Virus record (IMG/VR): IMGVR_UViG_3300025598_000072
Coordinates: 1-41,365 of that record
DNA length: 41,365 bases
Source: a virus
Taxonomy: Duplodnaviria > Caudoviricetes
Strand: one strand, 5' to 3'
The position numbers and the translations under genes were made by a program. The notes under the pieces are model-generated. The model ran no database searches, had not been told where the DNA came from, and worked only from the letters and a program-made list of their open reading frames with translations. This document shows positions 1 through 41,365 of the stretch, piece after piece; within the stretch, counting starts at the first letter, position 1, and each line of letters starts with the position of its first letter.

Positions 1-812
1 ACGTTATTTTAATTGATAGTGAAAATGCTTTGGACGAGTCATGGTTACATAAGTTAGGCGTAGAAACTACCGAAGATAAGTTGCTTAAACTTAATATGGC
101 TATGATTGATGATGTTGGCAAAACTATTAGTGAGTTTATGGCAGAATATAAAACAATGCCTGAAGCAGATCGAGCAAAGGTATTGTTTGTCGTTGATAGC
201 TTAGGATTTTTAATGACTCCAACCGAAGTCAACCAATTCGAAGCCGGTGATATGAAAGGCGATATGGGTCGTAAAGCAAAAGCACTTAAGGCACTGGTTG
301 CTAACTGTGTTAACATGTTTGGTGCATATAATGTAGGGTTGGTTGCTACTAATCATACCTATGCATCGCAGGATATGTTTGATCCAGATGATAAAATTTC
401 CGGTGGACAAGGATTTATCTTTGCTAGTTCAATCGTAGTTTCAATGAAGAAACTCAAACTTAAAGAAGATGAAGATGGTAATAAAACTTCGGACGTTTTA
501 GGTATTCGAGCGGCGTGTAAGGTCGTAAAAACACGCTATGCTAAACCATTTGAAAGCGTACAAGTTAAAATACCGTATTCAACAGGCATGAGTCCAACAT
601 CTGGGCTCGTTGACATGTTTGAGAAGATGGGTGTACTATTTAAAGTAGGTAATAAACTAGCTTATACAGACAGAGAAACTGGAGAAATTATTTCTGAATT
701 CCGCAAAAATTGGACCGAAGATAAGCTAAAACTTATTATGGATCAATGGGATGAGTCGGTAATTAGAGCAGAAGAACCAGTCGAGGATGCAATGGAGGAA
801 GACAATGGATGA
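1..812 (+). CDS. uvsX: UvsX/RecA-family recombinase (5' truncated by window)
   Basis: Frame open from base 3 (VILIDSENALD); Walker B FVVDSLG, GDMGRKAKAL, TNHTY, SGGQG, VKTR motifs typical of phage UvsX/RecA. Confidence 0.9.
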   Translation, partial: VILIDSENALDESWLHKLGVETTEDKLLKLNMAMIDDVGKTISEFMAEYKTMPEADRAKVLFVVDSLGFLMTPTEVNQFEAGDMKGDMGRKAKALKALVANCVNMFGAYNVGLVATNHTYASQDMFDPDDKISGGQGFIFASSIVVSMKKLKLKEDEDGNKTSDVLGIRAACKVVKTRYAKPFESVQVKIPYSTGMSPTSGLVDMFEKMGVLFKVGNKLAYTDRETGEIISEFRKNWTEDKLKLIMDQWDESVIRAEEPVEDAMEEDNG

Positions 813-1056
813 GAGTTTGATTATGGAAATTTGGGATACATTTAAAGAATATATTCCAGAAAAAAATAAAGATACTGCTGCAAAGCAATATGTCGATTAT
901 TTGCTTGGAAAAGAATTTCGAGCTAAAGATCTTGAAGCATATATCGGATACGATACTCATCTCGATGATGCTATTACTGAAGTAATTGAGTATAGTGACG
1001 ACGAAGAAGAGGACGATTACGAAGACGATTCGTTTGAAGACGACGAGGATTTCTAA
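805..1056 (+). CDS. Hypothetical protein with acidic C-terminal tail
   Basis: ATG 805 after GGAGG; overlaps uvsX stop; TAATG coupling to next gene. Confidence 0.75.
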   Translation: MDESLIMEIWDTFKEYIPEKNKDTAAKQYVDYLLGKEFRAKDLEAYIGYDTHLDDAITEVIEYSDDEEEDDYEDDSFEDDEDF

Positions 1057-1514
1057 TGCCTCTTTGGTACGCAAAGGTGAGTAAGGATCTTGCTCACCTT
1101 CCCGCTTGCATCGATCATTTTTATAAAGAACTAGACGCTGCAAAGAAAGAAGTTAAACTACAAGGTAATGTAGAAAAAGCTGCTTCTCAACTTCCGGGAA
1201 TTGTAGAACAGAGATTTAATCAGCTACAAGAAATCGAAGCTGTATTAGAATATCTGAACATCGAGCTTCGCCGAGTAAGAAGTAAGACATTTAAAAAATA
1301 TCTTGAAAATTATCAACGCTCATTGAGTTCTAGAGATGTTGAAAAATATGTCGACGGCGAGGCCGATGTAGTCGACATGGAAAAGATTATTAACGAGTTT
1401 GCTCTATTAAGAAATCAATGGTTAGGGATAATTAAAGCTGTTGATCAAAAACAATGGCAAATAACTAATATTGTAAAATTAAGAGCAGCTGGACTAGAGG
1501 ATGCGAGCGTATGA
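1056..1514 (+). CDS. uvsY: UvsY-like recombination mediator
   Basis: Helical 152 aa, LSSRDVEKYVDGEADV and W-x-I-x-N-I-VKLR C-terminus; lies between uvsX and uvsW. Confidence 0.65.
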   Translation: MPLWYAKVSKDLAHLPACIDHFYKELDAAKKEVKLQGNVEKAASQLPGIVEQRFNQLQEIEAVLEYLNIELRRVRSKTFKKYLENYQRSLSSRDVEKYVDGEADVVDMEKIINEFALLRNQWLGIIKAVDQKQWQITNIVKLRAAGLEDASV

Positions 1515-2731
1515 TTTTATATGTCGAAGATTTAATTCATAGACTCGCCTGCAATGGAAATTATATATTTTCCAGTTTAATTACTATGTCAACTAATGAC
1601 CGTATGTTCTTTACCAGTTTATCTGAACAAATTTGCAGAACAAACCAAGGTCTTACTCGAAAACAGCAAAGTTTATCATTAAAACTTATTAAAAAATATT
1701 CTTCACCTCTTTCTTTAGAATTTTCTACAGATATTGATTCCTATCTTCTAAATCCTCAATATAGATTAGAAGAACGAGTAATTTCTAATGATAAAGAAAT
1801 TAAAATTGTCAAAGAATCAAACGGTGAATATTTCATCCATGTATTGTTTCCTTATGATAGCGAGCTTATTTCTCGTTTTAGGGATTATAAAAATAATTCA
1901 AAATCTTTCGAATATCGCACCGCCTATTGGGATCAAGAACTACGCCTATGGAAATTTTCATTGACGGAGCATAATATTCTTTTTCTTTCAAATTTACAGG
2001 GTTTTAAAAAGGATTCTAAATTTATCGAATTTTATAAAGAAATAACTACTTTTCAAGAAAGTATGGAATATTATATACCGATGGTGGTAAAAGATGAATC
2101 AGGTAAATTTATTTTTAAAAATGTACATCAAAATATTCCAATCTGTTCATTCGATGATATGTTAGAATCTTTACTTATTGCAAAAAAATATGGAATAACT
2201 TGCTGGAGTGAAGAAATTAACAAAGAATTAGAAGATATTAATAATGATTTATTAAAATCATTTTTAAAATCCGATTATCGAACTCAGGTTGCTTCTAGAA
2301 CACGCAAGATTGAATTAAAAGAGCTAGAAAAAATTATTTGCACTTATGATAAAATACTCTTTGTAATTCCGGGAGGACAAGAATTTAAATATCTTAACCA
2401 AAGTTATGAATTTATAAAAGAAATAGGATATAATTTTGAAAAATGCTCGGTTATGTTTAGATTAGAAAAATCTTCAGATTTGCAAAATTGCAACGAATTT
2501 ATACATAGAAATTCTTTAAATAACCCATTAGATCAACAAATAAAATTTGTTTTTATCAGTGTTAAAGTTCCTAAACCTTTGTTGGAATCAGAATTAGAAT
2601 TTGATTTGGTAATTAATTTTGGAGCAAATTCATCAGCACATTTTAGTTTACAACAGTTCTTGAAAACCCATCATAACGTTGTTACAATAAACCCTTTGAT
2701 CTATGGAGATAAGAATTATGTCTACGTGTAA
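1511..2731 (+). CDS. Hypothetical protein (406 aa)
   Basis: Long ORF with ATGA coupling; F-P-Y-D...WDQELRLWKF segment reminiscent of HARP-like domains. Confidence 0.7.
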   Translation: MILYVEDLIHRLACNGNYIFSSLITMSTNDRMFFTSLSEQICRTNQGLTRKQQSLSLKLIKKYSSPLSLEFSTDIDSYLLNPQYRLEERVISNDKEIKIVKESNGEYFIHVLFPYDSELISRFRDYKNNSKSFEYRTAYWDQELRLWKFSLTEHNILFLSNLQGFKKDSKFIEFYKEITTFQESMEYYIPMVVKDESGKFIFKNVHQNIPICSFDDMLESLLIAKKYGITCWSEEINKELEDINNDLLKSFLKSDYRTQVASRTRKIELKELEKIICTYDKILFVIPGGQEFKYLNQSYEFIKEIGYNFEKCSVMFRLEKSSDLQNCNEFIHRNSLNNPLDQQIKFVFISVKVPKPLLESELEFDLVINFGANSSAHFSLQQFLKTHHNVVTINPLIYGDKNYVYV

Positions 2732-4199
2732 GATTATTATTAAAGACGAAGTCAATGTAAAAATCGAAGGGTTAGATCTCGATACACGTAAAGACTTAGT
2801 AAAGAAATTTAAAATAGTCGATCCGACTGCTAGATTTAGGCCATCTTATCGATTAGGTCGTTGGGATGGGACTGTGAGTTTCTTCGGGATCGGCGGAACT
2901 ACATATCTAAACATGTTAGATAAGATTTTAATCGAATTAGAAAATAAAAACTATTATGTTGAAGTTGAAGATTTAAGAAAAAGTCCTTCATTAGAATTTG
3001 ATAAAATTACAGAAGAATTTTGGGGTGACAAGAGTTGGCCTCAAGGGCATCGCTTTGAAGGCCAACCTATTAGATTACGCGATGATCAAGTAGAAGTTGT
3101 AAATAATTTCTTAGCAAACCCGCAAGCACTACAAGAAGTCGCAACCGGTGCTGGTAAGACAATCATGACCGCAACTTTATCAAAAATCTGCGAAAAATAC
3201 GGTCGAACTATTACCATTGTTCCTAATAAAAGTCTTGTAGAACAAACAGAAGAAGATTTTATTAACGTAGGATTAGACGTCGGAGTTTACTACGGAGATA
3301 GGAAAGACATTAATAAAACCCATACAATTTGCACTTGGCAAAGTCTTAATATTTTAGATAAAAAGTCTAAAAGTTTTGAAGAAAATAATGAACTATTAAC
3401 CTTAGCAGAATTCCTAGAAGGAGTAAGCACTGTTATAGTCGATGAAGTACATATGGCCAAAGCCGATGTACTTAAAAAATTGTTAACACAGAATTTAAGA
3501 AATACTCCTATACGATGGGGCCTAACTGGAACTGTACCCAAAGAAGAAATTAATTTTCAAAATATTAAGGTTAGTTTAGGTGAAGTAGTAGGTCGTGTTA
3601 GCGCACATGATTTACAGCAAAAAGGTATTCTTAGTGAATGTCATGTAAATATTATACAGACAGGAGAATGGAAGGAATTCGGAAGTTATCCTGAAGAATT
3701 AAAATATTTGGTAACTAATGAACCAAGAATAGATTTTATCAGTAAAATTATTAAAGGAATTTCAGAAAGTGGAAATACTTTAATTTTAGTTGATAGAATC
3801 GAATGCGGGCATATGCTTAAAGAAAAGTTAGAAAAAATGACAGAATCTAACGTAGCGTTTGTATCCGGTGCGGTTAAAACCAAAGATCGTAAGGAAGAAT
3901 ACAATGAAGTTGCTATTAGCAATGATAAGATTATTGTGGCTACTTATGGTGTGGCCGCTGTTGGTATTAATATTCCCCGTATTTTTAATCTTGTACTGCT
4001 CGAACCCGGCAAGTCGTTTGTTCGAGTTATTCAAAGTATTGGACGAGGGATTCGAAAAGCAGAAGACAAAGATTTTGTACAAATTTGGGATATAACTGCT
4101 GCCAGTAAATTTGCCAAAAGACATTTAACCGAAAGAAAACGGTTTTATAAAGAAGCAAAATATCCATTTACAATAGAAAAGGTTAATTATAATGAATAA
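2718..4199 (+). CDS. uvsW: UvsW-like superfamily 2 DNA helicase
   Basis: ATGAGKT (motif I), DEVH (II), GLTGT (III), QSIGRGIR (VI); likely start 2718 after GGAG. Confidence 0.9.
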   Translation: MSTCKIIIKDEVNVKIEGLDLDTRKDLVKKFKIVDPTARFRPSYRLGRWDGTVSFFGIGGTTYLNMLDKILIELENKNYYVEVEDLRKSPSLEFDKITEEFWGDKSWPQGHRFEGQPIRLRDDQVEVVNNFLANPQALQEVATGAGKTIMTATLSKICEKYGRTITIVPNKSLVEQTEEDFINVGLDVGVYYGDRKDINKTHTICTWQSLNILDKKSKSFEENNELLTLAEFLEGVSTVIVDEVHMAKADVLKKLLTQNLRNTPIRWGLTGTVPKEEINFQNIKVSLGEVVGRVSAHDLQQKGILSECHVNIIQTGEWKEFGSYPEELKYLVTNEPRIDFISKIIKGISESGNTLILVDRIECGHMLKEKLEKMTESNVAFVSGAVKTKDRKEEYNEVAISNDKIIVATYGVAAVGINIPRIFNLVLLEPGKSFVRVIQSIGRGIRKAEDKDFVQIWDITAASKFAKRHLTERKRFYKEAKYPFTIEKVNYNE

Positions 4200-4854
4200 T
4201 AAATTTTCGGTAGTTATACCGACGTTATGGAAATATCCAGCTAATTTAAGATTTTTAGAAGATCTTGTAGATTACGATCTAGTTGACGAGATTATTTTAA
4301 TTAATAATAATTGGGACGATCTTCCGAAGAACTGCGCAATTTTAACTCATAATAAAATTAAAATATATAATTTTACAGAAAATATCGGAGTCAACCCAGC
4401 GTGGAACATGGGAATTAGCGTTGCAAATAATAAACAAATTTGTTTATTAAACGATGACATGGTATTTGATTTAAAATTGTTTAAAAAAATTAATCAACTA
4501 TCATTAGAAGAAACAGGAGTGATAGGTATTTCTAATGATCCGCCTATATCGTACGGTTGCATTGATATAACTCCGTGGGTCGGGCAAAATACATTAGGAT
4601 TCGGATGCTTGATGTTTGTTCACAAAGATTGGTGGGTTAATATTCCAGATTCTTTAAAAATCTACTACGGTGACAATTGGATCTTTGATACATGTTTAAT
4701 TCGAGGTAGAACCAATTATGTAATCACAGATTTATTATATCATACTGATTGGGCTACCAGTACTAGACACGTACCACCTAGTATCATTCAAGAAGAAGAC
4801 CAAATTTACAAAATTGCTATTGACGAGTTTAGAAAGAATCAGTTAAACTATTAA
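4192..4854 (+). CDS. Glycosyltransferase family 2 (GT-A fold)
   Basis: FSVVIPT, EIILINN, NIGVNPAWNMG, LLNDD, YYGDNW motifs. Confidence 0.8.
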   Translation: MNNKFSVVIPTLWKYPANLRFLEDLVDYDLVDEIILINNNWDDLPKNCAILTHNKIKIYNFTENIGVNPAWNMGISVANNKQICLLNDDMVFDLKLFKKINQLSLEETGVIGISNDPPISYGCIDITPWVGQNTLGFGCLMFVHKDWWVNIPDSLKIYYGDNWIFDTCLIRGRTNYVITDLLYHTDWATSTRHVPPSIIQEEDQIYKIAIDEFRKNQLNY

Positions 4855-4856
4855 CT

Positions 4857-5360
4857 ATGCAAATATTAACATTAGAAAACCGAACTTTTTATCTTAATGA
4901 TCTACCCGAAGAAGTAGACGATAATATGCGATTTAGCGTATTAGATAACAGCGATCCGTCAAATGCTGATTACTTCTTTATTCCTTTAATCTTCCTAGAA
5001 AGTTTTACATCACCTGCTGCTGTATTACAAATAGGTGATTATAAAATCACAATGCCTTTGGATTGGTGCACAATAGTCGGTGATCCGGAAGGCCCGGATC
5101 TCGAAGTATTGCCTCTAACTAGCTTGAATGATCGAGGTTTTAAAACTTTTTGTTTTAATCCCTTAACTTCATTTAGACCAAACTTTTTAGATATTGATAT
5201 TATTGATGTATATCGAGAAGTTAAATGGTATTTTCCAAAAATGAAACCTGGTCAACTATTAACAACTCCGTTACATGCGGGAGAAAAGCCTATTTGTTCT
5301 TTCTTTGTCAAAGAAGTTAGTAGACAAAGTGAAATTTTAGATTATACAAAATGCTGGTAA
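4857..5360 (+). CDS. Hypothetical beta-rich protein (possible degenerate HINT-like fold)
   Basis: Clean ORF in operon; fold suggestion from residue pattern only. Confidence 0.7.
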   Translation: MQILTLENRTFYLNDLPEEVDDNMRFSVLDNSDPSNADYFFIPLIFLESFTSPAAVLQIGDYKITMPLDWCTIVGDPEGPDLEVLPLTSLNDRGFKTFCFNPLTSFRPNFLDIDIIDVYREVKWYFPKMKPGQLLTTPLHAGEKPICSFFVKEVSRQSEILDYTKCW

Positions 5361-5361
5361 A

Positions 5362-5613
5362 ATGAAGAATGAAGAAATTAAAATAATCTTCGAAAGTCCC
5401 GATAGCGGTAAAACTACCTATGCTAGAATTGCCGGAACTAGTGATCGAACTGTAGTAGAGAGCGAAGATAAACCAGAAGATATTATTGACGCTATTAAAG
5501 AAAATAAATTATGGGGTCAGATTAGACGGGCGGCTAAAAAGAATGAGGCATTGCGTTTAGCATTAGAACATGCTAAATTAATTTATTATTTAGGAAAAGA
5601 TCATGGCGCTTGA
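5362..5613 (+). CDS. Hypothetical protein
   Basis: In-operon ORF, FESPDSGKTTYAR. Confidence 0.7.
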   Translation: MKNEEIKIIFESPDSGKTTYARIAGTSDRTVVESEDKPEDIIDAIKENKLWGQIRRAAKKNEALRLALEHAKLIYYLGKDHGA

Positions 5614-6061
5614 TATTAAAAGAGAACTTGCTGCGGTTGATTCTCGGGATCATAAATTTTATGACGAGCTTACTGTTGAGGAACAAAAATCTCTTAGCCC
5701 TTATGTATTGATGCGTTATATTAGTAATGTTGATTCTAATGATAGAGAAATACAAGAGTGGTTTGTAGAAATGACTAATGAATTAGTCAATAAAAATCAC
5801 TGGCAGTTAAGTAAAGATCACAAACCACTTTTATGGAAGTTAATGGCTAGTGTAGGTATAGGAAAAAGATTCTATCATCCTTATCTAGCACAAGGAAAAA
5901 AAGAAAAGATAATTAAAATCGAAAAATTAATTGCCGAACTTAATCCTGCAATGAAACTTGAAGAAGTTAAAATGCTAGCTGCCTTGATGACTAAAGAAGA
6001 TATCAAAGAACTATTCGATAATATGGGATTTGATAAAAAGCAAAGGAAAGAATATGAATAA
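5603..6061 (+). CDS. Probable clamp-loader small subunit (T4 gp62-like)
   Basis: SPYVLMRYIS...EMTNE...GKRFYHPY...helical C-terminus pattern; replication context. Confidence 0.45.
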   Translation: MALDIKRELAAVDSRDHKFYDELTVEEQKSLSPYVLMRYISNVDSNDREIQEWFVEMTNELVNKNHWQLSKDHKPLLWKLMASVGIGKRFYHPYLAQGKKEKIIKIEKLIAELNPAMKLEEVKMLAALMTKEDIKELFDNMGFDKKQRKEYE

Positions 6062-6260
6062 TATCAAAGATGTCTGCGAGTGCTATCAATGCATCATCGA
6101 TGATGATATTAAAGACCCTCTTAGTCAATTTCCTTTATACCTCACTCGAATAATATTATGTCCCGAATGTGGAAATAAGAGGTGCCCTAAAGCTACTAAT
6201 CATCGCAACAAATGTACTGGTAGTAATGAATCTGGGCAACCCGGTAGTAGGTATTTTTAA
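6054..6260 (+). CDS. Small Cys-rich (Zn-binding) protein
   Basis: CECYQC, CPECGNKRCPKA, HRNKC; likely start 6054. Confidence 0.65.
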   Translation: MNNIKDVCECYQCIIDDDIKDPLSQFPLYLTRIILCPECGNKRCPKATNHRNKCTGSNESGQPGSRYF

Positions 6261-6955
6261 TGGTAGATCTAGTAGAACAGCCGTTTACTTGTGTGCATTG
6301 CAATAAGAGTTTTATGAAAGAAAACACTCTTATCGCGCATATGTGCGAAAATAAAAGACGGGCTTTACAGAAAGACGAAAAACGTGTTCAAACAGGGTTG
6401 TTAGCATATAATAGATTCTATCAAATAACTCAGAATGCTAGAAAAGTTAAAACTTACGAAGATTTTTGTAAGAGTTCTTACTATAATGCCTTTGTTAAAT
6501 TTGGAAGTTTTATAAACAACATAAATCCTCTATATCCGGAAAAATTTGTAGAACATGTAATTAAAAGCGGTGTAAAATTAGATCATTGGTGCAAAGATGA
6601 ACTATATGAGAATTATCTATATGGTATGTTGAAAACTGAACCAGTCGAATCAGCAGTACAAAGATCACTACAAACTATGATGGAATGGGGGGATCTCAGT
6701 CAAGCACAGTTTAATCATTATTTTAATTACGTAAATCATAATAGAGCAGTACATGATATACGTAATGGCAATATATCACCGTGGGTTATATTAAATTCAA
6801 AAAGTGGAAAGAAAATGGTTGAAACTTTAAATGATGAACATTTAGAATTAATTGCTCCAGCATTTGATATTCCATTTTGGATTAATCATTTTAAAAAGAA
6901 TCCAGCTGATGTAGAATTAGTTAAAGAAATTTGCCGAGAAGCAGGTATTGAATGA
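6260..6955 (+). CDS. Hypothetical protein with N-terminal zinc finger
   Basis: FTCVHCNKSF...HMC; coupled to neighbours. Confidence 0.75.
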   Translation: MVDLVEQPFTCVHCNKSFMKENTLIAHMCENKRRALQKDEKRVQTGLLAYNRFYQITQNARKVKTYEDFCKSSYYNAFVKFGSFINNINPLYPEKFVEHVIKSGVKLDHWCKDELYENYLYGMLKTEPVESAVQRSLQTMMEWGDLSQAQFNHYFNYVNHNRAVHDIRNGNISPWVILNSKSGKKMVETLNDEHLELIAPAFDIPFWINHFKKNPADVELVKEICREAGIE

Positions 6956-7545
6956 ATATTAAAGGGGATATTGATATTGATTTTGCAGATCGTGAAGAAA
7001 TCTTATCAAAAATTCCTCATATTTCTGCTGCTCGTATTGAGCGCGGTGAATTAAAGAAACACAATACCGGTATATATCTACAGAAAATACCTGCGAATCC
7101 GATAACTAATATCGCTACTATTGATTACGAAAACGCGGAAAAGCGTGGGTATTTTAAATTAGATTTTTTAAATGTTAGCATATATAAAGATATTAAAAGT
7201 GAAGATCATTTAATTGAACTAATGAATAAGGAGCCATTATGGGAACTTTTACTTCGAGACGAATTCGTAAATCTATTATTTCATTTAAAGGGGCACGGGG
7301 ATGTGCTGAGGAAGACTTGCCCGACTTCAGTGGAACAGTTAGCTGCAGTCCTTGCGATGATACGCCCCGCGAAACGTTATCTGATTGGGAAAGATTGGAC
7401 TACGGTGATGAACGAGATTTGGGTGAAACCGGATAATAATGAATCTGAATACTATTGGAAAAAAAGCCATGCGTTTAGTTATTCATTATTAGTTATTGTA
7501 CATATGAATTTATTATGTGAACAACTAGAACACAATACAGTGTGA
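6952..7545 (+). CDS. Miniature DNA polymerase III alpha (DnaE)-like catalytic core
   Basis: DIDIDF, KHNTG, GYFKLDFL, PTSVEQLAAVLAMIRP, KKSHAFSY match C-family polymerase motifs in order. Confidence 0.8.
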   Translation: MNIKGDIDIDFADREEILSKIPHISAARIERGELKKHNTGIYLQKIPANPITNIATIDYENAEKRGYFKLDFLNVSIYKDIKSEDHLIELMNKEPLWELLLRDEFVNLLFHLKGHGDVLRKTCPTSVEQLAAVLAMIRPAKRYLIGKDWTTVMNEIWVKPDNNESEYYWKKSHAFSYSLLVIVHMNLLCEQLEHNTV

Positions 7546-7558
7546 TTTTTTAACTTAG

Positions 7559-7566
7559 TATAAATA
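7559..7566 (+). promoter_or_regulatory. T4-type late promoter TATAAATA for HNH gene
   Basis: Exact T4 late consensus upstream of AAGGA RBS. Confidence 0.6.
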
Positions 7567-7587
7567 AAATTATACTAAGGATTTGCT

Positions 7588-8256
7588 ATGTCGAGAAAAG
7601 GATGCCCAAATAAGATCCAATCAGGAATATGTTATCCGCGTAAATGTAAATTTTGTGAGCATATATCTAATAACCCTTCGACGTATCATTATCATAAAAA
7701 GACACATGAACATATACCACCTGGACAGTTGTGTGATCATGGATGCGGGCAGATTGCCTCGATGTTAAATACCAATGGAAAATATACCTGCAAAAAGATT
7801 GCACAACATTGTCCGGAATATATTAAAAAACATTCTATACGTGTTTCTAACCAATGGAAAGATGCTATAGAGAGAAAAGAAAAAACTAAAAAAACTTTTT
7901 TAAAACATTGTGTAGAAAATCCAGTTATTACAAAAAAACAGAAAGATTCTTTAAAAAAGAAATGGGGGGATCTTACTCCTGATCAAGCTAAAGATTATAG
8001 ACATTATGCTAGACGAATTAGATCAAAAGCACAACGATGGGCTAAAGAACAAGGTTATATTCTCGGAAAACAAACATATCATGTAGATCATAAATTAAGC
8101 ATTTGGGATGCATACAAGGCAGGTTTATCTGAATCTGTAGTAAATCATCCGGCTAATTTACAAATTATCGACGCCAAACAAAACAGCAGCAAAGGTTCTA
8201 ACAGTTCAATAACAGTTAATGAACTAATGCACTTGATAAGAAAAAGTGTTACTTGA
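7588..8256 (+). CDS. Free-standing HNH homing endonuclease with N-terminal Zn fingers
   Basis: CKFC...H, CDHGCG; C-terminal YHVDHKLS...HPANLQII...NSSKG. Confidence 0.75.
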   Translation: MSRKGCPNKIQSGICYPRKCKFCEHISNNPSTYHYHKKTHEHIPPGQLCDHGCGQIASMLNTNGKYTCKKIAQHCPEYIKKHSIRVSNQWKDAIERKEKTKKTFLKHCVENPVITKKQKDSLKKKWGDLTPDQAKDYRHYARRIRSKAQRWAKEQGYILGKQTYHVDHKLSIWDAYKAGLSESVVNHPANLQIIDAKQNSSKGSNSSITVNELMHLIRKSVT

Positions 8257-8632
8257 CCTTTCTAACACTACGAACTAGCTGTATAGATTTACGCTTGACC
8301 CGTTTTTCTGCAATTTCGCCTAAATTGACAATAGGCCCGAACAATATTTCTAAATCTTTTGCATTAAACGTTTTAATATATTCTCTAAAAAATATCATTT
8401 CTTTCTTTAGAAATATATTGATAGGAATTTGTCTATTACTTTCCCACCACCATATTTCACCTAATTCGATCAATTTTTGCTTGTCTGATTCGGATTTTAT
8501 ACTAGTATAATCATATATACTAGCAACATGCGTATCTATATTGAGCACAATGCCTATATATTCGATATCTTTCGATTTTATACAGGTCATAAATGGAAAA
8601 TTTTGTTGGAAGTCGTCTCTCGTTGTTGTCAT
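8249..8632 (-). CDS. Hypothetical protein
   Basis: 127 aa ORF (WWWESNRQIPINIFL); TATAAATA on - strand at 8666-8673. Confidence 0.7.
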   Translation of the reverse strand: MTTTRDDFQQNFPFMTCIKSKDIEYIGIVLNIDTHVASIYDYTSIKSESDKQKLIELGEIWWWESNRQIPINIFLKKEMIFFREYIKTFNAKDLEILFGPIVNLGEIAEKRVKRKSIQLVRSVRKVK

Positions 8633-8650
8633 GTACCATAAATATGTAAT

Positions 8651-9496
8651 ATGAAATTACCAGTCTATTTATACCCAAATTTGTTCGAAGTCATATTAGA
8701 TTTGGATGACAATAATAACAGGATTTACCAAGTTATGTATCAACGACAATTAAAACTACAAAAAGGTGTTAAAAACACTATACAAGTTCAATTTAAAAAT
8801 AGTGATCAAAAATTACTTAATGTCAGCTCCGGAACCTTCGTGATGTCGTTATTTGATGAAGTAAATCAACGTTCATTAATTCAAAAAAATATAATAATTT
8901 TAGACGACGGAGTAACTCCATTACTTCGCGGGTTAGGGCAGGTAGTATTCACAGAAAGCGATTTAGAAGCATGCGAAAGTGTTTATTATAAAATAGGATT
9001 TAAAGCATTAGATACCGATGGGAGCTACGTTCCGGCGTATGCTAACACTTATTATGATATAGCAGGAACTATCGAAGTACGTCACGATCTTTTTCCTACA
9101 TTGGTTCCTAGTCAAGAAGTAGATAATAATGCATTTATGGAATTCTATAATAGAGATACAAATGCATTACAATATGAATATTATTCGGGAAATTTAAATG
9201 CAAATCCTGCCTTTAAATCAAATGTTGCTCTGCATACTGCTGCAGTCTATATGACCAATTATATAGGGCAAGTATTGATCGAAGGCACTTTGGAAAATGA
9301 TCCTGCCACTTACGGCAATTATGCAACAATTAGTAATAAAACTTATTCAGGGTTTACAGGTATCGATTATACAAATTTTAATGGGATTTTTTCAAAAATA
9401 CGAATACGTTATATCCCTGCTAAAAATCCAGTAACCGGTCAAAATAATGATACAGCATATGCCGGAACTGTTGACAAGGTGCTATATAGAAGTTAA
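8651..9496 (+). CDS. Putative virion structural protein (beta-rich)
   Basis: ATAAATA at 8638-8644; beta-strand-rich, N/T/Y-rich composition. Confidence 0.55.
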   Translation: MKLPVYLYPNLFEVILDLDDNNNRIYQVMYQRQLKLQKGVKNTIQVQFKNSDQKLLNVSSGTFVMSLFDEVNQRSLIQKNIIILDDGVTPLLRGLGQVVFTESDLEACESVYYKIGFKALDTDGSYVPAYANTYYDIAGTIEVRHDLFPTLVPSQEVDNNAFMEFYNRDTNALQYEYYSGNLNANPAFKSNVALHTAAVYMTNYIGQVLIEGTLENDPATYGNYATISNKTYSGFTGIDYTNFNGIFSKIRIRYIPAKNPVTGQNNDTAYAGTVDKVLYRS

Positions 9497-9499
9497 AAT
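9471..9499 (+). promoter_or_regulatory. Sigma70-type promoter for primase-helicase
   Basis: TTGACA-17 nt-TAAAAT; ATG 6 nt downstream. Confidence 0.65.
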
Positions 9500-9505
9500 T
9501 TCTGT

Positions 9506-10501
9506 ATGAACCTCATACAGACAAGCTTACGTGCTTTCTTGCCTAACAAAAAAAAATCAACCAGTGGTGGGTGGATTTCTTTTAATAGTCCTTGCTGCGT
9601 ACATAGAGGTGAAAGTAAAGATATAAGATCGCGTGGCGGTATTATGTTTACTGCTGAGGGATTTGTTTTTTCTTGTTTTAATTGCGGATTTAAAGCAGGA
9701 TGGAGCCCGGGCAAACCGATTAGCAAGAATACTAAAAATTTACTTAAATGGTTAGGTGTTCCTGATTCAGAAATAAACAAAATTGTTCTAGAAGCAATAA
9801 GAGAAAAAGATCAGATATCACCTGAAACAAAAGAATTTAATTTTAATTTAAAAGAAGAAGAATTTCCTAAAGATTGTTACTCTTTTAAAGACTTGATAGC
9901 ATTAGATTGCGATGAACCTGACTTTCTATTATGCAAGGAATATATAGAAAAACGAGGGTTTTCTATCGACGATTTTGATTGGCATTGGTCTGCAACCGCA
10001 GCTTATCGAGATAGAGTTATCATACCATTCTATCTTGAAAAAAAGCTAGTTGGATATACAGGACGCAAAGTTAAAGAAGGAATGCCTAAGTATCTATCAA
10101 AAAGTCAGCCAGGATATGTTTTTAATTTAGATAGGCAGACATATGATAGACAATATGTTATAGTTGTAGAAGGACAGTTTGATGCAATAGGTATAGATGG
10201 TGTTGCTATCATGACTAATGAACCTAGCGAAATTCAGTGTGCTAGAATCAATATGCTAGGTAAAAAAGTAATAGTAGTACCTGATAGAGATAAAGCAGGG
10301 GCTAAACTATTAAAAGCTGCGATAGATAACAATTGGGCAGTTAGTTTGCCTCCTTGGGAAGAAGATATTAAAGATGCTTCAGATGCCGTTAAGAAATATG
10401 GGCGGATCTATACTTTGGCAACAATATTACACTACCAGGAAGAAAATAAGATAAAAATAGAATTATATAAAAAGAAACTGGAGAAACTTGATGGCAAATA
10501 A
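9506..10501 (+). CDS. DNA primase (T4 gp61/DnaG-like)
   Basis: Zn-binding CCVH...CFNC; TOPRIM VEGQFDA, PDRD, KDASDA. Confidence 0.9.
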   Translation: MNLIQTSLRAFLPNKKKSTSGGWISFNSPCCVHRGESKDIRSRGGIMFTAEGFVFSCFNCGFKAGWSPGKPISKNTKNLLKWLGVPDSEINKIVLEAIREKDQISPETKEFNFNLKEEEFPKDCYSFKDLIALDCDEPDFLLCKEYIEKRGFSIDDFDWHWSATAAYRDRVIIPFYLEKKLVGYTGRKVKEGMPKYLSKSQPGYVFNLDRQTYDRQYVIVVEGQFDAIGIDGVAIMTNEPSEIQCARINMLGKKVIVVPDRDKAGAKLLKAAIDNNWAVSLPPWEEDIKDASDAVKKYGRIYTLATILHYQEENKIKIELYKKKLEKLDGK

Positions 10502-11948
10502 AACCGATTATAGTTATGATGTTCAAAAAGTCTATTTAGAAATGTTTTTAGGTGATGCTGAAACATTTATTCGTTGCCAGAACATTTTTAATCCTGATAA
10601 TTTTGATCAACGACTACGAGCTGTTGCAAAATTTATGACTGAATATGTAGACCAATATAAAGTCATGCCCGAATCCTCGATTATTAATGCAAACTGTAAA
10701 TCAGATTTAACTCCTGCAATTGTGCCTAAAGAAAATTATGATTGGCTGCTTAATGATTTTGAAAACTTTAGTAGGCATAAAAGTCTAGAGAGGGCTATCA
10801 TCGAAAGCAGTGATTTACTCGAATCAGGCGATTATGGGCCAGTGGAAAAGTTAATTCGCGATGCAATACAAGTAAGTCTGAGTCGTGATATGGGTACCGA
10901 TTATTGGGCCGATCCGCGTGCCAGGTTGATGAAACTAAAAGAAAATAACGGACAAGTTAGTACAGGATGGCCTAGTATTGATAGGAAACTGTATGGAGGA
11001 TTTAAACGTGGTGAATTGAATATTTGGTGTGCAGGATCCGGCGGCGGTAAGAGTTTATTCTTAGCAAATCAAGGATTAAACTTTGCACTAGCAGGTCTTA
11101 ATGTCATTTATTTTACGTTTGAGCTTAGTGAAGAACTAGTTAGCATGCGTATTGATAGTATGGTAACAGGAACTGCTACTAGAGACGTCTTTAAGAACTT
11201 AGATGACGTAGAATTGAAGGTAGCCATGATGCGAAAGAAGGCGGCTGAAATTCAGGTCAAATATCTTCCGTCTGGCAAAAATTGTAACGATTTAAGGTCT
11301 TATTTGAAGGAATATCAGGTCAAAACAGGCAAAAAACCAGACATAATTTTAGTGGACTACTTAGACCTTATGATGCCTCTGTCGATAAAAGTAAGTCCGA
11401 GTGATCTATTTGTTAAAGACAAATATGTTAGTGAAGAACTACGTAATTTGGCTATGGAAATGCAAACGGTAGTAGTTACAGCAAGTCAGTTAAATCGTGC
11501 AGCAGTAGAAGAAATTGAGTTTGATCATAGTCATATTTCCGGTGGTTTAAGCAAGATTCAAACAGCCGATAATGTAATCGGTATCTTTACTAGCCGTGCT
11601 ATGAAAGAAAGAGGGCGTTATCAGATACAGTTTATGAAAACACGCAGCAGTAGCGGTGTAGGACAAAAGGTCGATTTAGAGTTTAACATTGATACATTGC
11701 GTATTAGTGATTTGGGTGAGGACGCTGAAGAGTCATTTAATCAACAGAGATCGAATTCTAGTACAAGTAATATTATGGAAAAGTTTAAAAAGACTAGTAC
11801 TATTAAAGACCCTAATGTTGATACAGAAACTGGTGAAATTCGAAACCCAGATCCGTCGCAGGGAACAGCGGCTCCGAAAATTAAAGGAGTAGTTGAAAGC
11901 AGTAGAATACGCGCAATGTTGGCGAACTTAAATAGCGAAAAAGATTAA
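10491..11948 (+). CDS. Replicative DnaB-like helicase (T4 gp41-like)
   Basis: STGWPSID, GSGGGKS Walker A, FELSEE, VDYLDL, TASQLNR, KTRSS. Confidence 0.92.
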   Translation: MANKTDYSYDVQKVYLEMFLGDAETFIRCQNIFNPDNFDQRLRAVAKFMTEYVDQYKVMPESSIINANCKSDLTPAIVPKENYDWLLNDFENFSRHKSLERAIIESSDLLESGDYGPVEKLIRDAIQVSLSRDMGTDYWADPRARLMKLKENNGQVSTGWPSIDRKLYGGFKRGELNIWCAGSGGGKSLFLANQGLNFALAGLNVIYFTFELSEELVSMRIDSMVTGTATRDVFKNLDDVELKVAMMRKKAAEIQVKYLPSGKNCNDLRSYLKEYQVKTGKKPDIILVDYLDLMMPLSIKVSPSDLFVKDKYVSEELRNLAMEMQTVVVTASQLNRAAVEEIEFDHSHISGGLSKIQTADNVIGIFTSRAMKERGRYQIQFMKTRSSSGVGQKVDLEFNIDTLRISDLGEDAEESFNQQRSNSSTSNIMEKFKKTSTIKDPNVDTETGEIRNPDPSQGTAAPKIKGVVESSRIRAMLANLNSEKD

Positions 11949-11961
11949 TTAAAGGTTTAAA

Positions 11962-12495
11962 ATGAATAAAAATACTTTTTATCTCGATATGGATGGTGTG
12001 ATTGCTGATTGGAATAAAGGTGTAGAAGATATTTTAGGATATATAAAAGAAGATCCGAATTCTCATTATAATGATGCGGATTGGGCTAAAATTACAACTA
12101 ATGAGAGAATGTATCGTGATCTTCCGGTTATGGGTAGAGCAGGAGCATTAGTTTCGTTAGCTAAAGCATTCGAAGTGCAGTTAGGATGGGACGTAAGATT
12201 CCTTACAGCAGTTCCTAAAGGAAATGATGTTCATTGGGCATTTTGGGATAAGTGTCTATGGGCCCAAGAACATTTTCCAGGGATACCTGTACACTTCGGC
12301 CCATTTGCTAAAGATAAATGTACTCATTGTCGACCGGGAGATATCTTAGTTGATGACCGTCATAGCAATTGTGTAGAATGGCGTGCTGCAGGAGGAATTG
12401 CTGTAGAAGTACATCCGGGCAAATATGAAGACGCTATTAGTGAGGTAAAGATGTTATTAGCTAATCACCTTGCTCGTGAGCAGCTTGTCGATTAA
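11962..12495 (+). CDS. HAD-family 5'(3')-deoxyribonucleotidase-like protein
   Basis: YLDMDGVIAD, FLTA, K-x-x-W, ILVDDR. Confidence 0.8.
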   Translation: MNKNTFYLDMDGVIADWNKGVEDILGYIKEDPNSHYNDADWAKITTNERMYRDLPVMGRAGALVSLAKAFEVQLGWDVRFLTAVPKGNDVHWAFWDKCLWAQEHFPGIPVHFGPFAKDKCTHCRPGDILVDDRHSNCVEWRAAGGIAVEVHPGKYEDAISEVKMLLANHLAREQLVD

Positions 12496-12682
12496 GCTGC
12501 TCAATTGCTTTTATGATCCCATCATGATCGGCATAAAAAGCAAATCCTTCTTGATCGTTGGCGGTTCTCCATTTTAAAAACCAAGAATCGCCTATTTCGG
12601 CTGCACAGATAATCCACCCATATTGATTTATAATAGGGCCGATTTGCCAGTATGGTATAAGTTTAAAGTTGTGTGAAAACAT
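12461..12682 (-). CDS. Hypothetical protein
   Basis: 73 aa ORF filling gap; TAAATA upstream on - strand. Confidence 0.5.
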   Translation of the reverse strand: MFSHNFKLIPYWQIGPIINQYGWIICAAEIGDSWFLKWRTANDQEGFAFYADHDGIIKAIEQLNRQAAHEQGD

Positions 12683-12735
12683 AGCTTTCTTTGTATTTAA
12701 TATAGATAAATAATTTATTGCTAGTAGGAACTATT

Positions 12736-12969
12736 ATGAACATCAATGACGTTTTAACCGATGTAAAAATCCCAGAAGATAAAGCACCTAAACCTAAAAA
12801 ATCTACTAAATCTAAAAAAGTTGTAGAAAGTGTTTCTGCAGCCCCAGCAGTTTCTAAAAATGAATCTCATTCTCATGTTTATGGATTAGGTAAAGGTTAT
12901 GATAGAGTGCTTGAACGAATTAATCGCACACAACCAAACGTTTACAATAATATAATAAATCTGGATTAA
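12736..12969 (+). CDS. Small basic hypothetical protein, first gene of AAA operon
   Basis: ATAAATA 12706-12712, AGGA RBS, ATG 12736. Confidence 0.65.
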   Translation: MNINDVLTDVKIPEDKAPKPKKSTKSKKVVESVSAAPAVSKNESHSHVYGLGKGYDRVLERINRTQPNVYNNIINLD

Positions 12970-12972
12970 AAC

Positions 12973-15714
12973 ATGCCAATCGATCAAAATAATTTACCCG
13001 GATCAACAACAGGATCTCAAAATACACAGGGAAATACAGTACCTAATCAACAACAGCCGGCTACACAACAACAACCGGCTACACAACAACAACCAGCTAC
13101 ACAACAATCACCGGCAGCTAATAAACCGTTAGTTCCGCCTACACAGCAGAAAGCACAGATGCCTGCTAATATACCTGCGCCTGATTATGCTAAACATATT
13201 GAATTATTAAAATCAATACTTAGTAACATGGTAGCCGGCAGATCGGGGGTTGAAAGAACTAGATTTTTGATAACAGGCGATACCGGACTAGGTAAAACTA
13301 GTTTTGTTAGTCAATTAGGAAGAATGCTAGGTATGGGCACTATGATTATCGAAGTCCCCCATTTGGTAGAAGAAAATTTAATTAATATCCCATATATTGT
13401 TATAGACCACAACGGAGTCAAACATGACGGGCATACTCAAGTAGCTAAAGAAAGATCGAAATATAAACTAGTACAAGCGGAATCGAGTCTAGTTACTGAA
13501 ATTGATAAACTAACTAAAGTACCAGATGACCAATACGATAATCATCTAAAAAATCTAGGACATTATGAAAAAGGGCTTTTAGAAGCTTATATAGAAAAAT
13601 ATTCAACTAAAAAGCTTTATGAAGCTAGAAAAAAGTGGGATAGAATATTATTCATAGATGAGTATTTTAGAACTACAACTAAAACTATAAGAACCTTATT
13701 AAGAGGAATATTAAATGGTCAAATCGGCAATGACCCTATTCCTCCCAAAACTTATCCGATTTATGCTTCGAACATGGTAGATCAATCAGGAGCACTAGAA
13801 CAACCGGAGAGTTACCATGCATATGCGCCGCAAGATTTTGATGCTCCTACTTTTGGAAATTGGTTATATTATACAGTTGCTGAAGGTGTAGGAAAGAACA
13901 TTCATTTTAAACCAGAAGTTATAGATGCTTTCATTAAAAATATGAAAGACGAACATGTCAGCATCAACGACGTTATAAGAACTAGCCCACGTCGGTGGAG
14001 TGAAATACTTTTCTATTTGAATAATATGTTTCCATTTAAAAAAGGAAGCGATGATCTAGATATAGCTTATAGTCATATTAAGGCTCAGTTTGAAAATCAA
14101 GAAAGAACTCTATCAGGCGGGTTTGAAGTATTACAAAACATATTAAAAGACCTTGCAATTGCAAGTGGTATGGATCCATCTTTCAAACAGCTTTCACCGG
14201 ATAAATGGAGAACTGTTTTAAACAACGTAGTTATGAACGCTATAGAGATCGGTTCTTCTAAAAAATATGTTCCGGTTATTCAAGGTGAGCCAGGAATCGG
14301 TAAAACTGCGATCGTTGGAAAACTTGAAGCAGATCGATATGAAGGCGATGGAACTGGGTTCAATTTGAGAACTGCAGTAGTAAATTGCACTACAATTCAT
14401 CCTGACGATATGGTCGGAATCCCTCATTCGGAAGATGTAGAAACTGGCAATCGAATTAAGAAAGTAACAGAATTTAGTAAACCTTTGTTGTATGATAAAA
14501 TTCATAACTTATTAAAATCAGCAGTTGAAGAATATAAAAATCAATTACTTGAGAGGGAACAAGCAGGTGAATTACAAGGAAGAACTGCTAAACAAGTTTA
14601 TGAAGACTGGGAAGATCAAAAATATAAATTTGCCATTTTATTTGACGAAATTAACCGTGTTAAAGATATAAGAGTTTTTAACAGCCTTAGAAAATTAATC
14701 TTAACTAAGGAGTTTAATGGAAAATATAAATTAGATCCCGGAACCGTTGTTATCGGAACAATGAACCCCGGCGATAGCCAAACTATGGAACTGACCGACC
14801 ACTTTAGAGATGCTATCGAAATTATACATTCAACAGCGAATTGGAAAGAATTTATCGAATTTATGAGATCTGTGATTTTCCCACAAACAGCAAAATCAGA
14901 ATATAAACCTTCATCTTATGCATTAGATATTGGTAAAAACTTTCTCGAAAAATTACCTACTGCTGATTTTATTACTCGAGAAAAGAAACCAGAAAAAGAA
15001 TTTCATTGGGCAGCTGGCAGCAGCGGAATTGAGATAAGAGTCGACCCGAGAGCTTTACACCATATGTATGAAGACCTCGTAGCGTTAATGTCTCTTGAAA
15101 TTGAAAGCATGGAAGAACGGGGAGAGTTTGAACCTGAAAATATAGAAGAAATTAAATCAAGTCTTACAAAAGACGCAGTTAAAGTCTGTAAACCATTCCT
15201 AACTAAAAAATTTACAGATATGGGAATGTCCGGTGCAGGACCTAATTTTTTAAATTCTTTTCAAAACTACATAGAAGATATTATTAATGAAAGTATATCA
15301 ATTAAAAATACTAAAGAAACTGATCTAGGAAGTATCTTAGATCGGTTTATTAACGGAGAGAGCAAGTCCTTAGCTAATGTAGAAATGCACGGCTATATGT
15401 CAAGATTCGATCCAGCTACATTTAATGTAGAGTTCGAAAGGTATTTAGACAAACTATACGAAGACTCAGGAGCGGATTTTAATAAATTTACTCAACAAGT
15501 TCTTAAAATTTTAAAAAGTGTAAACGAAGGAGTAGATACATTAAAATGGTCTTATGAAGCATTAAACAACTTTAATAAACCGATAGAAGATATATTAGAA
15601 CATATATTAAAACCAGAATATTCAAAATGGAATAAAGACCCGCATAGTGCTGAATTAGAACACATCGCTAGTTTTTGGATCGAGGTACTTAAACTTACAG
15701 GAGCCTCGGGCTAA
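12973..15714 (+). CDS. Tandem double AAA+ ATPase (MoxR/dynein-related clade)
   Basis: Two modules: GDTGLGKT/ILFIDE/ASN and GEPGIGKT/ILFDEINR/GTMNPGD. Confidence 0.85.
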   Translation: MPIDQNNLPGSTTGSQNTQGNTVPNQQQPATQQQPATQQQPATQQSPAANKPLVPPTQQKAQMPANIPAPDYAKHIELLKSILSNMVAGRSGVERTRFLITGDTGLGKTSFVSQLGRMLGMGTMIIEVPHLVEENLINIPYIVIDHNGVKHDGHTQVAKERSKYKLVQAESSLVTEIDKLTKVPDDQYDNHLKNLGHYEKGLLEAYIEKYSTKKLYEARKKWDRILFIDEYFRTTTKTIRTLLRGILNGQIGNDPIPPKTYPIYASNMVDQSGALEQPESYHAYAPQDFDAPTFGNWLYYTVAEGVGKNIHFKPEVIDAFIKNMKDEHVSINDVIRTSPRRWSEILFYLNNMFPFKKGSDDLDIAYSHIKAQFENQERTLSGGFEVLQNILKDLAIASGMDPSFKQLSPDKWRTVLNNVVMNAIEIGSSKKYVPVIQGEPGIGKTAIVGKLEADRYEGDGTGFNLRTAVVNCTTIHPDDMVGIPHSEDVETGNRIKKVTEFSKPLLYDKIHNLLKSAVEEYKNQLLEREQAGELQGRTAKQVYEDWEDQKYKFAILFDEINRVKDIRVFNSLRKLILTKEFNGKYKLDPGTVVIGTMNPGDSQTMELTDHFRDAIEIIHSTANWKEFIEFMRSVIFPQTAKSEYKPSSYALDIGKNFLEKLPTADFITREKKPEKEFHWAAGSSGIEIRVDPRALHHMYEDLVALMSLEIESMEERGEFEPENIEEIKSSLTKDAVKVCKPFLTKKFTDMGMSGAGPNFLNSFQNYIEDIINESISIKNTKETDLGSILDRFINGESKSLANVEMHGYMSRFDPATFNVEFERYLDKLYEDSGADFNKFTQQVLKILKSVNEGVDTLKWSYEALNNFNKPIEDILEHILKPEYSKWNKDPHSAELEHIASFWIEVLKLTGASG
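13048..13107 (+). repeat. 18-bp coding tandem repeat (QQQPAT x3)
   Basis: caacaacarccrgctaca units. Confidence 0.85.
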
Positions 15715-15715
15715 T

Positions 15716-16885
15716 ATGAGATTCTTCGAATTTAGAAATATAATTAAAGAAGCAAGGTTTGGATTGAGATCGGAAAAAGGAGAGGTTCCTTTTAGAACTT
15801 CTAAAACAGATGATCCTCATATTCTAGATGCTATTAATAAAATAGCTCAAGATACTGGCAGCTCAGTAAATGACATGTTAGAAACTTTGAAAGTCGAACA
15901 GGAAATGACTGAACTGTTAGGACAGTATAGTAAACTTTTACATGATGTTGCAACTAAAAATGTAGGAGAACACGCAATTTGGAACATTGTCGACGCTATT
16001 CCTACTGAGAAATTAAAGTCTTCTTTTGATGAACTTACATTTATTAGATTGTGTCAAGAAATATCAAAGAGATCAAAAGGGTTTTTCCCTTTGAAATCAG
16101 TTGATAAAAATTTACATAAAAAATTAATTAGCGAACTTCACCCTATATTAATACCATCTACATATAAACAATATCAACAGTACAATAATTTAGTCGATAC
16201 TGCCGCTGTATCACAAGACGGAAACTTTTTCTTTAATGTTCATTTCATGGAAAAGTTAATTTATTTCGGTGATACTATAAATGTTAAACCTACAAGACCT
16301 ATATATGTGTCAAATGGGGGTGACATTCCGGACAGTTATTGTTATATTGAATTTTTAATAATGCATGAACTCTGTCACTTTATATTCGGTGATATCGGAA
16401 ACTCTCTCAAATATAAACAATATGAACACAGGTTACATAATCTCGCACAAGATTTTAGAATTAACTACGAATTAACTAAGTTAGGGTATACTCCGATTCC
16501 TTTGGGAATGTTTAGTGATGATTTAAATGCTGATAGATTTTCAAATTATATAAAATTACTTCGATCTGTTGATGAAGAAGTAAAAAAGCTACCTCCGTGG
16601 TTACGCACATGGTTTGAAAAAACTAATAGTCATGATCAACACACTGATCCTAAGAATCCCGATACTCAGGGCGGTGGGCCTAATATTCCTTGGAAACCAG
16701 CACTCGGCGATATCGTGTTAATAGCTATTAAAGGAGAATTCGGCAGAGTAGTAGGTATTAAACCTGGCGATATGTATGAAGTGATACCGGTTTCTATCCC
16801 AGAATTACAACAAGAATATCCCGGAATTAAAGTAGGAACAGCACAAGATATAAAAGAAAGCGATAAAAAAGGTAATCGTACATGA
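15716..16885 (+). CDS. HExxH metallopeptidase-like protein (DUF2201 N-terminal-like) with C-terminal SH3/KOW-like barrel
   Basis: DTAAVS...FFFN, FLIMHELCH, HNLAQDFRIN, HDQH. Confidence 0.75.
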   Translation: MRFFEFRNIIKEARFGLRSEKGEVPFRTSKTDDPHILDAINKIAQDTGSSVNDMLETLKVEQEMTELLGQYSKLLHDVATKNVGEHAIWNIVDAIPTEKLKSSFDELTFIRLCQEISKRSKGFFPLKSVDKNLHKKLISELHPILIPSTYKQYQQYNNLVDTAAVSQDGNFFFNVHFMEKLIYFGDTINVKPTRPIYVSNGGDIPDSYCYIEFLIMHELCHFIFGDIGNSLKYKQYEHRLHNLAQDFRINYELTKLGYTPIPLGMFSDDLNADRFSNYIKLLRSVDEEVKKLPPWLRTWFEKTNSHDQHTDPKNPDTQGGGPNIPWKPALGDIVLIAIKGEFGRVVGIKPGDMYEVIPVSIPELQQEYPGIKVGTAQDIKESDKKGNRT

Positions 16886-17247
16886 TTAATAAAAAAGTAT
16901 ATCCATTGAGGTACTTAGCACCTATAGAGCAAAAACCAGAAGACCCAGGAACTCCGCCTCCACCACCGCCTCCACCACCTCCAGGTGGAAGTGGATGTAA
17001 ATATCAAGTAGGGCATCTGATAAAAAATAAAAGAACAGGCGCAGTTGGGGAAATAATAGAAGTTGATGATCAATGTCGATATAAAATACGAGAGCTAACA
17101 TATGATGATATTATGGACATTAAAGATGGTTTAAAAATAACAGTAGATGATGTTCCTATTTCAGATCGTGATTCAATCTTAATACCTGTAGAAGAATCGA
17201 GATTTAAAGAATTGTTAAATAAATTAATTAAAGGAGGAACGTTATGA
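16882..17247 (+). CDS. Polyproline linker + SH3/KOW-like small protein
   Basis: P10 run, YQVGHLIKNKRTGAVGEIIEV; ATGA coupling at both ends. Confidence 0.7.
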   Translation: MINKKVYPLRYLAPIEQKPEDPGTPPPPPPPPPPGGSGCKYQVGHLIKNKRTGAVGEIIEVDDQCRYKIRELTYDDIMDIKDGLKITVDDVPISDRDSILIPVEESRFKELLNKLIKGGTL

Positions 17248-18293
17248 CTTGGTGGAATCAAGATGATTGCGAACCATGGCCTACTCCTCCTCCCCCTCCG
17301 CCTAAGGGCAAAGAGGCGCCTCCCGGGGATGGGCCTTCAGGACCACCTCCCCCGGGACCTCCTCCTACAGTATCTGGCGGAGATGGATCTAATTCTGAAG
17401 ATAACAAACCTGACCCTGAAGATGACGATTTAGAAAAAGAAGATGAATTAGAGAAAAAGGATCGAGAAAAATGGGAAAAAATTAAAGAAAAATTAAAACA
17501 ATCACAAGGTGATGACTTAGAAGATAAAGACGAAGATGATCGAAAGCCTGAAATACAAGGAACTCAACAGAGTCAACAAATATCAACAAACTATAAACCT
17601 AAACTTCCTTGGCAAAAAATTATAAAGAGCTTTGTAAGCGGCGCGACTGTTGTAGATCTCAGTTATACCAAACCTGCTAAAAGAAATGCCGGGGCTCCGG
17701 ATGAGTTAGATATGACAGGCAGCAGCGTTGTTAGACCGGGATATAAAGAACTCGATCCGATCTATAAAATGTGTTTTGTTGTCGATACTTCTGGTAGTAT
17801 GTACGGAGTGGTTGATAAGGCATTAATCGAAGTACAAAAACTATTATCAGTTCTTGCAAAAGATGCTGAACCTCGATTTGGATTAGTATTCTTTACAGAA
17901 TCTGCTTACTACTATTCTTGTAACTTACAAAAAGGAGAAGCAGTTAGAGTTAATAGCTTTGATGAACTCGCAAACCCTCCCAAAAATGCAGCAAAATTAA
18001 ATTTGAAAGATGTTCTTAATTCACAATATAGTGGCGGAACTGTGTTTACAAGATCAATGGCTGATCAATTAAAAAAATTATTGAAAAAAGATTATAATGT
18101 ATGTATGTTTACAGATGAAGGTATTTTAGAAAATTGGGGAAAAGATAATAATTGGCTAAACTTTTTATCTGTCTATACTACCGCAGGTAAGCACTTATAC
18201 TTAATTTTAAAAAATAATGATAACTTTAACGACCTAGTAAAACAAATGGACGTAGATCCCCAAAAGATGCCTGAAAACATTACTCATTTATAA
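17244..18293 (+). CDS. vWA domain protein (DUF2201 C-terminal-like) with Pro-rich/acidic N-terminus
   Basis: W-x-x-II...SYTKPAKR, MIDAS DTSGSM, GGT, FTDE. Confidence 0.85.
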   Translation: MTWWNQDDCEPWPTPPPPPPKGKEAPPGDGPSGPPPPGPPPTVSGGDGSNSEDNKPDPEDDDLEKEDELEKKDREKWEKIKEKLKQSQGDDLEDKDEDDRKPEIQGTQQSQQISTNYKPKLPWQKIIKSFVSGATVVDLSYTKPAKRNAGAPDELDMTGSSVVRPGYKELDPIYKMCFVVDTSGSMYGVVDKALIEVQKLLSVLAKDAEPRFGLVFFTESAYYYSCNLQKGEAVRVNSFDELANPPKNAAKLNLKDVLNSQYSGGTVFTRSMADQLKKLLKKDYNVCMFTDEGILENWGKDNNWLNFLSVYTTAGKHLYLILKNNDNFNDLVKQMDVDPQKMPENITHL

Positions 18294-18295
18294 AG

Positions 18296-19099
18296 ATGAA
18301 TTTAAATAAAATGAAAACAAATAATATGAAAACAACCAAAATAATAAATGAAAATCAAGAGAATATTTTAGAAGATTTTAAAAAAATTATTAAATTTTCT
18401 AAAGACCCAACCTACAACGAAAAGCAGGGCGGGTGGATATTTGATGGCGACATAACATTTATTGATAAAGTAGCTCGCGGCTACCATATTCCACACCCGA
18501 TCGCTGAAGTAAACGGCAACGTTGTCATGGGATCAGTGGCAGTTGATTTTAATAGTCTCAAAAACTTTCCTAAGCGTGTTAACGGAAACGTCTCATTAAT
18601 GATGGCACCGGGGCTGGTTGATTTAACAACTGATGATAAAATACTAGTGACCGGAGAGTTTCTATTACGAAGTATTCCTATGAAAAGTTTATCAGGATTT
18701 AACGTAAACTGTTCAAAGTTAATTTTGACTAGACACGATGAACTAGAGTCAATCATTGATTTTCCAGGGCATGCAGAGCTTTTGACATTGGATCTAACTC
18801 AATGCCCAAAAATCTCTAATGATCTTACAAAAACTCCTCCCGAGCTGGCTAATCGAGTTGAGATTAAATTAGTAAAAACTCTAAAAGTAGTGCCGCAGAC
18901 AAAAATAATGAAAGCTATATTATTTGATTTATCTAAATCTAATGGCGTATATGCTCCTGTAACGATAGATAATATTGATAAACTACCTAAGGAAATTAAA
19001 GATATTATATCAAAATATCAAGGCGCAGGAGCAAAAGGTATGTTTGCTTTAATTAGAGAATTGATGTTAAACGATCAGATATTTATAAATCTATTTTAA
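18296..19099 (+). CDS. LRR-like repeat protein
   Basis: Repeats EVNGNV / SLKNFPKRVNGNV / SLSGF / SIIDFP; alternative start 18326. Confidence 0.55.
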   Translation: MNLNKMKTNNMKTTKIINENQENILEDFKKIIKFSKDPTYNEKQGGWIFDGDITFIDKVARGYHIPHPIAEVNGNVVMGSVAVDFNSLKNFPKRVNGNVSLMMAPGLVDLTTDDKILVTGEFLLRSIPMKSLSGFNVNCSKLILTRHDELESIIDFPGHAELLTLDLTQCPKISNDLTKTPPELANRVEIKLVKTLKVVPQTKIMKAILFDLSKSNGVYAPVTIDNIDKLPKEIKDIISKYQGAGAKGMFALIRELMLNDQIFINLF

Positions 19100-19113
19100 A
19101 AATAGTATTAATT

Positions 19114-20478
19114 TTAGTCCTGTACCGCTTCATACATTTTTTCTTTCACTAACTTCATGATTGACATTATTACTTTGCCTTCTGGTAAAGAAAACTTTTC
19201 TACTGTATAAGGCGGTAGTATTTTTTTATCGTTTGTTGGATTATGTACTTTATTCCACTTCTCATTTAAATCGTTAGCTACATCACTTGCTACGGAATCT
19301 TTTCTAAAAGCTAATGTATGATATTTCGAATCTAATTTATCATCAAAAATAAGTTGTTTTACTTGCTTCGGAGTTATCATTTTTCCTTCGTCAACTAATA
19401 CCCAAAATGGAGGACTTTCATATAGTTTAAGAATTAGATCACTATCTGAAGATTTATCTTTAGGAAGATAATTTCTATAAATTTCTAGATTCTTTTGGAA
19501 TTGAGTTATAAATTCTTCTGAACCTAATATTTCTTGTAACATATTGGTCCATACTGTTTTAAATTCGTCACTACCGAGTTTACCTTCATACTCATCATAT
19601 TTTGAAGTAGTTTCACCGTCCGCGCGTGAGTTAACTAGTTTCGATTGGACTTCTCTCATTACTACTGGAGCAAATCTAAGTGTTCTATCAACTAATCTAC
19701 TTTCTGTACTCTCCACACCGGCATCTCGATTTTTTGATCGTGCTTTGACTTTAAATCTTTGTACGCTAGGACCTGCAGCTCCTAACGTTCTACTACGTCG
19801 TCCACTGAATTGAGCATCAGGAAGATCACCTAATGATGGATCTTCTCTAACTTCTAATCTATAAACTAACATTTCATCCGGCTTACCGAAACCTACATAT
19901 TTTTTCATTTCGTCTGCAACATTAATTAAACGCTCACCTGTTTTAGGATCTTTCTTTTCTAATGCACCATAACGGCCGAGACGTGTGGCTTGAAACTCAT
20001 GAATTATAATATCATCATGATTTTTAACAGACGCATACATTATATATGGTTGTAGATCATGTCTAGATTGTGCTCTAGGATTAAAAGATTGATCCGGTCT
20101 TAACGCCGCTAATTTTGGTTCCAGCCATTCCTGTTTAGGTCTAACTGCAGCCCAACCATTTGGCCCGTGAAAAACAATAAAATTATCATAATGAAGTTTA
20201 AAATCATATGCTTCTAAATTAGTATTCTTAGGATGGTCTTTATGTCGATAAAATATCATCGTAGCACGGTCACTTATATGTAATACGTTATGAAGGTATC
20301 TGGCTAATCTTAAACCTTCTGGGTCTGTACCGAATTTCTTTAATAAAGGACTAGCTTCAAATAATGATTCTACTTCTTCAAAAATACCCGCTTCTCTAAG
20401 TGCAGATTCGAAGGCCGCATCCTCCTCTAGAAAATCTAATTTACTTTTTAATAATTTTATTAAATTAATATCGGACAT
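19114..20478 (-). CDS. Hypothetical protein (454 aa), probable late/virion protein
   Basis: ATAAATA on - strand 20503-20509; Glu-rich N-terminus. Confidence 0.7.
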   Translation of the reverse strand: MSDINLIKLLKSKLDFLEEDAAFESALREAGIFEEVESLFEASPLLKKFGTDPEGLRLARYLHNVLHISDRATMIFYRHKDHPKNTNLEAYDFKLHYDNFIVFHGPNGWAAVRPKQEWLEPKLAALRPDQSFNPRAQSRHDLQPYIMYASVKNHDDIIIHEFQATRLGRYGALEKKDPKTGERLINVADEMKKYVGFGKPDEMLVYRLEVREDPSLGDLPDAQFSGRRSRTLGAAGPSVQRFKVKARSKNRDAGVESTESRLVDRTLRFAPVVMREVQSKLVNSRADGETTSKYDEYEGKLGSDEFKTVWTNMLQEILGSEEFITQFQKNLEIYRNYLPKDKSSDSDLILKLYESPPFWVLVDEGKMITPKQVKQLIFDDKLDSKYHTLAFRKDSVASDVANDLNEKWNKVHNPTNDKKILPPYTVEKFSLPEGKVIMSIMKLVKEKMYEAVQD

Positions 20479-20534
20479 AATTAACCCTTGTTTGTTTACA
20501 ATTATTTATGCCCATTTAGAGAATAAATATCCAT

Positions 20535-21044
20535 ATGAGAATACATGAACTTCCTCAGTCTTTTGATATACAAGAAATCAAAATCAAAAAAACTATAAAA
20601 GAATCATTTTTATGGGGCTCTAATATTTCAGATTATATATACACCCAACTATTAGATAACAGTACTACAAAGGAAATATATGATCATTTTAATGCAACTT
20701 ATAAAGAAATAGCCGATTGTTATCCAATAAGATATAACTATTCGACAGATAAACAATCTATAAGCGATAAATTTGATGATTTGTTAAAAAAATATGATTT
20801 TTCTCCAGACTGGGGGTATTCTACTATAACAGTGCATCAAAATGGTGCGTATACTGTTACTCAAACATTTGTGAACAATAAAAATGGTTGGGGAATATGG
20901 GCAGAACAGAGCCATGACAGTTTAAGCAAAAAAGAAATTACCTTTATGTTTTCCGTGGGAACTAAGGATATTGAAGATTTAAAAATGTTTGAAAAAGAAC
21001 TAAAAGGCACAATTTTAGCAATAACACAAGGCCCTCCATTCTAA
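20535..21044 (+). CDS. Hypothetical late protein
   Basis: ATAAATA 20523-20529; starts MRIHEL. Confidence 0.7.
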   Translation: MRIHELPQSFDIQEIKIKKTIKESFLWGSNISDYIYTQLLDNSTTKEIYDHFNATYKEIADCYPIRYNYSTDKQSISDKFDDLLKKYDFSPDWGYSTITVHQNGAYTVTQTFVNNKNGWGIWAEQSHDSLSKKEITFMFSVGTKDIEDLKMFEKELKGTILAITQGPPF

Positions 21045-21048
21045 AATT

Positions 21049-21285
21049 GTGAATCTCTGCAACATAAAAAACAATAAACAAGCAATCATTGAATCTGTAC
21101 ACGGCGAACAAGCACAACAACTACAAGAAATCGGGTTCGTTCCGGGAGCTAGAGTAACTGTTATAGCTCGAGCACCATTTAATGGCCCTATAGCTGTCCG
21201 TGTTGATAACTCTACATTTGCTCTGAGAATCGAAGAAGCTGAACAAATAAATATTCATAATCATGAAGATCTCTCAACTACTTAA
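21049..21285 (+). CDS. feoA: FeoA-family protein
   Basis: LQEIGFVPGARVTVIARAPFNGPIAVRVDNSTFALRIEEAEQI is the FeoA signature; GTG start. Confidence 0.85.
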   Translation: MNLCNIKNNKQAIIESVHGEQAQQLQEIGFVPGARVTVIARAPFNGPIAVRVDNSTFALRIEEAEQINIHNHEDLSTT

Positions 21286-21790
21286 CGAATCAATATGGAA
21301 ATATCCTAATGATTTTATTTTAAGACAAATCGAATCAACTCAACATGAGTTAGATGAAATTGAAGATCAAATAAAAGAGAGTACAGAATGGATCGAAAAT
21401 CTAAGAGCAGCTCATGAAGATTTTATAGAATTTTTGATGAGCCATTACCATTTATCTATAAACTGGAATCGGAGTGGCTTTCTTGACGAAGGTACATTAT
21501 ATGATGGTTACGATAATGTTAAGGCCACTGATATTCTTTGGACCGTTTATGATTCCCCTATCCTTACTATTATAATATTGATGTACACTGTCGAACAAGA
21601 ACCAGGACAAGGATACGACAGATTTAGAAAATTTATGAACTGTAGTCTATACACTGATAATCCTAAATTAGAAAAGGCTATCACCACAGCTCTAAGTCTT
21701 ATTAAACCACCCGGATATGGTACTATGCCTCCCGACAAGGCATTGGCAATTTCTAAAGAACAGATCATACGATTGGGGCTCCCCGCCTAA
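21263..21790 (+). CDS. Divergent member of the MKIxQ paralog family
   Basis: MKISQLLNES...YPNDFILRQIE matches the array at 36-40 kb; ATAAATA 21247-21253. Confidence 0.7.
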   Translation: MKISQLLNESIWKYPNDFILRQIESTQHELDEIEDQIKESTEWIENLRAAHEDFIEFLMSHYHLSINWNRSGFLDEGTLYDGYDNVKATDILWTVYDSPILTIIILMYTVEQEPGQGYDRFRKFMNCSLYTDNPKLEKAITTALSLIKPPGYGTMPPDKALAISKEQIIRLGLPA

Positions 21791-21905
21791 CACCCTTCTT
21801 CGAGAAATCGGAGCGCAGATTTTTCCAACCATTATATACCAATATAATCCAGACCTATACTACCCCTAAAAATCTGCTACGCAAATTTTCCATACCATGG
21901 AGATC

Positions 21906-21934
21906 TTGACCTATGGCGGTTTATATAGTATAAT
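21906..21934 (+). promoter_or_regulatory. Sigma70-type promoter
   Basis: TTGACC-17 nt-TATAAT. Confidence 0.7.
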
Positions 21935-21941
21935 CGAACGT

Positions 21942-22139
21942 ATGATAGATACGATAATATGCTACTTAGAAGATCCTCAATCTAAAAAGATTATACAAGC
22001 AGATTCGGAACATTATTATCTAACAGAAATTATAGAACATAATAAATTAATCCTACATCGGTTTGTAAAAAATAGCTCTGAACATACCCTTTTCTTACTT
22101 AAATATAGCAATCATATAGAACCGGGAATAATGGAATAA
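21942..22139 (+). CDS. Small paralog 1 (HTLFLLKYS family)
   Basis: Shared C-terminal motif; start moved to 21942 because the promoter overlaps the upstream ATG region. Confidence 0.65.
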   Translation: MIDTIICYLEDPQSKKIIQADSEHYYLTEIIEHNKLILHRFVKNSSEHTLFLLKYSNHIEPGIME

Positions 22140-22142
22140 ACT

Positions 22143-22346
22143 ATGACAACACAAATTATATATGCTCAACAACTTAATGGAAAAATAATAAAAATAGATC
22201 CCGCACATAGCTATCTAGATGATTGGGCTAGACAATACCAAATAACTCTTTATCGTTTCGATAAAAATAGTCTCGATCATACCCTTTTCTTGCTTAAATA
22301 CAGCGATCATATAGAAAATCATAATCACTCGGGTAGTGTAAAATGA
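22143..22346 (+). CDS. Small paralog 2 (HTLFLLKYS family)
   Basis: FDKNSLDHTLFLLKYSDHI. Confidence 0.7.
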   Translation: MTTQIIYAQQLNGKIIKIDPAHSYLDDWARQYQITLYRFDKNSLDHTLFLLKYSDHIENHNHSGSVK

Positions 22347-22537
22347 AAATTCAATATATAGAAGATCCTCTAACAGGCACTATTATAAAACAATCTGCTG
22401 ACTATTTTATTAGCGATGATTGGTTACATAGTCAAGGTCCCGGCGGGTTTAAATACTACGAATTCGATATCAATAGCCCTAAACACACTTTATTCTTACT
22501 TAAATATAGTGACCATATAGTGCAGATTTATATATAG
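22343..22537 (+). CDS. Small paralog 3 (HTLFLLKYS family)
   Basis: FDINSPKHTLFLLKYSDHI. Confidence 0.7.
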   Translation: MKIQYIEDPLTGTIIKQSADYFISDDWLHSQGPGGFKYYEFDINSPKHTLFLLKYSDHIVQIYI

Positions 22538-22545
22538 GAAATTGT

Positions 22546-23106
22546 ATGGAATATTATATAGGAAAAAGTAAAATTACTTACGGCTTATTTAGCTATGGAT
22601 GTGAAAATATCTTAATTAAAGAAGCAGGGGAAGGAAAAAATTTGACTATAGGAAATTTTTGTTCTATTGCTCCCCCATTAACAGTATTTTTAGGAGCTGA
22701 ACATAGATCAGATTGGATTACGACATATCCATTTGGACATATTCATGAATCAGAATTAGGAACAGAACGTTTTATAGGTCACCCACATAGTAAAGGAAAT
22801 GTAATTATAGGTCATGATGTATGGATAGGATACGATGTCACTATTATGAGTGGCGTTAGCATAGGCGATGGCGCAATTATCGGATCTAAAAGTTTAGTGA
22901 CTAAAGATGTCTTACCCTATCAAATCGTAGGAGGAAACCCTGCTAGAACTATACGAAATAGATTTGGCGAAGATATTATAAAACTATTATTAAAATTAAA
23001 ATGGTGGGACTTGCCTATCGAAGAAATTAAAAAAATTAAAAATATATTGAGCAATACTCCCTCTGTCGAAATCATTACCGATCTGATAAAACAATATAGA
23101 AATTAA
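22546..23106 (+). CDS. CatB/Vat-like hexapeptide-repeat O-acetyltransferase
   Basis: IGNFCSIA, TTYPF, IGHDVWIG, IGDGAIIG, VTKDV, VGGNPA, LKWWD. Confidence 0.88.
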   Translation: MEYYIGKSKITYGLFSYGCENILIKEAGEGKNLTIGNFCSIAPPLTVFLGAEHRSDWITTYPFGHIHESELGTERFIGHPHSKGNVIIGHDVWIGYDVTIMSGVSIGDGAIIGSKSLVTKDVLPYQIVGGNPARTIRNRFGEDIIKLLLKLKWWDLPIEEIKKIKNILSNTPSVEIITDLIKQYRN

Positions 23107-24017
23107 TTCGAACTAATAACAGGATCCGTGACTACCATTTGAGGCCCTACATTGGTATATCTAATCATGAAATTACCACTATGTAAATCTATGGTATGGT
23201 TTAAACGAACAATTAATTGAAACGCTTGTACTAACTTACGATCACGTATATTACTATAATCACCCCGGCGAACTGCTTGAGATAACACTTTCACTAACTC
23301 AGTCCAAATACTATAACTATGATGATCCGTAGGCAAATCAATAGGCGTGATAAAAATACGATTGGCAAAACTGGCAAATAAATCTGGATGAATATGCGGT
23401 ACAGCTTCATACGCATCATACAATCTTTCCATGGTATAGGCAAATCGTATGCCTTTACTGGTTTTAAAAGAATCAGCTACATAAATCCTGGGCAAATAGG
23501 GATTGTTACTCATTAACGGCTGTATGGCACGTACATACTGATAATAGGCATTACTGGTAGGATCAGTGGGCTTCCGCTCAACTTTGACTATTAATGCAGG
23601 ATCACTACTATGCTCAAATACTACAGCTTCTACTCCATCACCGATATTGACTCCTAACGGTAAACGGTCTAACCAAGCTTGCTCCGCTGCTTCAGATCTG
23701 TTACGAGATAAACGCTGCAAAAACGATGGCTTGGCAGCGGCAGGCTGCTGCGTTTGTATAATGTCATCTCGATCTTCATCTAATCTATAACGCCCTACTC
23801 GATAGGTGTTCTTGGTACCCTTCACTGTCTGCCCTGTAACTAAAGCACGGCTAGCTGCTTTAGAATCAACTCCCTTTCTTGCAGCCCACGCTTCTAAATC
23901 CATTACTACATACTGCTTATGCTTTTTGCTTAAACGAGAAGTATTGTTAGGATCACATACTTGTATGAGATACCCATTATGATCTCGATCAATAATCTTA
24001 AACTCATATATGCGCAT
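23103..24017 (-). CDS. Protein kinase-like fold protein
   Basis: IGDGVEAVVF, IVKVE, LPRIY, YTMERL, DLHSGNFM, VTDP; ATAAATA 24025-24031. Confidence 0.75.
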   Translation of the reverse strand: MRIYEFKIIDRDHNGYLIQVCDPNNTSRLSKKHKQYVVMDLEAWAARKGVDSKAASRALVTGQTVKGTKNTYRVGRYRLDEDRDDIIQTQQPAAAKPSFLQRLSRNRSEAAEQAWLDRLPLGVNIGDGVEAVVFEHSSDPALIVKVERKPTDPTSNAYYQYVRAIQPLMSNNPYLPRIYVADSFKTSKGIRFAYTMERLYDAYEAVPHIHPDLFASFANRIFITPIDLPTDHHSYSIWTELVKVLSQAVRRGDYSNIRDRKLVQAFQLIVRLNHTIDLHSGNFMIRYTNVGPQMVVTDPVISSN

Positions 24018-24086
24018 AATTGAGTATTTATTAAAAACCCAAGGTCTATACTAACCCTAAAAAATTACTACGCAAAATTTTTAAAC

Positions 24087-24365
24087 CTAGAAAATAATAT
24101 CATTGTCAACAAAATATCCCTCAATGATATTACACACTAACTGCGGATGACAATGCACATACTCACTACGTACCGTGAATCTATCCTTTAATATGCTTAA
24201 TATCCTACTCTCATGTAATCGATCAGGTATACTATACGTTTTTAAAAAATAACATTGAGGATTGGCGGTCCTATATGCTCGAAGCCTATTGTCAGGATTG
24301 CCCGTAATACCTAACTTACAACGGTGCGGCTTGTCTGGATCTACCATGATGTAATAGTAAAGCAT
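24087..24365 (-). CDS. GIY-YIG-like (T5orf172/MUG113) protein
   Basis: YYYIM...CKLGITGNPDNRLRAYRTANP...E...SEY; likely start 24365. Confidence 0.7.
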   Translation of the reverse strand: MLYYYIMVDPDKPHRCKLGITGNPDNRLRAYRTANPQCYFLKTYSIPDRLHESRILSILKDRFTVRSEYVHCHPQLVCNIIEGYFVDNDIIF

Positions 24366-24621
24366 ATGTTTATTTACTGTGAGGGGCATAGTACCCTAAA
24401 AATCTGCGCTGCAAAAAATAAAAGGTCTGGAGATCTCGGCCCCTGGTGATTTTTAACCCCATGGTGGGAAAAATCGCATGCCGAAAATTTTTTTAAATGC
24501 AAGCTTTTTATTTTATATGCCCCCCACTATATTGCTTGCAAAAGTTTTAAAAGCATGCTTAAGCATGCTTATTTTTTACACGCGCTGTAACACATGCTGT
24601 TACGCATAGCAAGCAAAATAA

Positions 24622-24646
24622 AATAGGGGGACGCAGCCCCCCTATT
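24622..24646. other. Hairpin AATAGGGGG-ACGCAGC-CCCCCTATT containing GGGAC
   Basis: 9-bp perfect stem near the left edge of the depleted zone. Confidence 0.75.
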
Positions 24647-24755
24647 GCATGCACGCTACACACACGCACTGCTTGCATATTGCAGTACACTGTGCTAGCG
24701 CATGCAGCGCACTAGCATATTGTATGCACATTGTACAATTAAATTTAAGTAATAT

Positions 24756-24834
24756 AACTTTGCATAACTTAACAAAACTATGCTTGCATTAAGTGTGCTA
24801 TATGCTAGCATTAGCAACGTAGCAATAACGCTAC
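24756..24834 (+). promoter_or_regulatory. Early promoter cassette copy 1
   Basis: AACTTTGCATAACTTAACAAAA-TTGCAT-16-TAGCAT (TGn extended)-GTAGC aataac GCTAC hairpin. Confidence 0.8.
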
Positions 24835-24855
24835 ATAACACACAGCAGTAACAGT

Positions 24856-25203
24856 ATGCAAACGCAACAACAAGCAGCAACGCAAGCACAAACGCAAACA
24901 AAGCGCAAGTACACTAAGCGCAAACAGCAGTTGCGTTTAGTTACTAGTGCTGCTACTACAGCAGCAGCGCAAGCAGCAGCAAACGCTACTAACAATGCTA
25001 CAGCAAAGCGCAACAGCGCATTGCACACGCAGCGTATGCTTAACTTTGCAACAGCGCAAAACGCAACGCAAATTAACAAAGCATTGTATACTAGCAAAGT
25101 GCGTTATTTGCAAGCATGTATTGCACATAACACAGCAATGCAGCAGTTGCAAGCGCAAATTACTGCACACTTGCTTAAAGTAGCAGTAGTATTACAGTAT
25201 TAA
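24856..25203 (+). CDS. Early protein lacking D/E/G/P/W (115 aa, basic)
   Basis: Framed by promoter cassette and terminator. Confidence 0.65.
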   Translation: MQTQQQAATQAQTQTKRKYTKRKQQLRLVTSAATTAAAQAAANATNNATAKRNSALHTQRMLNFATAQNATQINKALYTSKVRYLQACIAHNTAMQQLQAQITAHLLKVAVVLQY

Positions 25204-25240
25204 AATAAAGCGCACACAGTAACTACAACACTATACAGTT

Positions 25241-25274
25241 GCACACGCTATGCAAGTAGCGTGTGCTTTTTTTT
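25241..25274 (+). terminator. Rho-independent terminator
   Basis: GCACACGCTA-TGCAAG-TAGCGTGTGC-T8. Confidence 0.85.
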
Positions 25275-25311
25275 GCGCATAACAAACACAGCAGCGCACG
25301 CAGCGCACGCA

Positions 25312-25334
25312 GTATAGAGGGACGTTTAAACTAT
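25312..25334 (+). repeat. GTATAGAGGGACGTTTAAACTAT copy 1 (copy 2 at 26258-26280)
   Basis: Exact 23-bp repeat after each terminator. Confidence 0.9.
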
Positions 25335-25506
25335 ATGCGTTGTAGTTTTAAGTAGCAAGTTACACACAGCAGCGCACGCAGCGCACGCGCTGCACAGGGA
25401 CGCAGCGTCCCAGTTTTGTGCGCTATAAAACTTGTATAGTTTTTGTATGTATAAAAAAATGTGTATGTATAACGTCCCTGTGCTAACGTGTGCAGCGCGT
25501 ATAAAA

Positions 25507-25584
25507 AACTTTGCATAACTTAACAAAAAAACGCTTGTATTACTTGCGCGTTATGCTAAACTAAAAAACGTAGCAGTACGCTAC
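25507..25584 (+). promoter_or_regulatory. Early promoter cassette copy 2
   Basis: Same architecture: TTGTAT...TGcTAAACT, GTAGC/GCTAC hairpin. Confidence 0.8.
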
Positions 25585-25605
25585 GCAACACAAAAAGCAC
25601 AGCAT

Positions 25606-26172
25606 ATGCAACAACAGCAACAACAAGTAGCGCAGCAAGTAGCAGCGCTATTAGCAAACACAAGCGTAACTTTTGCTTGTGTACAGTACACAACGCAAGT
25701 AGCAACAGCAGCAGCGCATAAGCACGTAAACATACAAAAGCACACAGTTGCTAACGTGCAATTGTTTGCAAACATTAACGCTGCTACAAGCGTATTTGCT
25801 AACGCTGTAAAGCGTAATGCACAGCAACATGCTAACTGCGCAGCAGCAGTTGCAAACTTTACAGCACAGCAAAATTACTTTATGCACACTAACTGCTACA
25901 GCATTGTGCAGCATAAAAACAACAGTAATTTGTACTTGTATTGCATTTACAACAATGCGCGTAGTTACTACACAATTAACAACGTGCGTGCTACTAAGCA
26001 GCAAGTTGCACAATACTTAACAGCAAGCGCAGCACAGCAGTTACTTAACGCTAGCAACGTAACGCACAACAAAACGCACAACGTAACGCATAGCGTTGTA
26101 GTGCGTACAATTGCTTTGCACAACATACAGCGCATTAAAGCAAAGCGTAAACAGTTACAGTTTGCAGCGTAA
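25606..26172 (+). CDS. Early protein lacking D/E/G/P/W (188 aa)
   Basis: Framed by promoter and terminator; globular-looking hydrophobic pattern (YSIVQHK, LYLYCIY, VRTIAL). Confidence 0.75.
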   Translation: MQQQQQQVAQQVAALLANTSVTFACVQYTTQVATAAAHKHVNIQKHTVANVQLFANINAATSVFANAVKRNAQQHANCAAAVANFTAQQNYFMHTNCYSIVQHKNNSNLYLYCIYNNARSYYTINNVRATKQQVAQYLTASAAQQLLNASNVTHNKTHNVTHSVVVRTIALHNIQRIKAKRKQLQFAA

Positions 26173-26193
26173 CTAAGCGCACAGCAACACGCA

Positions 26194-26226
26194 GCACACG
26201 CTATGCAAATAGCGTGTGTTTTTTTT
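26194..26226 (+). terminator. Rho-independent terminator (near copy of 25241)
   Basis: GCACACGCTA-TGCAAA-TAGCGTGTGT-T7. Confidence 0.85.
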
Positions 26227-26398
26227 GCGCGTAACAAACACAAACACAATAGCAGTTGTATAGAGGGACGTTTAAACTATGCGCGTTGTAGTTTTACAAG
26301 TAGCAGCAGCGTGCGCTGTACAGAGGGACGCAGCGTGTATGTATAATGTTAACGCCCCCCTCTATTGTGCGCGTGCGTGCTGTTACAGCGTGTGTTTA

Positions 26399-26477
26399 AA
26401 CTTTGCAAAACTTAACAAAAATGTGCTTGCGTTAGTTGTGCATTGTGCTATTATTAGCAACGTAGCAATAACGCTAC
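26399..26477 (+). promoter_or_regulatory. Early promoter cassette copy 3
   Basis: TTGCGT-16-TATTAT with TG extension; 5' hairpin. Confidence 0.8.
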
Positions 26478-26496
26478 AAACACAAAGTAACTTAAA

Positions 26497-26676
26497 ATGC
26501 ATATTGCAACTAATATTTACTTAAAAAATACAGCGCAAGTAACGCAACAACAAATTGCGTTGTTTAACGCGCTGCAACAGCAAGTTAACGCACTTGTAGC
26601 ACAGTACGCTAATATTATTAGCGACGACGCTGTAAGCGCGTACATTTGCGACGACGCTAACGTAGCGTTGTATTAA
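26497..26676 (+). CDS. 59-aa protein missed by ORF track; paralog of 27236-27427
   Basis: MHIATNIYLK...QQQIALFNALQQQVNALVAQY...YICDDANVALY. Confidence 0.7.
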   Translation: MHIATNIYLKNTAQVTQQQIALFNALQQQVNALVAQYANIISDDAVSAYICDDANVALY

Positions 26677-26737
26677 CTTGTAACAGCGTGCACAGTAGCG
26701 TATACTGTGCACGCACTTAACAAAAAGTAGTAATATT

Positions 26738-26971
26738 ATGCATACACTGGAAGTAAATTATCCGCTTGCGTTGTATATTAACAACGCAGACATTGATAGC
26801 GACATTATTGCTGCTGTAGCTGTAGCTAGCAACGGCAGTGGCGCGGGTTTTGGCATACGCGACATTACGTTTACGTTTAACACTGCTGCTGCTGCTAATG
26901 CTGCTGCTGCGCGTGCTAAAACTGTGCATAACAGCATAACGTGCAGCGTGTACGCTAACAGCTACGCTTAA
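26738..26971 (+). CDS. Hypothetical protein (GSGAGFGIRD)
   Basis: ORF downstream of cassette 3; GR steps mostly confined to D/E/G codons. Confidence 0.65.
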   Translation: MHTLEVNYPLALYINNADIDSDIIAAVAVASNGSGAGFGIRDITFTFNTAAAANAAAARAKTVHNSITCSVYANSYA

Positions 26972-27132
26972 ACGCTAGCAGCTAGTTTGCACATGCAAGC
27001 TAGCTGCTGTTACACAGCGGGGCATTAACGTGCGTGCGTAGTTGTTTATGCTACGCACGCACAGCAACTTAAGCAAAGTATAGAGGGGCCGCGTCCCTCT
27101 AAAATACTTTGCATTTTTTTGCTGTGTAGTTT

Positions 27133-27211
27133 AACTTTGCATAACTTAACAAAAATGTGCTTGCGTTAGTTGTGCATTGTGCTATTATTAGCAACGTAGC
27201 AATAACGCTAC
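27133..27211 (+). promoter_or_regulatory. Early promoter cassette copy 4
   Basis: Nearly identical to copy 3. Confidence 0.8.
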
Positions 27212-27235
27212 GCATTACTACAAAGTAGTTACACA

Positions 27236-27427
27236 ATGCAAATACAACTTACAATTGCGCTTAACAACAAAAACAGCAAAAAAGTTGCAATGCAGCAACT
27301 TATGCTATTTAAAAAACTAGAGCAGTATGCTAATATGCTTGTAGAGCAGCATACTGACGCTGTTAACAGCAAAGTGCAAATAGTTAAAGTACACGTATAC
27401 GACGACGCTAATAATTTAATAGTTTAA
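27236..27427 (+). CDS. 63-aa protein; paralog of 26497-26676
   Basis: QQLMLFKKLEQYANMLVEQH...VYDDANN. Confidence 0.7.
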   Translation: MQIQLTIALNNKNSKKVAMQQLMLFKKLEQYANMLVEQHTDAVNSKVQIVKVHVYDDANNLIV

Positions 27428-27489
27428 CTTGCACATATGCGTGCGTAGTGTTATGCTACGCACGCACTTTAACACTAAGGACTTGTAAC

Positions 27490-27711
27490 ATGAGCATGCA
27501 CGCAGATTACACAGACGACGCTACGCGCAACGTGTACGGGCACAAGCATACTAGCGGAGCAGCACGCATTGACGCGCTGCTTATAGACGGCGCTACAGGC
27601 GCTGTGTTGGAGCAGGAGCGCACTAGCTGGCAGGAGCACTTGCGGCACTTGCGCGAAGTACACGGCGTTAACGTAGTTGTTACTGCGCAGGGCGTTTACT
27701 TTATTGGCTAA
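27490..27711 (+). CDS. Hypothetical protein
   Basis: AAGGA RBS, ATG 27490 after conserved hairpin. Confidence 0.65.
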   Translation: MSMHADYTDDATRNVYGHKHTSGAARIDALLIDGATGAVLEQERTSWQEHLRHLREVHGVNVVVTAQGVYFIG

Positions 27712-27815
27712 AACTTAAAATGCACGCTGCAGAGCAGCAATCTCTGCAGTGGGGCATTTTCAAAATAGGCCCTGATAAGGCTTGACATTGCCGCTGCGGT
27801 ATGTTAAAGTATGCT

Positions 27816-27923
27816 ATGAATTTTAGATACATCCTGCCTTGGGCGTTTGTGTTTACGCTGTTGTTGACAGGGCATTTTACCGCTGCTATTGTTATCGCAG
27901 CGTTGATTGTGATTTGCAGTTAA
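27816..27923 (+). CDS. 35-aa hydrophobic micropeptide (leaderless)
   Basis: TTGACA(27782)-17-TAAAGT then ATG 5 nt later; MNFRYILPWAFVFTLLLTGHFTAAIVIAALIVICS. Confidence 0.5.
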   Translation: MNFRYILPWAFVFTLLLTGHFTAAIVIAALIVICS

Positions 27924-27975
27924 ACAGTTTTCGTTGAGTGCTTTGTGTTGTGCTTGCGGACTTAGTGTCCGCTTT

Positions 27976-28013
27976 GGGTGGCAAGGTCCTGGACTTTAGC
28001 CACCCTTTTTTTT
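27976..28013 (+). terminator. Rho-independent terminator
   Basis: GGGTGGC...GCCACCC-T8. Confidence 0.75.
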
Positions 28014-28413
28014 GACCGGAACTTCTGGAAAACTCTTCTTCATAAGAGTTAGAGAGATCGCTGCAGCGAAACTGGGACTTTAAACCTCAGATCAATCCAA
28101 ACTTGATCCAATCTATGATTCACAAGATTTTCCAAAAGTTAAGGCCCCAAACCCTCAAAAGAAACCTCTTAGGAATCATAGGCTTAAACATAAGCTCAAT
28201 GGAAAATTCAACAGTATCATAGAGCTAAGTTCAACTAGATGGGTATAAGAGTTCCTGGGTTATAGCTAGCAGACTGGGGCTTTATACCCAAACATGCTAT
28301 GGGGTATAAGATCTAAGATCTTGATCTTAGTGACCTCTAGCGGGGTATTTGAATAGGTAAGGAAGCGGGCGTCCCTAAGGCACCCGCTGAGGTAGTATTA
28401 GTGTGTAGTTAGT

Positions 28414-28554
28414 TTAGAACAGATGTTGGAACAGTTTGTACAGGACTAAAGCAATCGCTGCTGTACAAGCCAAGTCCAAATAGACGTCGAACGCCTGGTC
28501 CGCTTTTTCCGTACGCTGTTCATAGTAGTCTTCAGTTTCACATTCGTCATACAT
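28414..28554 (-). CDS. 46-aa acidic protein with C-terminal TM segment
   Basis: AGGAG RBS; - strand TTGACA-17-TATAAG promoter near 28590-28618. Confidence 0.6.
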   Translation of the reverse strand: MYDECETEDYYEQRTEKADQAFDVYLDLACTAAIALVLYKLFQHLF

Positions 28555-28803
28555 CGGTTGCTCCTGCTGTGTTGTTAAACATAATATACTTATACGCTCA
28601 ACAAAGTTTAATGTCAACCAAACAATTTTGTTAAGTTTCGTTAAAACAGGTTGTGTTTATCTATCGCTGTACATATATTAGACGAGTACGCAGCAGCGAT
28701 AGCGTGTGGTCAAGTTGTGTTATGCATAGTTGTGTTGTGTTATCGCCCGCGCTATCGCTGTGTGCGTATACAGTAATTAACTTAATCTAAGGAGTCAAGT
28801 GTT

Positions 28804-28890
28804 ATGTCACGTCCACGTATGAAAGCAGGCACTACCGCACGCGAGCGTGCAAAGCGTGCTGCACGACTGCACCGTCGCGTTCGACGTTAA
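28804..28890 (+). CDS. 28-aa Arg-rich micropeptide
   Basis: TAAGGAG RBS; MSRPRMKAGTTARERAKRAARLHRRVRR. Confidence 0.6.
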   Translation: MSRPRMKAGTTARERAKRAARLHRRVRR

Positions 28891-28989
28891 CGGTGTACTG
28901 ATTGCATAGACGCAAGTAGCGCAGCGGGACGCTGCGCTACTTTTTCCTAAGTTGCGGCCCCGGATGTAAACGCTTACATTCGCTAGATA

Positions 28990-29066
28990 AACTTTGCGTA
29001 ACTTAACAAAACTATACTTGTGTTAAGTGTGCTGTATGCTATTATTAGCAACGTAGCAGTTGCTAC
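28990..29066 (+). promoter_or_regulatory. Early promoter cassette copy 5
   Basis: AACTTTGCGTAACTTAACAAAA...TGcTATTAT...GTAGC agtt GCTAC. Confidence 0.8.
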
Positions 29067-29089
29067 ATAACACAGCATAGGACACAACA

Positions 29090-29347
29090 ATGTTTAACAA
29101 TATTACAGATGTGCAAAAAGAGCTTATAGCAAGCGCAGCAACGCAAAACAACGGGCTTGTTGCAGTTATTTTTGCATTAGCGTTTGCAGCAGGTGACTTT
29201 GATACTGTGTATTACATTTATAGCAGCAAGGAACTGTTTACGCTTGCAAACTTTGCAAACGACGAAGAAATTTACGCAAAAGCAGCAGCACTAGGCGACG
29301 CGCTGCTTACGTTTGCGCGTGCAGAAGCTGAGCACACACTAAACTAA
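29090..29347 (+). CDS. Hypothetical protein
   Basis: AGGA RBS after cassette 5. Confidence 0.7.
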   Translation: MFNNITDVQKELIASAATQNNGLVAVIFALAFAAGDFDTVYYIYSSKELFTLANFANDEEIYAKAAALGDALLTFARAEAEHTLN

Positions 29348-29411
29348 CAATTACACGCAGCGTGCGTAGTGTTATCTACGCACGTTGCATTGCACAATAA
29401 GGAAGCACAAC

Positions 29412-29651
29412 ATGAACACATTGGCTGCTAGTATGACAACTGCTGCTAAATGCAAAAAGATATTGCGCACAGCGAAACTGATGCGCAAGTGGGAACAGCG
29501 TGCTACTAATGCTAGGCTGACACTAGCAGCACTTGAGCAGCAAGTAGCACACGGCAAACTAAAACGCACAGCACAGGCACGAACAGCAAACATAGCGCGT
29601 ACTGCTGAAATTAAAGCCTTGGAATACAAAAAACGCTTACTTGAGCACTGA
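29412..29651 (+). CDS. Basic helical hypothetical protein
   Basis: AAGGA RBS, ATG 29412. Confidence 0.65.
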   Translation: MNTLAASMTTAAKCKKILRTAKLMRKWEQRATNARLTLAALEQQVAHGKLKRTAQARTANIARTAEIKALEYKKRLLEH

Positions 29652-29717
29652 GGCAGAAATTGTTTAGCGGGACGCGGCCCCTCTACTGTAAACTGTTAGC
29701 AGTTTTTTGCATTTTAA

Positions 29718-29796
29718 AACTTTACTTAACTTAACAAAAAAACACTTGCACTACTTGCGCTGTATGCTACTATTAACAACGTAGCAATAACGCTAC
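29718..29796 (+). promoter_or_regulatory. Early promoter cassette copy 6
   Basis: TTGCAC-16-TACTAT with TG extension; 5' hairpin. Confidence 0.8.
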
Positions 29797-29819
29797 GCAC
29801 AACTTAAAAGTTAACAACT

Positions 29820-30125
29820 ATGCTTGCTGTTATTAATGTTGAAAGCGATGACAATGAAACTACTACGCAGTATGCGTGCAACTTTACTGTAGAATGCGAC
29901 GGTAGCAGCATTTGGGCTGACACAACAGGGCGCAAAGTACATGTTACTGCTATTAGTGTACACGAATGCAATGGCTACAAAAGCATTTATGTAACACACG
30001 ACAGCAACTGGCACATTTATACTGACAAGGGCTTTGTTGCTGCTATTAGCAACGCATTGGGCTACGCTGTAGACTTTACAGAGCAGGGTATGCAGGAAGA
30101 CAACTTTGCAAGTATGGAAGCGTAA
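29820..30125 (+). CDS. Hypothetical protein (WHIYTDKGF, FTEQGMQ)
   Basis: ORF directly after cassette 6. Confidence 0.75.
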   Translation: MLAVINVESDDNETTTQYACNFTVECDGSSIWADTTGRKVHVTAISVHECNGYKSIYVTHDSNWHIYTDKGFVAAISNALGYAVDFTEQGMQEDNFASMEA

Positions 30126-30189
30126 CTAGCACGCAGCGCACAGTAGAGGGACTACTGTGCGCTTTTATGCACATATAGGACACTAACAA

Positions 30190-30393
30190 ATGCATACTTG
30201 CACAGGACGCACAATGCGTTATCATTGCTTGGGCATCGACGGAATGAATCCAGATCGTACAGGCGATTGGGTCCGTTACGCAGACTATCTCTCATTGTTG
30301 CAGCAATTAGACGAAATTCGTATAACGCTGCTCCAGCTTCGAACACCTATAGCGGGGTATCATGATGTATCGTCCAAGTCAAGCAACTATTGA
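30190..30393 (+). CDS. Hypothetical protein (GDWVRYADY)
   Basis: AGGA RBS. Confidence 0.55.
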   Translation: MHTCTGRTMRYHCLGIDGMNPDRTGDWVRYADYLSLLQQLDEIRITLLQLRTPIAGYHDVSSKSSNY

Positions 30394-30664
30394 CGCTATC
30401 CTCAAAAAGGAACTGACTGAAGCTGACATTGCACGCTATCGGCGTGCCTCACGTCTATACAAGATCTCAGGCGTGATTGCTATCACAATCTGGGCAGGTT
30501 GGATTGTGACTGGCTTCTTACACTACAACAAAGCCAACGACGTCTTGTTTGAAGGCCTGTGGGCATCATTCTTCTTTTGGTGTTACAGCATTTGGTTCAG
30601 TGACTGCGATATGCATCGTATGGACTATGTAGATCGCTTGGATCGAGCAAAACGATCTAAGTAA
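30362..30664 (+). CDS. Membrane protein (2 TM)
   Basis: Two hydrophobic segments. Confidence 0.6.
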   Translation: MMYRPSQATIDAILKKELTEADIARYRRASRLYKISGVIAITIWAGWIVTGFLHYNKANDVLFEGLWASFFFWCYSIWFSDCDMHRMDYVDRLDRAKRSK

Positions 30665-30871
30665 TGATTAGTTGAGGTTCACTTAATTTTTGCGGGGCTG
30701 CGTCCCGCAATACTGCAGAGGTTATCTGCAGTATTCCAGATCTTTCCAGACTCTCTTCACTGTTTCAAACTCTTTTAGCCATATAGTCCCGGATCTGCAG
30801 CGGGGTATCGTTGACTGCTTAACATAAGACTGTTAGTATTAAACATAAGACTACTGAACAGGAGTTTGTTG

Positions 30872-31015
30872 ATGAACTGTTTGTTGGCTATAACTGCAAT
30901 AGCAGTTAGTGTATGGGTTGTGGCGTTGTTGTATGCAAGCAACGAACTAGCGCGTGATGAGCGTATCCGTAAGATGTATCAGGAAGGAATTTTTAAAAAT
31001 AGTTCCAAAAAGTAG
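30872..31015 (+). CDS. 47-aa membrane-anchored peptide missed by ORF track
   Basis: TTGACT-17-TAGTAT promoter, AGGAG RBS, MNCLLAITAIAVSVWVVALLYA... Confidence 0.55.
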   Translation: MNCLLAITAIAVSVWVVALLYASNELARDERIRKMYQEGIFKNSSKK

Positions 31016-31076
31016 TTGACACGCACCGGTCTGTTTGCTATAACTAAATTGTTGATAACATAACACAAGGTGATTT

Positions 31077-31373
31077 ATGCCGCGCGTAGGATATAACTTA
31101 GCAACTGCAGATCTCAACGATGAATTTGTAGAACGCTTAAAGAAGCCCATTCGGCGAGTGTGGGACATGATCGGCTACGATGTGCTGCGAGATGCCGAAA
31201 CGATAGGCGAGCGCATCGATAACGAATCCGCTGTTGAATGCTGCATTGATGGTGAACGCTTGGCTTGTGAAGCACGAGACAGTCATGCTAACGCTGCACT
31301 TGATCTAATGCTTACTGAGTATGGCTATCCAAAAGTTCTGCATTTCCTTTCCAAAAAAATACGTTTAGTCTAA
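31077..31373 (+). CDS. Hypothetical protein
   Basis: Own promoter TTGACA(31016)-17-TATAAC; AAGGTG RBS. Confidence 0.7.
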   Translation: MPRVGYNLATADLNDEFVERLKKPIRRVWDMIGYDVLRDAETIGERIDNESAVECCIDGERLACEARDSHANAALDLMLTEYGYPKVLHFLSKKIRLV

Positions 31374-31724
31374 AGAACTCTCGTACCCTACAGTGGGACT
31401 TTGAGCAGTGAAACTCTTTGGTCCCACTGTACCCTGAGTATAACCTCTTTATGGTTTCTGAATGGTATCTACGATGATCGTATGGGTGGACAGGGACTTT
31501 AAAATATTTCTTGCGCATCTGTTAGTTTTATTGTAGACTTTATGTAAGATCAAAAGGCGACAGCCGCTCTGAGGGAGGGGGGCTTAACCCGAAGTTGTTC
31601 TGACTGTCTGGGACTCAATCTAACTTGTTTTTTTTTGAGGTGATTCAAGGTCTGCAACCGTATTCTCTAACCGCTGCAGACCCTGTGTCGATGCTTTGAA
31701 GTCCTTATGACCTCAAGTCATAGA

Positions 31725-31979
31725 CTAATAGAAGAAAGCGTGTACACGCGCACGTAGTTCAAGCTGTGAGGGCGTATACTCGATATCATGCCAAATGCCC
31801 GTAGCAGGATCGCAAGCACGACGGATCTCGTGTGCGTAGATGTCGCCCGTTTCGGTGTAGGCGCCCTCTACTTCTGCCATGCGGAGATTGCCTTTACGGT
31901 TGTCCATCATAGTGCCATACCAACCATTGTGCTGTTGAATGCGCCAGCCCTTCTTAATGTCGTTTGTGCGGATTGCCAT
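31725..31979 (-). CDS. Hypothetical protein (SH3-like pattern)
   Basis: AAGGAG RBS; - strand TTGCAT-17-TACTAT promoter. Confidence 0.7.
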   Translation of the reverse strand: MAIRTNDIKKGWRIQQHNGWYGTMMDNRKGNLRMAEVEGAYTETGDIYAHEIRRACDPATGIWHDIEYTPSQLELRARVHAFFY

Positions 31980-32221
31980 AACAGTTGCTCCTTATTGCTA
32001 ACCAACGTGTATATAGTACTACCTAGATTTTCCAAATGCAACCACTTAGATTGCCCACATGACCTATCTAGAGGTTTACAAAGTCATATGCCTCTAAACC
32101 TGCAGCGGGGCATTTGACGGGTACTAGGCCCCGGGTACAACATCAATCTAATGTATAAAACCTATAGCGGGGTATTTGCGGATAGTGCGTATACTGTGTG
32201 ATCAGTATACGCACCAATACA

Positions 32222-32638
32222 TTAAGCAGTTAGCTGGTAAGGCTTCTTCCAGTTGCCTACTTGAATGCTGCAGTAGTAAGCGGTGTCAAAGTAATCAATC
32301 TCGCTGCGAGTATTGTCATACCATCCCGCACTCTTAAGAGCTTGATGCAGCTCTTCTAATGCTAGACGAGCAACACCATCATAGTGTTCATGAATCCAAT
32401 AGACGTTAACATCTTCATAGCCACTAGTGTTAGGACGAAAGCCATGCAGCTGATAACGCTGATTATGCCCACAGACTTCATTGCTGTTGCCAAGAAAGTC
32501 AATAGGTCCCGAAGTCAACTTCAACTTGATCGTGCTGTGATTGCCAACACTGAGCGAACCCTTGAGTCCATAACGCTTCAACACAGGCTTGACTGCTGCT
32601 GCGATGATTGCTTTCTTTTCGGCGTTCATGTAAGCCAT
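32222..32638 (-). CDS. Hypothetical protein (WYDNTRSEIDYFDTAYY)
   Basis: AGGAG RBS, 138 aa. Confidence 0.75.
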   Translation of the reverse strand: MAYMNAEKKAIIAAAVKPVLKRYGLKGSLSVGNHSTIKLKLTSGPIDFLGNSNEVCGHNQRYQLHGFRPNTSGYEDVNVYWIHEHYDGVARLALEELHQALKSAGWYDNTRSEIDYFDTAYYCSIQVGNWKKPYQLTA

Positions 32639-32694
32639 ACAATGCTCCTAGCATTTGGGCGACAGCACCATTGCTGCCGCCCGTGTGTATTATA

Positions 32695-32931
32695 CTACTC
32701 TTCCCAGCCGTGGTCAATTTCCGATGTGGTATCAAACGTCCACATCAGATTGCTACGGAAGTTGAGCCCTGTGATGCGCTCACGCTCACGATCCTGCAAT
32801 TCAATGTCTGCAGCATCTTCTTCAAGATCCGTGAGCTCTTCGCTATCAAAGAGTGCATCCTGCTCATCGGGCAGTTCAATGTCCATGCGTTCGTCTGCAT
32901 CTAAGACATCATCAAGTATATAACGGCTCAT
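32695..32931 (-). CDS. Highly acidic small protein
   Basis: AAGGAG RBS; 27 of 78 residues D/E. Confidence 0.7.
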   Translation of the reverse strand: MSRYILDDVLDADERMDIELPDEQDALFDSEELTDLEEDAADIELQDRERERITGLNFRSNLMWTFDTTSEIDHGWEE

Positions 32932-32976
32932 TGCAAGTGCTCCTTTGCACTAACTGTCTACAGTTCTAATTATACA

Positions 32977-33126
32977 CTAAACAGCCAACAGCGCAACCAT
33001 TTTATACAAAAAAAGTACTATAAGCACAGCGCCCCAAATGCCTAGTACGGTTAAACCCAATACTAGCATAAGCACTAGCTTATATGCTAGATCAAACCAA
33101 TCTATTGACGTAATACGAGTTTTCAT
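32977..33126 (-). CDS. Small membrane protein
   Basis: Long hydrophobic stretch; likely start 33126. Confidence 0.5.
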   Translation of the reverse strand: MKTRITSIDWFDLAYKLVLMLVLGLTVLGIWGAVLIVLFLYKMVALLAV

Positions 33127-33171
33127 ATATAGTAGGGCAGTTTTAAGTGTTGCCCAGCACCGGAGCATGCC

Positions 33172-33387
33172 TTAAGCCGCCAAGCCCATGATCAGCTGAA
33201 CAAACGAGTCTTCAACACGGTTGTTGCGTACAATGCCCGCGTAAGTAGCACGCTGGCTAATAGTCTTGCGGAAACCACCGCTGGTCTGACCCGTGCCACT
33301 CAACATACGCGCTACAGCGCGAATGCTCTTGAACGTACGAACCTGGCCCGAAGGAAAAGTAACATCAATCTTGATAGCCTTACTCAT
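33172..33387 (-). CDS. Small DNA-binding-like protein (NUMOD1-like)
   Basis: GQVRTFKSIRAVARMLSG; AGGAG RBS; TTGACA-17-TAAACT promoter. Confidence 0.6.
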   Translation of the reverse strand: MSKAIKIDVTFPSGQVRTFKSIRAVARMLSGTGQTSGGFRKTISQRATYAGIVRNNRVEDSFVQLIMGLAA

Positions 33388-33579
33388 GTCATTTGCTCCT
33401 GTTTGTGATGACACTTACTTACTCAACACAAGTAGTTTACATGCTCTACTAAACATTGTCAACTACTTTTTACCAACAAATTTTGGTAGGCCCGGAGGGT
33501 ACTGACCCCTCTTCTATTGGTTAAAAGCCAATTGCTTCACCTTAAAGCTTCGAGCCCACATGAAACTAGTGTATACTAC

Positions 33580-33747
33580 TTAATACGCGTCTGCAACCTC
33601 GCGGTCCACTCGCCAGTTATAGCGCAATTCCCGCTCATGATCCTTGGCACTCTTGTGCGTCTTAGGACGATTAAACTGGTTGAGATTGCGTGCTACAGGA
33701 TTGCTCTTGCGGCGACGGTTCTTGTCCAAATAGTTGTGATCATTCAC
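33580..33747 (-). CDS. 55-aa basic protein missed by ORF track
   Basis: GTGA-coupled; RRRKSNPVARNLNQFNRPKTHKSAKDHER. Confidence 0.5.
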   Translation of the reverse strand: MNDHNYLDKNRRRKSNPVARNLNQFNRPKTHKSAKDHERELRYNWRVDREVADAY

Positions 33748-33857
33748 TGCGCACTCTCCAACTCTGCAATTTGATCTTCAATACGTTGCCATTCATCGAG
33801 ATCAGCTGCATGCTGCTGTGCAAGACGCAGCTCTCGAATATAGTCTTGCTTGGTCAT
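33744..33857 (-). CDS. 37-aa helical peptide missed by ORF track
   Basis: TTGACT-16-TATAAT immediately upstream; MTKQDYIRELRLAQQ... Confidence 0.5.
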   Translation of the reverse strand: MTKQDYIRELRLAQQHAADLDEWQRIEDQIAELESAQ

Positions 33858-33887
33858 GATCATATTATAACAGGTTTTACCAACTAG

Positions 33888-34229
33888 TCAACCACAATCT
33901 GAGACAAATTCTGCATTGGGCGCCGCTAACGTTTCTACGAACCAAGTGCCGCCCGTGCCCCGAGTATGCTCTTGCGCATAGTCTTCTGCAGACTCTACAC
34001 TAGGAAACGGACCCGCAAAGTTAAAGCCCTTGACAGGATCACCATGCATTACAACAAGATCCTCATTATCATCCTGTCCGTCAACATTGGGCGCCCACAT
34101 CATAACCACAAACCATGCAGCGGCTGTGCAGTACTCCCCGCCATAGTCGTAGGCTGCTTCCTCTTGCTCAAAGGGCCCGATAAACTCGAATCCACTGGAA
34201 AGATCACCGAACATTACAACAAACTGCAT
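33888..34229 (-). CDS. Acidic protein made of two internal repeats
   Basis: VVMFGD...GFEFIGPF...WFV..WAPN / VVMHGD...GFNFAGPF...WFV..AAPN; GAGGAG RBS. Confidence 0.75.
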   Translation of the reverse strand: MQFVVMFGDLSSGFEFIGPFEQEEAAYDYGGEYCTAAAWFVVMMWAPNVDGQDDNEDLVVMHGDPVKGFNFAGPFPSVESAEDYAQEHTRGTGGTWFVETLAAPNAEFVSDCG

Positions 34230-34290
34230 ACACAGTCTCCTCTTGCTATGCGTCTAGTATAGCAGGCGTTACTAAAAGGTCAAGTATACT

Positions 34291-34515
34291 TCAACTGTCC
34301 TGTTGCGCCATATCTACTAGGCTAAACTCTGCAGCCTCCGCAAACGTCTTGCAAGAGTGCAGTAAGTTGTAGAATGCCTGACGCTCCTCTGCGCTCAACT
34401 GTGCTGCAAAGTTCTCGCCAGTGCTTTCTACTTCAGACATTGCATTCAACAGCTGATCTAGTGCCAGCTGAGTGTTTTGGCACATGCAATAACTCATGTT
34501 AGGATAGTTACTCAC
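34291..34515 (-). CDS. Hypothetical protein (NMSYCMCQNT)
   Basis: GGAG RBS, GTG start, own promoter. Confidence 0.7.
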   Translation of the reverse strand: MSNYPNMSYCMCQNTQLALDQLLNAMSEVESTGENFAAQLSAEERQAFYNLLHSCKTFAEAAEFSLVDMAQQDS

Positions 34516-34566
34516 TAGGTCTACTCCACGTTCTAACTATGCATATAGTATAGCAGGTTTTACCAA

Positions 34567-34842
34567 TTAGTCAACCAGTTCTCGTACACGAAACTCACGT
34601 ATAATGCCGCCCTGTGCAGATCCCCCCACAGGCAGACATCGTTTAGCACGCTCTGCATCCGCTTGCGTTGCATAAACTACTACAGGTTGCGTTGCATAAA
34701 CTACTACAGGTTGCGTTGCATAAACTACTACAGGTTGCGTTGCATAAACTACTACAGGTTGCGTTGCATAAACTACTACAGGATCCCAACGACTGCCCGC
34801 AGTCTTGAACTCGATCAGTCGCTCTAACACCCAATTAGTCAT
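34567..34842 (-). CDS. Hypothetical protein with PVVVYATQ x5
   Basis: Coupled to upstream ORF. Confidence 0.6.
   Translation of the reverse strand: MTNWVLERLIEFKTAGSRWDPVVVYATQPVVVYATQPVVVYATQPVVVYATQPVVVYATQADAERAKRCLPVGGSAQGGIIREFRVRELVD
34663..34782. repeat. Perfect 24-bp tandem repeat x5
   Basis: TTGCGTTGCATAAACTACTACAGG. Confidence 0.95.
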
Positions 34843-35185
34843 TGGTCAATCCCTCAGGAAGATAGCCCGTAAGTCTCTCAATAGGTAGATCTTTGATCAA
34901 TTCTTCAATGGCTGTATAATCTTGGTCTTCTACATCACGACGTATTTGATCCAATACACGATCAATTACTGCTTGATTAGGTGCATTTAACGCTACCTTT
35001 TGCAAACGGAAAAAGTAGTCCTTCTCAGGATTGATCTCAGCAAACTCAACAAAGCATTCTTCATGCGTGATCTCATCGTGGCAACTGAAGCCATCGTCAC
35101 CGGTGTGATCAATACGATAGACAGCGTCTGTTTGCACAAAGAACGCGGAGTCTTGTGCAATATCAAACAATTCGTCGTCGGTCAC
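34835..35185 (-). CDS. Acidic hypothetical protein
   Basis: AGGAG RBS; TTGACC-17-TACAAT promoter. Confidence 0.7.
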   Translation of the reverse strand: MTDDELFDIAQDSAFFVQTDAVYRIDHTGDDGFSCHDEITHEECFVEFAEINPEKDYFFRLQKVALNAPNQAVIDRVLDQIRRDVEDQDYTAIEELIKDLPIERLTGYLPEGLTND

Positions 35186-35547
35186 AGTATTTGCTCCTGT
35201 TGTCTAACTGTGTGCGTATATTGTAGCGTGCAGCAGAATCAAGGTCAAGTGCTTTGAACCGGGACTGGACTGAAATAAATCACTAGGCGGCCCCACTCTT
35301 AACGCTGTACACTGATCTGCCCTAATAGAACTGCAGTGGGTATTAGAGTTCTTGTGGGACTCTGTTCTATTGAGGTTGACATGGTCAAAGAATAGTGCTA
35401 TACTGATCGGCTATTTTCTGTCAAAAACAGGTCAAAAACTGAGAAAAAACTGGTGGATTTTTCTCAGATCGGTGGGACTTTGACTGCATTTTGGCCTCAA
35501 TTTTTTGGCAAGATTGAGATTGACCTAGTGACGGATGAGAGGTTATG

Positions 35548-35689
35548 CTCAAATGCTCCATCCACCGTTCTCCGCCATTCTCTCCATCATTAGGTCATTG
35601 TTTCTATCAGAATTTCTACTCAAATGCTCCATCCACCGTTCTCCGCCATTCTCTCCATCATTAGGTCATTGTTCTTGTCAGAATTTCTA
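35548..35689. repeat. 71-bp near-perfect tandem duplication (non-coding)
   Basis: CTCAAATGCTCCATCCACCGTTCTCCGCC... at 35548 and 35619. Confidence 0.9.
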
Positions 35690-35750
35690 CACACGGGGAG
35701 TGTGTATAGATTCAGAGTTTTATCGCTGTTAGTCGATGTTGAGTCTACAG

Positions 35751-35984
35751 TTACTCAAAATCGCCAACAGAACGAGTCACACTTGAACGGAGTACGCGAG
35801 CCAAGAGTATGATTGCAGCAGTATGCAAGGTATCGAGTTGTTGACTAGTCCAATGATAGTAGTCGACCACAGACCAGTTCCATAGTTGGCTAACCAGTAG
35901 TGCAGAGAACATTATAGCTACCAGTGTTAGAGCTGTGCGGAAGACTAGTTCGTTCCAGGAGGGTAATTTATCTGTGTTTAACAT
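35751..35984 (-). CDS. Membrane protein (2 TM)
   Basis: AAGGA RBS; TTGACT-17-TACAAT promoter. Confidence 0.65.
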   Translation of the reverse strand: MLNTDKLPSWNELVFRTALTLVAIMFSALLVSQLWNWSVVDYYHWTSQQLDTLHTAAIILLARVLRSSVTRSVGDFE

Positions 35985-36084
35985 AGTGTTTGAGTCCTTG
36001 TCGGTCTAACTGTGTGTAGCTAGTATTGTACAAGGTTTAGTGTAGGGAGTCAAGTGTGTATAAGATCTATTATATAGCGGGGTA

Positions 36085-36438
36085 TTAGGGTATTTTGCGT
36101 AGATGTATTCTCAAGAAGGTTTCGCCGTTATATTGTTGTTGTATCACGGCTATTTCTGCGGAGTCATTGTATGCTGTGTAGACCAGTATCAGATCTTCTT
36201 CTGTATCGGGGAATTTAAAGTTTTTATAGTATATGCTTTTTTCCCAATCTGGAGTTGTGGGGAACAGTTTGGGATTTATTTTTAATAGATGAGCGGGAGT
36301 TATTTCGGGTGTGTTCACGTATCTAGTATAGACATCGGAGTATTCGTCTAAAGTGCCTTCGATTTGTTCTAGTATATAGTCGTTAGGCCAGTATTTAGGG
36401 TTTATAGTATTTTCTTTTAGTATTTGATTAATTTTCAT
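36085..36438 (-). CDS. MKIxQ family paralog 9
   Basis: MKINQILKEN, YWPNDYILEQIE, PDWEKSIY, LILVY. Confidence 0.8.
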   Translation of the reverse strand: MKINQILKENTINPKYWPNDYILEQIEGTLDEYSDVYTRYVNTPEITPAHLLKINPKLFPTTPDWEKSIYYKNFKFPDTEEDLILVYTAYNDSAEIAVIQQQYNGETFLRIHLRKIP

Positions 36439-36863
36439 ATGATTTTATCTTCTTTTGCTTTTTCTATTTGTTTGTTGTACCAATCATAACTAGAGAACGC
36501 CATATAGATACTCTGTATATGCCTATAAGTAGAGGGAATACCATCGTTCCATCTAGTGATTATAGCCAGACTTGAATCGTCTATGCCCGGATATACCAAT
36601 AGGAGACGGTTGACGATGCCAAGACTATGGTAAGCGGATCTATCCCAATCTGGAGTTGGGTTAAATTTGAAAATCTTAGTGTATTTTTCCAATTTCCCCG
36701 CCACTAGATTTATAACTTCTTGATCGGATTTAAGGGCATGGTAGTTTTTCGATTTATTTTCGAAATCTTCAAATTCTATAACTTCGATCTGCTCGAGTGT
36801 ATATTGATTAGGAGTATAATCAGGGTCTATAGTATTTTCTTTAAGTATTTGGGAGATTTTCAT
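36435..36863 (-). CDS. MKIxQ family paralog 8
   Basis: True start MKISQILKEN at 36863; PDWDRSAY, LLLVYPG. Confidence 0.8.
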   Translation of the reverse strand: MKISQILKENTIDPDYTPNQYTLEQIEVIEFEDFENKSKNYHALKSDQEVINLVAGKLEKYTKIFKFNPTPDWDRSAYHSLGIVNRLLLVYPGIDDSSLAIITRWNDGIPSTYRHIQSIYMAFSSYDWYNKQIEKAKEDKII

Positions 36864-36874
36864 AGTTATTCTTT

Positions 36875-37333
36875 TTATGATCCTATTTTTGCCGAAAGCC
36901 ATTTTCGATTAAAGCGTATATTCACTGAAATTCTCTTATACTTTTCATTTGTATAATTTCTAACAGTTTCATAATGAATCACTGCCATTTCTGCACCGTG
37001 ATCTTTACTCGGGTATACCAGAATTAGATTTTCTTGAGTAAACAGGCCATCTGGTTGGTATACGCTAAGATCCCAATCGGGTTGGGTATTAATTTCAAAT
37101 TGCTTCGCTAGATCGTTAACTATTTCAGGATTAGGAGCGGTTACTGATTTGTTGTAAACGTTGCTTTTATCTAATCTAAGTATTATAAATTCTGAATTTT
37201 CATGTTGAAATTTAGATTCTGTATCGTGAAATTGTGATTCTGGTACTTCAATCTGACTGAGTATATAATCACTAGGCCAATACATTAGATCTATTGTGTT
37301 GGAATTTTCTTTTATGAGTTGGGAGATTTTCAT
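36875..37333 (-). CDS. MKIxQ family paralog 7
   Basis: MKISQLIKEN, YWPSDYILSQIE, PDWDLSVY. Confidence 0.8.
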   Translation of the reverse strand: MKISQLIKENSNTIDLMYWPSDYILSQIEVPESQFHDTESKFQHENSEFIILRLDKSNVYNKSVTAPNPEIVNDLAKQFEINTQPDWDLSVYQPDGLFTQENLILVYPSKDHGAEMAVIHYETVRNYTNEKYKRISVNIRFNRKWLSAKIGS

Positions 37334-37776
37334 TAATCGTCGTCCCTTGAATCTGTTTCATAGTATTTTATTGCTTGATCTCGCATTTCTTTATTATCGA
37401 ACAAAAAGTAAGAGTTTTCCCGGATCTTGTCCGGTTCTTGCATGATCATCACAATAAAATAGACATTATTTCCTGTATAGACCAGTTCTAGTAGATTAAC
37501 ATATGGTGATATAGCGTAGATGCTCTCATCCCAGTCGGGATTGAGATTTATGTTATATTTTTCAAATATTATTTCTGTAAATTTATGGTCGTATTTGTGA
37601 TCAAGATTTATAAGAATTTTTTTAGACATATCATAGTATGGACGAGAGTAATCTTTAAGGTCGATCTCTATTTGATCCAGTATATAATCATTAGGCCATT
37701 GATTAATTGGGTGGCCTAATATTTTTTTTATTGGGGGTTGTCTATTGTTTTCTTTAAGTATTTGGGAGATTTTCAT
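37333..37776 (-). CDS. MKIxQ family paralog 6
   Basis: MKISQILKEN, WPNDYILDQIE, PDWDESIY. Confidence 0.8.
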   Translation of the reverse strand: MKISQILKENNRQPPIKKILGHPINQWPNDYILDQIEIDLKDYSRPYYDMSKKILINLDHKYDHKFTEIIFEKYNINLNPDWDESIYAISPYVNLLELVYTGNNVYFIVMIMQEPDKIRENSYFLFDNKEMRDQAIKYYETDSRDDD

Positions 37777-38132
37777 AAGTTATTCTCAAATCGTATTCTC
37801 AAGTCTATATTTTTATTTACATGATGTATTATAGCCAGAGTTGCTCTATGTCCTGTATAGACCAAGAAGAATTCTCCATCATAGTCAGATCGAAGGAAGG
37901 CGCTCTCGTTCCAATCGGGACTAGTGTTAATTTTATAGACATCAACGAGGGGGTCAATAGCGTTAGGAGCAACTGCTTCGGTAGTATAATCTCTCGTTCT
38001 ACCCCAATATTTTTTTAGCATATCTCGATATTCTGGTTCTGATACTTCGATTTGATCCAATATATAATCACTAGGCCAATATCGTAGATCTATAGTATTG
38101 GAATTTTCTCTAATAATTTGGGAGATTTTCAT
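37773..38132 (-). CDS. MKIxQ family paralog 5
   Basis: MKISQIIREN, YWPSDYILDQIE, PDWNESAF. Confidence 0.8.
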   Translation of the reverse strand: MKISQIIRENSNTIDLRYWPSDYILDQIEVSEPEYRDMLKKYWGRTRDYTTEAVAPNAIDPLVDVYKINTSPDWNESAFLRSDYDGEFFLVYTGHRATLAIIHHVNKNIDLRIRFENNL

Positions 38133-38515
38133 CGGTATTTGTTTCCTAGTCGCAGTTTTATCTTTAAATCATGTTCGATCTTAGGGTCTTTATAGTGCAT
38201 TACTGCTATTTCTGCTTGATCGCCTGTATAGATTATTATTAAGGCTTCTGCTTTATAGGTAAAATTAAAATCGTTAGTGTAAACGCTTTTATCCCAATCG
38301 GGGGATGTGTTAATTTTTAAGTAATTATTAAAGTTATTAACTTGATCAAGATCTAAAAAGAGGTTTCGGGAATCCGGGCCTCGGTCATCAAACCTATTAA
38401 CCATAGACATCCATTCGTTGTTAGAGACCTCGATTTGATTTAGTATGAAATCAGGGGGCCAGTAATATGGGTCTATCAAGTTAGCATGTTCTCTAATAAT
38501 TTGATTAAGTTTCAT
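38129..38515 (-). CDS. MKIxQ family paralog 4
   Basis: MKLNQIIREH, YWPPDFILNQIE, PDWDKSVY. Confidence 0.8.
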   Translation of the reverse strand: MKLNQIIREHANLIDPYYWPPDFILNQIEVSNNEWMSMVNRFDDRGPDSRNLFLDLDQVNNFNNYLKINTSPDWDKSVYTNDFNFTYKAEALIIIYTGDQAEIAVMHYKDPKIEHDLKIKLRLGNKYR

Positions 38516-38524
38516 ATATTAGTC

Positions 38525-38896
38525 CTAAAACTTATGGAAGCGTATCCAAGTATCTTTGTAGACATTCCCGCCCTCAGTAGTCACTCTATAGACGAAGACA
38601 TCTACCATTCTACCAGGATATACTAGTAGCAGCATTTGGTCACGGTCGTCTTCATAGTAGACGCATCTATCCCAATCAGGGTTGGTAATACTTATTTCGC
38701 TGTTATCTATAATCTTTTTTAGCATTTCTCGATCTTTAGGGTTATTATAGACCATAATAATATGGCCTTTTTTGTATTGATCGGCAATGTCTTGGAATTC
38801 CGTACGGGTTTGGACCTGTATTTGTCTTAGTATATAATCGTCGGGGATATAATCGAGGTCTATAGTTTGATTTTCTAGCAGTTGATTTATTTTCAT
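38525..38896 (-). CDS. MKIxQ family paralog 3
   Basis: MKINQLLEN, PDDYILRQIQ, PDWDRCVY. Confidence 0.8.
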   Translation of the reverse strand: MKINQLLENQTIDLDYIPDDYILRQIQVQTRTEFQDIADQYKKGHIIMVYNNPKDREMLKKIIDNSEISITNPDWDRCVYYEDDRDQMLLLVYPGRMVDVFVYRVTTEGGNVYKDTWIRFHKF

Positions 38897-38905
38897 TATT
38901 GTGCC

Positions 38906-39319
38906 TTAGAGGTAAAGTATCGCATGTTCCCAAGTTTTCTCTAGAAGTGGGATCGGGCCATCTAACCACATTTCACGTTCGCCTCGAAAATCGCCATCTG
39001 TGATAATAAGATTAACGCCTTGATCTCCGGGGTAGACCAATAATAAGAAATTACCTTCATCTCCGTGGAGATTTTCGCAGTAACAGCTATGATCCCAATC
39101 AGGGCTGCTGTTAATATTAAAATGTTTAAGCATATAATCTGTAAATTCTCGATCATTAGCTGTTTTACGGCTTAAAGTAAATTCGTACCATTTATTAGAA
39201 CGGTGTTGCTTCCAGATTTCGATAGCTTGATCGCTATCAACACGTATTTGATCCAATATATAGTCATTGGGCCAATATTTGAGATTTATTCTTGATTCTA
39301 ATAATTGATTTATTTTCAT
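38906..39319 (-). CDS. MKIxQ family paralog 2
   Basis: True start MKINQLLES at 39319; PDWDHSCY, LLLVYPG. Confidence 0.8.
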   Translation of the reverse strand: MKINQLLESRINLKYWPNDYILDQIRVDSDQAIEIWKQHRSNKWYEFTLSRKTANDREFTDYMLKHFNINSSPDWDHSCYCENLHGDEGNFLLLVYPGDQGVNLIITDGDFRGEREMWLDGPIPLLEKTWEHAILYL

Positions 39320-40158
39320 CAGGGAACTTCGCCGCTCCATTCTCTCCAAACATCAACTGATAGCTGGCTGTTCGTGAAATAGAAAAATGCTTCGGGACGG
39401 TGATCGTCGTTATACTTTGATATTGTTTGATCTACTATCAGATCTGCACCATCGCCCGGGTATACTAATATTAACCTACCTACATGGTCGCGTCTAACAG
39501 TATATATGCTACGATCCCAATCTGGGTCGCTGCTGATATTTGCTCGTTTAATCACATAGTCACGATAATCTATCTCACTTGCATCATCCTCATATTGATC
39601 ATAATAATTTCTAATTTCATGAAATTCTTCAGGTGTGGTCTGTATTTGACTTAATATGTAATCGTTCGGAGTCCAATTAATATCAATTAATGTAGGTGAA
39701 TGTTCTTCTTTTAAAAATTTCTCGTCATCGAATACCTGAGACAGATTGTATAGATCAGCGGCGTTACGCCAAATTCGGCTATTAGAGTGATGGAAAAAGA
39801 CCCAATGATCAATAGTGCGCATTCGATTAGTCAATACTATTAGGTCTACGTTATGATCGCCGGGATAGACTAGCAGAAGAAAATCAGTTCCATTATTGGG
39901 ATTTTTCTGATATATGCTACGTTCCCAATCCGGAGTGCCACTGATATTGAACTTTTTAACCATGTAGAGATAAAAAAGTATGTCTCTTTCATCATCGACA
40001 TCGATGGTAGACATATTCAGATAATTATTGGTATATTGATCTCCGATCTTGTCGGCTTCTTTGTAATCATCAACCGTGATTTGATCTAGAACGTAATCGT
40101 TCGGGCGATATTCGAAATCTGGAACTGTGTTTTCGTTAAGCAGTTGATGAATTTTCAT
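39319..40158 (-). CDS. MKIxQ family paralog 1 (two tandem domains)
   Basis: PNDY-L-QI / PDW-RSIY / LVYPGD each occur twice. Confidence 0.85.
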   Translation of the reverse strand: MKIHQLLNENTVPDFEYRPNDYVLDQITVDDYKEADKIGDQYTNNYLNMSTIDVDDERDILFYLYMVKKFNISGTPDWERSIYQKNPNNGTDFLLLVYPGDHNVDLIVLTNRMRTIDHWVFFHHSNSRIWRNAADLYNLSQVFDDEKFLKEEHSPTLIDINWTPNDYILSQIQTTPEEFHEIRNYYDQYEDDASEIDYRDYVIKRANISSDPDWDRSIYTVRRDHVGRLILVYPGDGADLIVDQTISKYNDDHRPEAFFYFTNSQLSVDVWREWSGEVP

Positions 40159-40163
40159 ACGAA

Positions 40164-40170
40164 TATTTAT
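40164..40170 (-). promoter_or_regulatory. Late-promoter-like ATAAATA heading the paralog array
   Basis: 5 nt upstream of ATG, inside inverted repeat ATACGAATA-TT-TATTCGTAT; sigma70-like TTGACC-17-TATAAT further upstream (~40206-40234). Confidence 0.55.
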
Positions 40171-40236
40171 TCGTATCTATTGTTCCTTACTGTCTAAGTG
40201 CGTATATTATACTAAGGTTTTACCAAAAGGTCAAGT

Positions 40237-40506
40237 CTATTTTTCAGTTTTGATTGCCTTAGCCACCATAGCTTCAATTTCTTTAACCACAGCAGCCAGT
40301 ATTGAACGGTAGTATAATGATAGATTGTGTGCTATAACCCACACGATAGCTAATGTCCCGTAGAAGATCCTGGGTGGTTCGTGCCATAGTAAGGCACCTA
40401 GTGAGGTCCATGCAGCGATAGCGATAGCGAGCCGCTGTAGCAGCTCGCCTCGGTTAATAGTAGATTTTACTTGAAAGTCACTCACTATTAAACTCGTTTC
40501 ATACAA
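40237..40506 (-). CDS. Membrane protein (2 TM)
   Basis: Two hydrophobic segments; start uncertain. Confidence 0.55.
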   Translation of the reverse strand: MYETSLIVSDFQVKSTINRGELLQRLAIAIAAWTSLGALLWHEPPRIFYGTLAIVWVIAHNLSLYYRSILAAVVKEIEAMVAKAIKTEK

Positions 40507-41327
40507 GTAATTTCAGCATAGTTCTTCCAATCATCAGGAAAGGATACTTTCAGATCAGCCACTTTCAAAACCATTCGGCAACTGAGTTCTTGCATACGAG
40601 TCTGATGTTCTTCCACAAAGTCAAGAATTTCTTTCTTCTCAGCTTCTTCAAAACTATACTTCTGCAACATACCAGCTTCAGTCACATGACGCAACCAGAT
40701 AAGTTTTTCTCGATCAGTATCCATCTGCAGATCAATATAGTGACAACGTGACTCAATAGCCTTCAAGTGATTGCGAAGTTTCTTAGAGCGCACATGATCA
40801 AATTTGATGTTAGTAATAAAGATCGCACTACCTTCAAACTCAAAACGATCCGGAATGCCTTCTCGACGAAGCAAACGACTGTCCTTATTCCAAGAAATGT
40901 AACGACGATCAGTAGAATCAAGTGCGCCTTTAAGCGTATTCAAGCTCTCTTCTTCTTCGAGTACAGTATCGCAGTCATCAAACGCGATCACGTTCTTGTG
41001 TTCTCGGAACTCCCAAAGCTTGCTGTAAAGCCCGATACTGGATGCAGTACCTTTAACAATTTCATAACGTGGCGGGCGTCCTGCTAGGGTATTGAACAAG
41101 TCATCTTTAGCAAGGATAGTACCAACGCCGTGACTCTTGCCAATACCTGCAGGGCCTGCTACAATCAACGCACGGACTGCGCCTTTCTTAACTGCGCGAG
41201 TGACATTATGGAATACTTCGAAACGATTCTGCAAACGTGTGAGGATCTGTTGATCCGTTTCTTTTGCTACTGCCTTAGCGACATCGGCAACACGATCCAG
41301 ATCAATTTCAATCTTGCTCTCAGCCAT
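40488..41327 (-). CDS. AAA+ family ATPase
   Basis: GPAGIGKS Walker A, AFDDCD Walker B, IFITN sensor, SRC; GAGGA RBS before ATG 41327. Confidence 0.85.
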   Translation of the reverse strand: MAESKIEIDLDRVADVAKAVAKETDQQILTRLQNRFEVFHNVTRAVKKGAVRALIVAGPAGIGKSHGVGTILAKDDLFNTLAGRPPRYEIVKGTASSIGLYSKLWEFREHKNVIAFDDCDTVLEEEESLNTLKGALDSTDRRYISWNKDSRLLRREGIPDRFEFEGSAIFITNIKFDHVRSKKLRNHLKAIESRCHYIDLQMDTDREKLIWLRHVTEAGMLQKYSFEEAEKKEILDFVEEHQTRMQELSCRMVLKVADLKVSFPDDWKNYAEITCMKRV

Positions 41328-41365
41328 GTGTAAGTCCTCATTAGTGTGTATCAACTGGATTATTA

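Follow-up and report, generated by a model that had tools for sequence, protein, structure and literature searches.

In the 41,365-nt stretch of phage DNA analyzed here (the window), the dinucleotides GA and GG, and with them TC and CC, have been almost eliminated from a tract that begins near 24.5 kb. The purge is a rule on DNA, not on protein. Dinucleotide counts along the window give 71 such steps in 24540–27450 versus 611 expected from composition; rho in this interval falls to 0.08 (GA/TC) and 0.16 (GG/CC), from about 1.05–1.12 in 1–24500. The two longest runs free of all four steps agree to within 1 nt with those of the initial annotation, and among 1000 shuffles of 24540–27450 the longest clean run was 51 nt. 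Shorter clean runs occupy 26362–26623 (262 nt), 27099–27320 (222 nt), and 29683–29841 (159 nt). The left edge is as sharp as had been described, with 88 steps in 24001–24500 and 15 in the next 500 nt. A relaxation rightward to about 30.2 kb had also been proposed; the purge does stop at about 30.15 kb, but its course is not monotonic, since 28001–28500 is unpurged (116 steps per 500 nt) and the purge resumes at about 29.0–30.1 kb. G before a purine is written GR below, and its complement YC.

24525..27479, unstranded: GR/YC-purged core
24642..25317, unstranded: first clean run, 676 nt, from the dinucleotide count
25478..26263, unstranded: second clean run, 786 nt, from the same count
28987..30150, unstranded: second, weaker purged block, with GR steps near the minimum forced by amino acids

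The purge is real and does not stem from assembly, the possibility that the initial annotation had itself raised. The window shares 18.3 kb at 100% identity with a second IMG/VR contig, and 88–99% of its words are present in 20 public runs; the runs are not independent, since several carry a flag as possible origins of the window. The same caveat applies to contigs from X2, X8, and X11, in which no letter differs from the window. Short repeats are plentiful in the region, as an artifact or low-complexity sequence might have it. Against such an origin, or one in biased amino acid composition, stand the recovery of the tract in 20 runs, the obedience of 40 diverged homologues to the same rule, the purging of synonymous sites and spacers, and the confidently predicted fold of a 188-residue protein encoded here; the chance that any of these sources yields the pattern is negligible. 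A kilobase-scale purge of this kind was not found in print.

The tract comprises small genes, repeated promoter cassettes, and hairpins.

24622..24646, unstranded: residual GR island, GGGGGAC...CCCCC hairpin, from the residual-step map and folding
24747..24834, + strand: candidate promoter cassette 1 of 6, 88 nt, repeat family D1; TTGYRY −35 box replacing TTGACA, TG-extended −10 box
24856..25203, + strand: 115-aa ORF without D, E, G, P, or W; 0 GR steps by codon-level count (28 expected from its own amino acids)
25241..25275, + strand: GR-free, terminator-like hairpin with a T run after it (folding z −3.1), with a near copy at about 26194–26226
25498..25585, + strand: candidate promoter cassette 2 of 6, D1
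25606..26172, + strand: 188-aa ORF of a large phage family, without D, E, G, P, or W; 0 GR steps (39 expected from its own amino acids)
26390..26477, + strand: candidate promoter cassette 3 of 6, D1 and sigma70-type consensus
26497..26676, + strand: 59-aa ORF whose four Asp codons are its only GR steps, by sequence reading
26738..26971, + strand: 77-aa ORF; 13 GR steps, minimum possible 11 (codon-level count, as for the ORFs below)
27124..27211, + strand: candidate promoter cassette 4 of 6, D1 and sigma70-type consensus
27236..27427, + strand: 63-aa ORF; 5 GR steps, minimum 5
27490..27711, + strand: 73-aa ORF; 25 GR steps, minimum 20
28981..29068, + strand: candidate promoter cassette 5 of 6, D1
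29090..29347, + strand: 85-aa ORF; 16 GR steps, minimum 14
29412..29651, + strand: 79-aa ORF; 20 GR steps, minimum 10
29709..29796, + strand: candidate promoter cassette 6 of 6, D1
29820..30125, + strand: 101-aa ORF, the last purged gene; 30 GR steps, minimum 26

Their match to consensus suggests that the six D1 cassettes are sigma70-type promoters; within the purged tract the −35 box reads TTGC or TTGT instead of TTGA. The 115-aa ORF has no PHROG or Pfam match, and a homologous gene is visible by eye in contigs L004 and L029. The 188-aa protein has 389 homologues and a predicted fold with pLDDT 91.8; its best structural match, YaeO, is weak (Z 6.5, rmsd 2.1, 69 aligned residues), hinting at a possible resemblance to Sm/Hfq/WYL/Rof-like barrels. 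Residual GA and GG steps had been assigned mainly to D, E, G, and W codons. Instead, 49 of the 71 in 24540–27450 are noncoding and mostly belong to a recurring (A)GGGAC/GTCCC motif overlooked in that reading, related copies of which lie at 25317, 25397–25411, 25475, 26263, 26323, 26355, 27081–27103, and 29669. Three of five residual islands tested fold better than shuffles.

That the rule acts on DNA follows from the two genes with no GR steps where amino acids alone predict 28 and 39, and from homologues of the 188-aa gene. Of 61 distinct ones, drawn from 97 loci, 40 are purged of both GA and GG, a number biased upward because the search was seeded with purged sequences; three are purged of GG only, one mainly of GA, and 17 are unpurged. 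Columns in which unpurged members conserve D, E, G, and P carry N, Q or T, N, and A, respectively, in purged members. The GG-only members lose only Gly and Pro and retain Asp and Glu, as expected if the constraint is on DNA. This switch from GR to GG matches the known variation of DpdA motifs, which in the available text of the reports are GA and GGC for CAjan (PMC7544227) and GA for iggy (PMC10484667); the enzyme families are DpdA1–4 (PMC10516641).

Judged by its genes, the window is a fragment (11% complete by CheckV) of a freshwater PA5oct/Rak2-like jumbo phage. It encodes T4-like replication genes (UvsX/UvsY/primase/helicase), and its UvsW best matches Phosso, 2.275.O, the PA5oct group, and Atu_ph07, with 49–52% identity to PA5oct/Paride and Rak2/CBB-like phages. 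Relatives with the 188-aa gene are as large as 327 and 363 kb. A terminal repeat probably has its left end where the purge starts, in keeping with the location near a terminus suggested earlier.

24140..35600, unstranded: likely direct terminal repeat and early region, about 11 kb, from depth, GC, sigma70-type promoters, and the small size of the ORFs; each end placed to within several hundred bases (left, about 23.8–24.5 kb, right about 35.55–35.9 kb)

Depth inside relative to outside about 24.1–35.6 kb, taken from contigs rather than reads and open to a contribution from GC bias, is 1.86, 1.44, 1.95, 1.62, 1.80, 1.62, and 1.09 in the seven scorable runs, so that six show a step (1.44–1.95) and X20 does not. 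This step, which would reflect a repeat, coincides with one in GC (42–47% versus 31–38%); overall GC is 44% inside and 34% and 37.5% in the flanks. The core occupies the same early-region edge relative to the UvsW block in all four testable contigs (G000, G003, G004, G005), in either gene orientation. The core gene points toward the sharp edge, not away from it, in G003, G004, G005, and G008, an orientation that argues against a T7-like pulling of DNA by polymerase.

Neither dpdA nor folE, queD, queE, or queC, which the initial annotation had proposed to seek, has a match in the 41-kb window, about 11% of the genome. A DpdA-like gene was found in six relatives: G006, G007, G027, PA5oct, Phosso, and 2.275.O. 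G006 carries a purged block together with FolE, QueD, QueE, and a 542-aa DpdA-like protein on one contig; no other genome was seen to combine block and pathway, and in G006 the purge is weaker, with clean runs of at most 141 nt. Only 13 records of cultured phages, from the PA5oct group, Phosso, and 2.275.O, contain homologues of the 542-aa protein. The gene tends to adjoin deazaguanine genes: FolE and QueE are less than 7 kb away in G006, QueE is less than 3 kb from the homologue in Paride, and in 2.275.O it lies two genes from QueF, YhhQ, QueC, and FolE. The Phosso homologue has no neighboring deazaguanine genes. QueC was found only in 2.275.O, with no match in G006, G027, or PA5oct. Assignment of the 542-aa protein as a putative DpdA draws on weak homology: an ESM feature match of 0.94 to a cluster with 17% PF01702, Pfam TGT matches below cut-off (E 0.0045–0.043) in three of 36 homologues, and an invariant D-S-x-G in the alignment, which we take to resemble the TGT catalytic motif. 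Similarity to CAjan DpdA is barely detectable (hhalign 1.3%), and no PDB match was found. The DpdA-like family numbers at least 7969 proteins.

Five of the six DpdA-like genomes have no kilobase-scale core; their longest clean runs are 44 nt in G007 (complete), 56 nt in G027 (93% complete), 54 nt in Phosso, 66 nt in 2.275.O, and 217 nt in PA5oct, where the run is not at the repeat ends. In G007 the homologue of the 188-aa gene is unpurged. The fetched cultured members likewise lack such a core (PA5oct 217 nt; CBB 58 nt), and no cultured PA5oct/Paride or Rak2/CBB-like member has the 188-aa gene. PA5oct is reported to contain modified G, assigned to GA/GG (PMC12191111, available text); the motif call is imperfect, since the ApaLI site contains neither.

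A subtler signal appears at promoters of these relatives. Over the first 17 nt downstream of the −10 box, TTGAC promoters have a GR fraction of 0.18–0.37, compared with 0.44–0.50 upstream, in G027, G006, G008, G002, G012, and PA5oct; p-values are overstated, because the promoters of one genome are often repeats. The effect is weak in G007 (0.46 versus 0.58) and absent in Phosso and 2.275.O, with only six and five promoters. CBB, with no FolE or DpdA-like match, gives 0.49 versus 0.47; the negative control consists of this one genome plus fragment G009, whose status is uncertain. Two tiers are seen: ordinary early promoters are purged only over about 17 bp downstream of the −10 box, most strongly in the template strand, and at the terminus the purge takes in promoters, spacers, and whole genes.

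The explanation that seems probable is that immediate-early DNA is kept free of the phage's own modification so that host sigma70 RNA polymerase can read it. A predicted DpdA-type phage enzyme would install a 7-deazaguanine derivative in place of G in GA and GG steps. The probable terminal repeat has its immediate-early edge purged of GR on both strands; that edge would carry no modification and would be readable straight after entry. The purge would cost no protection against restriction enzymes blocked by the modification, because GR-containing sites of those enzymes are absent. The reading supposes that the pathway, whose gene is found in relatives alone, is also present in this phage, that the enzyme's motif is GR, that the purged end enters the cell first, and that the reader is RNA polymerase. 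Of the drivers first considered, avoidance of self-modification by 7-deazaguanine is the best supported, through the FolE, QueD, QueE, and DpdA-like genes of relatives rather than any dpdA in the window. Bulky 7-substituted deazaguanines are reported to block E. coli and B. subtilis RNA polymerase in vitro, mainly at initiation, with elongation unaffected and unsubstituted 7-deazaG tolerated (PMC4838386, available text); polymerase alone therefore does not obviously explain purged coding sequence. PA5oct reportedly requires host RNA polymerase and has its early genes in a 39-kb terminal repeat detected by doubled coverage (PMC7318152, available text). A more elaborate version is possible though rather doubtful: a large freshwater jumbo phage clade with an unmodified “boot sector” at the first-entering end and a 15-amino-acid proteome, in which GGGAC/GTCCC islands, as the sole remaining modifiable sites, mark positions for injection or expression and the forbidden step reads out DpdA specificity.

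The main rival, itself unlikely, keeps the GR modification and changes the reader: an unmodified core at the first-entering end would escape cutting by modification-dependent nucleases such as END until its products had inhibited them. This would account for purged genes and spacers despite unaffected elongation in vitro; END nucleases are reported to attack PA5oct and other modified-G phages, and the PA5oct inhibitor gp52 is encoded inside the terminal repeat (PMC12191111, available text). However, no similarity links the 188-aa family to gp52 (hhalign probability 0.05%), a gp52 homologue is absent from the fetched relatives, gp52 itself lies in unpurged DNA (O/E 1.02), and the depletion of about 17 bp after −10 boxes is left unexplained. 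The two readers are not mutually exclusive.

It is quite improbable that the purge removes targets of host defense (restriction, phosphorothioate-linked systems, DarT, PAMs, or cytosine deaminase) at unmodified GR/YC steps. The core does lack GATC, CCGG, and TCGA, T5/BF23 is reported to be restricted only through sites in its first-step region (PMC10644984, available text), and non-template YC exposed in the bubble would account equally well for the template-strand G signal. The initial suggestion that restriction sites in general are avoided nevertheless finds no support in the GR-free sites: GCGC, TGCA, GCNGC, and CGCG are 6–19 times denser in the core than elsewhere (GCGC 13.8 versus 0.74 per kb; GCWGC 16 versus 1.6), and only GR-containing sites vanish. 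Nor does a defense origin fit a single two-letter rule across tens of diverged phages with a clean switch to GG-only. Pyrimidine damage or deamination, also suggested, is not supported: TT and CT are undepleted, GC content is higher, and the changes of conserved Glu to Gln and Pro to Ala are transversions, which deamination does not produce. An equally small chance attaches to a role in DNA entry, packaging, or repeat duplication, in which a protein would move along or bind the unmodified end and the GGGAC/GTCCC islands would be marked sites, like the T5 injection-stop signal. The constant position of the core, the likewise purged noncoding DNA before the first promoter, the noncoding residual motifs, and GR-free palindromic non-promoter tracts in PA5oct speak for it; the genome-wide promoter-proximal depletion, the variation of the residual motifs between relatives, and the lack of an identified protein partner speak against it.

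Among known systems, phage DpdA modification is closest: the avoided motif is the GR context that DpdA enzymes modify, and relatives encode FolE/QueD/QueE and a DpdA-like protein. The available text of that literature deals with the shielding of DNA from restriction and Cas9 and describes neither motif-free zones nor recoded proteins (PMC7544227, PMC10484667, PMC10516641, PMC12191111), and CAjan has no clean run above 65 nt, unlike the 786 nt here. First-step transfer in T5/BF23 resembles the arrangement proposed here in its terminal repeat (about 10 kb), host-transcribed earliest genes, and DNA motifs that decide survival; T5 avoids 4–6-bp sites of the host enzyme, and its DNA is not hypermodified (PMC10644984, available text). 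In contrast to T5, the core described here loses a two-letter step, likely the phage's own modification site, and pays for it with five amino acids; restriction sites of other kinds are enriched there. PA5oct/Paride (Wroclawvirus) and Rak2/CBB-like phages share UvsW with the window and, if its repeat is as proposed, also a terminal repeat seen as doubled coverage with sigma70-type early genes (PMC7318152, available text; PMC5259590).

The purge points to a cost of hypermodification strong enough that whole proteins do without Asp, Glu, Gly, Pro, and Trp, and it bears on how heavily modified genomes begin transcription with a host enzyme. The promoter-level signal makes the idea testable now in cultured PA5oct/Paride. 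Purged gene families are natural folded proteins built on a reduced alphabet. If the explanation is true, motif deserts would predict the target motifs of uncharacterized modifying enzymes, and would mark, in metagenomic contigs, genome ends and the earliest genes, probably those for host takeover or anti-defense.

Counting dinucleotides confirms the runs free of GA, GG, TC and CC that were noticed in the initial annotation: none of the four occurs in 24642-25317 or in 25478-26263, and across 24540-27450 there are 71 GR steps (G followed by A or G, counted on either strand) where 611 are expected. The longest clean run in 1000 shuffled controls did not exceed 51 nt. The rule is strand-symmetric, no purine following G. 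The left edge is as sharp as had been described, but the steady relaxation proposed for the right side gives way to a gap at about 27.75-28.9 kb, resumption of the purge at 29.0-30.1 kb and an end at about 30.15 kb. Against an assembly artefact, the same sequence turns up in another contig and in 20 metagenome runs from fresh water, several of which are perhaps the window's own source; the listed runs include no RNA run. A nucleotide search of the purged core (24525-27479) against 50,697 phage records returned no match.

The first two genes of the core encode proteins of 115 residues (24856-25203, +) and 188 residues (25606-26172, +) that contain no Asp, Glu, Gly, Pro or Trp, residues that make up 19-34% in the products of this phage's core genes. 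Neither gene has a single GR step, versus 28 and 39 predicted from their own amino acids, and in the genes that follow GR steps are near the minimum forced by the encoded residues. Of the residual steps in 24540-27450, 49 of the 71 are non-coding; most of these belong to a repeated GGGAC/GTCCC motif, and some lie in hairpins. A predicted 88-nt promoter cassette, present in six copies, carries TTGCAT, TTGTAT, TTGCGT, TTGTGT or TTGCAC in place of the −35 hexamer TTGACA, together with a TG-extended −10 box; predicted promoters at the opposite end of the likely repeat described below use TTGAC.

The purge rule acts on DNA. The 188-residue protein has 389 homologues, and a survey of 61 distinct homologous genes (97 loci), seeded with purged sequences, comprises 40 genes without GA/TC and GG/CC, three without GG/CC alone, one mainly without GA/TC and 17 that are unpurged. 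Alignment columns holding Asp, Glu, Gly and Pro in the unpurged homologues hold Asn, Gln or Thr, Asn, and Ala in the purged ones, and in the GG-only homologues Asp is retained where Gly and Pro are given up. Deserts of GG/CC alone, with normal GA/TC, surround members of this family at two loci (L265 and L270) and in the related contig G017 (32127-33753), where the desert spans at least 1.6 kb. Relatives have a single purged block of 1-8 kb; in all four testable contigs it lies at the same early-region edge relative to the UvsW block, with variable gene orientation. In another relative (G012, 14165-14728) a GR-free block, 500 bp beyond a 188-residue gene copy that is itself unpurged, surrounds a gene of another kind. 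The predicted fold of the protein is confident (pLDDT 91.8), and its weak resemblance to Sm, Hfq, WYL and Rof-like folds (best Z 6.5) may offer a lead at most. No match was found by tblastn against phage records or by Foldseek against the PDB, and none that was usable in the ESM Atlas; the four matches in BFVD are all uncharacterised phage proteins.

The window represents roughly 11% of the genome of a PA5oct/Rak2-like jumbo phage. It codes for UvsX, UvsY, UvsW, primase and helicase, and its UvsW shares 49-52% identity with the proteins from Phosso, Vibrio phage 2.275.O, the PA5oct/Paride group and Atu_ph07. Between 24.4 and 35.65 kb lie small genes with sigma70-type promoter matches, and GC content is 44%, versus 34% and 37.5% in the flanks. 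The depth of this segment relative to its flanks, taken from long Logan contigs, is 1.86, 1.44, 1.95, 1.62, 1.80 and 1.62 in six runs; a seventh run, of mixed strains, gives 1.09, and the eighth, X15, spans 26.4-36.5 kb alone and was not scored. The segment is thus likely to be a terminal repeat of about 11 kb whose left end is at most a few hundred bases away from where the purge begins, in keeping with the earlier suggestion of a location near a terminus; it is likely rather than proven because depth and GC content change at the same place and the depth values come from contigs. The terminal repeats of CBB (22 kb) and PA5oct (39 kb), which contain early genes, were also found by depth (PMC5259590, PMC7318152). 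Contig ends near the 188-residue gene were discarded as a sign of termini, since those inspected begin in promoter repeats. Other features of the window are as follows.

4192-4854 (+), family 2 glycosyltransferase whose gene immediately follows that for UvsW and which could be relevant to DNA hypermodification
12973-18293 (+), 913-residue double AAA ATPase, then proteins with weak vWA/metallopeptidase matches, in a MoxR-vWA-like order
21049-21285 (+), FeoA-domain protein (E 3e-20)
22546-23106 (+), CatB/Vat-like hexapeptide-repeat acetyltransferase (E about 1e-44, far below curated cut-offs)
23103-24017 (−), similarity to a T7 gp0.7-like kinase PHROG (E 4e-8), just outside the likely left terminus
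26409-36471, in X15 the greater part of the likely repeat is present almost unchanged at high depth, with the flanks and first two genes uncovered; a mosaic relative or the filtering of records may be the reason
33487-33557 (−), tRNA within the likely repeat, the only result of an Rfam search
34639-34806, 24-nt tandem repeat of about 5-6 copies within ORF 34567-34842, shorter by 96 nt in one run

The proposal that the purge reflects the phage's own base modification draws support from relatives and from promoters, although the window itself holds no pathway gene. One related contig, G006, is alone in combining a purged block with pathway genes: FolE, QueD, QueE and a 542-residue protein labelled DpdA-like on the basis of a weak but consistent putative homology to TGT, against which some searches speak. 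A single-sequence fold of this protein has a pLDDT of 32, too low for use, and scans for Pfam TGT and QueC in 18 and 10 related contigs gave no credible match. Homologues of the 542-residue protein among cultured phages number only 13 records; in 2.275.O the gene lies two genes from QueF, YhhQ, QueC and FolE. At 240355-248421 of G006 (L053) the DpdA-like gene is followed by proteins of 178, 123 and 365 residues without a Pfam family and by FolE, PRTase, GMP reductase-like, HIT and QueE genes, with no QueC match; the set possibly makes an undescribed deazaguanine end product. PA5oct is recorded with a deazaguanine system (PMC7824862), and five enzymes fail to cut its DNA, which the authors take to mean that G is modified in GA and/or GG (PMC12191111); the ApaLI site, which contains neither, fits that view imperfectly. 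Since the reported DpdA motif is GA plus GGC in CAjan (PMC7544227) and GA only in iggy (PMC10484667), motif switching is to be expected.

A DpdA-like enzyme is not sufficient, because five of six DpdA-like genomes lack a kilobase-scale core: the longest GR-free runs are 44 nt in G007, 56 in G027, 54 in Phosso, 66 in 2.275.O and 217 in PA5oct. The 188-residue family is found in none of 11 long DpdA-like contigs. No comparable depletion of another di- or trinucleotide appears in G007, G009, G011, G015, Phosso, 2.275.O or CBB. The PA5oct tracts of 105-217 nt (MK797984: 239311-239459, 264998-265138, 267341-267557, 277085-277227 and 27594-27698) include one tandem promoter; the rest appear palindromic and non-coding. 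CAjan, tried as a positive control, has no such desert (65 nt); at 53678-53737 of KP064094, in a small gene of a small-ORF region, 30 consecutive G/C positions lack GR steps (about 16 expected).

A prediction of the modification model that held is depletion of GR steps just after −10 boxes, measured over the 17 nt that follow the box in TTGAC promoters. The GR fraction there is 0.30 in G027, 0.37 in G006, 0.20 in G008, G002 and PA5oct, and 0.18 in G012, versus 0.44-0.50 upstream, though these counts are not independent because the promoters are often repeats; on the template strand it is 0.06-0.23. CBB, which has no FolE or DpdA-like match and is essentially the only pathway-negative control genome, gives 0.49 versus 0.47 upstream. 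G009 gives 0.48 versus 0.52, and G007 a weak effect (0.46 versus 0.58); no depletion is seen in Phosso (six promoters) or 2.275.O (five). Extended −10 motifs that lack a −35 box gave no signal.

Taken overall, it is highly probable that the purge serves to avoid the G modification made by the phage itself, and host RNA polymerase is, with somewhat less assurance, the favored main reader: the purged first promoters and genes would stay free of modified G for that enzyme. In vitro, 7-deazaguanines bearing a vinyl, ethynyl or phenyl group block transcription by two bacterial RNA polymerases, with most of the effect at initiation; plain 7-deazaguanine is tolerated, and elongation is not slowed (PMC4838386). 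These data account for the purge of promoters more readily than for that of coding sequence, where the main rival, itself rather unlikely, has modification-dependent nucleases such as END as the reader of the unmodified DNA. The 188-residue protein was rejected as an anti-END homologue, being unrelated to the PA5oct END inhibitor gp52, whose gene lies outside purged DNA.

The other drivers put forward initially are not supported. General avoidance of restriction sites fails because GCGC, TGCA, GCNGC and CGCG are enriched 6-19 times; normal TT and CT, a raised GC content and key replacements that are transversions speak against damage or deamination. The nearest known systems are DpdA modification and the first-step region of T5/BF23; the core would work like that region but lacks the general site avoidance described for it (PMC10644984). 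No account of GA/GG-free phage regions was found in the literature covered, which excludes subscription journals. New here are the depth evidence for the terminus, the natural experiment of GR versus GG purging within one gene family, and a promoter test with a pathway-negative control.

Follow-up and report, generated by a model that had tools for sequence, protein, structure and literature searches.

Two phage genes free of 5'-GR on both strands encode proteins written in a 15-amino-acid alphabet

Two open reading frames of 115 and 188 amino acids, found in the 41,365-nt stretch of uncultured phage DNA analysed here (the window), contain between them no Asp, Glu, Gly, Pro or Trp, which raises the question of how apparently real proteins could come to be written with only 15 distinct residues each, and of whether the restriction lies in the proteins or in the DNA. 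The absence of the five residues, claimed in a preliminary description of the locus, was borne out by counting (D0 E0 G0 P0 W0 in each ORF) and has a chance of 7e-15 in the 115-aa ORF and 7e-24 in the 188-aa ORF, taking as reference the 24.7% D+E+G+P+W of eight ordinary genes in the window. Serine is always encoded by AGY, as had also been stated (3/3 and 8/8 codons, respectively), and arginine only by CGY in both ORFs. The preliminary description named GA, GG and CC as the banned steps; all three are indeed absent, and TC is absent as well, making the set strand-symmetric. GA, GG, TC and CC number zero in any frame of the two ORFs and in the upstream, leader and terminator segments, and each gene lies in an unbroken run free of all four (Table 1), where block shuffles gave a mean longest run of ~47 nt by chance. 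Random synonymous coding of the same proteins (2000 draws) left a mean of 29 banned steps in the 115-aa ORF and 39 in the 188-aa ORF (minimum 15 and 25), compared with none observed, and thus the ban exceeds what the choice of amino acids would produce. Since GA and GG read as TC and CC on the opposite strand, the rule amounts to no 5'-GR on either strand, and therefore to proteins without Asp, Glu, Gly, Pro and Trp. The 15-residue alphabet is thus a by-product of a rule on DNA.

The ban extends beyond the coding sequence, spanning the 171 nt and 85 nt that precede the predicted -10 boxes of the two units and also covering leaders and terminators. The step TT is enriched in the two genes (42 vs 31.5 and 54 vs 36.3, respectively), CT is at its normal level, G+C is 0.42-0.44 in the island and ~0.33 in the core, and the left edge of the island is sharp, near 24,480.

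Table 1. Features of the island and of the genes downstream of it (positions in the window).
Feature	Position	Strand	Description
GA/GG/TC/CC-free run 1	24642..25317	.	676 nt
Predicted host sigma-70 promoter cassette 1	24747..24834	+	A-tract, -35 TTGCAT (24784), 16-nt spacer, TG, -10 TAGCAT, leader hairpin; no Shine-Dalgarno
115-aa gene, 15 amino acids	24856..25203	+	Q/A/T-rich N-terminus with KRKYTKRK; C-terminal 67 residues conserved
Terminator-like hairpin and T run	25241..25266	+	
Spacer between runs	25317..25480	.	Sole GA/GG/TC/CC between runs, all within GAGGGAC/GGGAC/GTCCC words; palindrome 25397-25411
GA/GG/TC/CC-free run 2	25478..26263	.	786 nt
Predicted promoter cassette 2	25498..25585	+	-35 TTGTAT (25535), 16-nt spacer, -10 TAAACT, leader hairpin; no Shine-Dalgarno
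188-aa gene, 15 amino acids	25606..26172	+	Net charge +15; predicted alpha/beta fold, Sm/SH3-like barrel core
Terminator-like hairpin and T run	26193..26220	+	
Cassettes 3 and 4; 59-, 77- and 63-aa genes	26390..27427	+	GA only within Asp/Glu codons; TC+CC 0, 2, 0
Cassettes 5 and 6; 85-, 88- and 101-aa genes	28981..30125	+	Message strand TC 0/0/0, CC 0/1/0; GA and GG back

Each ORF had been credited with its own promoter cassette and terminator. A copy of an 88-nt repeat, present six times in the window, does precede each of the two, and a hairpin with a T run follows; the promoters, however, were not listed by a consensus sigma-70 scan of the window (9 sites found vs 8.8 expected), and for this reason their function is only inferred. 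The six cassettes align on TTG.. -16 nt- TAnnnT, with -35 boxes TTGCAT, TTGTAT, TTGCGT, TTGTGT and TTGCAC and never TTGACA, and a search for the promoter pattern in 25 relatives gave a single match, with 3 mismatches. Downstream of the two genes the ban eases stepwise: GA returns first inside Asp/Glu codons only, then GG and GA appear more freely, with synonymous GA at zero in five of the six downstream genes and message-strand TC/CC staying at 0-2 per gene to position 30125.

Two further regularities were seen in the cassette region. Directly after every predicted -10 box lies a conserved leader hairpin, GTAGC-N7-GCTAC (24813-24834 and the five other cassettes). The few GG, CC, GA and TC steps between cassettes, at 24623-24646, 25317-25480, 26263-26362 and 27083-27101, cluster in GAGGGAC/GGGAC/GTCCC words, several of them palindromic; GGGAC or GTCCC occurs 13 times in 5.7 kb, compared with 9 times in the first 24 kb, and these words are possibly placed sites for a reader or for a DNA mark.

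For the 188-aa protein 389 homologs were found, with 200 representatives at 50% identity. The 45 homologous genes under full ban differ at codon positions by 0.29/0.24/0.48, and 2088 of 5145 same-residue codon pairs differ synonymously, a pattern that marks the 188-aa gene as a genuine protein-coding gene under purifying selection. Five close homologs of the 115-aa protein were found, all similarly biased, and no unbiased one; comparison of its gene with that of locus L008 over residues 49-115 gave 19 synonymous vs 6 non-synonymous codons, and with L164 6 synonymous vs 3 non-synonymous, so that it too is a conserved coding gene under purifying selection. Translation of both ORFs may be inferred from these substitution patterns. 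Two identical 151-nt pieces from one metatranscriptome run fall in the 188-aa gene and none in the 115-aa gene, in counts made without a silent-stretch control.

It had been proposed that both proteins were recoded under the DNA constraint, with D/E passing to N/Q and G/P to A/N, unless homologs in unbiased genomes were to lack the same residues. For the 188-aa protein such recoding is supported by an alignment of 249 homologs (of 269 fetched; those of 150-240 aa kept), in which D/E/G/P/W content is at least 15% in 60 and at most 2% in 89, with none in the core in 22, the 60 unbiased homologs using all five residues normally; for the 115-aa protein the five similarly biased homologs offer no such comparison. 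At the positions of the unbiased homologs the substitutions in the window protein follow the proposed directions (D>N 39%, E>Q 27%, G>N/A 31/21%, P>A 50%), with W>Y at 68%, and clean switches occur at conserved columns (P140>A, G126>N, D125>N and W91>Y). Glu is replaced mainly by Q and A, Lys being outside the top eight replacements. The replacements are conservative; the net charge is +15, whereas the unbiased homologs have a median of +2. The normal forms are the more widely spread, which suggests that the change probably ran from the normal to the reduced alphabet.

Structure prediction, suggested at the outset, gave a confident AlphaFold2 model of the 188-aa protein (pLDDT 90.5, pTM 0.83). 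Its nearest structural neighbours are WYL/Sm-like (SH3-barrel) domains, as in PafBC, BrxR, CapW, YaeO and Hfq (Z 6.1 over 79 of 188 residues, rmsd 2.6, a Z below the tool's meaningful level); unlike these domains, ~100 of its residues are insertions, and neither it nor the 115-aa protein matches a Pfam or PHROG family. Foldseek with this model gave no match in the PDB at E 0.001 and four uncharacterised phage proteins in BFVD, a search of the ESM Atlas with the unbiased homolog P0144 gave nothing above 0.84, and the 188-aa protein was unmatched in cultured phages (tblastn) and in five jumbo genomes (profile). We predict that the 188-aa product is a barrel protein, basic and able to bind nucleic acid.

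The ban was followed at the DNA level in 97 loci homologous to the 188-aa gene, reduced to 69 distinct genes by removing 4 with stops and exact duplicates, some near-identical genes remaining. It is complete in 45 of the 69. In three (L018, L234 and L239) only GG and CC are banned; here almost only G, P and W are missing (G1 P0 W0), D and E are normal, TC and GA are kept, and L018 retains TTGACA. Two genes (L208 and L211) are short mainly of TC/CC, and the remaining genes are partially banned or unbanned, the unbanned ones having TTGACA in several cases and a GGAG-like word in most. In a set of 1035 ORFs, a message-strand ban on TC/CC without one on GA/GG was found in 80 and the reverse in 15, the listed reverse cases being mostly antisense frames or borderline. 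One unbiased homolog of the 188-aa protein (L007:9992-10501) comes from a contig of 33.7 kb, where its neighbours, identified by eye, resemble genes for terminase, portal and capsid; the family is therefore not confined to jumbo phages.

The window is a fragment of a PA5oct-related uncultured jumbo phage, and the closest cultured matches to its helicase are PA5oct/Paride (48%) and Atu_ph07 (46%). In the closest long relative, G001 (helicase 81% identical), the 115-aa and 188-aa genes are under partial ban, and a cluster encodes a DpdA-like protein of 542 aa, a glycosyltransferase, FolE and QueE; the 542-aa protein has a DSGG(Y/F)Q motif and its model shows the tRNA-guanine transglycosylase (TGT) fold (Foldseek E 1.7e-5, prob 1.0). 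The enzyme cluster is also present in G019 (71%, 93% complete), where a 743-nt stretch of the minus strand (224624-225367) with two small genes and a promoter has a message without TC/CC and with GA, TTGACA and GGAG intact. The precursor genes for FolE, QueD-like protein and QueE were found in both G001 and G019, and QueC had no match in G001 or PA5oct. A DpdA-like enzyme is present in G001, G019, G002 and PA5oct, whose gp168 is an ortholog of the G001 enzyme (47%), and a homolog in Vibrio phage 2.275.O adjoins annotated queuosine genes; a review lists a deazaguanine system for PA5oct in the passage available (PMC7824862). Close relatives of the enzyme were found at 549 viral loci, and a glycosyltransferase lies in the flank of 62 of the 80 fetched. 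At ~540 aa the family is longer than known DpdA and was missed by NF041059 and PF01702, and negatives with these two models are thus uninformative. The 188-aa family had no match in 21 other DpdA-bearing contigs, which leaves just two records in which enzyme and family were seen to co-occur, one with a ban and the other without.

The rest of the window holds several genes of separate interest. A protein kinase gene (phrog_15752; 23103-24017, minus strand) and one with a T5orf172 nuclease domain (24087-24389, minus) diverge from the left edge of the island. About ten paralogs (36085-40158, minus, and 21263-21790, plus) start with MK(I/L)xQ and share the motifs YxPxDYILxQI and PDWDxSxY, and an ORF at 34567-34842 (minus) has five tandem PVVVYATQ repeats. 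A hexapeptide-repeat acetyltransferase (22546-23106, plus) presumably resembles CatB/Vat-type enzymes, and AAA+ ATPase, metallopeptidase-like and vWA genes (12973-18293, plus) match the MoxR-vWA set of group 2.2 jumbo phages.

As to the cause of the ban, a guanine modification made by the phage itself, likely through a DpdA-like enzyme, is in our view the probable driver; it would bear on two genes that are predicted to be transcribed earliest. The uncultured phage would carry the same cluster as its closest long relatives, and the enzyme would place a 7-deazaguanine mark on the G of GR, possibly with a sugar from the adjacent glycosyltransferase. The two genes would be read first by host RNA polymerase, which would read marked DNA poorly, and a mark on the template strand would cost most, because the exclusion of TC/CC from the message outlasts the rest of the ban. 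The strongest units would then have cleared both strands, at the expense of TTGACA, the Shine-Dalgarno sequence and, besides P, the residues D/E/G/W. Later genes would tolerate the mark, being transcribed from newly made DNA or by a polymerase that has been modified. The strand asymmetry of the ban is a sign of transcription, and two features favour DNA over RNA as its target: the cleared stretch upstream, which is untranscribed, and the GG-only class. The banned word also varies by lineage (GR in 45/69, GG/CC only in 3/69), as DpdA motifs do.

Cultured phages offered a comparison of avoidance with known modification. Restriction evidence from part of one study indicates modified G in GA and/or GG in PA5oct (PMC12191111), which according to another, also seen in part, needs host RNA polymerase (PMC7318152); the available LC-MS/Nanopore data place the mark of iggy strictly at GA (PMC10484667). 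The longest GR-free runs of PA5oct are 217, 149, 143, 141, 105 and 104 nt (null 70-54), one of them covering the tandem promoter ahead of a tRNA cluster, and two shorter ones, of 86 nt and 67 nt, coincide in part with the starts of ncRNA001 and ncRNA002. In iggy the codon-junction O/E is 0.61 for G|A and 0.66 for T|C, with G|G at 1.03 and C|C at 0.99; its longest GA-free run, however, falls in a Q/P/A-rich low-complexity stretch.

Several observations speak against the phage's own mark as the cause. Neither a DpdA-like gene nor FolE, QueD, QueE or QueC was seen in the 41-kb window, and long islands are missing from three carriers of the enzyme, G002, Phosso and 2.275.O (run ratios 0.70, 0.93 and 1.08, respectively), the 188-aa homolog in the complete genome of G002 being unbanned beside an enzyme cluster. 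The enzyme is therefore not sufficient for the ban; in these carriers the size or motif of the mark may differ. Early terminal-repeat genes of PA5oct are not more depleted than mid-genome ones (G|A 0.92 vs 0.75), and host polymerase does transcribe the PA5oct genome. In CAjan and 9g the signal is weak or nil (GA/TC run ratios 1.37 and 1.06), F8, in which T is reported to be modified within TG, shows no avoidance of that step (T|G 0.99), and XaC1, profiled over 320 of 349 kb, has no match to the enzyme and yet a T|C of 0.81. The literature searched yielded no measurement of deazaguanine blocking RNA polymerase.

Signals for other words were also seen. Codon-junction values of 0.77 for G|T and 0.89 for G|C in G002 and 0.66 for G|G in 2.275.O are possible traces of other modification motifs; a GY-specific ban in G002 was considered on the G|T value and rejected, the longest GY-free runs being A+T-rich and not evidently promoters. 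Phage F8 has AC/GT-free runs of 224 and 124 nt and an A|C junction value of 0.71.

Among the alternatives, a host defence that attacks DNA (an ADP-ribosyltransferase, deaminase or glycosylase) might read unmodified GR/YC, the first genes escaping it by sequence. DarT and DddA prefer TC contexts, and such a defence would account for the strand symmetry, the lineage-specific words and the carriers of a DpdA-like enzyme without islands. We consider it unlikely, as in iggy and PA5oct the banned word coincides with the mark reported for the phage itself, and the rest of the genome is unprotected. The same mark could also have another reader, with first-entering DNA kept unmarked against a modification-dependent host nuclease of the END type until phage inhibitors are made. 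Such nucleases restrict PA5oct, which encodes an inhibitor, according to the part of the study available (PMC12191111), and the two-strand ban on the first two units would follow; a nuclease would, however, be indifferent to the direction of transcription, while message-only bans on TC/CC are common in the ORF survey, and the bans are tied to promoter units with GGGAC words sitting between them, which leaves this reading improbable as well.

A ban acting on RNA, with UC/CC removed to escape Rho and GA removed to escape a CmdT-like mRNA ADP-ribosyltransferase, seems still less probable. Rho prefers YC, and of all parts of the ban the one on message-strand TC/CC persists longest. Avoidance of Rho shapes coding strands (PMC13323073) and CmdT modifies GA in single-stranded RNA (bioRxiv 2024.02.24.581662), as far as the passages available from the two papers go. 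However, the untranscribed upstream DNA is clear too and the depletion affects both strands and not the message alone; GG, TC and CC are zero and not just message GA, which G019 keeps; the GG/CC-only lineage keeps TC and GA; CT is not depleted; and two unrelated RNA readers would have to sum to an exactly self-complementary set. Erasure of the steps without selection by mutation or damage (UV photoproducts at TC/CC or deaminase hypermutation), TC and CC being C-to-T hot spots, is largely refuted and very improbable, given enriched TT with normal CT, the higher G+C of the island, the replacement of Glu mostly by Q and A with Lys outside the top eight, and the sharp left edge.

Avoidance of restriction sites is familiar in phage DNA, and the first-injected regions of T5 and T7 are site-poor. 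The ban resembles it in that a short word is selected against, chiefly within a region predicted to be early, and differs in that the word has two letters, that its loss is total and overrides the -35 box, the Shine-Dalgarno sequence and five amino acids, and that the likely target is the phage's own mark. The 7-deazaguanine modifications of DpdA phages (GA/GGC in CAjan, GA in iggy, GA and/or GG in PA5oct) likewise have two-letter, G-first, lineage-specific motifs; close relatives of this phage likewise have a TGT-fold enzyme with FolE/QueD/QueE, and iggy and PA5oct show matching avoidance. In contrast to these systems, here the motif is absent over whole genes and the proteins are rewritten, and the relatives' enzyme is longer and adjoins a glycosyltransferase. 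The passages searched in the CAjan and iggy papers do not mention motif depletion. The Rho-driven purine bias, in the part of its description available (PMC13323073), is likewise a transcription constraint that shapes codon and strand composition, but it is graded and confined to the message, whereas the ban is all-or-none and holds on both strands and in untranscribed DNA. With CmdT, as described in the passages seen, the ban shares the GA word, and loss of the Shine-Dalgarno sequence would be protective, but GG, TC, CC and template-only bans would be unexplained; those passages call escape by removal of such short sites implausible (bioRxiv 2024.02.24.581662), and both genes here have removed them. 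A literature search, with subscription journals and supplements outside its reach, found no description of such a ban.

The ban is thus a new, extreme variant of motif avoidance. The present analysis contributes the substitution table, the GG-only class of the 188-aa gene, a TGT fold for the enzyme, and two controls in culture, PA5oct and iggy, exceptions included. A broader reading, on which we are evenly divided, is that in phages that modify guanine every marked site exacts a toll when the injected genome is transcribed by host RNA polymerase, that in this clade the price has been the rewriting of entire promoters and proteins, that the missing two-letter word gives the motif of each phage from sequence alone (GR, GG-only or GA-only), and that the 188-aa family would be a natural series of one fold in 20, 17 and 15 amino acids.

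A phage is thus able to purge a two-letter word from entire genes, and selection on DNA can strip a conserved protein, predicted to be globular, of both acidic residues and of Gly, Pro and Trp. The 188-aa family provides a natural series of reduced alphabets that has hundreds of members. Should the phage's own mark be the cause, hypermodification would have a transcription cost of which the literature searched held no description, modification motifs would be predictable from sequence, and the question would be testable in the cultured phages PA5oct and iggy.
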